Part shown: one piece after another, positions 1 through 64,000 of the stretch
Position numbering within the stretch: the first letter of the stretch is position 1
Layout: each line of letters starts with the position of its first letter
Assembly (NCBI GenBank): GCA_965242525.1
Contig: OZ251459.1
Coordinates: 1,152,001 to 1,216,000 of the forward strand
Length of the DNA: 64,000 nt
DNA from: an uncultured Candidatus Binatia bacterium
GTDB lineage: Bacteria; Desulfobacterota; Binatia; UBA9968; JAJDTQ01
Direction of reading: 5' to 3'
Program-made: the position numbers and the translations under genes
The notes under the pieces: generated by a model
Told to the model about the DNA's origin: nothing
Databases searched by the model: none
What the model saw: the letters and a program-made list of their open reading frames with translations, nothing else

Positions 1-320
1 GCGTATCCGCCGACGGGAAAACGGCTGTACATGTCGTATGCGGGGGCGCCGTCCGATCCTTGGCGCCGCCTCGGGAACAACCGGAAACGGTGTTCGAGGG
101 ACAGGTTCTCGGCTATGGCCAAGGTTATCCCCATATTCCCGTTGTGCTCGTCCGGACCGTAGAAATATCCCTTGTCCACGCTGCACAGGAACAACGTGGA
201 CAGCGCCAGCAGCAACAACGGCAGGGTGAAGCGTTCGGGCCGGAATCCGGGGGAGGGACAGGCGCTGGACGGTGGGGTCGATTCGTCTCCGTCTCTCGAA
301 GGCGCATCCGATGGAGCCAT
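1..320 (-). CDS. Multi-pass GT-C-like membrane protein, N-terminal part (runs off the window edge); paralog of 7393-9483 and 12546-14624
   Basis: Not in the ORF track. Manual translation from ATG 320 gives MAPSD...RPERFTLPLLLLALSTLFLCSVDKGYFY...LAIAENLS...RRQGSDGAPAYDMYSRFPVGGY, which aligns with both paralogs. Confidence 0.85.
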   Translation of the reverse strand, partial: MAPSDAPSRDGDESTPPSSACPSPGFRPERFTLPLLLLALSTLFLCSVDKGYFYGPDEHNGNMGITLAIAENLSLEHRFRLFPRRRQGSDGAPAYDMYSRFPVGGY

Positions 321-523
321 TCCCGCGACTATAGCAGACAGGCAGGCCGGGGCAACTTTGCCCCGCTCCCTCGCGGTATCCGCAAGGTCGTCCCTTGCCG
401 GGCGACGGATCCGGGGCCCGCGGTCCGGTGTTCGACGAGACCGCTCTATGGTATAAGTAAGTGTGCCGTCGCGAGTGGGAAGACTCCGAAAGGCGAAAGG
501 TCTCGAACCATGGGACTCGAACC

Positions 524-1450
524 ATGCTGAGACAGGAAGCAATCGCGCGTACGGTTGCCGCGTTATGGAAGACCAACCAGTATGATCTGCCCGCGGACTT
601 CAAGTCATCCTTGAAGGAACGGTACGAGCGGGAGACCAGCGAGTTGGGCAAGGCCCACCTCAAGGCGAACCTGGACGCGGTGGCCGGGGCCTCGGCCCGG
701 AACATGCCTTTCTGCGCCGACACCGGACTGCTGACCTATTACGTGGTCCTGGGCGCCGGGATCATCCACCGGATGGAAGGCGGCTACCGCGCCCTGGAGG
801 AGACCCTGCGCAAGGTGAGCGCCGAGGTCACGTCGGAGATCCCGCTGCGCCCGAACGCGGTCCATCCCCTGACGCGCCACAACCCCAACACCAACCGGGG
901 TCCGGGATGCCCGGACATCAAGGTCCGGGTGGCGCCGGACGCGGATTTCCTGGAGGTCACCAACGTGGCCGTGGGGGGCGGACCGGAGCTGGTGGGCAGC
1001 AGGTTCACGGTGCTGCCGCCCACGGCCGGCGAGAAGGGCGTGCGGAAGTTCGTCGTGGAGTCCACCATCCACCTGGTGCGTCTCGGCGCCACCTGCTCTC
1101 CCAACCTCGTGGGCGTAGGGCTGGGCGGCGCCTTCGAGAACTGCGCCCGCATGGCCAAGGAGGCCGCCATCCTGCGGCCCGTGGGCGACCGCAACCCGGA
1201 CCCGGAGCTGGCCCGACTGGAGGACCGGCTCATGGACGACGTCTCCCGGCTCCGGTTGGGACCTATGGGCATGGGCGGGGCCACCTCGGCTTTCGACGTG
1301 CACGTGGAGATGGCGTTCTGCCACATGGCGACCCTGCCCGTGGCGGTCTATCTCCAGTGCGCCGCCATGCGCCGGACCACGGTGCGGATGTACGCCGACG
1401 GCCGGGTGGAGAGCCGGCCCTTGTCGAGCTGGATGGACCGGGAGGCCTGA
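524..1450 (+). CDS. Fe-S hydro-lyase, fumarate hydratase/tartrate dehydratase alpha-type subunit (divergent)
   Basis: PFCADTG (family CQDTG), LRPNAVHPL, CSP, GVGLGG, GPMGMGG and terminal C..RR motifs; start chosen at ATG 524. Confidence 0.85.
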   Translation: MLRQEAIARTVAALWKTNQYDLPADFKSSLKERYERETSELGKAHLKANLDAVAGASARNMPFCADTGLLTYYVVLGAGIIHRMEGGYRALEETLRKVSAEVTSEIPLRPNAVHPLTRHNPNTNRGPGCPDIKVRVAPDADFLEVTNVAVGGGPELVGSRFTVLPPTAGEKGVRKFVVESTIHLVRLGATCSPNLVGVGLGGAFENCARMAKEAAILRPVGDRNPDPELARLEDRLMDDVSRLRLGPMGMGGATSAFDVHVEMAFCHMATLPVAVYLQCAAMRRTTVRMYADGRVESRPLSSWMDREA

Positions 1451-1451
1451 C

Positions 1452-2063
1452 GTGAGGACGGTCCACCTGGAGAGCCCGGTGAGCGAGGAAACCCTGCGGG
1501 ACCTGGACGCCGGGGACTCGGTCACCCTCAGCGGACGCCTGTTCACCTGCCGCTCCCTGACCTACGACCGCCTGCTGGACCCCGAGGGAGGGGAGGAGGT
1601 CCGGAAACGGCTGAAGGAGCTCGGGGCGGAGACCGTGTTCCACAGCGGGCCGCTGGTCAGGGAAGGGCCTGACCGTGCGGAGATGATCGCCATGGTGCCC
1701 ATGCCGAGCTGGCTCGCGGGGCGCGAGAAGATCGAGAAAGCGGTGGAGGTCCTGGGTCTCAAGGTGGTCATCGGCAAGGGAATGCTCGAAGGGCTGGAAG
1801 GTTTCTGCCAGCGCTCCGGCTGCGTCCACGTTGTGTGCGCCGGCAACTACAACGAGTACGCTTCGCGCGTGGTCCGGGTGGTCGAACGCCGCTGGCCCGA
1901 GCTCGGCCGGCCCGAGGCCATGTGGATCGTGGAAGTGGAACGGCTGGGGCCCTTCATCGTGGACGCGGACACCAAGGGGAAGAGCCTCTACCGGGCCATC
2001 GACGACGACTTCAAGTCGGAGGCCGCGGCCCTCCTGGAGGAACTCGGCATCGAGCTGGACTGA
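1452..2063 (+). CDS. Fe-S hydro-lyase beta-type subunit (fumarase C-terminal domain)
   Basis: L..GD.V.LSG, H.GP, IGKG, LG.PEAMW and D.KG.SLY motifs; directly follows the alpha subunit. Confidence 0.85.
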   Translation: MRTVHLESPVSEETLRDLDAGDSVTLSGRLFTCRSLTYDRLLDPEGGEEVRKRLKELGAETVFHSGPLVREGPDRAEMIAMVPMPSWLAGREKIEKAVEVLGLKVVIGKGMLEGLEGFCQRSGCVHVVCAGNYNEYASRVVRVVERRWPELGRPEAMWIVEVERLGPFIVDADTKGKSLYRAIDDDFKSEAAALLEELGIELD

Positions 2064-2112
2064 CTCGCCGGACGGCCGCCTTGTCCCGCCCGCGCCCCAC
2101 GAACCCACCCCC

Positions 2113-5100
2113 ATGAACCCCATGCTCCGAACCGCGCTCCACGCCGCGGGGGTCGTGCTCGGCGTCCTCGGCCTGGTGCTGGCCCTGCTCCTGTGGCGGC
2201 TGTCGAGCGGTCCCATCTCCCTGGGCTTCCTCTCGCCCTACATCGAGGAAGCGCTCCACCCGGACGGCTCGCCCTACCGCATCGACTTCGACGACACCAT
2301 CCTGACCTGGGGCGGCTGGCGCCAGGCGCCGGACGTCCGCATGACCGGGGTGCGCATCGCGGAGGCCGACGGCCGCACCCTGGTGGAGGCGCCGCAGGTG
2401 TCCCTGGGGCTGGACCGGGCCGCGTTGCTGCGCCGGGCCGTCGCGCTGTCGTCCATCGAACTGATCGGGCCGCAGGCGAACCTGGTCCGCCGCAGGGAAG
2501 GGGGGATGGGCTTGGCCGCGGCGGAGGGCGCGGGGGACGACTCCCTGGGCGCCCTGGCGGCCTACCTGCTCGCCCCGTCCCGGGAGGACTCCCTGCTGGC
2601 CGGGCTCGAGCACGTGGGGGTTTCGGAGGCCCGCATCACCGTCGAGGACGAGTCCACCGGCCGGACCCTGGCCCTGCGCGAGGTGGGTCTCGTCATCGAC
2701 GCGGACAGCAGGGACGTCAAGGTCAACGGTACGTTGTCGCTGGACGCCGACGCCCGGGTCCGGTTCCTGGTCCTCCACCACCGGGACGGCGGACGCACCG
2801 ACGTACTGGTCACCTTCTCCCGACTGGACCCGGCAAGCCTCGCCGCGTTCTTCCACCGGCACGCAGAGGCCCTGTCCGCGGTCCGGGCGCCGCTCTCGGG
2901 CAAGGCGTCGCTGAGCCTGACGCCGGCCGGTGCGGTGGAAGAGGTCGATTTCGAAGTCCGGGGCGAGGCCGGCGGCATCGTGCTGCCCAAGGTCTTCCGG
3001 GCGCCGGTGCCGGTGCGGCGGCTCGCGGCCGTGGGGACCGTGGACGCGGGTCTCTCCCGGCTCAGGTTGGAGTCCTTCAGCCTCGACACCCCCGGACCCA
3101 GGTTCCTGTTCAACGGCGTGTTCCGGCGGAGCGCGGCCGGCGTCGGCGTCGAGGGGCGCTTCCAGGCCCTCGGGCTCCGGTTCGACGAGCTTTCCTACTA
3201 CTGGCCCGAGGACGCCGTCGGCAACGGCGGTCGGCGCTGGATACTGGACAACGTCGACGCCGGCGTCATCACCCGCCTGGACGCGAAGCTCGCCATGGAA
3301 CCGGGAGCCCCGGAGGACCGCGGGGGCGGGGCCGCGGCGGTCTCCGGCACGCTCGCGTTCGAGGACGCCCGCATCCACTACCTCCGTCCCATGCCTCCGG
3401 TGGAAGGGGTGGACGGGGCGGGGAGTTTCACCGGCGATTCCCTGGAACTGGAGTTGAGCGGCGGCCGTCTGTCCGGGGTCGCGGCGCCGCGCGCGACCGC
3501 ACGGTTGAGCGGAATCCACGGCGAGGGTCCCCGCCTGCGGGTGGAGGCGGAGGCGGAGGGACCGGCCGCGGACGTGCTCGCCCTGCTGGACCATCCGCGC
3601 CTGGGGCTGGCGGGCGAGGCGGGGTTCCGGCCGGAGGGGGTCGGGGGCAGGGTGCGCGGCGGCTTCACCGTCGATCTGCCCCTGCTCGCGCCCGAGGACG
3701 TGGAGGTGACCGCCGCGGCCCGGGTGGAGGACGGCCGCATGTCCCTGTTCGACGGGCGGTTCGACGTGACCCGGGCCGCGCTGCGCCTCGACGTGGACCC
3801 CGCGGGCATGGACCTCCGGGGAACGGTGCGGGTCCAGGACACGCCTGCGACCGTCATCGGGCGGGAGAACTTCGGCGGCGGCGCGCCGTTCGCGCGGCGT
3901 TACGACCTGTCCATGGCCCTCACGCCCGAGGGGCAGGCCGCCTTGGGGATCGATCCGGCGCCCTACGTGCAGGGGAAGGCCGCGCTTCGCGCGGTCTTCA
4001 CGGACCCGGGGCGGGGACCGCCCCGGGCAGACATCGAGATCGACGCGAAAGAGGCGAGGCTGGAGATCCCGGAGATCCTGTGGGACAAGCCCGAAGGCGA
4101 GGCCGGGAAGGTGAGCGTCCGGGCCGAGTTCCCCGCGGGCGGCGGCGTCGAGCTGGAGTCCATCGACGTCCGGACCGAAAGTTTCAGCGCTCTGGGACGA
4201 GGGGCCCTGGGCCCCGGTTGGGACTCCCTCCGGGACCTCACGGTCGCCCACGTCCGATACGGCCGGAACGACGTCGCCGGGCGCATGGAGCGGGACGGCG
4301 ACGCGGGTTGGCGCGTCTCGGTCAGCGGCGCGAGCCTCGACGCGAGGCCGTACCTGGAGGGCCTCATGGACGAGGATGAGGCCCCGGCATCGACTCCGTT
4401 GACCCTGGACCTGGAGGTGGGGCGCTTGGTCACCGCGGAAGGCCGGCAACTGGCCGATACCCGCGGGCGTTTCGTCACCGGTCCCGGGGGCCGGCGCACC
4501 GGGTTCCTCGAAGGGAAGCTCCCCACCGGAGGTGCGCTGCGCCTGACCCTGAAGCCCCTGGGCGCCAAGCGCCGGTTGATCGTGCAGTCCAACGACGCAG
4601 GGGCGGTGGCGCGCGCCTTCGACCTCTACCGGGACGCCGTCGGCGGCCGCCTGCTGATGGACGCGGTGGTGCACGACGACCTGCCGGACCGGCCCGTCAC
4701 CGGCACGGTGACGGTTCGCGACTACCGGGTGGTCAACGCTTCGACGTTGGCCGAGATCCTCTCCGCCGCGTCCTTGACCGGCTTCCTGGACCTGCTGCGC
4801 AGCGACGGCATCGCCTTCTCCACCTTCACCTTGCCCTTCTCCGTCGAGGGCGGCGTCCTCGAGGTGGAGGACGCCAAGGCCGCGGGCACGGCCCTGGGCC
4901 TCAACGCCGAGGGAACGGTGGACCTCCGGACCGACGCGGTGCGCATCCGGGGCACCATCGTACCGGCCTATACGCTCAACAGCTTCGTGGGCAACATTCC
5001 GCTGATTGGAGACCTGCTGAAGGTGGGGCAGGGCGAGGGGCTGTTCGCGGCCACCTACCGGGTCACCGGCTCCCGGGAGCGGCCCGAGGTGGCCGTCAAC

Positions 5101-5235
5101 CCGCTGTCGGCCCTGGCGCCGGCGTTCCTGCGCAAGCTGTTCTCGTTCCCCGGGAAGGACCCCGGAGAAGGGAAGGCCGCTAGAACCCCGGCGGCGCCTT
5201 CTTCCTCCGCTCCAGCCCCCGCCAAGTCTCCATGA
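2113..5235 (+). CDS. AsmA-like/YhdP (DUF3971-type) envelope protein
   Basis: N-terminal TM followed by RLSSGPISL, long beta-rich body, C-terminal GTIVPAYTLNS...IP..G...GLFA.TY.V.G....P.V.VNPLS.LAP. Confidence 0.8.
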   Translation: MNPMLRTALHAAGVVLGVLGLVLALLLWRLSSGPISLGFLSPYIEEALHPDGSPYRIDFDDTILTWGGWRQAPDVRMTGVRIAEADGRTLVEAPQVSLGLDRAALLRRAVALSSIELIGPQANLVRRREGGMGLAAAEGAGDDSLGALAAYLLAPSREDSLLAGLEHVGVSEARITVEDESTGRTLALREVGLVIDADSRDVKVNGTLSLDADARVRFLVLHHRDGGRTDVLVTFSRLDPASLAAFFHRHAEALSAVRAPLSGKASLSLTPAGAVEEVDFEVRGEAGGIVLPKVFRAPVPVRRLAAVGTVDAGLSRLRLESFSLDTPGPRFLFNGVFRRSAAGVGVEGRFQALGLRFDELSYYWPEDAVGNGGRRWILDNVDAGVITRLDAKLAMEPGAPEDRGGGAAAVSGTLAFEDARIHYLRPMPPVEGVDGAGSFTGDSLELELSGGRLSGVAAPRATARLSGIHGEGPRLRVEAEAEGPAADVLALLDHPRLGLAGEAGFRPEGVGGRVRGGFTVDLPLLAPEDVEVTAAARVEDGRMSLFDGRFDVTRAALRLDVDPAGMDLRGTVRVQDTPATVIGRENFGGGAPFARRYDLSMALTPEGQAALGIDPAPYVQGKAALRAVFTDPGRGPPRADIEIDAKEARLEIPEILWDKPEGEAGKVSVRAEFPAGGGVELESIDVRTESFSALGRGALGPGWDSLRDLTVAHVRYGRNDVAGRMERDGDAGWRVSVSGASLDARPYLEGLMDEDEAPASTPLTLDLEVGRLVTAEGRQLADTRGRFVTGPGGRRTGFLEGKLPTGGALRLTLKPLGAKRRLIVQSNDAGAVARAFDLYRDAVGGRLLMDAVVHDDLPDRPVTGTVTVRDYRVVNASTLAEILSAASLTGFLDLLRSDGIAFSTFTLPFSVEGGVLEVEDAKAAGTALGLNAEGTVDLRTDAVRIRGTIVPAYTLNSFVGNIPLIGDLLKVGQGEGLFAATYRVTGSRERPEVAVNPLSALAPAFLRKLFSFPGKDPGEGKAARTPAAPSSSAPAPAKSP

Positions 5236-5836
5236 CCTCCTCGGAGGAGGCCACCACGCCGAAGTGGCGGCGGGTGTTCTCCAGGGTGGCTTCGTGGAGC
5301 GCGGGGTCGGAAGTGGCCATGCAGTCGTCCACCATGGTCACGTAGTAGTCCATCATGAAGGCGTCCCGGGCGGTGCTTTCCACGCATACGTTGGTGGCCA
5401 CGCCGGTCATGAGCACGCTCTCGACCCCTTTGGCCTTGAGTATGGTGTCGAGGTCGGTGTTGATGAAGGCGCTGTAGCGGTGCTTGACCACCACTCGTTC
5501 GTCCGCCCGGGGCTCGATGCCCTCGAAGAAATCCGCGCCCCAGGACCCCTCACGGCAGGTGTCGAGGTCGATGCCGCTGGGTTTGCGGTAGAGCCAGGAC
5601 GGGGTGTCGGTCCACTCGCTGTGGATGGTCTGGATGTAGATGACCGGCAGGCCCACTTCCCGCGCTTCGCCGATGAGCTCGAGCAGCCGGGGCACCATAC
5701 GGAGCCCCGACGCGACGTCCGCGCCGCGTTTGGCCAGGGCCCCTTCCGGACTACAGAAGTCGTTCTGCACGTCCACCACGATGAGGGCCGCCAGGGAAGG
5801 GGCGCAACGTTCTTCGAGACTCCTCAAGACGCTCAT
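5180..5836 (-). CDS. Cysteine hydrolase, isochorismatase family (RutB-like)
   Basis: VVDVQNDF, KHRYSAF and GVATNVCVESTARDA give the D-K-C triad; 3' end overlaps the convergent gene by 56 bp. Confidence 0.9.
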   Translation of the reverse strand: MSVLRSLEERCAPSLAALIVVDVQNDFCSPEGALAKRGADVASGLRMVPRLLELIGEAREVGLPVIYIQTIHSEWTDTPSWLYRKPSGIDLDTCREGSWGADFFEGIEPRADERVVVKHRYSAFINTDLDTILKAKGVESVLMTGVATNVCVESTARDAFMMDYYVTMVDDCMATSDPALHEATLENTRRHFGVVASSEEVMETWRGLERRKKAPPGF

Positions 5837-5910
5837 CCTTGCCTCCTTCGTCCGCTTCGGAACGCGGACGCTTCGTCAGCCGGGCAGTCTCTTACACGGT
5901 GGGCCGATTG

Positions 5911-7155
5911 TCAATACGCGCAGACCTCCGGGCGTTGCTCGATGTATTCGAGCAGGGCCTCTGCGGCCCATTGGTGGCCGGCGGGGTTCCAGTGGCCGTC
6001 GTGGGGCCATTGGGCGTCCGTGAGCGCGGCGCCCCGGCGAAGGATGTAGTCGGCCTGGTCGATGACGGGAATGTCCAGGGTTGCGGCCATTTGGCTCGTT
6101 CGCTCGAACACGCGGGTTCCGTGGGTCTTCAATTCGTGCGTCGCCAGGATGACCAGCGCGGCGCCGTCCCGGTCGGCGCGCTGCTTGAACTGCTCCAGCG
6201 CGAAGCGGGTGTATTCCAGCGCCTCCTCGAAAAGGGGAGGCAGGTCCCGGCGAGCGAAGACTCGCACCATGTCGCGCCGGGTGGTGGGCCGCCATCCTTC
6301 GAGCAGCGCGGCATGGCCGGGCTGCCGCATCAGGGTTTCCCCGTCCCGGATGAGTCGGTGGTCCCGTTCGGGAGGAAACAGGGCTTTCTTCTTGGCCTGC
6401 AACCAGAGGGCGAGCCACGAACGTTCCACCGATTGCCCCTCTGTGCGGACGGCCCACGAAGCCCGGGTCGGAGAAACGGATGGAAGCAGGTCCCGGGGGA
6501 GGAGCCATGCCACTTCCAATTCCCCGTCCGAGCGCCTTCTCACCGTGGGCTCCAAACGATGTCTCTGGCCCCATTTGCCCAATTGCACCACCCTCAGAAG
6601 CGGCGCGTTGTTGATGAAATCATTGGTAACGAAGACCAGCACGAGCAGTTCGGGACGGAGCCGCCGGGCATATTCGTCGTAGAACGGCAGTTGCTGGACT
6701 TGGCCGGTGTTTCCCATCCCGAAGGCCGAAGTCGTGACGTCCGGGCGGGGCAACCGGCCGGCGGCGAGTTCTTCGAGACGGACATGGAGCTTGCGGTGGA
6801 TGGGGACTTGCAGGGCCTCCACGAAGGAGTCGCCGATGATGGATATATGGCAGGTTGCCGCGGCGCGTTCGGGGCTCGGGGGCTCACGGTCGAGGAAGCC
6901 CAGGCTGTTGGCGCGGGAGACGTTCCAGTAGTCGAGTCCGTTGGTATGGCGTATCTCCGTGTTCGGCCGCCTGAGATGGCCGACGTCGGGGACGAACTCC
7001 AGGGGCAGGAACGACCGCATGAACGGCGCGGTCAGCCGGAAGTACGCCTCGCCGGCCAACGCCGCCAGCGCGACGCCCGCGGCCAACAGAAGCGCGTTCC
7101 AGCCGAGCAAGCGCATGGCGCCGCGGCGCCGGCGTCCGCTCATCGTTTCCCCCAT
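5911..7155 (-). CDS. Membrane-anchored SGNH/GDSL hydrolase-like protein (possible O-acyltransferase/esterase)
   Basis: N-terminal TM, NSLGF.D, IGDSF (Ser), ND block, DGHWNPAGH (DxH). Confidence 0.8.
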   Translation of the reverse strand: MGETMSGRRRRGAMRLLGWNALLLAAGVALAALAGEAYFRLTAPFMRSFLPLEFVPDVGHLRRPNTEIRHTNGLDYWNVSRANSLGFLDREPPSPERAAATCHISIIGDSFVEALQVPIHRKLHVRLEELAAGRLPRPDVTTSAFGMGNTGQVQQLPFYDEYARRLRPELLVLVFVTNDFINNAPLLRVVQLGKWGQRHRLEPTVRRRSDGELEVAWLLPRDLLPSVSPTRASWAVRTEGQSVERSWLALWLQAKKKALFPPERDHRLIRDGETLMRQPGHAALLEGWRPTTRRDMVRVFARRDLPPLFEEALEYTRFALEQFKQRADRDGAALVILATHELKTHGTRVFERTSQMAATLDIPVIDQADYILRRGAALTDAQWPHDGHWNPAGHQWAAEALLEYIEQRPEVCAY

Positions 7156-7200
7156 CTCGCAGTAGAGTTATCCGATGGGAGACCGGATTCCAACCCGTCT

Positions 7201-7299
7201 TCATCCTCGTTCGGTGTTGGACGCACCTTCGTCAGTGTCGTCCAATGCATGGCCGTCGGCAAAGGACTCGCGTCGAGTAGTCACGAACCGCGTCAGCAT
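7201..7299 (-). pseudogene. 5' remnant of the alpha/beta hydrolase gene left by the duplication
   Basis: Encodes MLTRFVTTRRESFADGHA, identical to the start of 10471-12468, then unrelated sequence and a stop after 32 aa. Confidence 0.85.
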
Positions 7300-9512
7300 G
7301 GGGCGCCTCCGGCAGCCGAATGAGTGGGACCGTTGGGAAGACGCCCAGCTTGACCGCTCCGCTGTCATCATTCTATTCTACGATCCTTGGCCATGCCGCG
7401 AACGTCGATCTTTGGAAGAAGGAGATCCTTTCCCCCCGGCCGGGAGCGGCCTGAACGCTTCACCCTGCTGTTGCTGCTGATCGCGCTATCCGCGTTGTTC
7501 CTGTGCAGCGTGGACAAGGGATACTTCTACCGTCCCTTCAAGCATAGGTGGACTTCCGTGCAGGATTTGACGATAGCCGATAACCTGTCGCCGGATCACA
7601 ATTTCCGGCTGTTCCGGTGGCTGGAAACGGGACCGGGACCGGGCCGCGCCCCCACCTACCAGATCCACAGCCGCTTTCCCGTGGGCGGTTACGCGCTCAT
7701 CAAACTCGCCATCCTCCCCTTCGGAAACGACCTGTCCGCCAAGATCCTCGCCGCCCGGATGCTGATGTTGCTGTTGTTCAGCGGTGCTGCGCTCCTGGCC
7801 TTCCACTCCCTCGCCCGGATCGCCTCCCACCGATGGGCGGCGCTGGCCGCCACCCTCGCGGCCTTCTCCTCCTACTACATGCTGTTCTACGGCAACGCGG
7901 TTTCCGTGGAGCACAGCGTGGGCCTGTTCGCGGTCATGCTGGCCTTCCACGGCATGGTGGTGTTCGTGCAGGAGGGACGGTTCCGGCAGTTGCTGGCCAA
8001 GACCTTCGTTGCGCTGCTGCTGGACTGGCACGTGTATGCGTTCCTGCTGCCGTTCATCCTCCTGGGCCTATGGAGTGGGGCTGTCCGGGCGTGGAAGGAC
8101 GGGACTGCTGTGCGGCTGCGCTCTGCCGGGGCGGCGGTGCTGCACAGCCGCTACATGGCGCTTGGCTTGGCCTCGCTGCTCTTCGGCGCGGCCGTCCTGG
8201 GCTTCAACTTCGCCAACGAGTACGCTGCCTTGGGAGGCCGGACGGCAGTGACCGAACTGCCGTCGTTCGAGTCCATGCTCAGGCGGACCGGACTGAAGAA
8301 CCGAATCCTCGAAGACCATGATTGGTGGCTGCCCTTCCTGCAACAGCAGTTCTACCGTGTCTGCGGGGCATCCGTTCCATCGGTGCTGACCGACTGGGGA
8401 GCCGGTTTGCAGGGGTGGTTCCCCTCGGTTCCCTCTTCGGCGTCAGGCTTTTCGCCGCCCGACCTTTCGGCGCCGAAGTTATCGGTTTACCTCCTGTTGT
8501 TGCTGATGGCGGTGCTCGCCCCCACGGTCATGGTTCGGCTTGCGAGGTCGCTGTTGCCAGGGCGGTCCCGTATGCTGCTGGCCACCCTTGCCCTGTCCGG
8601 GTTCTTCTGGGCCCTTCCCATGCGCCACCACGTTGCCTCCCACCTTCAGGAGGCCCTGTACTACGTGGGCGTCCCGCTGGTGTTCTACTCACTGCTCCTG
8701 CTGTACGTCCGCAGGCGCTGGGGGCGTGGACCGGTAGTCGGCCTTGCGGTTGCGGCCCTGCTCGCCTTCGTGGTCTCCCTCTTCCAGATGGAGCGGCGAT
8801 GGCGCCCTGACGCCCGGGGGGCCGAGATCCAACGAACCGTCATGGCCGAACTCGGGGCCATCCGCGAAACCACCCGGGGAAAGGCAGTCCTGGTCCTCGG
8901 GTCCGTCGAGCCGGAATGGTCCTGGCAGGTCATGGAGGAGTCCCGTCCATGGCGGTACTATCTCGCCGGAAGCGTCCTGGCGCAGTCCCCTGCCATGGAA
9001 GTGGCCGCCCGCGCCGCGGACTTCATCGTCGCCCTCGACCGCGTGGAGAGCGACGCCCTGCTCACACCCGGTAACCAACGGGTGTTCCTGTATGGTTCCG
9101 CGGGTATCGACGACTTGGCGGGATTGTACCGGGCCACGTACCAACGGGTGGTGTCCGGAGAACCTGCGGCGCGCTCCCACTTCGACGTCTATCTCGGCGA
9201 CCGCGCGCTGTTCCATGTCAAGGAGCCCTGCGTCTCGAAGGATATGGGAGTATGGAGCATAGCGAAGTTCGTCCCGGAAGATCCCAGGGACCTGCCCAAA
9301 AGGCGCAGGCAGCGCCGCGCGACTCTTCGCATCCCCTCCCAGCAAAGCAACACGCTGTTCGAGGGGAAGTGCATCGCCATCTTTTCACTCCCCGATTACC
9401 CCGTCTCCAGCATCCTGACGGGACGATTGCACGCAAGCGAAGGCGCCCGTAGCTGGAGGGTAAAGATACCGGCGAGCCGGTAGTCGCCGCCGGACGAAGC
9501 CATCGACGCTCT
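7244..9512 (+). repeat. Copy 1 of a ~2.25 kb direct duplication (copy 2 at 12413-14653)
   Basis: Long near-identical nucleotide stretches covering the upstream intergenic region, the gene and ~30 bp after the stop. Confidence 0.9.
7393..9483 (+). CDS. Multi-pass membrane protein, GT-C/ArnT-like by inference, with C-terminal Cys-pair domain
   Basis: About a dozen hydrophobic segments, HSRFPVGGY loop, C-terminal S.FDVYL...KEPC...DLP...GKC...LPDYP domain; start uncertain. Confidence 0.7.
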   Translation: MPRTSIFGRRRSFPPGRERPERFTLLLLLIALSALFLCSVDKGYFYRPFKHRWTSVQDLTIADNLSPDHNFRLFRWLETGPGPGRAPTYQIHSRFPVGGYALIKLAILPFGNDLSAKILAARMLMLLLFSGAALLAFHSLARIASHRWAALAATLAAFSSYYMLFYGNAVSVEHSVGLFAVMLAFHGMVVFVQEGRFRQLLAKTFVALLLDWHVYAFLLPFILLGLWSGAVRAWKDGTAVRLRSAGAAVLHSRYMALGLASLLFGAAVLGFNFANEYAALGGRTAVTELPSFESMLRRTGLKNRILEDHDWWLPFLQQQFYRVCGASVPSVLTDWGAGLQGWFPSVPSSASGFSPPDLSAPKLSVYLLLLLMAVLAPTVMVRLARSLLPGRSRMLLATLALSGFFWALPMRHHVASHLQEALYYVGVPLVFYSLLLLYVRRRWGRGPVVGLAVAALLAFVVSLFQMERRWRPDARGAEIQRTVMAELGAIRETTRGKAVLVLGSVEPEWSWQVMEESRPWRYYLAGSVLAQSPAMEVAARAADFIVALDRVESDALLTPGNQRVFLYGSAGIDDLAGLYRATYQRVVSGEPAARSHFDVYLGDRALFHVKEPCVSKDMGVWSIAKFVPEDPRDLPKRRRQRRATLRIPSQQSNTLFEGKCIAIFSLPDYPVSSILTGRLHASEGARSWRVKIPASR

Positions 9513-9616
9513 CGGCGTCGGACGGTCCTTCCGCTTGACGGCCGCGGCCATCCGGGCGTAACTTCCCGCTGGTCCCGGGGACTCCCCCGGTCGGGACGGA
9601 AACGGAAGGAGGCGCC

Positions 9617-10240
9617 ATGATCGATCTGTACACCTGGAGGACTCCCAACGGCCGGAAGGTCTCCGTCATGCTGGAGGAGGTGGAGCTGCCCTACGCCGCC
9701 CATCCCGTCAACATCGGCAAGGACGAGCAGTTCGCTCCCGACTTCCTCGCCATCAGCCCCAACAACAAGATACCGGCCATCGTGGACCGGGACGGACCCG
9801 GCGGCGGCCCCTACAGCGTGTTCGAGTCCGGGGCCATCCTGCTGTACCTGTCGGAGAAGGCCGGCGGCCGGTTCCTGCCCCGGGACGCCCGGCCGCGCCA
9901 CGACGTCATGCAGTGGCTGATGTTCCAGATGGGCGGCGTGGGACCCATGTTCGGCCAAGCCCACCACTTCCTCCGCGCCGGGGAGGTGGTCCCCTACGCC
10001 ATCGAGCGGTACAAGAACGAAGCCCGGCGCCTCTACGGGGTGATGGAGAAGCGCCTGTCCGCGCATGAGTACCTTGCCGGCGAATACTCGGTGGCGGACA
10101 TCGCCACCTACCCCTGGGTGGGGCGGCACGAGATGCACCAAGTTGACTTGGCCAACTTCCCCCAGGTGAAGCGGTGGTTCGACGCCATCAGCGCCCGGCC
10201 TGCGGTCCAACGCGGCATGAAGGTGCCGGCCGACGCGTGA
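9617..10240 (+). CDS. Glutathione S-transferase family, YfcG-like GSH-dependent disulfide oxidoreductase
   Basis: MIDLYTW.TPNG.K, ISPNNKIPAI, FESGAIL.YL, WLMFQMGG.GPM.GQ; strong RBS GAAGGAGG. Confidence 0.92.
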   Translation: MIDLYTWRTPNGRKVSVMLEEVELPYAAHPVNIGKDEQFAPDFLAISPNNKIPAIVDRDGPGGGPYSVFESGAILLYLSEKAGGRFLPRDARPRHDVMQWLMFQMGGVGPMFGQAHHFLRAGEVVPYAIERYKNEARRLYGVMEKRLSAHEYLAGEYSVADIATYPWVGRHEMHQVDLANFPQVKRWFDAISARPAVQRGMKVPADA

Positions 10241-10368
10241 CCCCTGCGGACGCGGGGCGGTTCCGGCCGCGTTTGACAAGCCGCTTCCGGTCGTGCCAGA
10301 AAGCTCCCCAGGCGGCTTCCGCGCGGGTCCGCGGACGGACTGCGGAACGCCGCGGGACTTTCCCATAC

Positions 10369-10442
10369 GCCCCCGTAGCTCAGCAGGATAGAGCACAGGA
10401 TTCCTAATCCTGGTGTCGTGAGTTCGAGTCTCGCCGGGGGCA
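10369..10442 (+). tRNA. tRNA-Arg(CCT)
   Basis: Acceptor stem GCCCCCG/CGGGGGC, D arm GCTC..GAGC, anticodon stem CAGGA/TCCTG with loop TTCCTAA, T loop GTTCGAG; CCA not encoded. Confidence 0.95.
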
Positions 10443-10470
10443 TTTCCCTTCGAGCGCCGACCGCGCAGGT

Positions 10471-12468
10471 TCAGGGCGTCCCGCCGGGGACGGCGTCCAG
10501 GAACGCGCGCCGGCAGTCCGCCGCCAGCGCGTCCGCGTCCTCGGCGAGCACGAAGCCGGCCTCCACCAAGGCCCCGGTCTCCCGGCGCACCCTTTCCAGG
10601 TAGTCCTCCAGGCTCCGGTACCGCTCGGCAAGGGACGGGCGCGGGTCGCCGCGGGCCTCGCGCTCGGCCCGGTTTCGGGAGAAGGGGAGGGAGGCGCCCA
10701 ACAGGCCGGCCAGCTCGCCTTCCGCGAGCTCTTCGGACTGGAGGTTCCATCCCGTAAGGGTGGCCAGGGGCACGGTGGTCCACGGAAGCCGGATGCCGGC
10801 CGCTTCGTTGCCGTCCGCGTCCACCGCGGGCGCCAGGACGACGTAGCCGCTGCCGTCCGGAGGCTCCTTCGGGCGGGCCGCAACCCTTCCCTCCGCGACT
10901 CCGTCGCCGTAGTCCAGGAAGAGCTGCCGGTTGTGGAGTCCGGTGAAGGCCACCCCCGGGATGGCCGGAAAACCCGTGAGCTCCGGCGCCGCCAGCGTCC
11001 CGTCCGCGACCCGGGGGACGGCGCTCGCCGGCGGGGCCGCGCCCTCGGTGGCCCAGCGGTCCATGGCCGCCAGGAGCGCGCGCAGCACCGGACCGATGCC
11101 GACGGGGTTGGTGGGGTGCTTCGTCTTCCGCATCCCGGCCCGGCTCCCGTACGGCGCGTTGTGCTGGGCGCCGGCGATGAGGTACATGCGCACCCCGTCG
11201 GGCAGGCGGACGTCGTTCCCTCGACCGTCCGTGTGGGCCAGCGCTCCCCGTTTCTGCCAGTACTCGGTGGAGGTCTGGGTGTGGACCACCAGCGGGTCGG
11301 TGGCGGGCCGCCTGAGTATGCCGTCGCGCCGCCCGGTCTGGGGGTCCTCCAGCATGTCGTAGGCGAAAGGGAACAGCTCCGGCTCCCACTGGTTCGTATG
11401 CTGCTGGCACGAGGTGGCGGGGCGGGCGAACTCGTAGTTGAGGAAGGTCCGCCCGCCTCCCGCGGCGTGGGGGGACACCGCGTCGAACACGCGCCGGCCG
11501 CCCTCGTCCTCGTTGAATCCGTGATACACCAGGTCCCGCAGGAACCGGCCGCTCTGGGAACGGCCCCAGGCGTAGGCTTTCTCGATAACCGCGTCCGAGA
11601 CGGACAGCGGATTCGCAGCGCCGACGCCGTCTTCCGTTTCATATCGCAGGAAGGACACGAGGCCCCGGACCGCGGCGAACCCCAACCCCAGGACCAGCGG
11701 GTCCCGGGCCGTGTAAACCAGTTCGTAGAGGGCGCCCGGGACGAACCCTCCGGCAACGTGGAGGTGGGACGAGCTCGGAACCGGGACGCGGCGCCCGGTG
11801 GTCTCGTCCACCGCGTCCTCGGCGAACTCCCATTGCGCGGGCGGGACCGCCCGGCGAGGACCGTAGGAGCGCATGCGCACCGTCAGTTCCGCGTCCGAGG
11901 CGTCCGGATCCGCCGCGGGGTAGCTGCGGACCCGCGGGTCCCCGCTCAACGGCCAGGAGCGGACCCCCGGACGGGTGACGCAGATCTCGGTGCGCACCCG
12001 CCGTCGTATGGGCCGACCCCCGTCCGCGGCCGCCGGCGCCGTCAACGTCATCCGGCGGCCGCCCGGAACCAGGTCCCCCTGCCAACCCGAAGTGACCCAG
12101 GTGTAGCCCTGCCGCATCAGGAAACCGTTGCCGGCGTGCTCCAGGGCCACCGGGTCATTGCACTCGGGCGCGTCGTTGAGGAACATCAGGGCGCGCTTGC
12201 TGCCCCGGTTGGGGGCCTCGTAGAGCAGCCGCCGGTTGCCCTGGGAGAGGTCCCGCGGCTTCAGCAGGTGGACGTCGCAGCGGTATTCCACCGCGCCGCG
12301 GCGGTTCCGGGGCGCGCGGCCGAGGTTGACGAGACCCGCGTGCAGCGGGTGGTCCGGCGACGCCTCGCCGTGGACCGTCCCGGCCAGGACCTCGTAAGGT
12401 CCGACGGAACCGAACGCATGGCCATCGGCAAAGGACTCGCGTCGGGTGGTCACGAACCGCGTCAGCAT
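10471..12468 (-). CDS. Large alpha/beta hydrolase domain protein
   Basis: GRSQSGRFLR nucleophile elbow, NRG, GWQGD, EYW and P.VD.DGNE..GIRLP motifs; start ATG 12468. Confidence 0.85.
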   Translation of the reverse strand: MLTRFVTTRRESFADGHAFGSVGPYEVLAGTVHGEASPDHPLHAGLVNLGRAPRNRRGAVEYRCDVHLLKPRDLSQGNRRLLYEAPNRGSKRALMFLNDAPECNDPVALEHAGNGFLMRQGYTWVTSGWQGDLVPGGRRMTLTAPAAADGGRPIRRRVRTEICVTRPGVRSWPLSGDPRVRSYPAADPDASDAELTVRMRSYGPRRAVPPAQWEFAEDAVDETTGRRVPVPSSSHLHVAGGFVPGALYELVYTARDPLVLGLGFAAVRGLVSFLRYETEDGVGAANPLSVSDAVIEKAYAWGRSQSGRFLRDLVYHGFNEDEGGRRVFDAVSPHAAGGGRTFLNYEFARPATSCQQHTNQWEPELFPFAYDMLEDPQTGRRDGILRRPATDPLVVHTQTSTEYWQKRGALAHTDGRGNDVRLPDGVRMYLIAGAQHNAPYGSRAGMRKTKHPTNPVGIGPVLRALLAAMDRWATEGAAPPASAVPRVADGTLAAPELTGFPAIPGVAFTGLHNRQLFLDYGDGVAEGRVAARPKEPPDGSGYVVLAPAVDADGNEAAGIRLPWTTVPLATLTGWNLQSEELAEGELAGLLGASLPFSRNRAEREARGDPRPSLAERYRSLEDYLERVRRETGALVEAGFVLAEDADALAADCRRAFLDAVPGGTP

Positions 12469-14653
12469 GGGGCGCCTCCGGCAGCCGAATGAGCGGGACT
12501 GTCGGGAAAGTGGACCCGGACTTGCCGATCCACTATTATCATTCCATGCATGATCCTGGCCATGCCGCAAACGTCGATCGTTGGAAGAGGGAGCCCCCCG
12601 GCCGGGAGCGGCCTGAACGCCTCACCCTGTTGTTGCTGCTGGTCGCGTTGTCCACGTTGTTCCTGTGCAGCGTGGACAAGGGATACTTCTACCGTCCCTT
12701 CCAGCATAACTGGGATACGGCGAAGAACCTGGCCATAGCCGAGAACCTGTCGCCCGACCACTCTTTCCGCTTGTTCCTGGCGCGGCGCCAAGGATCGGAC
12801 GGCGCCCCCGCCTACCAGATGTACAGCCGCTTTCCCGTGGGCGGTTACGCACTCATCAAACTCGCCATCCTCCCCTTCGGAAACGACCTGTCCGCAAAGA
12901 TCCTTGCGGCCCGAATGCTCATGTTGCTGTTGTTCAGCGCCGCTGCGCTCCTGGCCTTCCACTCCCTCGCCCGCATCATCTCCCGCCGCTGGGTCGCGCT
13001 GGCCGCCACCTTCATGGCGTTCTCCTCCTATTACATGCTGTTCTACGGCGACGCGGTTTCCAACGAGGTCAGCGTGGACCTGTTCGCGGTCATGCTGGTC
13101 TTCCACGGCATGGTGGTGTTCGTGCAGGAGGGACGGTTCCGGCAGTTGCTGGCCAAGACCTTCGTTGCGCTGCTGCTTGGGTGGCATGTGTACGCCTTCC
13201 TGCTGCCCTTCGTCATCCTGGGCCTGGCGCACGAGGCGGTCCGTGCGTGGAAGGACGGAACCGCGCCGCGGCTGCGCTCCACCGGGGCCGCGGTGCTGCG
13301 CAGCCGCTACACGGCCCTTGGCCTGGCCGCGCTGCTGTTCGGCGCGGCCGTCCTGAGCTTCAACATCGCCAACGAGTACGCCGCGTTCCGAGGCGAGAGG
13401 CCGGTAACCGAACTGCCGTCGTTCCAGTCCATGCTCGAGCGCACCGTAATAGCCAAAGACTGGTCGCCCATGGAGTGGCTGGGCTTCTTGCGGCAGCAGT
13501 TCTTTCGTGTCCATACGGCGTCCGTTCCGTTCATGCTCACCGACTGGGGATCCGATTTGCCCGGGTTGTCTCCTCCCCCTTACCCTTCGACGCCAAGCCT
13601 TTCGGGGCCGGAGTTGTCGGTTTACCTCCTGTTGTTGCTGATGGCGGTGGTTGCCGCCACGACCGTGGTTCGGCTTGCGAGGCCGCTGTTGACCCGGCGA
13701 CACCGCCTGCTGCTGGCCACCCTTGCCCTGTCCGGGTTCTTCTGGGCGCTGCCCATGCGCTACAATACCGTAGAACTGCGCCACAACCACGAAGCCATGT
13801 TCTACGTGGGCGTCCCGCTGGTGTTCTACTCACTGCTCCTGCTGTACGTCCACAGGCGCTGGGGGCGTGGCCCGGTAGTCGGCGTTGCCGTTGCAGCCCT
13901 GCTCGCCTTCGTGGTCTCCGCCTTCGAGATGGAACGACGGTGGCGCCCTGAGGCCCGGGGGGCCGAGGTCCAGCGAACCGCCATGGCCGAACTCGGGGCC
14001 ATCCGCGAGACCACCCGGGGAAAGGCGGTCCTGGTCCTCGGGTCCGTCGAGCCGGAATGGTCCTGGCAGGTCCTGGAGCAGGCCCACCCATGGAGATACT
14101 ATCTCGCCGGCAGAGTCCTGGCGGGGTCCCCTGACGTGGAAGCGGCCGCCCGCGCCGCGGACTTCATCGTCGCCCTCGACCGCGTGGAGAGCGACGCCCT
14201 GCTCACACCCGGGAACGAACGGGTGTTCCTGTACGATTCGGCAGGTATCGACGACCTGTTGGAGTTGTACCGGGCCACGTACCAACGGGTGGTGTCCGGA
14301 GAACCTGCGGTGCGCTCCCACTTCGACGTCTATCTCGGTGACCGTGCGCTGTTCCACGTCAAGGAGCCCTGCGTCTCGAAGGACGTGGGATTGAGGAGCA
14401 TAGCGAAGTTCGTCCCGGAAGACCCGAAGGACTTGCCCGAAAGGCGCAGGCGGCGCCGCGAGACCCTTCGCATCCCCTCCCAGCAAAGCACCATGCTGTT
14501 CGAGGGGAAGTGCATCGCCATCGTTTCACTCCCCGATTATCCCGTCTCCAGCATCCTGACGGGACGGTCGCACGCAAGCAAAGGCGCCCGCAACTGGAGG
14601 GTAAAGATACCGTCGAGCCGGTAGTCGCCGCCGGACGAGGCCATCGACGCTCT
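12413..14653 (+). repeat. Copy 2 of the ~2.25 kb direct duplication
   Basis: Aligns with 7244-9512. Confidence 0.9.
12546..14624 (+). CDS. Multi-pass GT-C-like membrane protein, close paralog of 7393-9483
   Basis: Same architecture and mostly identical TM segments; start uncertain. Confidence 0.7.
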   Translation: MHDPGHAANVDRWKREPPGRERPERLTLLLLLVALSTLFLCSVDKGYFYRPFQHNWDTAKNLAIAENLSPDHSFRLFLARRQGSDGAPAYQMYSRFPVGGYALIKLAILPFGNDLSAKILAARMLMLLLFSAAALLAFHSLARIISRRWVALAATFMAFSSYYMLFYGDAVSNEVSVDLFAVMLVFHGMVVFVQEGRFRQLLAKTFVALLLGWHVYAFLLPFVILGLAHEAVRAWKDGTAPRLRSTGAAVLRSRYTALGLAALLFGAAVLSFNIANEYAAFRGERPVTELPSFQSMLERTVIAKDWSPMEWLGFLRQQFFRVHTASVPFMLTDWGSDLPGLSPPPYPSTPSLSGPELSVYLLLLLMAVVAATTVVRLARPLLTRRHRLLLATLALSGFFWALPMRYNTVELRHNHEAMFYVGVPLVFYSLLLLYVHRRWGRGPVVGVAVAALLAFVVSAFEMERRWRPEARGAEVQRTAMAELGAIRETTRGKAVLVLGSVEPEWSWQVLEQAHPWRYYLAGRVLAGSPDVEAAARAADFIVALDRVESDALLTPGNERVFLYDSAGIDDLLELYRATYQRVVSGEPAVRSHFDVYLGDRALFHVKEPCVSKDVGLRSIAKFVPEDPKDLPERRRRRRETLRIPSQQSTMLFEGKCIAIVSLPDYPVSSILTGRSHASKGARNWRVKIPSSR

Positions 14654-14775
14654 ACGGATTGGCTCCCGGGTGGAAGGGAAGCCCCCGGGGGCCGGTGGCG
14701 GAGACCGGAAGCGGCGTGCTATTCCTGCACGTCGGCAAGTCGAGAGCGAAGGAAGGAAACGGAGGGAGGCGAGCC

Positions 14776-15618
14776 ATGATCCGTCCCATCGCCCTGAAGC
14801 GCGGCCACTACGAATGCAAGTCCCTGGACGAGACGCTGCCGGTGCTCACCGACCTGCTGGCCCTGGAGGTGGTCCGGCGGGGACCGGGAGAGGCGGTAGT
14901 GAGGCACCCCAACACCGCCTGGGAGCTGGTGGTGCACGAGGGGGAGCCCGAGGCCGTGGACAAGCCGCACCTGCACCACTACGGCGTGCGCGTCGAGAAC
15001 CGGGAGGAGATCGACGCCGCCTACGAGTACATCCGGGAGCGCAAGGAACGGTACGGGCTCCTGCGCGTGAGCCGCCCCCACGAGAACCACTACGCCTACT
15101 CGGTCTATTTCCGGGAGCCCGGCGGCAACGACTGGGAGATCGAGTACTACGACCGGGAAGCGGTGGAGCAGGGCCGGAAGAACGCCGTCAACCCCTGGAC
15201 CGAGAAGCTCCCGGAGGAACGGTTCCCCGGACGCGGCTACGTGCCCCAGGCCCTGAGCCACGGCACCCGGGAGTGTGACGACAAGGCGGCGAGCTCCCGT
15301 TTCTACAGCGAGGTCCTGGGGCTGGAGATCGCCGGCGGCGGCAGGCAGTCGGTCTATGTCAAGCATTGCGACACGCCCTGGTACGTGGTGGTGCTGCCGG
15401 GCCGGACCCGCCACTACGTCTCGTCCCTGAACCGTTTCACGCTGCAAGTGGGGGGCCGGGAGGAAGTCGCGGACGCGCACCGGACGTTCCGGACGTCGGG
15501 CAGGGAGATGGGCGTGGGCGAAGTGCAGGACCTCCGGTCCGACAACGGCGAGACCTCGTTCGTGTTCAGCGACCTAGACCGGAACTGGTGGGAGATCTGG
15601 GCGGCGCAGCCGTCCTGA
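14776..15618 (+). CDS. Two-domain VOC (glyoxalase/extradiol dioxygenase superfamily) protein
   Basis: HHYGV, SVYFREPGGNDWEI, second module FY..VLG...SF.FSDLDRNWWEI; RBS GGAGG. Confidence 0.85.
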   Translation: MIRPIALKRGHYECKSLDETLPVLTDLLALEVVRRGPGEAVVRHPNTAWELVVHEGEPEAVDKPHLHHYGVRVENREEIDAAYEYIRERKERYGLLRVSRPHENHYAYSVYFREPGGNDWEIEYYDREAVEQGRKNAVNPWTEKLPEERFPGRGYVPQALSHGTRECDDKAASSRFYSEVLGLEIAGGGRQSVYVKHCDTPWYVVVLPGRTRHYVSSLNRFTLQVGGREEVADAHRTFRTSGREMGVGEVQDLRSDNGETSFVFSDLDRNWWEIWAAQPS

Positions 15619-15662
15619 AGGGGGGCGGCCGCACGCCGGCCTCTCGCCCGGGAGAAACGATC

Positions 15663-15974
15663 ATGTGGTTCCTTGCACTCAGGCGCGCGGCCAAGCCCAG
15701 GGAAGAATGGACCGTCCCGCTGGACGACCACCTGTCCTGGATGAAGCGCCAGCACGAAACGGGAAAGATCATCCTGTCGGGTCCGACCCCGGACCGGAAG
15801 CTCGGCATCTACCTCATCCGGGCGGACTCGCGGAAGGAAGCGGAAGGCGTCGCCGGCAGCGACCCCTACACCGCCGCGGGTTTCTGCGAGTTCGAACTCA
15901 TCGAATGGGAGCTCCACCAGGTGATGGGGGCCGGCCCGTTCTCCGCAGCCGAGATCAAGGCCCGTTCCTCGTAG
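15663..15974 (+). CDS. YciI family protein
   Basis: H..W......G.I.LSGP, A.S..EA......DPY...G. Confidence 0.85.
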   Translation: MWFLALRRAAKPREEWTVPLDDHLSWMKRQHETGKIILSGPTPDRKLGIYLIRADSRKEAEGVAGSDPYTAAGFCEFELIEWELHQVMGAGPFSAAEIKARSS

Positions 15975-16048
15975 GGCGTCGGCGACCCTCCACTCGACGA
16001 ACCCGAACGTCGCAAGCGGCGGCCCCGGACCGGGGCGGTCCCGCGAGG

Positions 16049-16825
16049 CTACAGGGCCGCGGAGAAGGAGCGGCGCCAAGCAAAGGCGCGCTGCTCGAAG
16101 CGGGCGATGACGCCGTACTCGATGACCAGCATGAGGACCACGAACAGCAGGATCCACGCCAGCACCTGCTCCATGTCGAAGTTCTCGAACCAGAAGAAGA
16201 ACATGTAGCCGATGCCGAACTTGATGCCGAAGGTCTCGGCCAGGGCCACGATCTTCCAGGTCATGCCGAAGGAGTACCGGAAAGCGGACATGAGGTAGGG
16301 CATGAGTTGGGGGATATAGACCTTGCGGATCAGCATCCTCCGGTTGGCCTTGAAGGACTTGGCCATGTCCATGAGGCTCTTGTCCATGGCCTTGGTGCCC
16401 TCCGCCATGTTCACGGTCACGAAAGGCGCGACCACCGCCATGACCGCCACCAGGCTCCCCACCTCGCTGAACCCGAACCAGAGCACGGCCAGGAACACCA
16501 TCAGTATGGTCGGGATGGTCAGGAACAGCGGTATCAGGCTCATGAGCGAGTGCTCCACCGTCTTGCGGAGCCCCATGGCCAGCCCGACGGCGATGCCCGC
16601 GAGCATCGCGGCCACGAACGCGATGACGATGCGAAGGAAGGTGATGCCGATGTGGAAGAACGCCGAGTTGCCTTCCGGACCCGCTTCCGTGAGGATGCGC
16701 AGCATGGTCCGGGCGATCAGGAACGGACCGGGCAGGACCTCCGGCGGCGTGAACCGGGAGGCGATCCACCAGCACGCCACCAGCGTCACCATGGACGCCA
16801 GGCGCATGTAGAGACGCATGCTCAT
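16049..16825 (-). CDS. ABC transporter permease (NitT/TauT family)
   Basis: LPGP, hydrophobic helices, EAA-like loop, W..V.LAE. Confidence 0.9.
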   Translation of the reverse strand: MSMRLYMRLASMVTLVACWWIASRFTPPEVLPGPFLIARTMLRILTEAGPEGNSAFFHIGITFLRIVIAFVAAMLAGIAVGLAMGLRKTVEHSLMSLIPLFLTIPTILMVFLAVLWFGFSEVGSLVAVMAVVAPFVTVNMAEGTKAMDKSLMDMAKSFKANRRMLIRKVYIPQLMPYLMSAFRYSFGMTWKIVALAETFGIKFGIGYMFFFWFENFDMEQVLAWILLFVVLMLVIEYGVIARFEQRAFAWRRSFSAAL

Positions 16826-17601
16826 CGGGACTGCTCCTCCAGCACCGCGAAGAACTCCTGGACCAGCTCCTTCTCCAGGTCGAACAGGCGCGGGTCCTCG
16901 GGTTGCCGGGGCCGCGGCATGTCCACGTGGACGTGCCGGAAGATCCGCGCCGGCTTCGTGCTCATCATATAGACGTTGTCGGACAGATAGACGGCCTCCC
17001 GCAGGTCGTGGGTGACGAAGAGGATGGTGGTCCTCGCCCGTTCGAGGATGTCCATCAGGTCCATGCGCATCTTCCGCGCGGTGATCTCGTCCAGGTGGCT
17101 GAAGGGCTCGTCCATGAGCAGGATGTCGGGCTCGATGGCCAGAGCGCGGGCGATGGCCACCCGCTGCTGCATGCCCCCCGACAGGTTGAGCGGGTAGTTG
17201 GGTTCCTGGCCCGCCAGCCCCACCATGTCGAGGTACCGGGCCACACGGTCCCGCCACTGCTCCCGGGGCACCGCCTGGGCTTCCAGCGCGAACCGGATGT
17301 TGTCCTCCACCGTGAGCCAGTTGAGGAGACGGGCGCTTTGGAACACGTAGCCCACGTGCGCCGAGCCGTCCGGGGACTGGGCCGCGGGGTGGACCGTGAC
17401 GCTTCCGCCGTTCTCCTGCTCGATGCCCGCGATGACGTTCAGCAGCGTCGATTTGCCGCAGCCCGAAGGCCCTACGAGGCTGGCGAACTCCCCCTCCTTC
17501 ACGTCCAGGCTCACCGCGTCGAGCACCACGAAATCCGCGCCGCCGCCCGGAACCGGAAACTTCTTCGTCAACCCCTGTACCTGAACCACCGTCGAAGCCA
17601 T
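16822..17601 (-). CDS. ABC transporter ATP-binding protein (NitT/TauT family)
   Basis: GPSGCGKS, LSGGMQQR, LLMDEPF, VTHD. Confidence 0.95.
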   Translation of the reverse strand: MASTVVQVQGLTKKFPVPGGGADFVVLDAVSLDVKEGEFASLVGPSGCGKSTLLNVIAGIEQENGGSVTVHPAAQSPDGSAHVGYVFQSARLLNWLTVEDNIRFALEAQAVPREQWRDRVARYLDMVGLAGQEPNYPLNLSGGMQQRVAIARALAIEPDILLMDEPFSHLDEITARKMRMDLMDILERARTTILFVTHDLREAVYLSDNVYMMSTKPARIFRHVHVDMPRPRQPEDPRLFDLEKELVQEFFAVLEEQSR

Positions 17602-17649
17602 GGACAACACCTGTGTTGGAATGATGCGCAACCCGCGCGGTTCCGGCCG

Positions 17650-18414
17650 CTAGGTGGCCACCTGGTGGCGCCACTGGAAGGCGCGCCTCTCCCAGAACCG
17701 GAACAACAGCACGTCCACCAGGACCATGAAGACCATGAAGCTCACGCCCCATGCGAGCATCATGTCCACCCTGGTGTCCTCGAAATGGAAGATCAGCTTC
17801 TGGCCGACCCCGCTGCTCACGGCGAACGCCTCGCCCACCAGGGCGATCTTCCACGACAGCGAGAGCGCGATCCGCATGGACGAGAAGAGGTAGGGCAGGA
17901 GCTGCGGGACGATGACCTTGCGGACGATCAGGTGTCGGCTGGCCTTGTAAACCTTGGCCATGTCGATGACTTCCCTGTCGATGGCCTTGGTCCCTTCCCA
18001 CACGTTGAGGGCCACGAAGGGGAACACGATGAGCACGGTGGTGAACACCGGCCCGACGTCGGAAAGACCGAACCACAAGACCGCCAGGAAGGCCCAGCAG
18101 ACCGCGGGGAAGGTCAGCAGGACCATGATCCAGCCGTCCAGGAACGCCTCCACGTGCCGATGGAGCCCCATGATCAGGCCGGCGGCGCCGCCGATGATCA
18201 TGGAGCAGGTGAGCCCCAGTATGATCCGGCGCAGCGTGTCCCAGACCACCAGGTAGCTGGCGGGTTCCGAATAGACCACGAGGAGCCGGTCGAAGAGCTC
18301 CTCCGGTCCCGGCAGGAACGCCGGCAGGAACAGCAGCGACACCGCCTTCCAGACGAGGAGGAAAGCCAGGAACGTGAGGATACCGGCTGCAAGGCCGGGC
18401 TTGCCCTTGATCAT
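17650..18414 (-). CDS. ABC transporter permease (NitT/TauT family)
   Basis: Paralogous to 16049-16825. Confidence 0.9.
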   Translation of the reverse strand: MIKGKPGLAAGILTFLAFLLVWKAVSLLFLPAFLPGPEELFDRLLVVYSEPASYLVVWDTLRRIILGLTCSMIIGGAAGLIMGLHRHVEAFLDGWIMVLLTFPAVCWAFLAVLWFGLSDVGPVFTTVLIVFPFVALNVWEGTKAIDREVIDMAKVYKASRHLIVRKVIVPQLLPYLFSSMRIALSLSWKIALVGEAFAVSSGVGQKLIFHFEDTRVDMMLAWGVSFMVFMVLVDVLLFRFWERRAFQWRHQVAT

Positions 18415-18505
18415 GAGGCGAGCCTGTCGAAGATGGGGTGGACGCGGGTCCCGGCGCCCGGGCGCGGCCAAGGCCGTTCCCGGAGCCCGGACGCCGCGCC
18501 GGCCG

Positions 18506-19501
18506 CTAGTCGAGGATCAGCCCGTGCTTCTTCTTGTCCGGGACCGTGTCGAGAACGCCTCTCTGCTTGGCCATCTCGAGGAAGTCCCATTGCGCGTCCA
18601 CCGTCTCCTTGTCCCACTTGGCCAGGAAGATCTTGTCCTTCTGCAGCCAGTCCCGGTAAACGCCCGCTTCGGCCTCGTTCTGGATGCCCGTCACCTTGGC
18701 GAACTTGGCCTCGGCCTGGTCGAAGTTCCTGGGGTCCCTGAGCCAACGCATGGACGCCATGACCGCGGTGGTGAAGTTCTTCGCCCGTTCCCGGTCCTCG
18801 TCCACCCACTCCCGCCAGCACACCAGCGGCGCGGACCATACGATGGGCTGGCCCGCCTTCTGCTTCCAGTACTCGTTGGGCACGAACACCGACCGGTACT
18901 TGTCGGGCTGGGACGCGGCCCGGACCGTGAGCGAACTGATGTTGAACATGGAGTCCACGTCGCCCCGGCCCAGCAGCGCCAGCAGCGCAGGGGCCGCGGC
19001 CTGGACCAGCTCCATGTCCTTCTTGTCGATGACGTCGATGCCGTGGCCGTCCATGATGACCGCCCGGGTGGCCTTGAAGGCGCCGGCGCCGGTGGACCAG
19101 GTGCCGAACTTCTTGCCCCGCAGGTCGCCGATGGACTGCACCGGGCTGTCCTTCTTGACGAAGACCTCCTGCATCACGGTCAACCCGCCTCCAATGATCA
19201 CGAAGTCGAGCCCCTTGGTGATCCTGGCGATGGCCGCGGTGCCGGCGTAGGACGAGCAGGGCACCTCCTTGGCGGGCAGGGCGGCCATGTGTCCCTTGAA
19301 GGGGCGCACATCCACGTCCGCGTCGATGCCGTGCTTCTCGAAGATGCCGGCCATCTCTCCGGCCAAGTACAGCATGGAGATGATGCTGTTCCGGCCCGCG
19401 GTGACCTTGATCTTGTGAAGGTGTCCCGCGGCTGCCGCCTCGCAGGCCATGAAGCCCACCAGGGCCGCGGCCAACAGCCCCGTCCGTTTGAAGCGTCTCA
19501 T
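18506..19501 (-). CDS. ABC transporter substrate-binding protein (NitT/TauT/SsuA-like)
   Basis: Signal peptide, GIFEKHG.D, S..DLRGKK.G, G.VD; RBS GGAGG. Confidence 0.9.
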   Translation of the reverse strand: MRRFKRTGLLAAALVGFMACEAAAAGHLHKIKVTAGRNSIISMLYLAGEMAGIFEKHGIDADVDVRPFKGHMAALPAKEVPCSSYAGTAAIARITKGLDFVIIGGGLTVMQEVFVKKDSPVQSIGDLRGKKFGTWSTGAGAFKATRAVIMDGHGIDVIDKKDMELVQAAAPALLALLGRGDVDSMFNISSLTVRAASQPDKYRSVFVPNEYWKQKAGQPIVWSAPLVCWREWVDEDRERAKNFTTAVMASMRWLRDPRNFDQAEAKFAKVTGIQNEAEAGVYRDWLQKDKIFLAKWDKETVDAQWDFLEMAKQRGVLDTVPDKKKHGLILD

Positions 19502-19569
19502 GTTCTACCTCCTTTGCTTGGGCGCGTTGGTGAGGGGAGCGTTCGTCCTGCCTCTTCACGTGAGACAGG

Positions 19570-19598
19570 ACACTAGTTGCTGGCGTGCGCTTTGTCAA
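19570..19598 (-). promoter_or_regulatory. Sigma70-type promoter for the ABC operon
   Basis: TTGACA-17 bp-TAGTGT on the minus strand, ~70 bp upstream of the start. Confidence 0.55.
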
Positions 19599-19764
19599 TG
19601 GTTCGACGCCCGTCGAACCTCCCGCCGGATCTCATGGCGGGCGGGGCAGGGGAGGGTCCATCGGGTGGAATCCCCACGGCCCTTGCCGTATAATCCTCGT
19701 ACCCCGTTGAATCCTTGCCCCTGGTGGGCGATGGTCCTTTTCGCTGGCGCCACGGTCCTGACGG

Positions 19765-22143
19765 ATGACGACCCCCTCGACGCAGTTATGGCGCGTCCCG
19801 TTCCCGGTGTGGGCGCTGGCGGTCTGCCTGCTGTTCGCAGCCGTCGGCTTCGCCGTCCTCGACGACTACGGCGTAGTGAGGGACGAAGTGACCCAGCGCA
19901 AAGTCGGACACGCCGCGGTCAACTACGTCCTGGGGGAGAGCGACGCGCTACGGCCAGGCTACTACAGATTCTATGCAAACGCATTCGAGACTTTCCTCGC
20001 GCTGGCCGAGCGCCTCCCGGGGCTGGACGACAGCCGCAGCGCCTACCTCGCCCGGCACCTCCTGACCCACCTCTTCTTCCTGCTCGGAGGGTTCTTCTGC
20101 TCCCTGCTCGCCTACCGCATGTCCGACAGCCGACTCCTGGCCCTCTTCGCACTCCTCCTCTTCCTCCTCCATCCCAGGCTCTACGGCCACTCCTTCGTCA
20201 ACTCCAAGGACATCCCCTTCCTCGTGATGTTCATGGTTTCCCTCTACCTGGTCCACCGGGCCTTCCGGCGGGACACCCTCCGCGCATTCGTCCTCTGCGG
20301 CGCGGGCGTGGGCATGCTCGCCAACTTCCGCAGCATGGGGGTCCTGCTCTTCGCCGCAGTCCTGGCCTTGCGGGCCTGCGACCTCTTCCAGGTGTCGGAA
20401 GACCAGGAGCGCAAGCGCGTCCGCAACACCGGGTTCGCCTTCGCGGCCGCGGGCGCCCTGACCCTCTACGCCACATCCCCCTGGCTCTGGCGCAACCCTT
20501 TCGAGTTCGTCATGGCCTTGGCCATCCTGTCCCGATACCCCGACCCACTCGCTTCGTTCTTCCAGGGTCAGGTGGTTAGCTGGCCGGACATTCCGCCCCA
20601 CTACATCCCCGTCTGGATCGCCGTCACCACGCCCCCGGTGGTCCTCCTGCTCGGCCTCGCCGGAGCCGCTTCCCTGGTCCGCTCCCTGTGGGTCCGTCCC
20701 CGGGACGCCCTCCGCAACACGGACCTGCGCTTCGTCTGCCTGCTCGCCGCTTGCCTCGTGTTGACCGTCCTTGCCGTCGTCCTCATCGGCTCCAACCTCT
20801 ATGACGCGTGGCGCCACGTCTATTTCCTCTACGCCCCGCTCTGCCTGCTGGCCGTGTTCGGCCTTCGATGGCTGGCTTCGCTTTGCGCACGGCCCGCGCT
20901 GCGGAAGGGCGTCTATGCCGCTGCCGCGGCGGGCGTGGCCGTTGCAGCCGTCGAAACGGTCTCCATCCATCCCTACCAGGCGCTCTATTTCAACTCCCTG
21001 GTGGACCGCCACGCCCCCGAGCGCCTGCGCAGCCGGTACGGCATGATCTACTCGGGCCTGGCGTACCGGGAGGGGCTGGAACACCTGCTCCGGCGCCATC
21101 CCTCTTCACCCGTTTACGTGGGCCGCTCGATGCTCCATGTGCGTTATATCGGGTTCTCGAACCTGGAGATCCTTCCGCCGGAGGACCGGCGAAGGATCGT
21201 CAGGAGGGCGGGGATGCAATGGTGGGGTGACTATTACGTTTCCGGCCCCGGCTCCTTCTTCCGCAAACGGGTGAGGGCCAGACCCTACGGACCGCCCTTC
21301 GCGCCCGTCGTCCACTCCCGCAAGCTCTACAACAACACCATCCTCACGGTGACCGCGGCCGACCCCTCCCTGGTGAGCGAAGCCGCCGCGGACGACTACC
21401 GGGAAATATACAGATCCCTCAAGTCCACCACCCCGGTCGCCGAGTCCGACTTCGACCTATACATCGACGGAAAGACCCTGACCTACCTGAGGGAGTCCTG
21501 CCGTCCGCGGGACGTCCGCATGCCCTTCTCCCTGCGGGTCTTCCCCGTCCGGGTCCGGGACCTCGCCCCACAGCACCGCCGGCAAGGCTTCGAACCGCTG
21601 CCTTTCGAGTTCGCCCGCTACGGCGTCCATATCGACGGCAAGTGCATGCTGCGCCTCCGGCTGCCCGACTACCCCGTCCGCGCCATCGAGACCGGCCAGA
21701 GGAAACCCCGTTCGGGCAGACGCTGGCGAGTCGCCGTCAGCCTGCCGCCCAACGGACCGGTCTCTGCCCGGGTGCGGGAAGAGACGTTCCCCGGGGCGTC
21801 CGCCAAGCCCGTCGCCCAGTCCCGCTTCGACGTCTACCTCCGCGGGGACACCCTGGCCTACCTCAGGGACCCGTGCGTCCGGGAGGACACCGCCACGCGC
21901 TTCTTCCTGCACCTGGTTCCGTCGGACCCGGCCGATCTTCCTTCCCATCGAAGGCGGTGGGGCTACGACAACCTCGACTTCCCTTTCGGAAGGGCCGGCG
22001 CGGTCCGGGACGGGAAATGCCTGGCCCTGGTCGAACTCCCCGGCTATGGAATCGCCCGTATCCGCACGGGCCAGTTCGTCAAACTCCCCAGCCTCCCCAG
22101 CCGGAAGACATGGGAGGCGGACATCGACCTCCGCCGCCCCTGA
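19765..22143 (+). CDS. GT-C (ArnT/PMT-like, GT39-type) membrane glycosyltransferase with two C-terminal Cys-pair domains
   Basis: DYG..DE after TM1, PRLYGHSF.N.KDIPF, YD.WRH..F, HPYQ..YFN; two copies of the S.FD.Y...C...GKC...LP.Y...I.TGQ domain. Confidence 0.8.
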   Translation: MTTPSTQLWRVPFPVWALAVCLLFAAVGFAVLDDYGVVRDEVTQRKVGHAAVNYVLGESDALRPGYYRFYANAFETFLALAERLPGLDDSRSAYLARHLLTHLFFLLGGFFCSLLAYRMSDSRLLALFALLLFLLHPRLYGHSFVNSKDIPFLVMFMVSLYLVHRAFRRDTLRAFVLCGAGVGMLANFRSMGVLLFAAVLALRACDLFQVSEDQERKRVRNTGFAFAAAGALTLYATSPWLWRNPFEFVMALAILSRYPDPLASFFQGQVVSWPDIPPHYIPVWIAVTTPPVVLLLGLAGAASLVRSLWVRPRDALRNTDLRFVCLLAACLVLTVLAVVLIGSNLYDAWRHVYFLYAPLCLLAVFGLRWLASLCARPALRKGVYAAAAAGVAVAAVETVSIHPYQALYFNSLVDRHAPERLRSRYGMIYSGLAYREGLEHLLRRHPSSPVYVGRSMLHVRYIGFSNLEILPPEDRRRIVRRAGMQWWGDYYVSGPGSFFRKRVRARPYGPPFAPVVHSRKLYNNTILTVTAADPSLVSEAAADDYREIYRSLKSTTPVAESDFDLYIDGKTLTYLRESCRPRDVRMPFSLRVFPVRVRDLAPQHRRQGFEPLPFEFARYGVHIDGKCMLRLRLPDYPVRAIETGQRKPRSGRRWRVAVSLPPNGPVSARVREETFPGASAKPVAQSRFDVYLRGDTLAYLRDPCVREDTATRFFLHLVPSDPADLPSHRRRWGYDNLDFPFGRAGAVRDGKCLALVELPGYGIARIRTGQFVKLPSLPSRKTWEADIDLRRP

Positions 22144-22151
22144 AACGCCCG

Positions 22152-23549
22152 TCACGACTCGCGGTCCTGTTTCAGGTACTCGTTCAGGTCGATCTTCCGC
22201 CACAGTTCCGGGTCCGGCTCGATCCTGGTCTCGAACTCCGTCTCCACCGGCCGGGTGGCGTCGATGACCAGGTGGGTGGTCATGGGACCCCGGCCGGTCC
22301 GGGCCTCGTTGTAGGAGACCGGGTCGAGGTGGGCGCCCTTGACCCCCGGCAGGATGAGCAGGTCCCGGTCGGCCACCATCCGGGTGTTGACCGCCCAGGC
22401 CACTTCCCGTTCGTCGTAGACGTCCACGTCGTCGTCCACCACCACCGCGGTCTTGGCGTAGTTGTCGGTGGCCACCGCCACCAGTCCCGCCTGCTTGGCC
22501 TCTCCCGGAACCCTCTGCCGCAACGATACGTAGGCGCCCAGCCAGCCCATGACGTTGACCGACTCGAGGGTAGGGAACTGCGCGCGCAGCCGGTCGTAGA
22601 GGGCCATCTCCGCGCTCATGCTGGGGGCCAGGTTGTGCTCCCGGTGGGCCGAGTCCAGGTGGTGGTAGATGGCGTCCCGGCGCATGGTGACCGCGCTCAC
22701 GTCGATGACGTAGCAAGGCTTGTCGCCCACGCCGTAGTACCCCAGGTACTCGGCGTAGGGGCCGTCCGCGGCCATGACCGCGGGGTCGATGGTCCCTTCG
22801 ACGACGATCTCCGCCTGGGCCGGCACCGGCAGGTCCACGGTCTCGCCCCTGACCACCTCCAGGGGTTCCCCCAGGTAGCCGCCCATGAGGTCGAACTCCA
22901 CCACCCCCTTGCCCAGGGACGCCTGGAGCACCGCGGAATGGTGGCCGATGACCAGGGCCACCTCCATGGGTCGGCCCAACTCGGCGTAGCGCCGCGCGAT
23001 GTAGGCGCCGTCGTTGCCGGGGTTGATCATGCAGCCGAGCCGGTTTCGGCCCATCACCATGTGGCGGTAGATGCCCGCGTTGGGAACCCCCGTGTCCGGC
23101 CACTTGGCGATCATGAACCCCGCGCTGACGTACTTGCCCGCGTCCAGCCTGGAGTTGTGGATGATGGGCAGCACCCCCAGGTCCGCGGCCTCGCCTACGA
23201 ACCTCTCGTCCTTGACGGGCGCGTCCGCTTCGGCCACCCATCGAGGGTCCTCCCGCCGGGCGAGCTTCCTGCGCAGCACGTCGTAGATCTCCACCCGGGT
23301 CATGCGCCGAGGGTCGCAGCCGAGGCCCAGGGCCAGGAGCTCGAAGGAGCCGAACAGGTTGGTCACCAGCGGCAGCCGGCTGCCGCGGATCTCGGGACAA
23401 TAGATCACCGGGTTGCGTCCCTGGCTCGCCAGCTTGTGCTGGACGACGCTGACTTCGAGGTAGGGGTCCAGCGGCTTCGCGACCTCCACGTAGTTGCCGG
23501 GTCCCGTGTCCCGCACCAAACGCAGGAAATCTCTCAGGTTCGGGTTCAT
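22152..23549 (-). CDS. UbiD family prFMN-dependent (de)carboxylase
   Basis: N.GIYRH, VPA.AEIVVEG, DGPYAEY.GYY, VVVD.DVD, WA..TR, LDP, IDAT. Confidence 0.92.
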   Translation of the reverse strand: MNPNLRDFLRLVRDTGPGNYVEVAKPLDPYLEVSVVQHKLASQGRNPVIYCPEIRGSRLPLVTNLFGSFELLALGLGCDPRRMTRVEIYDVLRRKLARREDPRWVAEADAPVKDERFVGEAADLGVLPIIHNSRLDAGKYVSAGFMIAKWPDTGVPNAGIYRHMVMGRNRLGCMINPGNDGAYIARRYAELGRPMEVALVIGHHSAVLQASLGKGVVEFDLMGGYLGEPLEVVRGETVDLPVPAQAEIVVEGTIDPAVMAADGPYAEYLGYYGVGDKPCYVIDVSAVTMRRDAIYHHLDSAHREHNLAPSMSAEMALYDRLRAQFPTLESVNVMGWLGAYVSLRQRVPGEAKQAGLVAVATDNYAKTAVVVDDDVDVYDEREVAWAVNTRMVADRDLLILPGVKGAHLDPVSYNEARTGRGPMTTHLVIDATRPVETEFETRIEPDPELWRKIDLNEYLKQDRES

Positions 23550-23568
23550 AAGTGGCCGTCCCTTCTAA

Positions 23569-23678
23569 GGAAACTCTGAACAATTCCGGCTTGAACTCCA
23601 TCTCCCTGCGGGAAAGCGCGTCCTTCGACTTCGCTTCGCTACGCTCAGGACGAACGGAGTTGATTGTTCAGAGTTTCC
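23569..23678. mobile_element. 110 bp MITE with IS5-like ends and internal REP-like core
   Basis: Perfect 16 bp TIR GGAAACTCTGAACAAT, CTAA duplicated on both sides, core CGTCCTTCGACTTCGCTTCGCTACGCTCAGGACGAACGG. Confidence 0.85.
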
Positions 23679-23922
23679 CTAAGCTCGGATCAGCCTCGGA
23701 CCCTGTTCGACAACTCGTCTTTCAACGACGTTTCCCGGCCGTTGTCCCGCCGGTCAGGGATGAGGGTCCGAAGCGGAAGAACCCTTTGGCGCTTCCGGTT
23801 TTCGAGTGGGGGGGAGGATAGTAGGAGAAGGGGGTTGGGGGCAAGGGGAGGAAGGCAGGGAGATTGACGCCCGGACCGGGCCGCGGCTAAGCTGTTCCGC
23901 GGAAGCCGGGAGGCTGTGCCGA

Positions 23923-25128
23923 ATGCTTGACAAGCTGTCCGTCAGAACCTTCAAGTCCCTGGAGGACGTTACGGTTGACCTTGGATGGGTCAACGTCTTC
24001 GTCGGCGCCAACGGAAGCGGAAAGAGCAACTTGCTGGAAGCCCTGGGGATCCTCTCCGCGGCCGCGGACGGCAAGGTTGACGACCAGGCATTGCTCGCTC
24101 GCGGCGTCCGTCCCGGTCTTCCCACACTCTACAAGTCCGCCTTTCCGGTCAAGTCCGGGAGGAGGATTCCTCCCCATCTGTATTTCGGCGTATGCAGCGC
24201 GCGATCTCAATACGAAGTCTCGCTACACAATCCCTTGAAGGATCCTAAACCCGCCTGGAGATTCAAGACGGAGTTATGGAAAGAGGACGACAACACGCTG
24301 GTCGGACGCTCACCTGCCCAAAAACCCAAGAACGATCAACCCAAGACCAATCCTGAACGAGGACTGGCTGCGCTGAAGGCAGTGGAAGTCTCTGCAGGAC
24401 CCGCGCTCGATCTTCTCAGAACGCTGCAAGGCTACGTCATATTTTCACCGACCACTGCGGTCTTGCGCGGTGTTGCGCCGGAAACACAGCCAAGACAGCC
24501 GGTGGGCCTGTCCGGAGGAAATCTTCCACGAGCCATTCTGGAACTGCTCAGGCAGCGCAAACGGGACGACCGCAGTCGGCGGATTTGCCGGGAGGTGCTG
24601 GGACTCGTCGATTGGGCCGAGAGTTTCGGTTGGGCCTCTTCCGACCGACTACCGCTCTCTCCGAGTGCGGTGGCTTCGAGAGACGCAATCCGGTTTCGTG
24701 ACCGGTTCATGCGCAAGGACCGAAACGTCCTGTCCGGTTATGACGCTTCCGAAGGCGCCTTGTATGCCCTGTTCCTCGCGGTGGTTTCCGGACACGAAGC
24801 AAGTCCCGCGCTTTGCGCCGTGGACAACGCGGACCATGGACTGAACCCCAGGCTAGCCCGGTCTCTGATGGAGCGCCTGTGTCAATGGTATCTGGACTCG
24901 AGCCAGCCACGCCAGATCCTGCTGACCACGCACAACCCGTTGGTCCTGGACGGTCTGCCGTTGCAGGACGACCGCGTGCGGCTGTTTACCGTTTCCAGGA
25001 CCGCTTCGGGCCGTACCTCGGTCCGTCGTGTGGTCGTCGATGACCGTCTGCTGGAGAGAGCGGATCAAGGTTGGCCCTTGTCTCGACTGTGGGTGAGGGG
25101 AGACCTTGGAGGCGTTCCCAATGTCTGA
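23923..25128 (+). CDS. ABC/AAA-type ATPase (AAA_21-like)
   Basis: Walker A GANGSGKSN, ASEG signature, AVDN Walker B region, TTHNP H-loop; codon usage looks less GC-biased. Confidence 0.88.
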   Translation: MLDKLSVRTFKSLEDVTVDLGWVNVFVGANGSGKSNLLEALGILSAAADGKVDDQALLARGVRPGLPTLYKSAFPVKSGRRIPPHLYFGVCSARSQYEVSLHNPLKDPKPAWRFKTELWKEDDNTLVGRSPAQKPKNDQPKTNPERGLAALKAVEVSAGPALDLLRTLQGYVIFSPTTAVLRGVAPETQPRQPVGLSGGNLPRAILELLRQRKRDDRSRRICREVLGLVDWAESFGWASSDRLPLSPSAVASRDAIRFRDRFMRKDRNVLSGYDASEGALYALFLAVVSGHEASPALCAVDNADHGLNPRLARSLMERLCQWYLDSSQPRQILLTTHNPLVLDGLPLQDDRVRLFTVSRTASGRTSVRRVVVDDRLLERADQGWPLSRLWVRGDLGGVPNV

Positions 25129-25831
25129 GCCGTTGCGTATCGCGATTGTCGTCGAAGGACCCACCGACGAAATCGTGCTCAAGGCGGTCCTGGAAGCCCT
25201 GCTGCCGGATACGGATTTCGAGTTTCAGACGTTGCAGCCGGAGGGATCCGTTGCTTTCGGCTCTGCACCGTCCAGCGGAACGGGCGGGGGATGGGCCGGA
25301 GTCTATCGTTGGAGCCGTCAAGCGGTCTCCGAGGGCGGCGGTTCGGTGTCCGGTTCTTTGGCGCTGTTGAATCATGACGTGTTGATCGTGCACGTAGATG
25401 CGGACGTGGCGGGCAAGACGTACGCCGACGGCAAGATTCGAGACGCACCGTGCGAGGACTTGCCTTGCGAACAACCCTGCCCGCCGCCGCATGAAACCAC
25501 CAACGCCCTGCGAACGGTAGTCCTCAACTGGCTTGGCGAGCATGAACGTCCGCCGCGGATCGTCTTGTGCACGCCTTCGAAGAGCATCGAAGCCTGGGTG
25601 CTTGCCGCAATCTGTCCGAAGAACAACGTGGTCCGGCGAAACGATTGGGAGTGCCGCCCCAACCCGGAAGGCCAACTCGCAGCCTTGCCCATACACCAGC
25701 GGTTCAGGAAACGCCCGGAGGACTATCGAGGCAAGCAAGCCGAAATCACGGAGGCGTGGCCGAAAGTCTCCGCAAGGCTGACGGAGGCAGCGCGCTTCGA
25801 AGTGGAATTCCTTGCCGCGGTTCCTGCTTGA
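25121..25831 (+). CDS. TOPRIM-like (DUF4276-like) partner protein
   Basis: IVVEGPTD, HVDAD, IEAWVLA; overlaps the ATPase stop by 8 bp. Confidence 0.7.
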   Translation: MSEPLRIAIVVEGPTDEIVLKAVLEALLPDTDFEFQTLQPEGSVAFGSAPSSGTGGGWAGVYRWSRQAVSEGGGSVSGSLALLNHDVLIVHVDADVAGKTYADGKIRDAPCEDLPCEQPCPPPHETTNALRTVVLNWLGEHERPPRIVLCTPSKSIEAWVLAAICPKNNVVRRNDWECRPNPEGQLAALPIHQRFRKRPEDYRGKQAEITEAWPKVSARLTEAARFEVEFLAAVPA

Positions 25832-25860
25832 GTTTCGGCATGTAACATCCTGCAACCAAT

Positions 25861-25955
25861 TGGATTCCCGCTTTCGCGGGAATGACGGGGTGGGCGTCCG
25901 CGATAAGGACGGGAGGTGGGCGTCGGAGGAAACGACGGGGTGGGGCGTCCGCGAC
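25861..25955. repeat. REP-like hairpin ATTCCCGC-TTTC-GCGGGAAT followed by three degenerate ~20 bp direct repeats
   Basis: Perfect 8 bp stem; GACGGGGTGGGCGTCCGCGA-like units at ~25884, ~25908, ~25934. Confidence 0.65.
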
Positions 25956-26089
25956 GCCAAACCGAGGGCGGCATGGTCGGAATGGGAGGGAAGCGGACCT
26001 CATCGCGTGGGAGGGTGGGGTCACAACCCACACCAAACCCTGAAGCCCCGAGACGAACGAATACGCCGGGCGTGGACCCGCGGCGCGGG

Positions 26090-27070
26090 TCAGTCCCGCA
26101 CCAGCGGCAGGACCTCGGTGACGAAACGGCGGATCTGGGCCGATTGGTCGTGGGCGGTGAAGCGCAGGACCGGGGTGGTGACGCCCATGTCCAGCCACTC
26201 CCTGACCAGGGCCGCGCATTCCTCGGGGGGGCCGTGGGCGAGCCAGAGCCGGATGACGTCGTCGGTGGGCCAGGAGTCAGTGTAGTATTGGCGGAAGTAG
26301 TGCTTCGATTCCTCCCAGGCCGCGGCCTTGTCGTCGTTGACGTTGACCATGGCGTGGAGGCAGGTCTCGAACCGGCCCAGGTCCCGGCCCCGCCGGGCGG
26401 CCTCTTCCTGCAGGAAGTCCCAACGGCGGCGGAACTCGTCCGGGGCCACCGCGTCGGTCATGTAGCCGTCGCCCAGGCGCACGACCCGCTCCAGGGCGCG
26501 CTTCACCAGGGGGCCGTCGGCCAGGGGCCGCCGGGGGTTGACCGCGATCCAGATGGGGCAGGGGCGTTGCACCGGCTTGGGCAGGACGTCGTAGTCCTCC
26601 AGTGTGTAGAAGCGCCCCCGGTGGCGCACCTTTCCCTCGCTCCACAACGCGCGCAGCAAGGCCACCCCTTCCTCCAGCCGCGGGACCCGCTCGCCGGAGG
26701 TCTGCCCGAAGGCCCGGAGCTCGGGCTCGTGGCCGCCGCCGATGCACGCCCCGAGCACCGTGCGGCCGCCGGACACGTGGTCCAGGCTGGCCCACTGGAT
26801 GGCCAGCTCCACGGGATGGCGCAACGGAAAGGTGGCCATGCAGATGGTGCCCAGCCGCACCCGGCGGGTGCGCGCGGCGAGGTTCGACAGCATGACGATG
26901 GAGTCCATGCGGGGCTTGTGGATGAAGCTGTCGCCGACCCACACGGACTCGAAGGCGCCGGACTCCTCGGCTAGGGCCGCGGCCTCGAACAGGTCGTCCA
27001 CCGTGGCGAGACCGAACAGGACCCCGCGGTTCGGAAGGCTGAGGCCCCATCTCGTCGGCAGGTCGCGCAT
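26090..27070 (-). CDS. LLM class (luciferase-like) flavin-dependent oxidoreductase
   Basis: AE..G.FESVWVGD, T.RVRLGT, LDH.SGGR..LG, PKPVQ.P.PIW; start may be 27100. Confidence 0.9.
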   Translation of the reverse strand: MRDLPTRWGLSLPNRGVLFGLATVDDLFEAAALAEESGAFESVWVGDSFIHKPRMDSIVMLSNLAARTRRVRLGTICMATFPLRHPVELAIQWASLDHVSGGRTVLGACIGGGHEPELRAFGQTSGERVPRLEEGVALLRALWSEGKVRHRGRFYTLEDYDVLPKPVQRPCPIWIAVNPRRPLADGPLVKRALERVVRLGDGYMTDAVAPDEFRRRWDFLQEEAARRGRDLGRFETCLHAMVNVNDDKAAAWEESKHYFRQYYTDSWPTDDVIRLWLAHGPPEECAALVREWLDMGVTTPVLRFTAHDQSAQIRRFVTEVLPLVRD

Positions 27071-27348
27071 GGTTCCGGTCACCCGGAGCCTGTCTAACAT
27101 CAAACGGCGCCCAAGCGGAAGCCGCTTCGAGGAATACCCGACGGCCGGTATCCGTTTCGCTCCGCTCCGGTCCGCGGCGCATGGCCCGGGAGCCTCGGAA
27201 ACTCGGTTTGCATTCCAGACCGGAGGCGGGTAGGGTGCAGGCTTTCTTGGTCTGTCGGACGAGGAAGGGGAGACGGTCCTCCCCCGCGCGGCCGTTCCAG
27301 GACCGCGCCGGACGGCTCCGACAGTCGCTTCAACCGGAGGTTGCATCC

Positions 27349-29070
27349 ATGAATGACAAGAAGGTTCTGAACCGGGACCCGCGGCGTTACACGTTGCCGT
27401 CGGAGCGCGCCCGCGGGGCGGACACGCACGGTTATCTGCCGGAGCTTTGCGACCAACTCGAGACCGGCAAGATCACCCGGCGCGACTTCCTGCGCCAGGC
27501 CGCGCTCCTGGGCGTGGCCGCGGGCGCGGCCTATGCCGCGGCGAACCAGCTCGTGGGCGGCGCCCTGGTCGAGTCCGCTTCCGCGGCGACCCCGAAGCCC
27601 GGCGGGACCCTGAGGGTCTCCATGCGCATGCAGCAGATGACCGACCCGGCGACTTTCGACTGGGTCGAGAAGTCCAACGTCGCTCGGTTCGTGGTCGAGC
27701 ACCTGACCCGGACCCGGTCGGACAACGTGACGGTCCCCTACCTGGCTCGGAAGTGGGAAGCGTCGGACGACCTCAAGACCTGGGTGTTCCATCTGCGGGA
27801 CGACGTCACCTGGTCCAACGGCGACAGGTTCACCAGCGCGGACGTGGCCCACACGGTCAACCGCTGGCTGGACCCGGCCACCGGCTCCTCGAACCTGGGC
27901 CTCTTCGGCGCCATGGTGGAGGTGGGCGCCGACGGCAAGAAGCGCGGCATCGCCAACGCGGTGGAGGTCATCGACGACCACACCGTCAAGTTCAACCTGA
28001 AGCAGGCCACCCTGGCCATGCCGGAGAACTTCTACAACTACCCCACCGCCATCGTGCACCGGGGCTTCGGCAAGGACTACGAGGCGGACCTGTCCAGGAA
28101 CCCCGTCGGCACCGGCCCCATGACCCTGGCCGACTTCGCCATCGGCGAGCGGGCGATCCTGAAGAAGGCGCGGCCCTGGTGGGCCGGACCCTTCTACCTG
28201 GACGAGATCCACTACTTCGACCACGGCGAGGACACCAACGCCTGGGTGGCGGCGCTGGCGTCCCAGCAGGTGGACATGGTCTATAGCGTGCCCAACACCG
28301 CCATCGACACCCTGAAGCGCCTGCCGTTCGTGAACATCCACGAGGCGAGCACCGCGCAGACCGCGGTCATGCGCTTCCGCATCACCCACAAGCCCTTCGA
28401 CGACCTCAGGGTGCGCCAGGCCGTCGCCGCGTGCATGGACCACAAGGATATCCTGGACAAGGCGTACAAGGGCCTGGGGCAGGTGGCCGAGAACCACCAC
28501 GTCTGTCCCATCCACCCGGACTACGCGCCGCTGCCGCCGCTCAAGCGGGACGTGGACCTGGCGAAGAAGCTGCTGGCGGAAGCCGGTTTCGGCAAGGGCC
28601 TGACCCTGGAGATCGCCAACGGGGACTCCGAAGGACCGTGGATGACCGACGCCCTGGCGGTCTTCAAGAACCAGTTGGCCCCCGCAGGGATCACCCTGAA
28701 CATCAACAAGATGCCCACCAACCAGTACTGGGAGGTGTGGGACAAGGCGCCCTGGGGCTACACCGCGTGGACCCATCGTCCGCTCGGCACCATGGTGCTC
28801 GGCCTGGGCTACCGCTCCGGCGTGCCCTGGAACGAGACCGCCTACAACAACCCGAAGTTCGACGCCGCCCTCGACGACGCCGAGGGCACCCTGGACGTGA
28901 ACGAACGCAAGAAGAAGATGGCGGTCTGCGAGAAGATCCTCCAGGACGACGCCATCATCCCGCAGCCCTTCTGGCGCTCGATCTTCAAGGCGTCCAACAA
29001 GCGGGTCAAGGGTTTCCGACCCCATCCCACGCGATACCACCAGTTCGACACCGTGTGGCTGGAAGGCTAG
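27349..29070 (+). CDS. Peptide/nickel-family ABC substrate-binding protein, Tat-exported
   Basis: TRRDFL twin-arginine signal, PKPGGTL, LA..WE.S.D..TW.F.LR, GTGP, PFDD.RVRQA; RBS GGAGG. Confidence 0.92.
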   Translation: MNDKKVLNRDPRRYTLPSERARGADTHGYLPELCDQLETGKITRRDFLRQAALLGVAAGAAYAAANQLVGGALVESASAATPKPGGTLRVSMRMQQMTDPATFDWVEKSNVARFVVEHLTRTRSDNVTVPYLARKWEASDDLKTWVFHLRDDVTWSNGDRFTSADVAHTVNRWLDPATGSSNLGLFGAMVEVGADGKKRGIANAVEVIDDHTVKFNLKQATLAMPENFYNYPTAIVHRGFGKDYEADLSRNPVGTGPMTLADFAIGERAILKKARPWWAGPFYLDEIHYFDHGEDTNAWVAALASQQVDMVYSVPNTAIDTLKRLPFVNIHEASTAQTAVMRFRITHKPFDDLRVRQAVAACMDHKDILDKAYKGLGQVAENHHVCPIHPDYAPLPPLKRDVDLAKKLLAEAGFGKGLTLEIANGDSEGPWMTDALAVFKNQLAPAGITLNINKMPTNQYWEVWDKAPWGYTAWTHRPLGTMVLGLGYRSGVPWNETAYNNPKFDAALDDAEGTLDVNERKKKMAVCEKILQDDAIIPQPFWRSIFKASNKRVKGFRPHPTRYHQFDTVWLEG

Positions 29071-29090
29071 GACCCCGTCCGGGCGCGCGC

Positions 29091-29120
29091 CGGCGCGGGG
29101 GTCCCGTGACCCCCGCGCCG
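29091..29120. terminator. GC-rich hairpin after the binding-protein gene (mRNA-stabilising or attenuating)
   Basis: Perfect 13 bp stem CGGCGCGGGGGTC/GACCCCCGCGCCG, no U-tract. Confidence 0.5.
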
Positions 29121-29167
29121 CGGGCGCTCCGCCTGCGCCGGACATGGACTGAACACGGGAGACGGAC

Positions 29168-30100
29168 ATGCTGCAACTGATCCTGCGCCGCGTCGGCATG
29201 ATGATCCTCATCATGCTGGTGGTGGCGCTGCTCCTGTTCCTTATGAACGAGGGCGACCCACGGCTCATCGCGCGTAGCGTCCTCGGCCCCTACGCCCTGG
29301 ACCAGCAACTGGACGCCTGGATCGTCCAGCACGGCTACGACCGTCCGCTCCTGGTCCGTTACGTGGACTGGATCGCCCGCGTGCTGTCCGGGGACCTGGG
29401 CGACTCCATCATCTACAAACGCCCGGTGAACGAGATCTTCTGGGGGCGGCTGGCCAACACCGGCATCCTCGCCGGCGTCACCTTCGTGGTCATGGTGGTG
29501 GTGGCCCTGACCCTGGGGGTGCTGGCCGGCATGAAGGAGGGCTCGGTCCAGGACCGGGTGATCTCGGTGTTCTCCATCACCACCACCTCCATCCCGGAGT
29601 ACGCCAGCGCGGTGCTGCTGGCCTGGGTCTTCGTCTTCGGGCTCGGCTGGCTGCCCGGCACTTCGTCCATGACCGCGGGGTTCAACGTGGTGGAGCTGAT
29701 CCTTCCGGTGATGGTGCTCACCCTCTACGGTTTCGGCTACGTGGCGCGCATGACCCGGGCCTCCATGGCCGAGGTGATGACCAACCACTACATCCGCACC
29801 GCCATGCTCAAGGGCCTGCCCTACCGCCACATCATCATGAAGCACGCCCTGCGGAACGCGCTGATCGCCCCGTTCACGGTGATCATGCTCCAGATCAACT
29901 GGCTCCTGTCCGGGGTGGTGGTGACGGAGTTCGCCTTCGGCTACAAGGGGTTCGGCGCGCTGTTGCTGGAAGCGGCGCTGCGCCGGGACATCTTCGTGAT
30001 CGAGGCGTGCGGCATCGCCGCGGTGTTCGTGGCGGTCTTCACCCAGACCATCGGCGACGTGGGATACACCTACCTGAACCCGAGGATCCGCTTCAAGTGA
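29168..30100 (+). CDS. ABC permease, DppB/OppB-like
   Basis: GDLG.S, YIRTA..KGL, HALRNAL, LNPRIR. Confidence 0.92.
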   Translation: MLQLILRRVGMMILIMLVVALLLFLMNEGDPRLIARSVLGPYALDQQLDAWIVQHGYDRPLLVRYVDWIARVLSGDLGDSIIYKRPVNEIFWGRLANTGILAGVTFVVMVVVALTLGVLAGMKEGSVQDRVISVFSITTTSIPEYASAVLLAWVFVFGLGWLPGTSSMTAGFNVVELILPVMVLTLYGFGYVARMTRASMAEVMTNHYIRTAMLKGLPYRHIIMKHALRNALIAPFTVIMLQINWLLSGVVVTEFAFGYKGFGALLLEAALRRDIFVIEACGIAAVFVAVFTQTIGDVGYTYLNPRIRFK

Positions 30101-30109
30101 GGAGGCGCA

Positions 30110-31003
30110 ATGGCTGAAAAAACCGACGATTTGCCTCTCGTCAGGCCGGATTCGACCATACTGAGCGCGGTCAAGTCCGTGGCCCTCCTGCGGGAGAGCC
30201 CGGTGGGCATGATCGGCGCCGGCATCGTGATCTTCTTCGTGCTGCTGTCGGTCTTCGCGCCGCTGGCGGCGCCCTACGACCCCAACGCCACCATCCTGCC
30301 CTTCGCCTTGCCGGGGACCGCGGCGCCGGACGGAGGCCTGTTCCTGCTCGGCACCGACCACCTGGGCCGCGACATCCTCTCGCGGGTCATCTGGGGCGGC
30401 CAGCGGGTGTTGTTCTACGCCACCGCGGCCACCGTCTCCGCCTATATCGTCGGCGTCGCCATGGGGCTGGCCGCGGGTTACTTCCGCGGCTACCTGGACG
30501 AGGTGATCTCGTTCTTCGCCAACGTCATACTCTCGTTCCCCATCATGGTCCTGTACGTGCTGATCATCGCCAAGGTGGGCGCGTCGGGCCTGAACATCAT
30601 CTTCGCCGTGGTCTTCGCTTCCTCGCCGGGCATCATGCGCATCGTGCGCGGCGTCACCATGGACATCGCCACCCGGGACTACATCGCCGCGTCCCAGACC
30701 CGGGGCGAGGGGCCGTGGTACATCATGCTGGTGGAGATCCTGCCCAACGCCCGCAGCCCGTTGATCGTCGATTTCTGCCTGCGCATGGGCTACACCACCA
30801 TCACCATCGGGGCGCTGGGCTTCCTGGGCCTCGGGCTGCCGCCGCCGGACCCCGACTGGGGCGGCATGATTACCGAGACCCGCGTCTTCGTCACCGGCGG
30901 GTTCCCCCACATGGCGATCCTGCCCGCGTGCGCGGTCTCCCTGCTGGTGCTGGGGTTCAACCTGCTGGCGGACGGACTGCGCGAAGTGTCCCTGAAGGAC
31001 TAG
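30110..31003 (+). CDS. ABC permease, DppC/OppC-like
   Basis: LGTD.LGRDILSR, EILPN, LGFLGLG..PP..DWG. Confidence 0.92.
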   Translation: MAEKTDDLPLVRPDSTILSAVKSVALLRESPVGMIGAGIVIFFVLLSVFAPLAAPYDPNATILPFALPGTAAPDGGLFLLGTDHLGRDILSRVIWGGQRVLFYATAATVSAYIVGVAMGLAAGYFRGYLDEVISFFANVILSFPIMVLYVLIIAKVGASGLNIIFAVVFASSPGIMRIVRGVTMDIATRDYIAASQTRGEGPWYIMLVEILPNARSPLIVDFCLRMGYTTITIGALGFLGLGLPPPDPDWGGMITETRVFVTGGFPHMAILPACAVSLLVLGFNLLADGLREVSLKD

Positions 31004-31013
31004 GAGAACCGAG

Positions 31014-33146
31014 ATGGCCGATCACGAAAACGAGGCGCCGGTGCTGGAGATCTCCGGCCTGCGGCTCAGCTACTACACCCGGGCCGGGGAGGTCCCCGCG
31101 GTCATGGACTTCGACCTCACCATCCGGAAAGGCGAGTCCGTGGGCCTGGTGGGCGAGTCCGGCTGCGGCAAATCCACGGTGGCCAACGGCATCATGCGCT
31201 ACATGGGCAAGAACGGCGGCATCGTCGGCGGCGCCATCCGGTTCAAGGGCCGGGACATGTCCGAGCTGACCGAAGAGGAGATGCGGCGCATCCGCGGCAA
31301 GGACATCGCCATGATCTACCAGGAGCCCATGGCCGCGCTCAACCCGAGCCTGACCATCGCCGCCCAGCTCATGGAAGTGCCCATGATCCACGAGGGAGTG
31401 GGGGAGGAGGAGGCGTTCCAGCGCTCCTTCGACATGCTGTCCTCGGTGAACATCCCGGACCCGAAACGGTTGATGGACTCCTATCCGCACCAGGTGTCGG
31501 GGGGCCAGCAGCAGCGGGTGGTCATCGCCATGGCGCTCTTGTCGAGGCCCTCCCTGCTGTTGCTGGACGAGCCCACCACCGCGCTGGACGTGACCGTGGA
31601 GGCGGGCATCGTCGAGCTCATCGCCGAGCTCAGCAAGGAGTCCGGCGCCTCCCTGCTCTACATCTCCCACAACCTCGGCCTGATGCTCGAGGTCTGCGAC
31701 CGCATCTGCGTCATGTACTCGGGCGAGGTGGTGGAGGAGGGCCATATCGACTCCATATTCTCCTGGCCCAAGCACCCCTACACCCACGGCCTGTTCGGCT
31801 GCATCCCGCTGCCCCACGCCGACAAGAACGCGCGCCCGCTCACCGCCATCCGGGGCCAGTTGCCGCTGCCGCACCAGCGGCCCGGCGGCTGCTACTTCGG
31901 CCCCCGCTGCAACTTCTTCGAGGCCGGGCGCTGCGACGACAACCACATCGCCATGGACGCGGTGCACACCGACGACGACCCGGCGCACCGGGTGCGCTGC
32001 GTACGCTGGGACGAGATCGACCACGACGACGCGGGGAGCAACGGCAGCAGCCGCGAACCCGTGGAGGTGGGCGACACCGTCCTCGAAGTCGACAACATGC
32101 GCAAGTACTACGACGTGAAGGACGGGTCGCTGGCGGCCATCGTCTCCGGCAAGTCCGTGCGCCAGGTCAAGGCCAACGAGAGCCTCAGCTTCCGGGCCGG
32201 GGAAGGGGAGACCGTGGCCATCGTGGGCGAGTCGGGGTGCGGCAAGTCCACCTTCGCCAAGGTCCTCATGGGCCTGGAGACCGCCACCGACGGCGAGGTG
32301 CGGCTGGACGGCGCCGACCTGGGCAGCATCGCGGTCCACAAGCGCACCCCGGAGCAGTTGGCCTCGCTCCAGATGGTGTTCCAGAACCCCAACGACACCC
32401 TCAACCCGTCCCACTCCGTCGGCTACCAGATCGGCCGGGTCATCAAGCGGTTCGGCATCGAGTCCGACCCGGCGAAGATCCGGGAACGGGTCTATCGGTT
32501 GCTCGACACGGTGAAGCTGCCGCGGGCCTTCGCCAACCGCAAGCCGCGCCAACTGTCCGGCGGCCAGAAGCAGCGCGTGGGCATCGCCCGGGCCTTCGCC
32601 GGCAACCCCAGGACGGTCATCGCGGACGAGCCCATCTCGGCGCTGGACGTGTCGGTGGCCGCGGCGGTGACGGAGCTGCTCATGGACATCCAGCGGGAGC
32701 ACCGCACCACGCTGCTGTTCATCAGCCACGACCTGTCCGCTGTGCGTTACCTCTCGGACCGGGTGGTGGTCATGTACCTGGGGCAGATCATGGAGCGGGG
32801 CTCCACCGAAGAAGTCTTCGCGCCGCCGTACCATCCCTACACCGAGGCGCTGCTCTCCGCGGTGCCCATCGCCGACCCCGAGGTGGAGAAGCGCCGGATC
32901 GTGCTGGAGGGCAACCTCCCGAGCCCCCTGGACCCTCCCCGGGGCTGCCCCTTCTCCACCCGGTGCCAGCGGAAGCTGGGCAGCGTCTGCGAAGAGGAGA
33001 CGCCGCCCATGCAGTTCGAGTCCGAGCACCACGGCATCGCCTGCCACATCCCGCTGGAGGAACTGCGCAAGGTCGAGCCCGTGATCACCATCCCGGACCG
33101 GGACTTGGGCGCGGCGAGCCGGGCGGAGCATCCGCCGCCGGCATGA
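31014..33146 (+). CDS. Fused double ABC ATPase, DppD/DppF-like
   Basis: Two GESGCGKS, two SGGQ signatures, two HPYT plus Cys-rich oligopeptide-transporter C-terminal regions. Confidence 0.95.
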
Positions 33147-33321
33147 CGACGGCCGGGGACGCCCGGCGCGGCCTCGGCCGCGTCCGTGGGGGTTCCGTGG
33201 GAGGAGTGCGCGGCGCGGCCCGGGCCCCGCGGGAAACGCAGGCGTTGCATTGGAATCCGGCGCCGAAGGTGGTAATTTTGCAAGGCGTCGAGGCAGCGAA
33301 ATCCATTGAGGGGGAAGCACC

Positions 33322-34344
33322 ATGGGAAAAATCGACTCGGCCGTGACCGTGATCGACGCGGACGCCCACGCCCGGGACAACGACGACTTCATCCGGCCTT
33401 TCCTGGGCGAATCGTTCCGCAACCGGCGCCCGCCCTTCCTTCCACGGGAGACCTACGACCGCAACCTGGGAGGGACCCTGGGACACGCGGGGATCGAGCA
33501 CGAGGAGCGGTTGGCGGCCATGGACACCCAGGAGATCCACACCGCGGTCATGTACCCCACCAGCGGGCTGGGCATCGGGCGCATCCGGGAGCCGGCCTAC
33601 CAAGTCACCCTGTGCCGGGCCTACAACGAGTTCATCGCCGACTACTGCCAGGCGTCGCCCCGCCTCAAGGCGGTGGCGAACCTGCCGGTGAACGATCCCG
33701 CGGCCGCGGCCCGGGAACTGCGCCGCGCGGTGGTGGACCTGGGCTTGGCTGGGGGCATGCTGGCGGCCCAGGGCCATGGCAAGAACTTCGGCGCCCCCGA
33801 GTACTACCCGCTGTACGAAGAGGCCCAGAAGCTCGGGGCTCCGCTGGCGGTCCACGCCTTCGGCGGCGACGAGCCGGGCAGCGAGATCTTCGACCAGTTC
33901 ATCTCCATCCACACCACCGGCCATCCGTTCCCGGTGCTGCGCCAGCTTACGGGCATGGTCTATGGCGGCATCCCCGAGCTCTTTCCCGACCTGAAGCTCG
34001 GGTTCCTGGAGATCGGCTGCGGCTGGATCCCCTACTGGACCGACCGCATGGACGAGGAATGGGAGAAGCGCGGAGCGGTGGAGGCCCCGGAGTGCAAGCA
34101 GGAGCCCAGCCGCTACATCACCGGCAAGAACTTCTACTACGGCTGCGAGCCCGACGAGAAGACCATCGGGTACGTGGTGGGGGAGATCGGCTCCGAGACC
34201 ATCATGTACGCTTCGGACTACCCCCACTGGGACATGAGCTGGCCCGATTCCGGCTCCCTGATCTGGGGACGGACCGACCTGTCCGCGGAAGCGAAGCGGA
34301 ACATCCTGGGCGACAACGCCCGGCGTTTCTACGGACTCGAATGA
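33322..34344 (+). CDS. Amidohydrolase_2 family metalloenzyme
   Basis: IDAD.H, RAYN, FP.LK.GFLE.G.GW, ASDYPHWD, NA.RFY. Confidence 0.9.
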   Translation: MGKIDSAVTVIDADAHARDNDDFIRPFLGESFRNRRPPFLPRETYDRNLGGTLGHAGIEHEERLAAMDTQEIHTAVMYPTSGLGIGRIREPAYQVTLCRAYNEFIADYCQASPRLKAVANLPVNDPAAAARELRRAVVDLGLAGGMLAAQGHGKNFGAPEYYPLYEEAQKLGAPLAVHAFGGDEPGSEIFDQFISIHTTGHPFPVLRQLTGMVYGGIPELFPDLKLGFLEIGCGWIPYWTDRMDEEWEKRGAVEAPECKQEPSRYITGKNFYYGCEPDEKTIGYVVGEIGSETIMYASDYPHWDMSWPDSGSLIWGRTDLSAEAKRNILGDNARRFYGLE

Positions 34345-34507
34345 CGGGCCGGGCAGGGGGCCGCGCCCGGAAGTTGCGTTCCGTGCGGCTTTGGAGTAAC
34401 TAATGCCCTGCGTCCCCGTGGAGGTATCCCGGGACGCAACGCCAACGGCCGCAACGGACCATTTCAACTACTTCAACGAATACCGACGGATCCAGGGAGT
34501 ACCTTCG

Positions 34508-35257
34508 ATGCCACTTTCCGGCGACGCCTTTGTTCGGGAAATCCAGGAGACGGTCCGCGCCAAGCACTCCAAGGACAACCCGTTGATCGGGATGATCGAG
34601 CGGGGGGAGATCGACCGGGCGGCGCTCAAGGGCTTCGTGGGCCAGTTCTACCTGTTCTTCCCCAAACCCTTTCCCAAGCCCATCGCGGCCATGCTGGGGC
34701 GCTGTCCGGAAGACCCGGAACTGGAGAAGATGTGGATCGAGAACGTGGTGGAGGAGGGCACCGGAGAGATCTCCGGCACCGACAGCCACCGCGGCCTGTT
34801 CATCCGCTTCGCCATGGCCTGCGGCTACGAGTCCAGGGAAGAACTGGACTCGGTGCCGCCGCTGCCGGAGACATCCGCGTTCCTGGACTGGCGGGAGCTG
34901 CTCATGTACCAGCGCTCGTGGCTGGAGCTCTACGCATGCCAGGGTTTCTGCCTGGAAGGGACCGCCAGCGAGCGCATGAGCCGGATCGTGACCGGCCTCA
35001 CGACCCACTACGGCTTCGACCGAGACAGCGAGGAGATCCGCTACTGGACCCTCCACATGGGAGTGGACGAGGAACACATGAAGGTGGGCCCCGAAGCGGT
35101 CCGCAAGTACGCGGTGACCGATCCGCAGCAAGAGCAGGTGCGCCAGGCCGTGCGCAAGACCCTGGACCAGTTCTGGCTGGCGTTCGACGGGGTCAAGCGG
35201 GCCTTCGTGGACCGGGACCCGGTTTACGCGAATTGGCGCAACGGCGCGGGCGCCTGA
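34508..35257 (+). CDS. Heme-oxygenase-like diiron enzyme (CADD/PqqC/TenA superfamily)
   Basis: N..EE...SH..LF.RF, conserved E, W..H...DEEH metal-ligand pattern. Confidence 0.8.
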   Translation: MPLSGDAFVREIQETVRAKHSKDNPLIGMIERGEIDRAALKGFVGQFYLFFPKPFPKPIAAMLGRCPEDPELEKMWIENVVEEGTGEISGTDSHRGLFIRFAMACGYESREELDSVPPLPETSAFLDWRELLMYQRSWLELYACQGFCLEGTASERMSRIVTGLTTHYGFDRDSEEIRYWTLHMGVDEEHMKVGPEAVRKYAVTDPQQEQVRQAVRKTLDQFWLAFDGVKRAFVDRDPVYANWRNGAGA

Positions 35258-35292
35258 CGACGAGGAGCGCCAAGCCCGCCGGGAACCACACC

Positions 35293-35946
35293 ATGTCCAT
35301 CATCGACCTCTCGCGCGTCATCTACGACGGCATGCCCAAGATCCCGGTGCTCCCGGACGTGCACGTGCGGCGTTTCTTCGACCTGGAGAAGGGCCACCCC
35401 CTCAACGTCACCGAGATCAACCTGCCGTGCCACGCGGGCACCCACGTGGACGCGCCCGTCCACGTGGTCCCCAACGGCAAGTCCATCGAGGAGCTGCCCC
35501 CGGACGCGTTCGTCGGACCGGGAGCGGTCGTTTCGGTGGAGAAGGGCGGCGGCGAGGAAGTCACCGCGGCGGACCTGGAAGGTTCCGGGGTCCCGGTGGA
35601 CCGGGGCGACATCCTCATGCTGCACACCGGCTGGGACGAGAAGTTCGAAAGCGACGAATACAATATGCACCCCTATCTCTCCGTGGATGCGGCGGAATGG
35701 ATCGTCGAGCGCGGGGTGAAGCTGTTCGGCATCGACTGCATCACCGTGGACCTGCCCACCCCCTTGCGCCCCAAGGGGTTCGACTTCCCGGTGCATCGGA
35801 CCCTCTTGGGCAACGGCGTGCTCATCGCCGAGAACGTCGCCAACCTGGGGGCCATCGCAGGCCGGAAGAACCGCATCATGGCGCTGCCCCTCAAGGTGCA
35901 GGGGAGCGACGCGGCCCACGCCCGGATCGTGGCCGAGCTCCGGTAG
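35293..35946 (+). CDS. Cyclase family protein (kynurenine formamidase-like)
   Basis: HAGTHVDAP.H, GID, H..LL..G..I.EN, ALPLK..G.D. Confidence 0.92.
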   Translation: MSIIDLSRVIYDGMPKIPVLPDVHVRRFFDLEKGHPLNVTEINLPCHAGTHVDAPVHVVPNGKSIEELPPDAFVGPGAVVSVEKGGGEEVTAADLEGSGVPVDRGDILMLHTGWDEKFESDEYNMHPYLSVDAAEWIVERGVKLFGIDCITVDLPTPLRPKGFDFPVHRTLLGNGVLIAENVANLGAIAGRKNRIMALPLKVQGSDAAHARIVAELR

Positions 35947-36012
35947 GCGAGGGCCGGTCCACGTGTCCGCAACCTGCCGCGGTCGCTGCTGAACCCGAAC
36001 CGAGGTCGTTGG

Positions 36013-36978
36013 ATGTTGGCGAGCCCCATCAAGGGAATCATCGGAGCGGCGCTGACCCCGTTCACGGACGACGGGAAGGTGGACTACGACGCCCTGGGAC
36101 GGGAGATCGAGTTCCTGGTGGCGGACTGCGACGCAATATCCGTGGCCGCGGTGGAAGCGTCGGAATACACGGTCCTCTCCCTCCAGGAGCGCAAGGATGT
36201 CATGCGGCGCGCCACCGAGGTGGTCAACAAGCGCGTCCCCGTCATCCTCGGGGCCTCCAGCCACTCCATCGACACCGTACTGGACCTGGCGGACCACGCG
36301 GCCGCGGTGGGGGGGGACCTCATCCAGGTGCTCATGCCCATCCGTCCGTGGGGCGGACAGCCGACCATCGCCGACCTGGTGCAGTTCTTCACCGAAGTGG
36401 CGTCGGTCAGCCCGCTGCCCATCGTGGCCTACCACAACCCCGGCCCGGGCGCGGACCCGCCGCTGGATGCGTTCGTGCGCCTGAGCGAGCTCCACAAGGT
36501 GGACTACTTCAAGGAGAGCTCCCGCGACATCACCAAGATCACGCGCCTCATCGAGCAGATCCAGCTCGCCGGAAAGGCCAACTACTTCACCACCATGCAG
36601 CCGTTGCTGACGACCCTGACCATGGGCGGGGCAGGCGCCACCATGCCCCCTCCGGGCACGCGCATCGGCGCGCGGGTGGTGCGCGCGTTCCGGGAAGGGG
36701 ACATGGACAAGGCGCGCTACTGGCAACGCTGCTTCACCCTCTTTCCGGGAAAGTGGGGCGCCTACGGGTTGCCGCCGATCATGAAGTCCGCGTTGAAGCA
36801 CTTCGGGGTCGATATCGGCGACCCGTCCCGCCCCTATGCCCCGGTGAGTCCCCGGGACCACGCCCAGATCGGGCAGTTCTTGGGCCAGATCGGCATCCTG
36901 GGCGACGGGGAACCGGACGAGACCGCTTTCGACCGGGCCTCGGTCCAGCTCTCGCAGGACGACACCTTCCTGCGCTAG
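36013..36978 (+). CDS. Dihydrodipicolinate synthase/N-acetylneuraminate lyase family aldolase
   Basis: A.LTPF..DG.VD, YHNP, Schiff-base KESS; GTTGE replaced by VEASE. Confidence 0.85.
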   Translation: MLASPIKGIIGAALTPFTDDGKVDYDALGREIEFLVADCDAISVAAVEASEYTVLSLQERKDVMRRATEVVNKRVPVILGASSHSIDTVLDLADHAAAVGGDLIQVLMPIRPWGGQPTIADLVQFFTEVASVSPLPIVAYHNPGPGADPPLDAFVRLSELHKVDYFKESSRDITKITRLIEQIQLAGKANYFTTMQPLLTTLTMGGAGATMPPPGTRIGARVVRAFREGDMDKARYWQRCFTLFPGKWGAYGLPPIMKSALKHFGVDIGDPSRPYAPVSPRDHAQIGQFLGQIGILGDGEPDETAFDRASVQLSQDDTFLR

Positions 36979-36983
36979 GTCCC

Positions 36984-37190
36984 ATGTCCGGCGGGCTGTT
37001 CACCTGGGTCGCGGAGCAGGTCAAGGCAGGCACCGACTTCCTGGTGCTGCTGCTGGTCCGCGGCACCTCCCGTTTCGAGTCCGAGTTGACCGAGGAAGGG
37101 AGGCAGGAGCAGCGCATGTGGCGGGACCGGCGCATGCGCAGCCTGAAAGGTCTCGCCCTTCGCGCCGGACGGCGGCGCCGGGGAGGTTGA
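36984..37190 (+). CDS. Small hypothetical protein (68 aa)
   Basis: ATG 6 bp after the aldolase stop, fills the gap, GC-rich third positions. Confidence 0.45.
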   Translation: MSGGLFTWVAEQVKAGTDFLVLLLVRGTSRFESELTEEGRQEQRMWRDRRMRSLKGLALRAGRRRRGG

Positions 37191-37233
37191 CGCCGACACG
37201 GCCGCAGGGCGCCCGCGGACACGGGATTCACGG

Positions 37234-38391
37234 ATGCATTACCACAACGGACGGAAGCAGATCGTCGTGCTCGGCGGCGGCAGCGGGGGAGTGGTGGCCG
37301 CCACCAAGCTCGGCCGCGCCCTGGGCGCGGACCACGACGTGACGCTCATCGACCGCCGGGCCGACCACGTGTTCATGCCCGCCTTCCTCTTCCTGATGGT
37401 GGGGCAGCGCCGGCCCGAGGACATCACCCGGAAGCTGAAGCGCCTGGAGAAACGCAACATCCGGGTGCTGCAGGCGGAGATCCTCGGGATCGACCCGGGC
37501 TCCCGGCAGGTCGTACTCGAAAGCACCGCCATCCCCTACGACTACCTCGTGGTCTCCCTGGGCCTGGAGGTGAGGCCCGACCTCCTTCCCGGCTTCGCCG
37601 AAGGCGCCCAGCACGCCTGGGAAATGGACGCCGCCCTGCGTCTCAAGGGGAACCTCGACGTGTTCCGGGAAGGGCGCGTGGCGGTGGGGATACCGCAGGG
37701 CCCGTACCGCTGTCCGCCGGCGCCTTACGAAGCGCAATGGATGCTGGACAGCTACTTCAAGGAACGCAACGTCCGGGACCTGGTGGACCTCCACTACTTC
37801 ACCCGGGAACCCGAGCCGGCCGGCGAGGAGCACATGCCCTCCGTGTGGATGGACGCCCAGAGCAGGAAGCGCCGGGTCACCATCCATTACGACTTCGTGG
37901 CCCAGTCCATCGACCCCGACCGGCAGCGCGTGCTGGGCCTCTACGGCTACGAGATCTCCTACGACCTGCTGCTCATGGTGCCCCCGCACCGGCCGGCCAG
38001 GGTGCTCTACGACTGCGGGCTCGCCGAGACCGAGACCGGCGTGCAGGTGGACTTCGACACACTGGAGACCAAGTGGGAGAACGTCTATGCCATCGGCGAC
38101 TGCGCCAACATGCCCGCCTCCAAGGCGGGCGGCGTGGCGCACCAGGAGGCGGACGTGGTGGCGGACAACCTGGTGGCGGAGATCACCGGGGAAGGGGAGT
38201 TATCGACCCTCCACCTCCACACCATATGACTGCTGTCCTGCGGCGCGGGACGCGCCGCCGCCAACCGGACCACCTATCCCCAGGGTTGGCCGCCCTTCGG
38301 CGCCGCGGATTCGCGCTCGTGGGGTCCCTCCCGGGCCATCTACTGGAGCAAGGTCCTGTTCGAGAAATGGTGGCTATGGCGTTATTTCTGA
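37234..38391 (+). CDS. Sulfide:quinone oxidoreductase-like flavoprotein (type III SQR/FCSD family), probable selenoprotein with Sec at codon 332
   Basis: GGGSGG FAD motif, YRCPPAPYE (Cys160), NVYAIGD, KAG; in-frame TGA at 38227-38229, then an open frame encoding LLSCGAGRA...PSRAIYWSKVLFEKWWLWRYF. Confidence 0.85.
38240..38258 (+). promoter_or_regulatory. Candidate bacterial SECIS hairpin
   Basis: GCGGCGCG-GGA-CGCGCCGC perfect 8 bp stem starting 10 nt after the in-frame TGA, G-rich apical loop. Confidence 0.7.
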
Positions 38392-38448
38392 CAGGGGACG
38401 GGCGGCGCCTCCCCGCGGGGCGCGCCCGCGGTCCATCCTGAGACGGTC

Positions 38449-39498
38449 ATGATCCTGCGCGAGCTCAACGGCGGAAGCTGCAAGACCTACCTGGTGGCGG
38501 ACGAGGGCAGGGGACGCGCGGTGCTCGTGGACCCGCTGTACGCCAACGTGGACCGGTACCTGGCGCTGCTGGGCTACCACCGGCTCACCCTGGACCTGGT
38601 CATCGACACCCATACCCACGCCGACCACCTGAGCGGATGCGCCCAGTTGCGGTTCCTGGTGGGCGCGCCCTTCGCCATGCAGAAATGGGCCCCCAGCCCC
38701 GCGGTGGACCGGCACCTGGAGGACGGCGAGGGTCTCGCCGTGGGGGAGCTGGAGGTGCGCGTGCTCCACACCCCCGGCCATACCCCCGACGGCATGAGCC
38801 TGGTGGTGGCGGGCAACGTGCTCACCGGCGACACCCTCTTCATCGGCGGCTCCGGGCGCACCGACTTCCCCGGAGGGGACGCCGGCGCCCAGTTCGACTC
38901 CATCACCCAAAAGCTGTTCACGCTGCCGGACGAGACCGCGGTCCACCCGGGCCATGACTACCGGGGCGCCGCCGGCTCCACCATCGGCCGGGAAAAGCGC
39001 GCCAACCCCCGCCTGGCCAACCGCACCCGGGAGGACTACGTGGAGCTCATGGACAACCTCCGGCTCGCGCCGCCCCAGAACATCCAGGAGGTCCTCCAGC
39101 CCAACCAGTCGGCCCTGGGAAGCGACCAGGTCAACTTCCCGGACTGGAGCGAGCTCAAGAAGGTGAGGGAAGTGGACGTGGAGGGCCTCGACCTCATGCG
39201 GAGGTCGGACTCGCCGCCGCTGGTGGTGGACGTGCGCGAGCCCGCGGAGTACACGGGGGAGCTCGGCCACCTTCCGGGCAGCGTCCTGATCCCCCTCCGG
39301 GAGCTGATGAACCGCCTCGACGAGATCGAGGGGCACAGGAGCGGCCCGGTGGTGACCGTCTGCCGCGCCGGGATGCGCAGCGCCACGGCCGCGGCCATCC
39401 TCGGCAGGCTCGGCTTCACCGACGTCTCCAACCTGGCGGGGGGGATGCTCGGGTGGCGCCGCGCCGGCCTGCCCGTGGAGCCTCAGCTCGACCCGTGA
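38449..39498 (+). CDS. Persulfide dioxygenase (ETHE1-like MBL fold) fused to C-terminal rhodanese
   Basis: DTHTHADHLSG, TPGHT, TGDTLFIGG.GRTD, PGHDY, STIG.EK..NPR; rhodanese DVRE..E...GHLPGS and CRAGMRS. Confidence 0.92.
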   Translation: MILRELNGGSCKTYLVADEGRGRAVLVDPLYANVDRYLALLGYHRLTLDLVIDTHTHADHLSGCAQLRFLVGAPFAMQKWAPSPAVDRHLEDGEGLAVGELEVRVLHTPGHTPDGMSLVVAGNVLTGDTLFIGGSGRTDFPGGDAGAQFDSITQKLFTLPDETAVHPGHDYRGAAGSTIGREKRANPRLANRTREDYVELMDNLRLAPPQNIQEVLQPNQSALGSDQVNFPDWSELKKVREVDVEGLDLMRRSDSPPLVVDVREPAEYTGELGHLPGSVLIPLRELMNRLDEIEGHRSGPVVTVCRAGMRSATAAAILGRLGFTDVSNLAGGMLGWRRAGLPVEPQLDP

Positions 39499-39538
39499 CT
39501 TGACGGCTGCCCTGGGACGACCCTCGCGAAATTCCGTC

Positions 39539-39886
39539 ATGCACAAGAAACAACATCGTCCCGACTGGGAGAACACCTGCAACTACTGCCTCTACCTCCA
39601 GTACGCGCCGCGCAGCGCGCGCTCCGGCAACTGCACGCTCCACCGCCAGTGGATCCAGCGGTCCTCCTTCACCACCTGCAGCGACATGAGCGTGCAGCCC
39701 CTGGACGAAGGCATCTACACGCTCACCGCGGCCGCCTACGGCGGCTGGGTCCACCAGCGCCGCCACAAGCGCGTCCGCACCCGTCTGTTCCTGCTGGAGG
39801 GCGGGGCGGCGGACCGCCGCCCCGAAGACCGGAAGAAGGACGACGTCGCCAGGCGCGCCTCGTTCCGAGACAAATACAAAAGTTGA
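39539..39886 (+). CDS. Small hypothetical protein with Cx2C-x14-C-x14-C motif
   Basis: CNYC...GNCTLH...TTC; GC-rich third positions. Confidence 0.65.
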   Translation: MHKKQHRPDWENTCNYCLYLQYAPRSARSGNCTLHRQWIQRSSFTTCSDMSVQPLDEGIYTLTAAAYGGWVHQRRHKRVRTRLFLLEGGAADRRPEDRKKDDVARRASFRDKYKS

Positions 39887-39908
39887 CATAATATACATTA
39901 TCAGACAT
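39881..39908 (-). other. dif: dif site (XerC/XerD chromosome dimer resolution)
   Basis: Minus strand ATGTCTGATAA-TGTATA-TTATGTCAACT versus E. coli GGTGCGCATAA-TGTATA-TTATGTTAAAT; AT-rich patch where gene orientation converges. Confidence 0.88.
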
Positions 39909-40068
39909 TGGGTTGATACGGCGATTTGCGGCTCCAGCGGCCCCGGACCGGGACCTCGGAGCATGAACCGCGGACGAAGCGGCTCCTTCCGCCAGGATAC
40001 GCGGCGCCGCCCCATGCTGCGCGGGGCTGCTCCGAGGCCGGAGATGCGGCCTGCGAGCCGGTTGCGCG

Positions 40069-40165
40069 CGTCCTTCGACTCCGCTTCGCTACGCTCAGGA
40101 CGAACGGGATAGTTCAGGTTTTCGGGAGATAGTTCAGAGCTGCGGGGGGGTTGTTCAGGGTTTTG
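40069..40165. repeat. REP-like core plus three decayed right-TIR-like fragments
   Basis: Core differs from the 23619-23657 copy by 1 nt, followed by ATAGTTCAGG, ATAGTTCAGAG and TTGTTCAGGG. Confidence 0.75.
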
Positions 40166-40186
40166 GAGTGTGACGCCGCCGACGTG

Positions 40187-40873
40187 CTACGGGGCGGCGT
40201 CCTTGCCGGACAGGCCTTCCAGCTTCTGCATCCGCAGGGCGATCTCGACGGTTTCGCCTTCCGGAAATTCCTTGAGGTATGCGCCATAGGCGGCCAACGC
40301 CTCCTGCGGCTTGCCCAGGCGCATGGCGCAACGGGCCTTGCCGAGCATGGCTTCCTGCCGCAACGGTCCCTGGTGGTCGAGAGCCAGGCTCAGGGACCGG
40401 ACCGCGTCTTCGCAGGAGCCGTTCATCTCCTGGGCCAGACCGAGGGCCACGAGCCTGACTTGGCCCAGGAACCCGCTGCCGGTGTTTCCAGGGCCGGATT
40501 GCAGGGCCGCCACCGCTTCCGCGGGCCGATCCAGGGCCATGTGGCTGTTGGCGAGGTAGAGGTCGGCGAGGGCGTCGTACGGCGGCTCGCCCCGGGCCCG
40601 GAGGCCCTCGAAGGATTCCAGGGCGGCTTCGTACCGCCCTTCCCGATATTCCCGAAGCGCTTTGTCGTAGTCCCGAGCCGCCAAGTCCCGCCGGTAGCCG
40701 CGGTAGTACTGCCAACCCGAGAACGCAGCCGCTGCCACCACTGCCGCGACCGCGACCGCGGTCAATTGCGTTCGGTAAGCCAGGAGCCGGTCCAGGCACT
40801 GCCGGACCAGCAACATGAAACGGTCCGGCTGCCGGAACTCCTTGCGCAGGATGCGTCTTCTCCCCGCGGCCAT
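40187..40873 (-). CDS. YfgM-like membrane-anchored TPR protein
   Basis: Basic N-terminus, single TM, TPR-like helical repeats, Y..YL..FP ending. Confidence 0.75.
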   Translation of the reverse strand: MAAGRRRILRKEFRQPDRFMLLVRQCLDRLLAYRTQLTAVAVAAVVAAAAFSGWQYYRGYRRDLAARDYDKALREYREGRYEAALESFEGLRARGEPPYDALADLYLANSHMALDRPAEAVAALQSGPGNTGSGFLGQVRLVALGLAQEMNGSCEDAVRSLSLALDHQGPLRQEAMLGKARCAMRLGKPQEALAAYGAYLKEFPEGETVEIALRMQKLEGLSGKDAAP

Positions 40874-40903
40874 GGATGCGGTTTCTCCGTTCCTTCCCTG
40901 CAC

Positions 40904-41422
40904 TTACATCTTGTACTTGAAGTCGTCGGGCGACATCTTGTCCAGGATCTCGCCCCACTTCTCCTTGGACACGTTGGCGAAGTCCGGATCCTTCCCCTCT
41001 TCCGTCTGTTGCAGGACGCTCGACTGCTCCAGCACCTCCTTGGCCACGTAGATGGGCGTCTTGCTGCGCAGCGCCATGGCGATGGCGTCGCTCGGACGCG
41101 AGTCCATGGCCACCTCCCGGTCGCCCACCTCCAGGGTGATGACCGCGTAGTAGGTGTTCTCCTTCAACTCGGTGATGGCCACCCTCTTCACCGTGCCGCC
41201 GAGTTCCGACAGCACGTTCTTGAAGAGGTCATGGGTCATGGGGCGCGCCATCCGGATGCCTTCCAGCTCCGTGGCCATGGCCGTGGCCTCCAGCAGCCCG
41301 ATCCAGATGGGTAGCTGGAGCTTGTTCTCGGAGTCCTTCAGGACCACGATGGGGGTCCGGGTCACCTGGTCGAGAGTCAGTCCCGCCACGGTCATCTCAA
41401 TAGCGTCAGGACCCTTCATCAC
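40904..41422 (-). CDS. Bifunctional nuclease (DUF151) family protein
   Basis: LPIWIG..EA, RPMTHDL, DSRPSDAIA.A. Confidence 0.9.
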   Translation of the reverse strand: MMKGPDAIEMTVAGLTLDQVTRTPIVVLKDSENKLQLPIWIGLLEATAMATELEGIRMARPMTHDLFKNVLSELGGTVKRVAITELKENTYYAVITLEVGDREVAMDSRPSDAIAMALRSKTPIYVAKEVLEQSSVLQQTEEGKDPDFANVSKEKWGEILDKMSPDDFKYKM

Positions 41423-42753
41423 ATGATCTCCCTTGCTTCCGTCGCCTCCCCCACCAGCGAGTTGGGCGTAGCGTCCACCACGCGCACCCGGGCCATGTCC
41501 CCGGGCGCGGTGGAACCGCGGGGGGCGAAATTGACGATCCGGTTGGTCCTCGTGCGGCCCATGAGCTGGCGCCTGCCCAGCCGGGACGGCCCTTCCACCA
41601 GGACCTCCTGCTCCGTGCCGACCAGGCGCCGGTTCTTCTCCAGGGCTATCCCCTGCTGCAACTCCTGCAACCTCCGATGGCGGCGCTCCTTGACCTCGTC
41701 CGGGACGTCGTCGTCATGGATCCTGGCCGCCACGGTGCGGGGGCGCGGCGAGTAGGTGAACAGGAACATGTCGTCGTACTCGACCTCCCGGACCGCGGCC
41801 AGCGTCTCCTCGAACTCCGCCTCGGTCTCGCCCGGGAACCCCACGATCATGTCCGTGGAGACGGCAACCTCCGGCCTGCGCTTGCGCAACCCTTCGATCC
41901 GGTCCCGGTATTCGCTCAGCCGGTAGCCCCGGCGCATGCGCGCCAACACCGAGTCGGAGCCGGATTGCAGCGGCAGATGGAGATGCTCGCACAGGTTCTC
42001 CAACCGGACGAAGGCTTCCACCAGCTCCTGCGACAGGTCCTGGGGATGCGAGGTGGTGAAGCGGATCCGCCGGATTCCGGGAACCCGGTTGACGCGCTCC
42101 AGCAACTCCGGGAACGACACCTCCCCTTCCACGGTCCGGCCGTAGGAGTTGACGTTCTGGCCCAGGAGCATCACCTCCTTGACGCCCCGGGCCGCGAGCT
42201 CCTCCACGTCTCGAACGACGTTGGCGCTCGGCCGGCTCACCTCGCGACCGCGCACCCGGGGGACGATGCAGAAGCTGCACACCTTGTCGCACCCCTGCAT
42301 GATGGTGACCCGGGCCCTGGCGCCGTCGGTCTCGGGCATCCCCGAGGGGTCCTCCAGGTAGAAGGGGTCGCGGTAGAAGGCGGTTTCCACCGAACGGCGA
42401 GCGGCCTCCCGGGCGTCTGCGACCATCTGCGGCAGCTTGTGCATGTTGTGGGTGCCCAGGACCAGGTCCAGGTGCGGCGCGCGCCGCAGCAACGCCTCCC
42501 CTTCCTGCTGCGCGACGCAGCCGCTCACCCCCAGGACGACGCCCTTCTCTTCCTTCAGCCTGCGCCACCGGCCCAGAGCGCTATAGACCTTCTGCTCGGC
42601 CTTGTCCCGCACGCTGCACGTGTTCAGGATGATGAGGTCGGCGTCCTCGGCGCGGTGGGTGGGCTCGTAGTCCTCGGACTTCATGAGCTGCACGATCCTG
42701 GCCGAGTCGAGCTGGTTCATCTGGCAGCCATAGGTCTGGACGTAGAGCTTCAT
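41419..42753 (-). CDS. miaB: tRNA-2-methylthio-N6-dimethylallyladenosine synthase
   Basis: TYGCQMN..DS, NTCSVR.KAE.K, GCVAQQEG, CDKVCSFC radical SAM motif, LLGQNVNSY, TRAM domain. Confidence 0.95.
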   Translation of the reverse strand: MKLYVQTYGCQMNQLDSARIVQLMKSEDYEPTHRAEDADLIILNTCSVRDKAEQKVYSALGRWRRLKEEKGVVLGVSGCVAQQEGEALLRRAPHLDLVLGTHNMHKLPQMVADAREAARRSVETAFYRDPFYLEDPSGMPETDGARARVTIMQGCDKVCSFCIVPRVRGREVSRPSANVVRDVEELAARGVKEVMLLGQNVNSYGRTVEGEVSFPELLERVNRVPGIRRIRFTTSHPQDLSQELVEAFVRLENLCEHLHLPLQSGSDSVLARMRRGYRLSEYRDRIEGLRKRRPEVAVSTDMIVGFPGETEAEFEETLAAVREVEYDDMFLFTYSPRPRTVAARIHDDDVPDEVKERRHRRLQELQQGIALEKNRRLVGTEQEVLVEGPSRLGRRQLMGRTRTNRIVNFAPRGSTAPGDMARVRVVDATPNSLVGEATEAREIM

Positions 42754-42888
42754 CGGGCGAGCCGTTCCGCGAAGCGACGCCGCACGTTGCGGCGCGACGC
42801 TTTCCATGCAACCACAGTATCCCACATATCCGGGTGTTTCGCTATCGCCTGTTGCCCCCTCCTTCGGGAAGCGTGACTTTTCGTTACC

Positions 42889-42922
42889 CAACTGACGAAA
42901 AGTCTTGACTTTTCATCAGTTG
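42889..42922. promoter_or_regulatory. AT-rich 16 bp inverted repeat upstream of miaB
   Basis: CAACTGACGAAAAGTC-TT-GACTTTTCATCAGTTG, 15/16 match. Confidence 0.55.
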
Positions 42923-42969
42923 CCTGAAAAATAGTCGGCCGTATCCCCGTTCGCCAAACACGAACTTCA

Positions 42970-43101
42970 GGAATCTCTGAACAATCGGGACAGGAAGCAT
43001 GAACACGTCCTTCGACTCCGCTTCGCTACGCTCAGTATGAACGGGGATAGGGGTCAGGGTGAGGGAATCCATGCTCCATGTCTCGATTGTTCAGATGTTC
43101 C
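42970..43101. mobile_element. 132 bp MITE, same family as 23569-23678
   Basis: TIRs GGAATCTCTGAACAATCG / GGAACATCTGAACAATCG, TTCA duplicated on both sides, same core. Confidence 0.85.
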
Positions 43102-43151
43102 TTCAAGCGGTTCCTCGCCGCGGAAACTGGAGGACCGCGTTGGCGCCCGGG

Positions 43152-43808
43152 TCAACGGGAAGCGTATTCGGAAAGGAGGCTGTCGCAGGACGAGAAGTCG
43201 GTGAGGGTGCGCAGGCAGGCGAAGGTCTCGAAGTCCAGGGGCAGCCTCCGGTCACGCCAGAGCAGCAGCGCGTCCTCGGGGACCTGCCAGGCGAACCCCG
43301 GGGCGCGGACGCGCTCGGGGACCCGGACGAGGAAGAAAACCGTGGTAACGCCGGAAACCGGGTCCAGCCACCTGCAGAACAGGAGCAGGCGGCTCAGGTC
43401 CCGTTGCAGGTCCCGCCGGGCGACGAACCCCGCAAGACCGGCAGCGTCGCCGATGGCCCGCCGCTCCCGGACGGGCACCGTCCTCGAGACGGGAACGCGC
43501 TCGGCGCCCTCCACCGCAAGGAGGACCCCGGTGGCGGCGAGCAGAACCCTGGCTCCCGCGGCCCAGAAACCCAGGGCGCGAGCCGGCGCCATGCCGCGGC
43601 CCAGGCGCCGTTGCGCTTCGCCGCCCGTCAGTCCGCGGCAGCGCTCCAGCACCGAAGCGGAGCGGTCCTCCTCCTCCACACGGCCCTCGGGAAGGAACCC
43701 GCCGCCCTCTTCCGCGTCGGCTGCGACCGCGTCCGACCGCAGCAGCGCCTGGATGCCGAAGCGGCGGCTGTCCCGCACGCACACCAGCGCCGCCCGGTCG
43801 CCGGTCAC
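43152..43808 (-). CDS. Degenerate NUDIX-fold-like protein
   Basis: GTG start overlapping the hom stop with RBS GGGAGG; pattern A.LV.VRD...LPEGRVE..D...AA..R....TGVLLA...F.RW..P...T.FFL recalls Nudt19-like hydrolases. Confidence 0.5.
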   Translation of the reverse strand: MTGDRAALVCVRDSRRFGIQALLRSDAVAADAEEGGGFLPEGRVEEEDRSASVLERCRGLTGGEAQRRLGRGMAPARALGFWAAGARVLLAATGVLLAVEGAERVPVSRTVPVRERRAIGDAAGLAGFVARRDLQRDLSRLLLFCRWLDPVSGVTTVFFLVRVPERVRAPGFAWQVPEDALLLWRDRRLPLDFETFACLRTLTDFSSCDSLLSEYASR

Positions 43809-45190
43809 CCCTCCCATATGGGCAGCCACAGGGGTTCGGTCAGCACGAACTCCTTTTGCACGATCCGTTCCAGGGCCTGCCGCAACTGGCCCATGCGCGC
43901 CTCTTCCAGCGTGATCACGAAGGGAAGGATCTCGTGGGGGCCGGCGTCGTTCCCCGGCGCCGCCGGGCAAAGGCCTTGCAGCTCTTCCCCGGTGTGCGGG
44001 AGTTGCCAGATCTCGGAGACGTTGATTCCCTCCTCGCCGAAGATCCGGCACAACTCGCCGACGATGCCGCTCTCGTCCCGCACCACGAAGCGCACGTAGA
44101 AGCGGGCCCTCAGGTCGTCTTCCGCCCGGACCGAGCGCACGTCGGAGACGATGCTTTCCACCGGCAGGAAGGGCTCGGCCCCGGAGCGGGTCACGAGCTC
44201 GTGGACGTCCCCCAGGACGGCCACCGCGGTGGCCCCTCCCCCGGCCCCCGGGCCCGCGAAGACGTAGTCCCAGTCGCCTCCCTCGGGGGAGCCCCCGTCG
44301 CTGACCTCGCCCTTGAAGAAGACCGCGTTGGTGACCCCGCGGATGTGCGCGAGGAAATGGCTCCCGGGCACCACCATCGGGGTCACCATGGCCTCCAGGA
44401 CGCCGCCGACGCTCCGGGCCAGGGCTACCGACTTGATGGTGCTGTGGCCCTTCCGCGCCGCGTAGAGGAAGTCGATGGCGTGGATGCCCTCGATGCCCTT
44501 GCGGTGGACCGCGCCGACCTCCAGCCGCGCGCCGAAGGTGATGGACGACAGCAGCAGCAGTTTGGCTTCGGCGTCGCGGCCGCTCACGTCCGCGTCGGGG
44601 TCGGCCTCGGCGTAACCCAGGGCCTGGGCCGACGCCAGGGCGTCGCCGTAGGACCTGCCCCGTTGCGCCATCTCCGTCAGTATGTAGTTGCAGGTGCCGT
44701 TGACCAAGCCATAGACGGCCGCGGGCCGCTCGGCGCTGAGCCTCTGGGTCAGCGGGCCGATGACGGGGATGCCGCCGCCCACGCAGGCCTCGAAGCGGAC
44801 GGCTTGGCCGCATTCCCGGGCCGCGGTCCAGATATCCTCCCCGTGGGCCACCAGCAGCGCCTTGTTGGCGGTGACCACCGGCTTGCCGTGGCGCAGGGCT
44901 TCCACCACCCAGTCCTTCTGGGCGCGCAGGTCCTCGGGACCGCCGGCCCCCAGCACCTCCACCACGATGTCCGCGTCCGGGCGGCGGACCACTTCCATGG
45001 GGTCCGCGGTGAAGAGATCCGGCGAGGCCCGATGCCTCTCCTTTCCCTCGGGGGTCCGGGTGAACACCTTGACCACCCGGGCCTCGATGCCGAAACGCGC
45101 CAAGTGGCCGTCCACGATCAGGTCGTGGACCGCGGCGCCGACTGTACCGGCGCCGAGTATGCCGATGCGGACCGGGGACGCCATGGCCAC
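43805..45190 (-). CDS. hom: Homoserine dehydrogenase with ACT domain
   Basis: GAGTVG, VVTANK, FEACVGGGIP, NGTCNYIL, GYAEADP, GPGAGG..TA. Confidence 0.95.
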   Translation of the reverse strand: MAMASPVRIGILGAGTVGAAVHDLIVDGHLARFGIEARVVKVFTRTPEGKERHRASPDLFTADPMEVVRRPDADIVVEVLGAGGPEDLRAQKDWVVEALRHGKPVVTANKALLVAHGEDIWTAARECGQAVRFEACVGGGIPVIGPLTQRLSAERPAAVYGLVNGTCNYILTEMAQRGRSYGDALASAQALGYAEADPDADVSGRDAEAKLLLLSSITFGARLEVGAVHRKGIEGIHAIDFLYAARKGHSTIKSVALARSVGGVLEAMVTPMVVPGSHFLAHIRGVTNAVFFKGEVSDGGSPEGGDWDYVFAGPGAGGGATAVAVLGDVHELVTRSGAEPFLPVESIVSDVRSVRAEDDLRARFYVRFVVRDESGIVGELCRIFGEEGINVSEIWQLPHTGEELQGLCPAAPGNDAGPHEILPFVITLEEARMGQLRQALERIVQKEFVLTEPLWLPIWEG

Positions 45191-45191
45191 G

Positions 45192-46370
45192 CTATTCCGG
45201 GAGCGCGCCCATGACCTTGCGGATGGTCCGCACCGCCTGCCGGGTACGGTGCTCGTTCTCGATCAGGGCGAAGCGGACGTGCTGGTCGCCGTACTGGCCG
45301 AAGCCGATGCCGGGGGACACCGCCACCTTGGCCTCGTTGAGCAGGAACTTGGAGAACTCCACCGAGCCCATGGAGCGGTAGGGCGCCGGGATCTCGGCCC
45401 AGACGAACATGGTGGCGCGGGGCTTGCGGATCATCCAGTTGACCCGGGAGAGGCCCTCCACCAGCACGTCCCGCCGGCTGCGGTAGGTCTCGCAGATGTC
45501 CCGCACCGGGTCGTCCGGGCCGTTCAGGGCGTGGATGGCCGCGATCTGCACCGGCTGGAAGATGCCGTAGTCCAGGTAGCTCTTCATGCGCGCCAGGGCG
45601 TGGATCATGGTGGCGTTGCCCACCGCGAACCCTACCCGCCAACCCGGCATGCTGTAGCTCTTGGACATGGTGAAGAACTCCACCCCCACGTCCTTGGCCC
45701 CCGGCGCCTGGAGGAAGCTGGGAGGCCGGTAGCCGTCGAACGTCAGGTCGGCGTAGGCCAGGTCGTGGATCACCAGGATATCATGGGCCTTGGCGAAGCT
45801 CACGATGCGCTCGAAGAAATCCAGGTCCACCACCTCGGTGGTGGGGTTGTGGGGGAAGTTCAGGATCAGGAGCTTGGGCCGGGGCCACGTCTGCTTGATG
45901 GCCTCCTCCAGGTGCGTCAGGAACCCCTCGCTGGAGACCAGCGGGATGCTGCGCAGGTCGCCCCCGGCGATGACCACCGAATACTGGTGGATGGGATAGG
46001 TGGGGCTCGGACACAGGACCACGTCCCCGGCATCGATCATGGCCAGCACCAGGTGCGCCAGCCCTTCCTTGGAGCCGATGGTGACGATGGCCTCGTCGTC
46101 CGGGTCGATGGCCACCCCGTACCGCCGCCGGTACCAGTCGGCGATGGCCACCCGCAGCTTGTAGATGCCCCGGGAGACCGAGTACCGATGGTTCTGGGGC
46201 TTCTGCACCGCCTCCAGCAGCTTGTCCACCACGGGCGCCGGCGTCGGCATGTCGGGGTTGCCCATGCCGAAATCGACGATGTCCTCTCCCCTTCTCCGGG
46301 CTTCCTGCTTCAAGTCGTTGATGATGTTGAAGACGTAGGGCGGAAGTCTCTTGATCCGGTTGAACTCCAC
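45192..46370 (-). CDS. alaC: Class I/II PLP aminotransferase, AlaC-like
   Basis: [50 protein letters not shown]; adjacent to hom. Confidence 0.85.
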
Positions 46371-46781
46371 TGTCGATACCTCTCGTCCCTTCCGGCCCGG
46401 CGTGTCCGCGGGGGGCGTGGGTCGCAGGCTTGCGGGCCGCGGCGTTCCCCTCTCGCCATCGGCGACAGACAGGATGGTTGACTATAAGCCATCGGCCCCG
46501 CCGGTGCAAATCCCGGGCAATTTTTCTCTTGACATCAAACTGAACTGCGGGCTACAAGATCGACGCCTGGGACGAGCCATCGACCATTACCCTCATAAAG
46601 CACATCACCGACGAGTTCGGCGCAATCGTGCCCGCCGACGAAACCCTTTCGGTTCGCCATGTCGCCATGATTGCAGCCTGCCTGCTCAGCGACCCCACCG
46701 GCCGTATATGCGGCAAAACCATCGACCTCGGTCGAAACGCGTAAAGTAACCCCGGTCAAGCCGGAGTGTGAGGCTATAACC

Positions 46782-48707
46782 ATGAAACACGTTGCTGCTT
46801 TCTTGCTCTTGATCTTGTGTGCCACAGCCTTTCAGAAGAGCGCTGAGGCGGAAACTGCTGCTACCCATCCGTCTCTTCGCGAGGCGGATCTGCCGCCATT
46901 GATCCAAGCAAAGGAATTCTACACGGGTCATCACAACAGTTACGGACACCAGCTTTCTCCCGACGGGGAGAGGCTTGCCTGGTTTGAAAGGGTCAAGGGC
47001 AAGCACAAACTCCGTGTTCGGGTGCTCAAAAACGGTCATGCGGTCACAATGAATCATCCCACAGCGGTGTTGCAGTTCCACTGGGCTCTCGATAGCAGGC
47101 ACCTGCTATTGTTTGCGATCCGACGACTAGCCCTCCACTTGTTCCTCTCCGATACGGATTCGCCTCAAAGGCAACCCCGCGACCTCATGCCATTCGAAAA
47201 AGTAAATGTCAAATCCATTATCACTCTTCCAGCCAAACCTGATTTGATTTTAGTCCAATCGGATCTGCGCACACGCAACACCTTCGACCTGTATGAGATC
47301 GATCTGAAGACCGGCGTCTACAAGTTGCGGGCGACTGATCCCGGAAGTGTCTGGCGTTGGATCGTCAACGATAAGGGTCACATCCTGGGTCGGCTCCAAC
47401 GTGAGGTCGATGGCGGATGGAGGGTCCGAGCGCCCGCTGGGGCGGCTAGCTGGGCGACAGTGTTAACCGGCGAATTTGCGGACGCCATAAACATCTTCCA
47501 GAGCGCCCCCAATGGAACATCCAAGGTTTATATGCTAACCAGCGGGGAACAAGACAAACGTATTCTTATGACTCTGGACCTCAGCACAAGTGAACAGGAG
47601 GTGATCGCAGAGCGACCAGATGTAGATATTTCCAGTGTTTTTATGGACCCCATAACCTATAAACCTTTGGTGGTTCTGTATGACGACGGTCTTCCCCGCT
47701 ATCATTACTTCGACAGGAAGCTGCAAGAGGATATGGAGCAGATTCTGGGGCCGGAACCGATGCTCTATCATATTTCGAGCGGCAATCGAGACCATATGCG
47801 CCTTACGATCCAGACGGAAACGGATCGATCAGGAAAAACGATCTATATCATCGATCGACGATCCGGAACGAAGGAACTGCTGGAGGCCCATCCGCTTGAA
47901 GGATACGAGGAGATTCTGTCACCCACGCGTCCTATACGTTTCAAGGCGCGAGACGGCCTTTCAATCAGCGGTTACCTGACGATACCGGAAGGCACCGACG
48001 GCAAGCGCTTGCCCATGGTCCTCAAGGTCCACAGCGGTCCTTGGCTGCGAGATTATTGGAGGTTCGATACCGACACACAGTTTCTCGCCAACCGAGGCTA
48101 TGCCGTGCTTGAAGTAAACTTCAGAGGCTCCGGCGGCTTCGGCAAATCCTTCATGGAGAAAGGGTACAGGGAGCTGGGGGGCAAGATGCAGGATGACTTG
48201 ATTGATGCGATGGATTGGGCGGTTGCGGAGGGGTATGTGGACCCCGAGAAGGTCGCCATCTACGGCCACAGCTATGGTGGTTATGCGGCGCTCGTCGGAC
48301 TGACTAAGACACCCGGGAAGTTCGCCGCAGGCATCAGCGTAGCGGGTTTTTCCGATCTGGTCTCTCTGATGAGCGCCCTCCGTAGGAAATCGGCACGGTG
48401 GACCCACTTCGCTGCCGACCCTGACGATTCCGATGGACGCAGAGAGCTCATGGATCGATCTCCCATCACCCACGTCCACCGGGTCGAACGCCCCTTGTTG
48501 ATCGTCCACGGCACCAAGGACATAAGGGTTTCGAAGGAGCACTCGGACCGGTTCGTCGAGAAGCTCCGCGACAAGGACATCCCGGTTGAGTACTTGGTTT
48601 TCCGTGACGAGGGACACCGCATACGCAAGAGCAAGAACCGCATCGAGTTCGCAAGGTGGCTGGAGACCTTCCTCGCCGAACACCTGGGCGGGCGCGTGGG
48701 ACGGTAG
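46782..48707 (+). CDS. Secreted S9 family (prolyl oligopeptidase-like) peptidase
   Basis: Signal peptide, LANRGYAV...NFRGS.GFG, GHSYGG, D.RV, DEGH triad; visibly more AT-rich. Confidence 0.92.
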   Translation: MKHVAAFLLLILCATAFQKSAEAETAATHPSLREADLPPLIQAKEFYTGHHNSYGHQLSPDGERLAWFERVKGKHKLRVRVLKNGHAVTMNHPTAVLQFHWALDSRHLLLFAIRRLALHLFLSDTDSPQRQPRDLMPFEKVNVKSIITLPAKPDLILVQSDLRTRNTFDLYEIDLKTGVYKLRATDPGSVWRWIVNDKGHILGRLQREVDGGWRVRAPAGAASWATVLTGEFADAINIFQSAPNGTSKVYMLTSGEQDKRILMTLDLSTSEQEVIAERPDVDISSVFMDPITYKPLVVLYDDGLPRYHYFDRKLQEDMEQILGPEPMLYHISSGNRDHMRLTIQTETDRSGKTIYIIDRRSGTKELLEAHPLEGYEEILSPTRPIRFKARDGLSISGYLTIPEGTDGKRLPMVLKVHSGPWLRDYWRFDTDTQFLANRGYAVLEVNFRGSGGFGKSFMEKGYRELGGKMQDDLIDAMDWAVAEGYVDPEKVAIYGHSYGGYAALVGLTKTPGKFAAGISVAGFSDLVSLMSALRRKSARWTHFAADPDDSDGRRELMDRSPITHVHRVERPLLIVHGTKDIRVSKEHSDRFVEKLRDKDIPVEYLVFRDEGHRIRKSKNRIEFARWLETFLAEHLGGRVGR

Positions 48708-48741
48708 TGTGGAATGGGTGGTCTCTCGACCGAACGGAACG

Positions 48742-49020
48742 CTAGGGAAAGAACACCAGCTTGACCAGCAACGCCAGAATGGCCGGCACGGCGCTGAATA
48801 CCGCCATCTTCAGGGTAGTCAGGTCGTGCCTGAGCACGGTGAGGTCTCCCCGGAGCACGGTGAAGTCTCCCCGGAGCGCGGCGATGTCGTCCTTGAGCAA
48901 GGCAACATCGTCCTTGGTGGCGAGCCACTCGACCACCGGAATCGCTCCGGCCGCGGCCCTGGCCTTCTCCTCGGAGGTCCCGGCTTCGATCAGCGCGTCA
49001 TAGACTTCCGAAACGATCAT
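48742..49020 (-). CDS. Small coiled-coil protein with C-terminal TM (DUF1640/CCDC90-like), copy A
   Basis: YDAL.EAG..EE.A.A, LATK.D, heptads, hydrophobic tail. Confidence 0.75.
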   Translation of the reverse strand: MIVSEVYDALIEAGTSEEKARAAAGAIPVVEWLATKDDVALLKDDIAALRGDFTVLRGDLTVLRHDLTTLKMAVFSAVPAILALLVKLVFFP

Positions 49021-49040
49021 GCCATTACGTCCCCGGAACG

Positions 49041-49304
49041 CTAGGGAAAGAAGACCAGCTTGACCAGCAGCCCCAGAAGGGCCGGCACCGAGCTGAATAC
49101 CACCATCTTCAGGGAAGCCAAATCGTGCCGGAGCACGGTGAAGTCTCCCCGGAGCGCGGCGATGTCGTCTTTGAGCAGGGCAACATCGTCCTTGGTGGCG
49201 AGCCACTCGACCACCGGAATCGCGCCGGCCGCGGCCCTGGCCTTCTCCTCGGAGGTCCCGGCTTCGATCAGCGCATCATAGACTTCCGAAACGATCATGC
49301 CCAT
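49041..49304 (-). CDS. Small coiled-coil protein with C-terminal TM, copy B (tandem duplicate)
   Basis: Near-identical to copy A, one heptad shorter; RBS GAGG upstream. Confidence 0.75.
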   Translation of the reverse strand: MGMIVSEVYDALIEAGTSEEKARAAAGAIPVVEWLATKDDVALLKDDIAALRGDFTVLRHDLASLKMVVFSSVPALLGLLVKLVFFP

Positions 49305-49466
49305 TACGTCCTCTCCAAAGCTCTTCCAGCCGAAGGCCGTATCCTGGATACATGGCACCAGAAACGATGGTTGTCAAACTCGACCCGCCGGGTCCGAGTC
49401 TCGCAGGAACCGGCGAGTCTCATGGATCCCCTTTATGGATACCTGTCGGACGCAGGAACGAAATCC

Positions 49467-51674
49467 TTAGCCCCGAGGCCGCGGGATGGTCTGGATATCC
49501 GGCCCGTGTACCGTGCCGCGCCCGGGACGACCCGCTCGGTCTGCCCATGCCCCCGACTCCACGCGGTCTCCCCAGCGGCGCCGCAGCACCTCTCGAACGC
49601 GCCGGGAAGCTCCGCTGCGCAGGTCCGGGTCCTGCGCGAGCCAGTCGCGGGCTTCCCGGCGCGCCTCGGCGAGGACCTCGTGGTCCCGCATCAGGTGGGC
49701 CACCCGGAACCCCTGGGCGCCGGCTTGGCGGGCGCCCAGGAGCTCGCCGGCGCCGCGGAACCGGAGGTCGGCCTCGGCCACCTCGAAGCCGTCCGCGGTC
49801 CGCTCCATGACCTCCAACCGCCGTCGGGACTCGTCGTCCCGGGCGCCGTAGTGGATCAGCACGCAGTGGGATTCGCCGCGCCCTCGCCCTACCCTGCCCC
49901 GTAGCTGGTGCAACTGGGCCAAGCCGAACCGCTCGGCGTGCTCGACGACCATCAGGGTGGCGCCGGGCACGTCGATGCCCACCTCGATGACCGAGGTGGC
50001 CACCAACACCCGGACCTCCCCCTGACGGAAACTCCGCATCACCCGGTCCCGCTCGTCCGCGGGCATCCGGCCGTGGAGCAGGCCCAGGCGGATCCCCTTC
50101 AGGACGGTCCGGGACAGCTCCCGCGCCATGCTCTCGGCCGCGGCCAGCGGCAGCTTGTCCGAGTCTTCCACCCGCGGGCAGACCAGGTAGGCCTGGCGTC
50201 CGCCGCTCACCGCGGCGCGCACCCGCTCATAGACCTTCGACCGGCGGGCGGACGACACCACCACCGTGCGCACCGGCGTCCTGCCCGGCGGCGTTTCGTC
50301 CAGCAGCGACGCTTCCAGGTCGCCGGAAAGGGCCATGGCGAGGCTGCGCGGTATGGGGGTGGCGCTCATCAGCAACAGGTCGGGCTCGGCCCCCGGGGCC
50401 CCCGCGTTCCCGAGGGGAAGCCGCGCCAGCGCACTCCGCTGGCTGACCCCGAAGCGGTGCTGCTCGTCCACGATGCCCAACCCCATGCGCGGGGCCGAGA
50501 CGCCTTCCTGGACGAGGGCGTGGGTGCCCACCACGAAATCCACCTGGCCGTCCCGGATGCGCTCCGCGGTCTCGGTCCTGACGCCCGCGGGAAGCGAACC
50601 CGAAAGCAGCGCCGCGCGCACGCCCAAAGCCTCGGCCCAGGGCCGGAGCCGTTGGTGGTGCTGTTCCGCCAGGAGCTCGGTGGGGGCCAGCAACAGCGCC
50701 TGGCGGCCGTTCTCCACCGCCCGGAGGGCGCTGAGCCACGCGACGACGGTCTTGCCCGATCCCACGTCGCCTTGCAGCAGGCGGCGCATGGGGCGGCTCG
50801 ATTCCATGTCTTGGTGGATCTCCGCCAGCACCCGCTCCTGCCCCGGGGTGAGGCGGTACGGCAGCAGGCGCCGCATGCGGTCGGAGAGCGAGCCGGCCCG
50901 GGCCGGCGAGGGCAGGCCGGGGGTATGCAGCCGCTTCCGTTGCCGCAGGGCCAGGGCCAATTGGAAATAGAAGAACTCGTCGAATACGAGGGACCGATGC
51001 GCCGCGTTCCGGGTCTCTTCGAGGACCCGGGGAGGGAGTCCCGGGTCCGGCCGGTGCACCGCTTCCAGGGCCTGCTCCAGGTCCATGAGCCGCTGCCGGT
51101 CGGCCACCTCCGGGGGCAGGAAGCTGGGCAGGAACGCGCCGAACCGGTCCAGGGCCTGGGCCACCCAGGCCCGGAGGCTCGATTGGGACACGTCGCCGGG
51201 CTTGCCGTAGATGGCGCGCACCTCCGGCCGCGGCGCCGCGCCGGCGTCGAGGGTCTCGAAGTCGGGGTGGTGGATGCCGAGCCGGCCGCCCCGGCCCGGC
51301 GCCGCCCTGCCATAGACCCAAAGGCGCTGCCCCGTGCGCAGGGCGTCGAGGACGTATTGGCCGGGGTTGAACCAGACCAGATCCAGGCTGCCGGTGTCGT
51401 CGGTCAACGCGCCGGTGAGCATGCGCCGGCCGCCGCGGACCCGGCCGGCCCGGAGGCCGGTCAGGCGGCCGGCGAAGGCGCCGCTCTCCCCTGCCGCGGC
51501 GTCGCCAATGGCCCCGGCGCCGCGGCGGTCCTCGTAGCGCAGGGGCAGGTGGTAGAGCAGGTCCTCCACCGTGGCGAGACCCCGGCCCGCGAGCTTGGCG
51601 GCGCGCACCGCGCCGACGCCCTTGAGCGCGTCCGGACCAAGCTGCAAGGCTTCGAAGCAGTCGGCCGGGTCCAT
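49467..51674 (-). CDS. recG: ATP-dependent DNA helicase RecG
   Basis: LLQGDVGSGKT, APTELLAEQH, DEQHRFGV, MSATPIPR, QLHQLRGRVGR. Confidence 0.96.
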   Translation of the reverse strand: MDPADCFEALQLGPDALKGVGAVRAAKLAGRGLATVEDLLYHLPLRYEDRRGAGAIGDAAAGESGAFAGRLTGLRAGRVRGGRRMLTGALTDDTGSLDLVWFNPGQYVLDALRTGQRLWVYGRAAPGRGGRLGIHHPDFETLDAGAAPRPEVRAIYGKPGDVSQSSLRAWVAQALDRFGAFLPSFLPPEVADRQRLMDLEQALEAVHRPDPGLPPRVLEETRNAAHRSLVFDEFFYFQLALALRQRKRLHTPGLPSPARAGSLSDRMRRLLPYRLTPGQERVLAEIHQDMESSRPMRRLLQGDVGSGKTVVAWLSALRAVENGRQALLLAPTELLAEQHHQRLRPWAEALGVRAALLSGSLPAGVRTETAERIRDGQVDFVVGTHALVQEGVSAPRMGLGIVDEQHRFGVSQRSALARLPLGNAGAPGAEPDLLLMSATPIPRSLAMALSGDLEASLLDETPPGRTPVRTVVVSSARRSKVYERVRAAVSGGRQAYLVCPRVEDSDKLPLAAAESMARELSRTVLKGIRLGLLHGRMPADERDRVMRSFRQGEVRVLVATSVIEVGIDVPGATLMVVEHAERFGLAQLHQLRGRVGRGRGESHCVLIHYGARDDESRRRLEVMERTADGFEVAEADLRFRGAGELLGARQAGAQGFRVAHLMRDHEVLAEARREARDWLAQDPDLRSGASRRVREVLRRRWGDRVESGAWADRAGRPGRGTVHGPDIQTIPRPRG

Positions 51675-51817
51675 GGGGGTGGCGTGGTAGGAACGATTCA
51701 CGACGGGAGAACCGGGCCCGGCGCGCCGGCGGCCGCGGGCGGCGTCAGCCATCGGCTTCGTGGCCGCGGCGCCGGCGGCCGGGACTTTCCTCGGGACACC
51801 GCGGGACCGCCCGGCGG

Positions 51818-55036
<3,219 letters not shown>

Positions 55037-55038
55037 GT

Positions 55039-56151
55039 TCAGGACCCGGCCATCAGGTCGCGGAAGCGGGCGAACAGGTACGCCGCGTCGTGGGGGCCCG
55101 GGGACGCCTCGGGATGGTACTGGACCGAGAAGACCGGGTGCTCCCGGTGCCGCAGCCCTTCCACGGTGCGGTCGTTGAGGTTCACGTGGGTCACCTCCGC
55201 CGCCCCCCGCAACGAGTCCGCGTCCACCGCGAAGCCGTGGTTCTGGGTGGTGATCTCCACCTTTCCGGTGGTGAGGTCCATCACCGGCTGGTTGCCGCCG
55301 TGATGGCCGAACTTGAGCTTGAAGGTCCGCCCCCCCATGGCCAGGCCCAGTATCTGGTGCCCCAGGCAGATGCCGAAGATGGGCCGCCGGCCCACCAGTT
55401 GCCGCACCGTGTCCACCGCGTAGGGCACGGCCGCGGGGTCTCCGGGGCCGTTGGACAGGAAGACGCCGTCGGGGTCGAGCGCCAGTACGTCCTCGGCCGG
55501 CGTGTGGGCGGGCAGCACGGTCACCGCGCAACCCGCCTCCACCAGACCTCGAAGGATGTTGAACTTGATGCCGTAATCGTAGGCCGCCACGTGGAAACGC
55601 GGCTCCGGCGCCGGACGGAATCCGCTCCCCATGCGCCAGCCCCCCTGGTCCCAGGCATAGGGCTCCCGGCAACTCACGTTCCGCACCAGGTCCCTGCCCA
55701 CGAGACCCGGCGCCCGCTGCGCTTTCTCCGCCAGCGCTACGGCTTCGCCGCCCGCCGTGGAGATGATTCCCTGCTGGGCGCCTTCCCGGCGGATGTGGGT
55801 CACCAGGGACCGGGTATCGACTCCCTGGATGCCTACGATGCCGTGCTCCTGCATGTAGTCGTGCAGCGCCCGGGTGGCGCGCCAGTTGCTGGGCACGGAG
55901 CAGTATTCCTTGACGATGAACCCCTTGACGTAGGGCCGGCGCGATTCGTCGTCCTCCGGGTTCACCCCCACGTTGCCGATCTCCGGATAGGTCATGGCCA
56001 CGAGCTGGCCTTCGTAGGACGGATCGGTGAGGATCTCCTGGTATCCCGTCATGCTGGTGTTGAACACCACCTCCCCCGCGGCCTCCCCCTGGCTGCCGAA
56101 GGAGCGGCCCGCGAACGAGGTCCCGTCCGCCAGTGTCAGTGTCGCTTTCAT
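55039..56151 (-). CDS. carA: Carbamoyl-phosphate synthase small subunit
   Basis: [38 protein letters not shown]. Confidence 0.98.
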
Positions 56152-56162
56152 GGGGTCCGATT

Positions 56163-56184
56163 CCCTCCCCCTCGAAGGGGAGGG
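56163..56184. repeat. REP-like hairpin upstream of carA
   Basis: CCCTCCCC-CTCGAA-GGGGAGGG. Confidence 0.45.
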
Positions 56185-56204
56185 TTATCCGGCGGCGCCG
56201 GCCG

Positions 56205-56660
56205 CTACGGGCGCGGCGCGGTTCTCTCGATCAGGACCTTGAGCGCTTCCCCTTGCTCCTTGAGCGCTGCCCCCTGCTGCTTGAGCGCTTCTCCCTGCTG
56301 GTCCATGCCCTTGATGAGGGCTTCGAGGGCGCGCATTGCTTCCCGGTGGCGTTGGTCCTCGCGCTTCTCACGTTGGTCCTCGCGTTTCTCACGTTGGTCC
56401 TCGCGCTTCTCACGTTGGTCCTCGCGCTTCTCTTCTCGCGCGGCGCGGTCCTCGTTGACCCTGACCATCCGGTTGATTCCGTAGATGACGGCGACGATCT
56501 GCCCGGCCCCGACGACGAGGGCGACGAGCGGGATGGCGATAGCGGCCCAAAGCTGCCAGTGCTGCAAGGAAAGCGCGGCGTTCTGGTAGGCAAGCGTGCC
56601 CTGCTGGTAGGCAAGCGTGGCTTGCTGGTAGGCGACCGTTGCGGCTTCGAACTCCGTCAT
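56205..56660 (-). CDS. Small membrane protein with three separate heptad (21 bp) repeat arrays
   Basis: (xTLAYQQ)x3, TM segment, (REDQREK)x~4, (QQGEALK)x3; RBS AAGGAG. Confidence 0.75.
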
Positions 56661-56688
56661 GCCGGTTCTCCTTTCCGTGGTGGGAGCG

Positions 56689-56727
56689 CGTCCTCCGATT
56701 TCGCTCCGCTACGCTCGGGACGAACGG
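56689..56727. repeat. Diverged REP-like core without TIRs, flanked by ~20 bp direct repeats
   Basis: CGTCCTCCGATTTCGCTCCGCTACGCTCGGGACGAACGG; CCGGTTCTCCTT at 56662 and 56739. Confidence 0.7.
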
Positions 56728-56793
56728 GGTTTGCGGTCCCGGTTCTCCTTCCACGTGGTTCCGGGTTTCCTTCCATGGTATCGCCGCGGGAGG

Positions 56794-57456
56794 TCAATGG
56801 ATCAGGCGGCCGATGCGCCACCAGCGCAGCCGGCGGTTCTCCGAATCCCATGACCAGTACTTGACGAAGGCGCGGCCGCGGATGTCCTCGATGGGCACGA
56901 AGCCCCAGAACCGGCTGTCCAGGCTCCGGTCCCGGTTGTCGCCCATGACGAACACGCGCCCCTCGGGGACCTTCGCCGGACCGAAGTTGTCGCGGACGTG
57001 GCCCGCGCCCAGGACCGCGCCCCGGTCCTCGAAGTGGGCGTGGGCGTCCTCCACCGGCTCGCCGTTGATATAGACCTTCTTGTCCCGGATCACGACCTCG
57101 TCCCCGGGCACTGCCACCACCCGCTTGATGAAGTCCTTGCAGCGATCCCGGGGATAGACGAACACCACCACGTCGCCGCGCTCCGGGATGTCCCATTCCA
57201 TGACCTGGGAGCCCCGGGCCAGGTCCACGCACCCGGCGAAGGGCAGCCAGTTGACGTCCGGGAGCCGCACCCCGTAGGATAGCTTGTTGACCAGGATGTG
57301 GTCGCCGATGGCCAGGGTGGGGATCATGGACCCCGACGGGATCTTGAACGCCTGCACCACGAAGGCGCGCAGGAACAGCGCCGCCAGCAGCGCGATGACG
57401 ATGGCTTCGGCGTACTCCCGGACGACGGTCTTTCTGGTTTTCGGCGGTCTGGCCAC
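56794..57456 (-). CDS. lepB: Signal peptidase I
   Basis: QAFKIPSGSM.PTL..GD, FIKRV, MGDNRD.S.DSRFWGFVP; start approximate. Confidence 0.95.
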   Translation of the reverse strand: MARPPKTRKTVVREYAEAIVIALLAALFLRAFVVQAFKIPSGSMIPTLAIGDHILVNKLSYGVRLPDVNWLPFAGCVDLARGSQVMEWDIPERGDVVVFVYPRDRCKDFIKRVVAVPGDEVVIRDKKVYINGEPVEDAHAHFEDRGAVLGAGHVRDNFGPAKVPEGRVFVMGDNRDRSLDSRFWGFVPIEDIRGRAFVKYWSWDSENRRLRWWRIGRLIH

Positions 57457-57494
57457 GGAAGGGGTCCCTGTGGAGGAACTTAACAGTTCATGGG

Positions 57495-59283
<1,789 letters not shown>

Positions 59284-59294
<11 letters not shown>

Positions 59295-60591
59295 GACCCC
59301 GTCCGATGCAATAATAGGTGAAACCGTGCCGCTGCATCACCGCGGGGTCATAGAGGTTGCGGCCGTCGAAGACCACCGGTCGATGCAGCAGCCCCTTCAG
59401 GCGCGCGAAGTCCGGGCTGCGGAACTCGTTCCATTCCGTCAGCACCAGCACGCCATCGGCGCCGTCGGCCGCTTCGTAATTGCTGCGACCGTACTCGATG
59501 CGCTCGCCGTAGCGCTTGCGCGCCTCGGCCATGCCCCCGGGATCGAAGGCCCGCACCCGCGCCCCCCCTTGCAGCAGGCCGTCGATGACCCGGAGCGCCG
59601 GCGACTCCCGCACGTCGTCGGTCCGGGCCTTGAAGGCGAGGCCCCATACCGCCAGCGCGAGCCCGGCCAGCCGGCCGCGGAAATGCGCCCGGACCTTCTC
59701 CAGCAACAGCCCCTTCTGGGTCTCGTTCACCCGGTCCACGGCCCGGAGCAGCGGCATCTCCAGCTCGCGGCCGCCCATGGCGATCATGGCCCGGACGTCC
59801 TTGGGCAGGCAGGAGCCGCCGTAGCCGATGCCGGGAAAGATGAACTGGGGGCCGATGCGCGGGTCCAGGGCCATGATGCGCCGGACCTGCTCCACGTCCG
59901 CCCCCTCCTTCTCGCACAGGCGCGCGGTCTCGTTCATGAAGGAGATCTTCGCGGCCAGTATCCCGTTGGCGGCGTACTTGCTCAACTCGGCGCTCCGGGA
60001 GTCGGTCACGATGATGCGCTCCCCCTTCCTCATGAAAGGCTCGTACAGGCCCTTGAGGCGCTCCAGCGAAACCGCGTCCTCGCCCCCCAGCACCACCCGG
60101 TCGGGCTTCATGAAGTCCTCCACCGCGTTCCCCTCCTTCAGGAACTCGGGGTTCGACACTACCGCCGCCGCGTGTCCCGTGCGCGATTGGATGATCTCCC
60201 TCACCCGGTCCGCGGTGCCCACCGGGACAGTGCTCTTGGTCACCACGATCCGGGGGCCGTCCATGGCCCGGGCGATGTGCTCGGCCGCGGCGAGCACATG
60301 GCTCAGGTCGGCCTCGCCCGAAGCCGCCTGGGGCGTGCCCACCGCGATGAACACGGTCTCCGCCCCTCGCACCGCCTCGGCCAAGTCGGTGGAGAACGAC
60401 AGCCTGCCCTCCCGGGCGTTGCGCCGGATCAGCTCCTCGAGCCCGCGCTCGTAGAACGGCGCCCGTCCCTGCCGGAGCTGCCCGATCTTCTCCCCGTCCA
60501 CGTCCACGCACACCACGTCGTTGCCCATCTCGGCGAAGCAACTCCCGGTCACCAGCCCCACGTAACCCGTACCGACCATTGCGATGTTCAT
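59284..60591 (-). CDS. ugd: UDP-glucose 6-dehydrogenase
   Basis: [33 protein letters not shown]. Confidence 0.93.
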
Positions 60592-60613
60592 GCGGCGCCT
60601 GCACGGACCGGGT

Positions 60614-61519
60614 TCAGAGACGGAAGCGGGTCAACTCCACGAAACGCCGGTAACGTTCGTCGATCTCCCCCCGGTCCAGGGCCAGCAGCCGCCGGGGACC
60701 GAAGTCCTCCACCGTGAACGACGCGGTGACGTTGCCATAGACGATGGCGCGCCGGAGGGCGTCCTCGCCGGGGTCCCCGGCCGCGGCCAAGCAACCCATG
60801 AAGGCGCCGGCGAACGAGTCCCCCGCGCCGGTGGGGTCGAGCACTTCCTCCAGCGGGTAGGCCGGCGCCACGAAGGCCGAAGAGTCGGAGAACTGGAAGA
60901 CTCCGTACTCGCCGCGCTTGACGAGCACCGTCCGGGGACCCATCTCCAGTATGGCGCGGGCGGCCCGGACGATGTTGTGACGGCCGCTCAACATGCGCGC
61001 TTCCGAGTCGTTGATGACCACGGTCTCCACCCGTTCCAGGACTTTCGCGAGGTCTCCGGGGCTCTCGCGGATCCAGTGGTCCATGGTGTCGCAGGCCACC
61101 AGCCGCGGCCGCCGCAACCGGGACAGGACCTCCAACTGGACGGCCGGGGCGATGTTGCCGAGGAAGGCGTACTCGGTGTCCCCGTATCCGCCCGGCACCA
61201 GAGGGACGAAGTCCTCGAGCACGTTGAGCCGGACCTCCAGGGTGTCCCGGACGTTCAGGTCCTCGTGGTACCGTCCGCGCCAGACGAAGGTGTCGCCCCG
61301 GGCCCGTTGCAATCCTTCCAGGTCCACCCCGCGGCGCGCCAGCGCGTCCAGGTGGTGGTCCGGGAAGTCCTCGCCCACCACCCCCACCAGCCGCACCGGG
61401 GCGAAGAACGCCGCGGCCGCGGCGAAATACGCGGCCGACCCCCCCAGGACCCGGTCCACACTGCCGTGAGGGGTCTCGATGGAGTCGAAGGCCACCGAAC
61501 CCACCACGAGAACGCTCAT
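60614..61519 (-). CDS. PfkB family carbohydrate/nucleoside kinase
   Basis: GGSA.Y, GVVG.DF, N..EA, DPTGAGDSFAG. Confidence 0.92.
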   Translation of the reverse strand: MSVLVVGSVAFDSIETPHGSVDRVLGGSAAYFAAAAAFFAPVRLVGVVGEDFPDHHLDALARRGVDLEGLQRARGDTFVWRGRYHEDLNVRDTLEVRLNVLEDFVPLVPGGYGDTEYAFLGNIAPAVQLEVLSRLRRPRLVACDTMDHWIRESPGDLAKVLERVETVVINDSEARMLSGRHNIVRAARAILEMGPRTVLVKRGEYGVFQFSDSSAFVAPAYPLEEVLDPTGAGDSFAGAFMGCLAAAGDPGEDALRRAIVYGNVTASFTVEDFGPRRLLALDRGEIDERYRRFVELTRFRL

Positions 61520-61574
61520 GGTCACCCTCCTCCCGAACGCGACGGCCGCGGTCCCGCGCCCTTCGGAGAATCGG

Positions 61575-61724
61575 GGAACACCCGAAGAATCGAGACATCG
61601 AGGACAGATTCCCTCACCCTGACCCTCCTGTTTCCGTTCGCCACTATCTCCGTTCGTCCTGAGCGTAGCGAAGCGAAGTCGAAGGACGTACCCATCTCCC
61701 CTGTCCCGATCGTCCAGAGGTTCC
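61575..61724. mobile_element. 150 bp MITE, inverted relative to the 42970-43101 copy
   Basis: Degenerate TIRs, flanks TCGG/TCAG (the latter contains the mtnP stop), core on the minus strand, shares ATTCCCTCACCCTGACCCT with the 43 kb copy. Confidence 0.8.
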
Positions 61725-62588
61725 TCAGAGATACTTGTCGATCAGCGGCGCCAGCTTCTTCCGGGCGGCCTCGGGGATCACCGACCGGTCCGTGACGATG
61801 GCGACGCTCAGGGCGGTGGCGCAGGGGCAGGCGCGCTCGGGCGCCAGGCGCTCCACCGCGCCCCGGATGATCCTCTTGGCCACGTCCGCGTTCCGCTGCA
61901 GCACCGCGATGATCTCCTCGATCTCCACGTCCCCCGCCTCCTCGTTCCAGCAGTCGTAGTCGGTGGCCAGGGCGATGGTGGCGAAGCAGATCTCCGCCTC
62001 GCGGGCCAGCTTCGCTTCCTGCAGGTTGGTCATGCCGATGACGTCCGCCCCCCAACTCCGGTAGAGGTGCGATTCGGCGCGGGTGGAGAACTGCGGCCCC
62101 TCCATGCAGACGTAGGTGCCCCGGCCGTGCGCCCGTATGTCCTCGGCCCCGGCCGCCTCGGTCACCGCGGCGCGCAGGAGAGCGCAGAAAGGGTCCGCGA
62201 ACTGGACGTGGGCCACCACGCCGTCGCCGAAGAACGTGCTCGGGCGCTTGCTCGTGCGGTCGATGAACTGGTCCGGCACCACCACGTGGCCCGGAGCGAT
62301 CTCCTGCCGGAGGCTGCCCACCGCGCTCACCGACAGCACCCGCTCCACCCCCAGCTTCTTCATGCCGAAGATGTTGGCGCGGTTGTTGACCTCGGTGGGC
62401 AGCAGCCGGTGCCCCTTGCCGTGGCGCGGCAGGAAGACCATCTCCGCCCCGCCGAGGGAACCGGTCACGAAAGGCCCCGAGGGCTCCCCGAAAGGGGTGT
62501 CCACCTCCAGCTCCCGCACGTTGCCCAGCTCCTCCATCTCGTAGAGGCCGGTGCCGCCGATGACGCCCAAAGTCGCTTTCCCTTCCAT
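61725..62588 (-). CDS. mtnP: S-methyl-5'-thioadenosine phosphorylase
   Basis: GVIGGTG, RHGKGH, SAVGSL, EGPQFSTRAES, IGMT..EAKLAREA, TDYDCW. Confidence 0.94.
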   Translation of the reverse strand: MEGKATLGVIGGTGLYEMEELGNVRELEVDTPFGEPSGPFVTGSLGGAEMVFLPRHGKGHRLLPTEVNNRANIFGMKKLGVERVLSVSAVGSLRQEIAPGHVVVPDQFIDRTSKRPSTFFGDGVVAHVQFADPFCALLRAAVTEAAGAEDIRAHGRGTYVCMEGPQFSTRAESHLYRSWGADVIGMTNLQEAKLAREAEICFATIALATDYDCWNEEAGDVEIEEIIAVLQRNADVAKRIIRGAVERLAPERACPCATALSVAIVTDRSVIPEAARKKLAPLIDKYL

Positions 62589-62607
62589 CGTTCGGTCTCC
62601 TGTCCCG

Positions 62608-63747
62608 TCAGGGTTCCCCGGCAAGCCGGCCGCCCGCAGGCGCTCCGGGCTCCACCGGGGGGAAGGCCCGCCCGCCCACCGCGGCCGCGGGTTCCGCGGC
62701 GTGGTGCAACTGCCCGCAGGCCGCCTGGATGTCGTCGCCCCGGGGCCGCCGCACGTGGGCCTGGATCCGGCGGCGGCGCAGCTTTTCCGCGAACCTCTCG
62801 ACGACGCGGTCCGGCGGCCGGCGAAAACCGCTCCCCTCGTGGGGGTTGAAGGGTATGAGGTTCACCTTGCAACGGATGCCGCGCAGCCTGGCCGCCAGCT
62901 CCGCGGCGTCCTCCAGGCTGTCGTTCCGGCCCCGGATCAGCAGGTACTCGAAGGTGATCCGCTTGCGCCGCGGCAGCGGCAGGGACCGGCAGCAGTCGAG
63001 TAGCTGCGACACGGGGTACTTCCGGTTCACGGGCATGAGCTCGGAACGCACCGAGTCGCGCACGGAATGGAGCGAGACTGCGAGGTTGACGGCTGTTTCC
63101 TCCATGAGCCGGCGCATCTGCGGCAACAGCCCCACGGTGGAGACGGTGATCTTCCGGGGCGAGACGCCCATGCCGCTGTGCGCGTCGGTGAGGACGTCCA
63201 GGGCGCCGCGGACGGCGTCGTAGTTGGCCAACGGCTCGCCCATGCCCATGAACACCAGGTTCGAGATGTGCTCGTCCCCGGGGCGCCGGCGCTGCGCCTC
63301 CAGGACCTGTCCCACGATCTCCGCCTGGGTCAGGTTGCGCCGGAGCCCCATGCGCGCGGTGGCGCAGAAGACGCAGCCCAGTCCGCACCCGGCCTGGGTC
63401 GAGACGCACAGCGTCACCCGGTCCTGCTCCGGGATGTGGACCGTCTCCACCGCGGCGCCATCGGACAGGCGGAACAGGTACTTGACCGAACCGTCCCGGG
63501 ACGAGAGGCGCCGCTGCATCACGAGGCTGCCCACCACGAAGTCCCGGGCCAGGGCCTGGCGCAACTCCCCGGATAGGTCGGTCATGCACTCGAAGGACGT
63601 GGCCCGCTTGCGGAAGACCCACCGCCGGATCTGGTGGGCGCGGTAACTCGGGAGTCCCCGGGCGTGCAGCCATGCCTCCAGCTCCGCCCGGGCCAGCCCC
63701 TCGATGGGCCGCCGGGCCCCTGGCGAATCGCTTGCGAGAGGCGTCAT
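62608..63747 (-). CDS. rlmN: Dual-specificity 23S rRNA A2503/tRNA methyltransferase
   Basis: CVSTQAGC..GC.FC, VFMGMGEPL, NLIPFN, DI.AACGQL; start approximate. Confidence 0.95.
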   Translation of the reverse strand: MTPLASDSPGARRPIEGLARAELEAWLHARGLPSYRAHQIRRWVFRKRATSFECMTDLSGELRQALARDFVVGSLVMQRRLSSRDGSVKYLFRLSDGAAVETVHIPEQDRVTLCVSTQAGCGLGCVFCATARMGLRRNLTQAEIVGQVLEAQRRRPGDEHISNLVFMGMGEPLANYDAVRGALDVLTDAHSGMGVSPRKITVSTVGLLPQMRRLMEETAVNLAVSLHSVRDSVRSELMPVNRKYPVSQLLDCCRSLPLPRRKRITFEYLLIRGRNDSLEDAAELAARLRGIRCKVNLIPFNPHEGSGFRRPPDRVVERFAEKLRRRRIQAHVRRPRGDDIQAACGQLHHAAEPAAAVGGRAFPPVEPGAPAGGRLAGEP

Positions 63748-63848
63748 GGGCAAACGCGCGGCGCGGCCTTGGAGGACGGGCGCAAGGTCCGTTTGACGTC
63801 CCGGCCCGGGATCCCCGTCCGAGTCCGCGGCGTGGACGCCGGGGCCCG

Positions 63849-64000
63849 TCACTCCTCCGGGGCCTGGAGCTCGTCCGCGGCGAAGAAGAAGGCGATCTCC
63901 GCGGCCGCGGTCTCGGGGGCGTCGGAACCGTGCACGGCGTTGGCCTCCACGTTCGTGCCCCAGTCCTTGCGGATGGTCCCCGGCGCGGCCCGGGCCGGGT
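63849..64000 (-). CDS. ndk: Nucleoside diphosphate kinase, C-terminal part
   Basis: Manual translation [39 protein letters not shown]; ndk-rlmN order. Confidence 0.93.

What the first reader, a model, noticed from the sequence alone, without database searches (positions are those of the whole stretch)
37234..38391. Probable selenocysteine-containing sulfide:quinone oxidoreductase
Seen: the called ORF stops at TGA 38227-38229 after 331 aa, but the frame stays open for 53 more codons encoding LLSCGAGRA...PSRAIYWSKVLFEKWWLWRYF. A perfect 8 bp hairpin with a GGA loop begins 10 nt after the TGA. Known: SQRs use two redox cysteines, one in the CPxAPYE motif (here Cys160) and one near the C-terminus before a GxGxA turn and the amphipathic KxxFEKxW helix; bacterial SECIS elements lie directly 3' of the UGA. 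Inference: the TGA takes the place of the second catalytic Cys, giving a Cys/Sec active site (U332, in a UxxxC context). Gene callers would truncate this protein. I cannot check whether this family has already been reported as a selenoprotein.
Basis: partly seen in the sequence, partly recalled or inferred. Interest (0 to 1): 0.93.

Follow-up and report, generated by a model that had tools for sequence, protein, structure and literature searches.

The report
Selenocysteine sulfide:quinone reductase homologue in Binatia
This gene encodes a sulfide-oxidising flavoenzyme whose second catalytic cysteine is replaced by selenocysteine; the same replacement was reported in 2025 for a distant branch of this enzyme family, so this is a further, still mis-annotated lineage rather than a new kind of protein.

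Summary

**The gene.** The ORF at 37234 stops at TGA 38227-38229. The frame then runs 53 more codons to TGA 38389-38391.

**Conservation.**
- All 94 distinct orthologous loci examined have TGA, never TAA or TAG, at this codon. They are 61-97% identical, and most record titles read Candidatus Binatia.
- The real terminator varies among TAG, TGA and TAA.
- The 53-codon tail is under purifying selection (mean pN 0.08, pS 0.51).

**The codon's position.** It sits in the column of the family's second redox Cys. That column is Cys in 111 of 135 aligned relatives, including a 68%-identical Cys form.

**SECIS-like hairpin.** A hairpin lies 10 nt downstream of the TGA. Its three four-fold synonymous sites are the three most conserved of 38 such sites.

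**Sec machinery.** The genome has selA, selB, tRNA-Sec and a selD that itself carries the canonical in-frame TGA.

**Novelty.** The kind is already known:
- It was predicted by deep-Sep (mSystems 2025).
- In NF049943 members the Sec falls in the same column as here.

This protein is only about 30% identical to them. It scores 252 bits against a 525-bit cut-off, forms a separate clade and has a differently placed hairpin. In databases it is called as a 331-aa truncation.

**Verdict:** a real selenoprotein, and a new member of a known kind.

The parts
37234..38226 (+). First 331 codons of the SQR-family flavoprotein: FAD-binding Rossmann start VVLGGGSGG and the first redox Cys160 in YRCPPAPYE.
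   Evidence: Pfam Pyr_redox_2 at 4e-21 and FCSD_central at 8e-8. PDB sequence matches to SQR and FCSD. Foldseek best match is human SQOR, TMq 0.71.
37711..37713 (+). Codon TGT for Cys160, the first redox cysteine.
   Evidence: Invariant in alignment A1. Cys in 126 of 135 aligned family members. Aligned to the Cys of 'vkCagapq' in human SQOR.
38227..38229 (+). In-frame TGA read as selenocysteine (U332), in the motif H-T-I-U.
   Evidence: TGA in 92 of 92 distinct sequences; searches show the same. The column is Cys in 111 of 135 relatives. It is the same column as the Sec of NF049943 members.
38230..38388 (+). Last 53 codons of the same protein, including the predicted C-terminal helix (residues 367-384, 38332-38385).
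   Evidence: Always 53 codons long and conserved as protein. Mean pN 0.084 against pS 0.51. No separate ORF of at least 40 aa is called there. Helix 367-384 in the AlphaFold model, at low confidence.
38240..38258 (+). SECIS-like hairpin. The conserved 6-bp core is 38241-38246 paired with 38252-38257. The loop is GGA, or N-G-G-N-C in relatives.
   Evidence: Four-fold sites +17, +26 and +29 have 0.15, 0.00 and 0.30 bits of entropy. The 35 other four-fold sites have mean 1.53 and minimum 0.79 bits.
38389..38391 (+). True terminator (TGA in this genome).
   Evidence: The terminal stop varies across 92 distinct orthologous sequences: TAG 36, TGA 33, TAA 23.
38449..39498 (+). Downstream gene on the same strand, 57 nt after the stop: a metallo-beta-lactamase-fold plus rhodanese fusion, likely a persulfide dioxygenase/sulfurtransferase.
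   Evidence: Pfam Lactamase_B at 4e-17 and Rhodanese at 8e-17. Best NCBIfam match is the bifunctional sulfur transferase/dioxygenase Blh at 113 bits, below its 625-bit cut-off. Directly downstream in 25 of 26 same-genus genomes and 0 of 24 in other genera.

Best explanation
One gene, 37234-38391 on the + strand, encodes a 385-residue flavoprotein of the sulfide:quinone reductase / flavocytochrome c sulfide dehydrogenase family.

**How the TGA is read (inferred).**
- UGA at codon 332 is decoded as selenocysteine by the cell's SelA, SelB, SelD and tRNA-Sec system.
- SelB is probably recruited by a hairpin that starts 10-11 nt after the UGA.
- That hairpin lies within the coding sequence for the (C)GAGRAA segment.

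**What Sec332 does (inferred from the family).**
- It takes the place of the second redox cysteine and works opposite Cys160 next to the FAD.
- The active site is therefore a Cys/Sec pair instead of Cys/Cys.
- By analogy with characterised SQRs, sulfide is oxidised to a protein-bound persulfide or polysulfide on this pair. Electrons pass through FAD to membrane quinone.
- The C-terminal helix would hold the enzyme on the membrane.
- In this genus the downstream dioxygenase-rhodanese fusion would process the sulfane sulfur further.

**Shown here:** the conserved TGA, the translated tail, the Cys-column correspondence, the hairpin constraint, the Sec machinery and the SQR fold.

**Inferred only:** actual selenium incorporation, sulfide as substrate, quinone as acceptor, and any catalytic advantage of Sec.
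For: **1. The TGA is fixed.**
- 53 of 61 related genomes have a match (14 of 14 genera, 3 families).
- All 53 matches that cover codon 332 contain exactly one TGA and run on to residue 385.
- 50 of 50 fetched loci have TGA at the same codon followed by exactly 53 codons.
- 80 of 80 loci from the species-genome scan have it too.
- All 92 distinct sequences have TGA, while the terminator is TAG 36, TGA 33, TAA 23.

**2. The tail is translated.**
- Mean pN is 0.084 against pS 0.51 downstream, versus 0.115 against 0.48 for the 100 codons upstream.

**3. The codon matches the catalytic Cys.**
- Alignment with human SQOR.
- Cys in 111 of 135 relatives.
- P0006 has ...LHTIC LLAFEPGKAA....

**4. The hairpin is constrained at the RNA level.**
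- The three four-fold sites in the stem are the three lowest-entropy sites of 38.
- Their only variants are C-to-T changes, which keep G-U pairs.
- The Cys form P0006 has F-E-P where the 5' arm would be. Those codons cannot spell the arm (my inference).

**5. The Sec machinery is complete.**
- selB 371 bits, selA 577 bits, selD 383 bits, all over their cut-offs and clustered together.
- selD itself reads KAAG-TGA-AAKLG.
- tRNA-Sec with anticodon TCA.

**6. Positive control from the known family.**
- Curated Sec-SQR genes (NF049943) have their TGA in the same column.
- 5 of 5 Sec forms have a hairpin after the TGA; 0 of 7 Cys forms do.

**7. Fold and family.**
Against: - There is no experimental evidence of selenium incorporation or of enzyme activity. 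Every organism involved is an uncultured metagenome-assembled genome.
- Rfam has no SECIS match here.
- The stem shows no compensatory double changes because it is invariant, so the support is synonymous-site conservation rather than covariation.
- The fold energy of the region is not exceptional (z = -0.65).
- The AlphaFold model is poor exactly around U332 (pLDDT below 50 for residues 328-367). The spatial closeness of U332 to Cys160 and FAD therefore rests on homology, not on the model.
- The dioxygenase-rhodanese neighbour is conserved only within the genus.
- The quinone acceptor is untested.
Confidence: 0.92

Rival explanations
1. The TGA is a real stop. The product is a 331-residue protein, and the conserved downstream stretch is a separate small gene or a regulatory RNA.
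For: Gene callers give this product: 117 of the 120 best hits end there. Open frames are common in this GC-rich DNA, and all three frames of the tail are open.
Against: - The tail is under protein-level purifying selection in the frame of the upstream gene.
- It is always exactly 53 codons long.
- No separate ORF is listed there.
- It is contiguous with the upstream part in the Cys form P0006 and in 120 full-length relatives.
- A 331-residue product would lack the second redox Cys and the C-terminal helix.
- The codon is always TGA, while true terminators vary.
Confidence: 0.03
2. The UGA is read through, but as Cys or Trp by near-cognate suppression or another recoding route, not as selenocysteine.
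For: Sequence alone cannot tell which residue is inserted. UGA followed by C is a leaky context (recalled, not tested here).
Against: - The Sec pathway is complete, and selD itself has the canonical Sec codon.
- The hairpin at the spacing expected of a bacterial SECIS is conserved at synonymous sites.
- The aligned residue in relatives is Cys, the usual counterpart of Sec.
- The gene's own terminator here is also TGA, so TGA is not a general sense codon.
Confidence: 0.03
3. The protein is a selenoprotein of the SQR fold, but its physiological reaction is not sulfide:quinone oxidoreduction. It could be, for example, a persulfide or polysulfide reductase, or it could donate to an acceptor other than quinone.
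For: - The protein is only about 30% identical to NF049943 members and 21-27% to solved SQR and FCSD structures.
- It lies on a long stem branch of 1.05.
- The sulfur-gene neighbour is conserved only within the genus.
- The C-terminal region is modelled poorly.
Against: - The best structural and sequence matches are all SQR or FCSD.
- Both redox positions are kept.
- Neither this gene nor its two neighbours has a CxxCH haem motif, which argues against an FCSD-type cytochrome partner.
- JGI names relatives sulfide:quinone oxidoreductase, though that is an automatic annotation.
Confidence: 0.2
4. The gene is a pseudogene or carries an assembly error at this codon.
For: A single in-frame stop is what a fresh nonsense mutation looks like.
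Against: The same TGA is present in 92 distinct sequences spanning 61-97% identity, from many independent assemblies. Selection on both halves is intact.
Confidence: 0.01

Closest known systems
[quoted passage not shown] It is listed with motif HxxU in the review PMC13188914 (Table 1 text read).
   Same: - Same protein family; it is the best NCBIfam hit, at 1e-74.
- Same HxxU motif.
- The Sec falls in the same alignment column, the second redox Cys.
- Cys forms exist alongside Sec forms.
- The Sec forms have a hairpin with a GG-starting loop downstream of the UGA.
   Different: - The score is 251.8 bits against the 525-bit cut-off.
- Identity is 29-33%.
- This protein is shorter (385 against about 405 residues), and its segment after the Sec is different.
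- Its hairpin lies about 7 nt closer to the UGA and is spelled by a non-homologous peptide: GAGRAA here, EKGSLL there.
- The two Sec groups are separate clades with Cys lineages between them.
- A tree holding all Sec rows together is rejected.
Human mitochondrial SQOR (PDB 6oi5, 6oi6, 8dhk) and bacterial SQRs of Acidithiobacillus ferrooxidans and Aquifex aeolicus
   Same: - Same fold: Foldseek TMq 0.68-0.72.
- FAD-binding N-terminus.
- Both redox positions align.
   Different: - Those enzymes have Cys at both redox positions.
- Sequence identity is 20-26%.
- The residue numbers Cys201 and Cys379 for human SQOR are recalled, not taken from a call.
Flavocytochrome c sulfide dehydrogenase flavoprotein subunit (PDB 1fcd, 3vrd, 5n1t)
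   Same: Pfam FCSD_central matches. Sequence and structure matches are of similar strength to those for SQR.
   Different: - Neither this gene nor its two neighbours has a CxxCH motif.
I did not test that likeness against a reference.

Membership tests
Bacterial selenoprotein gene (SelB/SECIS-dependent UGA recoding) | An in-frame UGA conserved among orthologues, with conserved coding sequence on both sides. | tested here: met
   TGA in 92 of 92 distinct sequences. The tail has pN 0.084 against pS 0.51.
Bacterial selenoprotein gene (SelB/SECIS-dependent UGA recoding) | Homologues carry Cys at the aligned position. | tested here: met
   Cys in 111 of 135 aligned relatives. P0006, at 68% identity, has Cys.
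Bacterial selenoprotein gene (SelB/SECIS-dependent UGA recoding) | A stem-loop directly 3' of the UGA with G early in the apical loop. The consensus spacing of 16-37 nt from the UGA to the loop is recalled from the bSECISearch description and comes from no call. | tested here: met
   The conserved 6-8 bp stem occupies +13/14 to +30/31, and the loop starts 17-18 nt after the UGA with an invariant GG. Stem synonymous sites are nearly frozen. There is no Rfam match, and bSECISearch was not available.
Bacterial selenoprotein gene (SelB/SECIS-dependent UGA recoding) | The genome encodes SelA, SelB, SelD and tRNA-Sec. | tested here: met
Bacterial selenoprotein gene (SelB/SECIS-dependent UGA recoding) | Selenium is actually incorporated at the UGA. 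| not testable with these tools
   This needs 75Se labelling or mass spectrometry.
SQR / FCSD flavoprotein family | Two-dinucleotide-binding-domain flavoprotein fold with an N-terminal FAD motif. | tested here: met
   Pfam Pyr_redox_2 at 4e-21 and FCSD_central at 8e-8. The best Foldseek matches are SQOR, SQR and FCSD at TMq 0.67-0.72. The model's mean pLDDT is only 71.8.
SQR / FCSD flavoprotein family | A pair of redox cysteines: the first in the CPxAP-type motif, the second near the C-terminus. | tested here: met
   Cys160 is invariant and is Cys in 126 of 135 relatives. The second position is U332, Cys in 111 of 135 relatives.
SQR / FCSD flavoprotein family | Sulfide-dependent reduction of quinone. 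| not testable with these tools
   This needs an enzyme assay.
SQR / FCSD flavoprotein family | A C-terminal amphipathic membrane-binding helix (SQR rather than FCSD). | tested here: inconclusive
   A helix is predicted at residues 367-384, but block pLDDT is about 59 and residues 328-367 are below 50.
NCBIfam NF049943 (SQR_III_seleno) | Score at or above the curated cut-off of 525 bits. | tested here: not met
   251.8 bits and 246.2 bits on the genome. True members score 596-673 bits.
NCBIfam NF049943 (SQR_III_seleno) | Sec in an HxxU motif at the second redox Cys. | tested here: met
   H-T-I-U here against H-A-T-U in members, in the same column. The motif is as listed in PMC13188914.
Type III SQR (structure-based SQR classification) | Placement with reference type III enzymes in a tree of all SQR types. 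| not tested
   No named type I-VI reference set was available. The only pointer is that the nearest curated model bears the type III name.

The most novel reading that the evidence does not exclude
The Binatia enzyme is a second, independent origin of a selenocysteine-dependent SQR.

- It has its own SECIS, which has overwritten the turn after the catalytic residue: GAGRAA here, where the Cys form has FEPGKAA.
- The Sec form is fixed across an order-level radiation (94 distinct loci, with Cys and Asn forms as rare secondary reversions).
- It is the only SQR-family gene found in this genome with the queries used.
- Sulfide oxidation or detoxification in this widespread, uncultured lineage would then depend on selenium supply.
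- The enzyme is invisible to current annotation, which truncates it.
Probability: 0.5. Interest if true: 0.55.

Novelty: new member of a known kind. Interest (0 to 1): 0.42.

Why it matters
**Annotation.**
- Automatic annotation cuts this protein at residue 331. That removes its catalytic Sec and its membrane helix.
- 117 of the 120 nearest database entries are truncated this way.
- Sulfur-cycle inventories of Binatia genomes therefore contain a crippled SQR call.
- The curated selenoprotein model NF049943 does not rescue these entries: 252 bits against a 525-bit cut-off. A second model, or a lower cut-off, would fix many entries at once.

**Biology.**
- Two separate SQR lineages have replaced the same redox Cys by Sec. 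This gives a natural pair of experiments on what selenium does for sulfide oxidation.
- It also links selenium supply to sulfide handling in a widespread uncultured group.

Tried and rejected
**Rfam.** A search of 38100-38500 at E up to 10 gave five chance-level hits and no SECIS family.

**Single-sequence folding.** It gave no signal beyond shuffles.

**Structure model.** I built an AlphaFold model from a 25-sequence alignment to see whether U332 sits next to Cys160 and FAD. Residues 328-367 came out below pLDDT 50, so I used the model only for overall fold.

**Search for NF049943 members.** The genome-contig scan with alignment A1 was meant also to reach them. Its patterns were too specific, so it returned only the window's own clade. 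Members were found instead by a phylum-wide family search.

**AU test.**
- On the 84-row tree with the mixture model it did not finish in three calls.
- I repeated it on 35 of the 84 rows with LG+G4. Those rows were chosen by me after seeing the first tree.
- In the 84-row tree one row, NF_L163, was wrongly labelled Sec. My script had included a TGA upstream of its start. The row has Cys at the site, and the group counts printed for NFsec and NFcys are off by that one row.

**Rows dropped (3 of 130 loci).**
- L059 and L113 are the same genome. Their motif reads IHTI, so my pattern missed them. Searches show their TGA.
- L145 is cut by its contig end.

**Synteny.** It is not a family-wide feature: 0 of 24 genomes outside the genus have the dioxygenase-rhodanese gene directly downstream.

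**Literature.**
- 'selenoprotein' + 'sulfide quinone' + 'selenocysteine': 18 papers; only the review PMC13188914 was relevant.
- 'deep-Sep' + 'selenoprotein': 5 papers.
- 'Binatia' + 'selenocysteine': 0 papers.
- 'Binatota', 'Desulfobacterota_B', 'selenoprotein', 'selenoproteome' (any two): none of the 10 listed held Binatota.
- The BSepDB paper PMC13326102 has no occurrence of sulfide, quinone, Binat or NF049943 in its main text.
- Supplementary tables were closed, for example Table S2 of the deep-Sep paper. They may list further organisms.
- I therefore found no report of the Binatia clade, but I cannot exclude one in a supplement or in a subscription journal.

**Not used.** The look-up of sequencing runs, read laying, complex prediction, the protein-atlas search and the metagenome-contig scan.
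Full report
**1. Observation**

- An ATG at 37234 opens a frame of 331 codons that reaches TGA at 38227-38229.
- The same frame continues for 53 sense codons to TGA at 38389-38391.
- A perfect 8-bp hairpin (38240-38247 paired with 38251-38258, loop GGA) starts 10 nt after the first TGA.

Taken alone, neither feature is remarkable in this GC-rich DNA.
- The other two frames of the 159-nt tail are also free of stops.
- The local fold is no better than shuffled sequence: z = -0.65, and 51 of 200 shuffles fold as well.

The case rests on comparison with relatives.

**2. What the protein is**

With the TGA read through, the 385-residue product belongs to the SQR/FCSD flavoprotein family.
- Pfam Pyr_redox_2 matches at 4e-21 and FCSD_central at 8e-8.
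- The best solved-structure matches by sequence are human SQOR (4e-29) and flavocytochrome c sulfide dehydrogenases. Archaeal and bacterial SQRs follow.
- An AlphaFold model has mean pLDDT 71.8 and is poor at residues 328-367.
- Its best Foldseek matches are human SQOR (TMq 0.71-0.72), then FCSD and the SQRs of A. ferrooxidans and Aquifex.
- In the phmmer alignment, Cys160 (YRCPPAPYE) pairs with the first redox Cys of human SQOR. Codon 332 pairs with the Cys of 'ytsCplvtg'.

**3. The TGA is conserved and the tail is translated**

Related genomes:
- 53 of 61 related genomes have a match. These cover 14 of 14 genera in three families of one order. The 8 genomes without a match are 76-100% complete.
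- All 53 matches that cover codon 332 contain exactly one TGA and continue to residue 385.
- Two further rows are N-terminal fragments without a stop.

Fetched loci:
- I fetched 50 loci from 50 genomes. All have TGA at the same codon, followed by exactly 53 codons of conserved peptide.
- A scan of one genome per species returned 80 more loci, 36 of them duplicates of the first set. All have the TGA.

Pooled analysis:
- 127 of 130 loci were analysed. L059 and L113 were dropped because my motif pattern missed them, and L145 because it is cut by its contig end.
- There are 92 distinct sequences and all read TGA.
- The real terminator is TAG in 36, TGA in 33 and TAA in 23.

Selection on the tail, measured against the window's copy:
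- Mean pN is 0.084 and pS 0.51.
- The 100 codons upstream give 0.115 and 0.48.
- The tail is therefore selected as protein at least as strongly as the body.

In protein databases, 117 of the 120 best hits end at the codon before the TGA. The other three are:
- P0006, 385 aa, with Cys at the site.
- P0011, 383 aa, with Asn at the site.
- P0007, whose tail comes from a different frame.

**4. The codon stands for the catalytic Cys**

- I aligned 120 full-length cluster representatives together with the window's protein, P0006, P0011 and 12 NF049943 loci, 135 rows in all.
- The column of U332 is Cys in 111 rows and an in-frame TGA in 6.
- The column of Cys160 is Cys in 126 rows.
Residue 336 is C, Y, F, L or V.

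**5. The hairpin**

- Across 50 orthologues the core stem is invariant or nearly so (+14 to +19 CGGCGC with +25 to +30 GCGCCG).
- The closing pair +20/+24 and the outer pair +13/+31 form in only some sequences.
- The loop always contains GG.

The stem does not vary, so no compensatory changes can be counted. I tested synonymous sites instead.
- There are 38 four-fold degenerate sites between -150 and +165.
- The three that lie in the stem have entropies of 0.15, 0.00 and 0.30 bits.
- The other 35 have mean 1.53 and minimum 0.79 bits.
- The four-fold sites in the loop (+20, +23) and just outside the stem (+32, +35) vary freely.
- The only stem variants are C to T, which keep G-U pairs.

This is selection on RNA structure. 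The position matches the published bacterial SECIS consensus as I recall it: the loop begins 17-18 nt after the UGA and has G at its start. Rfam has no match.

The Cys form P0006 has F-E-P where the 5' arm lies. Those codons cannot spell the arm (my inference).

**6. Sec machinery**

- The genome encodes selB (371 bits), selA (577 bits) and selD (383 bits). All are over their cut-offs and they are clustered together.
- It has a tRNA-Sec with anticodon TCA.
- selD itself reads KAAG-TGA-AAKLG and is followed by a 9-bp hairpin with loop GUC.
- Sec decoding is therefore in use in this cell.

**7. Comparison with what is known**

Published and curated record:
[quoted passage not shown] It scores 251.8 bits against a cut-off of 525.
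- A 2026 review lists this family with motif HxxU and one Sec, citing the deep-Sep paper (PMC13188914, Table 1 text).
[quoted passage not shown] It notes both TGA-containing and Cys-containing homologues (PMC12013277, Table 3 and section 7).
- A Sec form of this enzyme family is therefore already in print and in NCBI's annotation rules.

True members found here:
- I searched 301 genomes of the tool's 'same phylum' group.
- 18 genomes have matches over the cut-off, giving 20 matches. 7 of these have one TGA and 13 have none.
- Two genomes carry one copy of each form.

How they compare with the window's protein:
- Their Sec lies in 'DGHATU MVVTGYEKG', in the same alignment column as U332.
- They are only 29-33% identical to it.
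- 5 of 5 Sec forms have an 8-bp hairpin with loop GGUC starting 20 nt from the U of UGA. 0 of 7 Cys forms have it.
- That hairpin lies at a different distance from the UGA and is spelled by a different peptide from the one here.

**8. Two separate Sec lineages**

Family-wide search:
- The window's clade is represented by P0122 (330 aa, truncated, 58% identity) and several fragments.
- The next full-length relatives are at most 40% identical.

84-row tree (quick search, SH-aLRT support):
- The Binatia sequences form one clade with support 100 on a long stem. It holds 10 Sec forms plus P0006 (Cys) and P0011 (Asn) nested inside.
- The NF049943 sequences lie inside a different 31-row clade, also with support 100. 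The remaining rows of that clade have Cys at the site, apart from one with Ala.

AU test:
- I used a reduced set of 35 rows that I chose after seeing the first tree.
- The best tree holding all nine Sec rows together is worse by 553 log-likelihood units (p-AU 2e-73).
- The same catalytic Cys has therefore been exchanged for Sec at least twice in this family, or Sec has been lost many times.
- The differently placed hairpins favour two gains.

**9. Organism and context**

- Most record titles of the related loci read 'Candidatus Binatia bacterium'. Others carry Deltaproteobacteria, Thermodesulfobacteriota or Syntrophobacter-type labels. A few carry Chloroflexota, Acidobacteriota or Verrucomicrobiia labels. 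All are metagenome-assembled genomes.
- A gene for a metallo-beta-lactamase-fold plus rhodanese fusion begins 57 nt after the true stop, on the same strand.
- Its best NCBIfam match is the sulfur transferase/dioxygenase Blh, below cut-off.
- It lies directly downstream in 25 of 26 same-genus genomes and in 0 of 24 genomes of other genera.
- This fits a sulfide-to-persulfide-to-sulfite/thiosulfate route in this genus, but it is not a family-wide link.
- Neither the SQR gene nor its two neighbours has a CxxCH motif.
- With the NF049943 profile, no second SQR-like gene above 22 bits was found in this genome.

**10. Verdict**

It is a selenocysteine-containing SQR-family enzyme that gene callers truncate.

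It is not a new kind of selenoprotein, because the same substitution was published in 2025 and is curated as NF049943. What is new:
- This is a separate lineage, largely of Binatia, about 30% identical to the known one.
- It has its own hairpin.
- It falls below the curated model's cut-off and is truncated in 117 of the 120 nearest database entries.
- I found no report of it (searches; supplements closed).

Selenium incorporation, the substrate and the electron acceptor remain inferences.

Noticed in passing
G000:C1:3604834-3609122 (outside the window; loci L001, L008, L009): selD, selB and selA lie next to one another on the minus strand. selD is itself a selenoprotein gene (KAAG-TGA-AAKLG) with a 9-bp hairpin and GUC loop after the TGA.
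   Followed up: partly
L152-L163 (genomes G332 and G359): Two genomes carry both a Cys copy and a Sec copy of the true NF049943 SQR. The Sec copies have a CGAGAAGG-GGUC-CCUUCUCG hairpin that the Cys copies lack.
   Followed up: partly
L087 (MAG record JBOHVJ010000252.1): This 72%-identical orthologue has an extra TAG at codon 91 in addition to the conserved TGA. It could be a pseudogene or an assembly error.
   Followed up: no
P0007 (398 aa): This database protein follows the SQR sequence to about residue 305. It then continues in another frame through the TGA region, which looks like a frameshift in that contig.
   Followed up: no
P0011 (383 aa): This full-length member is nested in the Binatia clade. 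It has Asn at the Sec/Cys position and a changed CPPALYE motif, so it may be a catalytically altered paralogue.
   Followed up: no
window 58581-59270, minus strand (L005): A translation-GTPase-like gene matches the selB profile weakly (65.7 bits, below the cut-off). It is presumably another translation factor, not SelB.
   Followed up: no
window 34403-35257 and 33322-34344, plus strand: Upstream genes match Pfam Haem_oxygenas_2 (iron-containing redox enzyme) and Amidohydro_2. A DHDPS-family gene lies at 36013-36978. None has an evident link to sulfur metabolism.
   Followed up: no

Follow-up and report, generated by a model that had tools for sequence, protein, structure and literature searches.

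An in-frame TGA codon (38227-38229, + strand) of an SQR-family flavoprotein gene very probably encodes selenocysteine (Sec) in the stretch of DNA that was analysed (64 kb, hereafter the window). The gene (gene 1, 37234..38391, + strand) would code for a protein of 385 residues, in which 331 codons are followed by the TGA and by 53 further in-frame codons, and its terminal stop is another TGA (38389-38391, + strand). With moderate confidence, the Sec-containing SQR and the adjacent persulfide dioxygenase-rhodanese fusion (gene 2, 38449..39498, + strand, 349 amino acids) are considered to form a sulfide-oxidising route, with two small proteins as partners: the product of a conserved 68-codon open reading frame located directly 5' of the Sec-SQR gene (orf68, 36984..37190, + strand, recognised by tblastn and by gene fusions), and an orphan small Cys protein (gene 3, 39539..39886, + strand, with 115 amino acids from the ATG or 128 amino acids from a TTG at 39500). 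The ORF listing and translation have confirmed the three closely spaced and co-directional genes of the preliminary description, with identical coordinates and with intergenic gaps of 57 nt (genes 1 and 2) and 40 nt (genes 2 and 3), although the end of gene 1 was only implicit in that description and the conserved upstream orf68 was missed. The GC3 values are of coding type in gene 1 (0.93), its post-TGA extension (0.83), gene 2 (0.96) and gene 3 (0.90).

Judged by its sequence, the gene 1 product is an SQR-family flavoprotein with both SQR catalytic positions kept, and the earlier assignment to this family, with a TGA at the position of the catalytic Cys that has the behaviour of a Sec codon, is maintained. 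Pfam matches to Pyr_redox_2 (PF07992, E 5e-21) and FCSD_central (PF21706, E 9e-8) were obtained, and the FAD-binding Rossmann motif of the family (VVLGGGSGG) is located at residues 10-19. The best solved match was human SQOR (E 4e-29; PDB 6oi5, 6mo6 and 8dhk), a distant relative with Cys instead of Sec and a longer C-terminus, and flavocytochrome c sulfide dehydrogenase was also matched (PDB 1fcd, 5n1t and 3vrd, E 5e-27 to 2e-22). Residue C160 of gene 1 (...GPYRCPPAPYE...) aligns with the Cys of the human SQOR segment PVKCAGAP, which is the first redox Cys, and U332 aligns with the C-terminal catalytic Cys (...YTSCPLVTG...), which is the second redox position. These residues are the equivalents of the human active-site cysteines Cys201 and Cys379, and human SQOR operates through a trisulfide mechanism. 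C160 shows no variation in either alignment A1 or alignment A2, and in a 75-row alignment composed of the window, 72 loci and the proteins P0006 and P0011 this position is Cys in 73 rows and Gly in the two exceptions, both of them Asgard loci (L056 and L061). The C-terminus of gene 1, where SQRs bind the membrane through amphipathic helices, is a Trp-rich tail (...IYWSKVLFEKWWLWRYF).

Codon 332 of the window is TGA, as it is in 36 of the 72 readable related loci, and another 32 loci have Cys there; identity is at least 50% throughout the TGA loci, the Cys loci being more distant. The same TGA with an intact frame beyond it was found in 36 species-level genomes, and the Sec forms were recovered as a single clade in a quick tree (39 rows, SH-aLRT 99). 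The homologue P0006, which is 68% identical, has Cys at the Sec position, and the gene 1 extension (ending in ...FEKWWLWRYF) finishes exactly at the last residue of this full-length Cys protein. If the Sec reading holds, Sec and Cys forms constitute a natural pair that allows one to ask what selenium adds to SQR persulfide chemistry. Cys at this position and a similar tail (...GKVLFEKWWL...) are also present in relatives at 30-37% identity. No in-frame ATG, GTG or TTG codon occurs within the 53-codon extension. Gene 1 displays the pattern by which bacterial selenoproteins are recognised, that is, an in-frame UGA aligned with the Cys of homologues and followed by a conserved frame.

Sec insertion at the UGA would be directed by a SECIS-type hairpin (38240..38258, + strand), predicted in the window fold with an 8 bp stem and a GGA loop. 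Its core, C-GGCGC / GCGCC-G around an NGGNC loop, starts 11 nt past the TGA, which places the hairpin just beyond the UGA, and the apical loop contains G. An identical stem is shared by 34 sequences. In these, C occupies the third position of codons 337, 340 and 341, all three located in the stem, in 33, 34 and 34 cases, with entropies of 0.19, 0 and 0, which are the three lowest third-position values among 57 invariant four-fold codons. The other 54 codons reach at least 0.67, and variation is free in the loop, with values of 1.78 for codon 338 and 1.50 for codon 339. Compared with shuffled sequence of high GC content, the hairpin had no gain in stability (z -0.51 and -0.68), with the exception of L041 (z -2.77), and RNAalifold found 6 pairs and zero compensatory changes among 18 sequences; consequently, the case for a SECIS element rests on synonymous-site conservation. 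At gathering thresholds, the sole Rfam match in the entire window was a tRNA-Arg. The Chloroflexota/Thermomicrobia trio L040-L042 has an equivalent hairpin with another stem sequence and a GGUCA loop, in which both G's keep the same distance from the UGA as in the main clade.

The gene 1 clade is a new branch of a group whose Sec versions were already catalogued in 2025, and no new category is opened for this reason. The first prediction of a type III SQR with Sec was made with deep-Sep, in Desulfosediminicola (PMC12013277), and a selenoprotein subtype with the motif HxxU is included in a table of a 2026 review (PMC13188914). NCBIfam also contains the model NF049943 (type III SQR, selenoprotein subtype), and with this precedent the idea of an unusual variant put forward in the preliminary description loses strength. 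With U entered as C in the query, as was done for NCBIfam scoring, gene 1 matched positions 1-391 of the 406 in NF049943 with 253.1 bits (E 4.4e-75), a score well below the curated cut-off of 525 bits, and gene 1 is a candidate member of type III. Gene 1 and the NF049943 type belong to the same superfamily, match from end to end and have Sec at the same catalytic Cys within an HxxU motif (H329-T-I-U332 in gene 1), but both the hairpin and the small partner ORFs are particular to the gene 1 clade. Around the Sec residue, a comparison by eye gave ...LHTIULLxxGAGRAA... in the gene 1 clade and ...GHAVUFIESGFGKA... in the Desulfosediminicola sequence of PMC12013277. For Cys-type type III SQRs, PMC10205796 names Caldivirga maquilingensis and Sulfurimonas as sources of characterised enzymes and describes a sulfide-induced SQR-TusA-DsrE2 operon in Methylacidiphilum fumariolicum SolV. 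A short SQR, two redox positions and adjoining small sulfur-related genes are common to these systems and gene 1, whereas the former have Cys with TusA and DsrE2 as partners and the latter has Sec with orf68 and a 4-Cys/1-His orphan.

The dioxygenase-rhodanese fusion described earlier was recovered in gene 2, which matches Lactamase_B (PF00753) and Rhodanese (PF00581, E 8e-17) in Pfam. Its best solved match is BpPRF from Burkholderia phytofirmans (PDB 5ve3/5ve4), with E 1.3e-65 to 5ve3 over residues 9-344, and the entries 5ve3, 9rhq, 4ysb and 4chl (E 1e-65 to 2e-38, the last value being that of ETHE1, 4chl) rank ahead of the glyoxalase II entries. The metallo-beta-lactamase domain contains THTHADH, which fits the HxHxDH metal motif, and the catalytic Cys loop of the C-terminal rhodanese domain (VTVCRAGMRS) aligns with VTVCRAGGRS of BpPRF, both proteins sharing the two-domain layout and the loop VTVCRAGxRS. 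The NCBIfam Blh model gave 112.9 bits, below its cut-off of 625 bits. Gene 2 adjoins an SQR gene, while BpPRF has reportedly been proposed to act in sulfur assimilation instead.

In the sulfide-oxidising route favoured here, gene 1 would produce a membrane-associated FAD-dependent enzyme of the SQR family with Sec in place of the C-terminal redox Cys. By analogy with SQR chemistry, sulfide would be taken up by the redox pair Sec332 and Cys160, quinone would receive the electrons via FAD, and a persulfide would carry away the sulfane sulfur. In the lineage of the window, the dioxygenase domain of gene 2 might then oxidise the released persulfide to sulfite, and its rhodanese domain might shuttle sulfane sulfur, completing a sulfide-detoxifying route.

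Conservation of the neighbourhood, the check and refutation test proposed in the preliminary description, was examined in 42 Sec-clade loci, and the trio was not co-conserved: only 5 of them have the PDO-rhodanese gene after the Sec gene, and 15 have the small Cys gene. The most constant neighbours were upstream genes that had been left out of the trio, namely those coding for a DHDPS-family protein (36013-36978, + strand; 36/42 loci), a cyclase/arylformamidase-like protein (35263-35946, + strand; 30/42) and a haem-oxygenase-like iron enzyme (34403-35257, + strand; 28/42), all of them assigned by Pfam. These are context genes of the SQR, without an obvious sulfur role. Such counts would fit another explanation, in which sulfide oxidation is not the main activity of the selenoflavoprotein and the PDO-rhodanese gene is a late, lineage-specific insertion. 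The functional home of the enzyme would be a catabolic pathway comprising an amidohydrolase, the haem-oxygenase-like iron enzyme, the cyclase, the DHDPS-like aldolase and orf68, and it would act on a thiol, a persulfide or another redox intermediate of this pathway. This explanation is unlikely, although several observations agree with it: PDO-rhodanese is limited to the closest relatives of the window, every gene from 27181 to 39886 is co-directional with gaps of at most 175 nt, and in the Dehalococcoidia-labelled locus L038 the DHDPS-like, cyclase and haem-oxygenase-like genes are all kept despite rearrangement. However, most loci also share downstream TPR, bifunctional-nuclease and MiaB genes, so that much of the upstream synteny may simply be inherited, and both SQR catalytic positions are kept in the enzyme. 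In addition, the upstream block is absent from L040-L042, and the Chloroflexia locus L040 carries a textbook sulfur cluster instead, with PDO-Rhd-Rhd, Rhd, TauE and DUF302 genes directly upstream of the Sec gene. As L040 is a second and independent pairing of the Sec gene with PDO-rhodanese, a sulfur role is favoured. Of the 37 Cys-type loci, 6 have a rhodanese match at a distance of no more than 3.1 kb. A scan for promoters and terminators between 33000 and 40300 predicted none, so that co-transcription of the genes was neither supported nor excluded.

The two small proteins that travel with the enzyme are unstudied. In tblastn searches orf68 was detected in 35 loci at E<=1e-2 and in 32 of the 42 Sec-clade loci at E<=1e-3, and it had no match in Pfam. 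In L028, L029, L034 and protein P0118 it forms the N-terminal part of an in-frame fusion with the flavoprotein, the fusion being from Acidobacteriota, and orf68 probably serves the flavoprotein as a small subunit or as an anchor. Gene 3 has the invariant residues C14, C17, C32, H35 and C47 (C-x2-C-x14-C-x2-H-x11-C, alignment A4), and zero matches in Pfam and in the PDB. An exhaustive profile search of 1.84 billion proteins retrieved only 27 small unnamed representative clusters and no link to any larger family, and in the ESM Atlas the only hit was the unnamed Binatota cluster of gene 3 itself. The Cys spacing resembles that of a high-potential iron-sulfur protein (HiPIP). This candidate, a HiPIP-like [4Fe-4S] protein, was rejected, as at E<=10 HiPIP was absent both from the Pfam matches obtained with 23 members and from the chains retrieved in the PDB profile search. 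AlphaFold2 gave no confident fold with a 23-sequence alignment (pLDDT 49, pTM 0.28). With neither a known family nor a confident fold, the dedicated small metalloprotein of the preliminary description is unproven; gene 3 may be an accessory of facultative occurrence that binds metal or carries sulfur. A possible analogy is flavocytochrome c sulfide dehydrogenase, a related flavoprotein with a small redox partner subunit, but there is no cytochrome here, and gene 3 has neither a haem motif nor detectable kinship to redox proteins.

A bolder and rather improbable proposal is that the Sec enzyme, orf68 and gene 3 make up an undescribed multi-subunit selenoenzyme complex whose job is tied to the upstream catabolic genes. 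If so, many uncultured bacteria of soil and groundwater (Binatia-like, Acidobacteriota, Chloroflexota) would have the complex, and it could serve, for example, in clearing sulfide or persulfide from the upstream pathway rather than in general sulfide detoxification, with Sec providing reactivity at very low substrate levels.

Oxidation of selenide by the enzyme, or transport of selenium as selenopersulfide, is highly improbable. Neither the selenide handling suggested in the preliminary description nor its tuning for low sulfide levels finds support in these results. Human SQOR reportedly passes the electrons of hydrogen selenide to ubiquinone (bioRxiv 10.1101/2023.04.13.535674), and gene 1 shows a weak partial match to TIGR03169 (oxidoreductase domain N-terminal to SelD) with 63.8 bits, although this score is far under the cut-off of 310. 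Moreover, the informative neighbours are sulfur genes, and no selenium-metabolism gene was found in the window or in the locus flanks; selA, selB, selD and tRNA-Sec were all absent from the 64 kb and from the 42 locus flanks, in which a tRNA scan detected zero tRNA-Sec.

A genuine stop or a sequence error at the TGA, leaving a truncated gene or a pseudogene with 53 untranslated downstream codons, would fit the absence of selenocysteine machinery from the window and the 42 flanks and the public gene calls, which end at the Sec codon in 117 of the best 120 database homologues, but this barely credible reading is already close to refuted by the TGA and intact frame shared among 36 species-level genomes, the conserved tail matching P0006 to the final residue and the synonymous-site conservation of the hairpin. 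If the Sec reading holds, at least 36 species-level genomes carry an SQR-family clade of selenoproteins that public annotation nearly always truncates, and surveys of the soil and aquifer sulfur cycle and of selenoproteomes would therefore miss or mis-score it. TGA is the ordinary stop in 23 of the 37 gene models of the window, gene 1 included, and the code is therefore not reassigned genome-wide.

The three closely spaced forward-strand genes of the preliminary description have been confirmed from their open reading frames, composition and Pfam domains. Gene 1, which encodes a flavoprotein of the sulfide:quinone oxidoreductase (SQR) family, starts at 37234 and reaches a TGA at 38227-38229, after which 53 further in-frame codons lead up to a second TGA at 38389-38391. 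According to the ORF listing and translation, gene 2 extends from 38449 to 39498, after a gap of 57 nt, and gene 3, 40 nt downstream, from an ATG at 39539 to 39886, with an alternative TTG start possible at 39500. GC3 values were of coding type (0.93 in gene 1, 0.83 in the extension after the TGA, 0.96 in gene 2 and 0.90 in gene 3). Pfam assigned Pyr_redox_2 and FCSD central domains to gene 1 and Lactamase_B and Rhodanese domains to gene 2, with no match for gene 3 or its family.

Five lines of sequence evidence (position, truncated entries, related loci, a tail lacking a start and absence of reassignment) agree on the first TGA of gene 1 as a selenocysteine (Sec) codon, and its decoding as Sec is considered highly probable. 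In a phmmer alignment with human SQOR, residue 332, encoded by the TGA, lies opposite the Cys of ...YTSCPLVTG..., and Cys160 opposite the Cys of ...PVKCAGAP...; these are the two active-site cysteines of the human enzyme, Cys379 and Cys201. The family is systematically truncated in public annotation: among the best 120 of 1469 matches from 8000 scored candidates, 117 entries have as their last residue the one preceding the TGA codon, 114 of them with the ending ...LHT[IL] and the other three with IHTI, LHAI or LHVI. The remaining homologues were P0006 (68% identical), a full-length protein with Cys at the TGA position and the same ...WLWRYF end, P0007, which is frameshifted, and P0011, with Asn at that position. 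The genome_contigs scan yielded 79 loci, and after removal of seven too short to reach the codon, TGA was found in 36 of the 72 left, Cys in 32 and Phe in 2, the other 2 being frameshifted and unreadable. Both Phe loci are from Asgard and also lack Cys160, and TGA was present in every locus at least 50% identical to the window's protein. The 37 Sec sequences, P0006 and P0011 formed one clade in a quick maximum-likelihood tree (SH-aLRT 99). No in-frame ATG, GTG or TTG occurs within the 53-codon tail, which could therefore be made only by read-through of the TGA. Of the 37 gene models in the window, 23 use TGA as their ordinary stop, genes 1 and 2 among them, so the codon is not reassigned. No selA, selB, selD or tRNA-Sec gene was found in the 64-kb window or in the flanks of the 42 Sec-clade loci.

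A hairpin with an 8-bp stem and a GGA loop is located at 38240-38258. The core conserved within it (C-GGCGC / GCGCC-G, enclosing an NGGNC loop) begins 11 nt past the UGA, and 34 sequences have it in identical form; an 11-nt spacing rule holds for E. coli fdhF. Third-position entropy was calculated for the 57 invariant, four-fold degenerate codons of these 34 sequences. The lowest values corresponded to codons 337, 340 and 341 (C in 33, 34 and 34 of the 34 sequences, respectively), from which both stem arms are built. The pair of loop codons that these enclose varied freely (1.78 and 1.50), and all 54 other codons showed entropies of at least 0.67. Three Chloroflexota/Thermomicrobia loci have another stem sequence and a GGUCA loop, with its two G's equally far from the UGA. 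Three results speak against the hairpin: its folding energies (z -0.51 and -0.68) did not surpass those of shuffled GC-rich sequence, RNAalifold detected no compensatory pair in it, and it had no Rfam match.

The gene 1 protein matched end to end the NCBIfam model NF049943, 'type III SQR, selenoprotein subtype' (E 4e-75), although its 253 bits lay below the cut-off of 525. A table in a 2026 review (PMC13188914) gives this family the motif HxxU and attributes it to the deep-Sep paper, so the selenium-dependent SQR, initially proposed as an unusual variant, is not new. The deep-Sep prediction covers two Desulfosediminicola genomes, with the protein named 'NAD(P)/FAD-dependent oxidoreductase' (PMC12013277). 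Compared by eye, its Sec occupies the same catalytic position as in the window's protein, whereas the local sequence differs (...GHAVUFIESGFGKA... versus ...LHTIULLxxGAGRAA... in the window). Full-text literature searches on selenocysteine or selenoprotein SQR returned no further prokaryotic report, and the main text of the Binatota genome survey mentions neither selenium nor SQR (PMC8262859). The window's clade thus adds one more branch, apparently unannotated, to the catalogued kind. Gene 1 is a real, widely mis-annotated selenoprotein.

The proposed identity of gene 2 as a persulfide dioxygenase (PDO)-rhodanese fusion was corroborated by its best solved relative, BpPRF of Burkholderia phytofirmans (5ve3, E 1.3e-65, residues 9-344), a fusion of the same type, and by the metal motif THTHADH and the rhodanese loop VTVCRAGMRS. 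The next solved matches were bacterial persulfide dioxygenases and human ETHE1. For gene 3, the alignment of relatives from loci and databases revealed a conserved ...RTRLF tail besides invariant C14, C17, C32, H35 and C47. The invariant residues make metal binding or sulfur carriage a fair guess, though no more than that. Relatives numbered 32 in a word-based search, and a profile run exhaustively against 1.84 billion representatives found just 27 small clusters; the Atlas search returned solely an unnamed cluster, commonest in Binatota, a PDB profile search gave nothing meaningful, and the AlphaFold model was unreliable (pLDDT 49). An analogy is provided by Methylacidiphilum, in which a type III SQR induced by sulfide shares an operon with the carriers TusA and DsrE2 (PMC10205796).

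Neighbour counts were obtained for 42 Sec-clade loci (L001-L042), four of them without downstream sequence. The PDO-rhodanese gene follows the Sec gene in only 5 of the 42, all nearest relatives of the window (L001-L004 and L006), and the small Cys gene occurs in 15, so the trio does not form a conserved unit but is specific to the window's lineage. The preliminary interpretation is partly supported: the Sec-SQR and the identity of gene 2 are retained, a conserved three-gene module is not. Since the small Cys gene is usually directly 3' of the Sec gene where PDO-rhodanese is absent, the latter looks inserted between them in the window's lineage. The constant neighbours, identified by Pfam, are upstream: DHDPS-family (36/42), cyclase/arylformamidase-like (30/42) and haem-oxygenase-like iron enzyme (28/42) genes, all kept in rearranged form in locus L038. 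Much of this synteny may simply be inherited, because downstream TPR, bifunctional-nuclease and MiaB genes are also common to many of the loci. In the quick tree, record labels Binatia, Thermodesulfobacteriota and 'delta proteobacterium' were intermixed among near-identical sequences.

A conserved ORF, orf68 (36984-37190, forward strand), of 68 codons and no known family, separates the DHDPS-like gene from the Sec gene and has the core motif SD...L..TS.FG.ELT.EGR.EQ..WREQRLRNL.GL. It was detected in 32 of the 42 Sec-clade loci at E<=1e-3 and, with the threshold at E<=1e-2, in 35 loci. Its in-frame fusion to the flavoprotein N-terminus in three loci labelled Acidobacteriota (L028, L029 and L034) and in protein P0118 argues for a physical partnership of both products; a hydrophobic segment opens the fused region in L028, L034 and P0118.

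A long co-directional array (27181-36978, forward strand) precedes the trio and encodes an Opp/Nik-type ABC transporter (binding protein, two permeases and fused ATPase), an Amidohydro_2 protein and then the haem-oxygenase-like, cyclase/arylformamidase-like and DHDPS-like proteins; in most of the related loci, the genes for the last three accompany the one for the Sec-SQR. The array looks like a catabolic pathway of unknown kind. It is unlikely, and yet the main rival explanation, that the enzyme works for this conserved upstream pathway on another thiol or persulfide substrate. A sulfur role finds support outside the window's lineage. The Sec gene of the Chloroflexia locus L040 has directly upstream, on the same strand, genes for a PDO-rhodanese-rhodanese fusion, a rhodanese, a TauE/SafE sulfite exporter and a DUF302 protein, and rhodanese-domain matches lie within 3.1 kb of 6 of the 37 Cys-type loci. 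This L040 region (2091-7137, forward strand) is a textbook sulfide-oxidation cluster ending in a Sec-type SQR whose hairpin has another sequence.

The analysis shows an SQR-family flavoprotein gene that has a Sec codon at its second catalytic position, followed by a conserved hairpin, and that is adjoined in the window's lineage by a BpPRF-like fusion. In the mechanism proposed for sulfide oxidation, which as a whole is judged somewhat probable, the conserved hairpin would direct decoding of the gene 1 UGA as Sec. By established SQR chemistry, sulfide would be taken up on the Sec332/Cys160 pair, electrons would pass through FAD to quinone, and sulfane sulfur would be released as persulfide. 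The dioxygenase domain of gene 2 would then convert persulfide to sulfite, as in established persulfide-dioxygenase chemistry, and its rhodanese domain would shuttle sulfane sulfur.

On the reverse strand, SsuA/TauC/SaoA-like ABC transporter genes and a luciferase-like monooxygenase (16825-19501 and 26093-27346) hint at organosulfur use, which could release sulfide or sulfite near the trio. A tRNA-Arg(CCT) gene at 10369-10442 (forward strand) lies about 24 kb upstream of the haem-oxygenase-like gene, compared with about 2 kb or less (closest about 50 nt) in ten related loci (L008, L009, L011, L012, L013, L020, L023, L025, L027 and L035), and therefore about 24 kb carrying transporters, UbiD, luciferase-like monooxygenase and an ATPase pair may have been inserted there in the window's lineage. 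At about 23806-25906 (forward strand), an ORF beginning MLDKLSVRTFKSLEDV...GANGSGKSNLLEAL, of AAA_15/OLD-type ATPase appearance by eye in the ORF listing, is followed by a second ORF, and both may be a defence-type gene pair. The GC content falls to 0.57 at 46001-48000, within the region 46001-49358, where an S9 prolyl-oligopeptidase-like ORF (46659-48707, forward strand) is found together with two small reverse-strand genes (about 48742-49358), tandem near-duplicates that both contain ...MIVSEVYDALIEAGTSEEKARAAAGAIPVVEWLATKDD....
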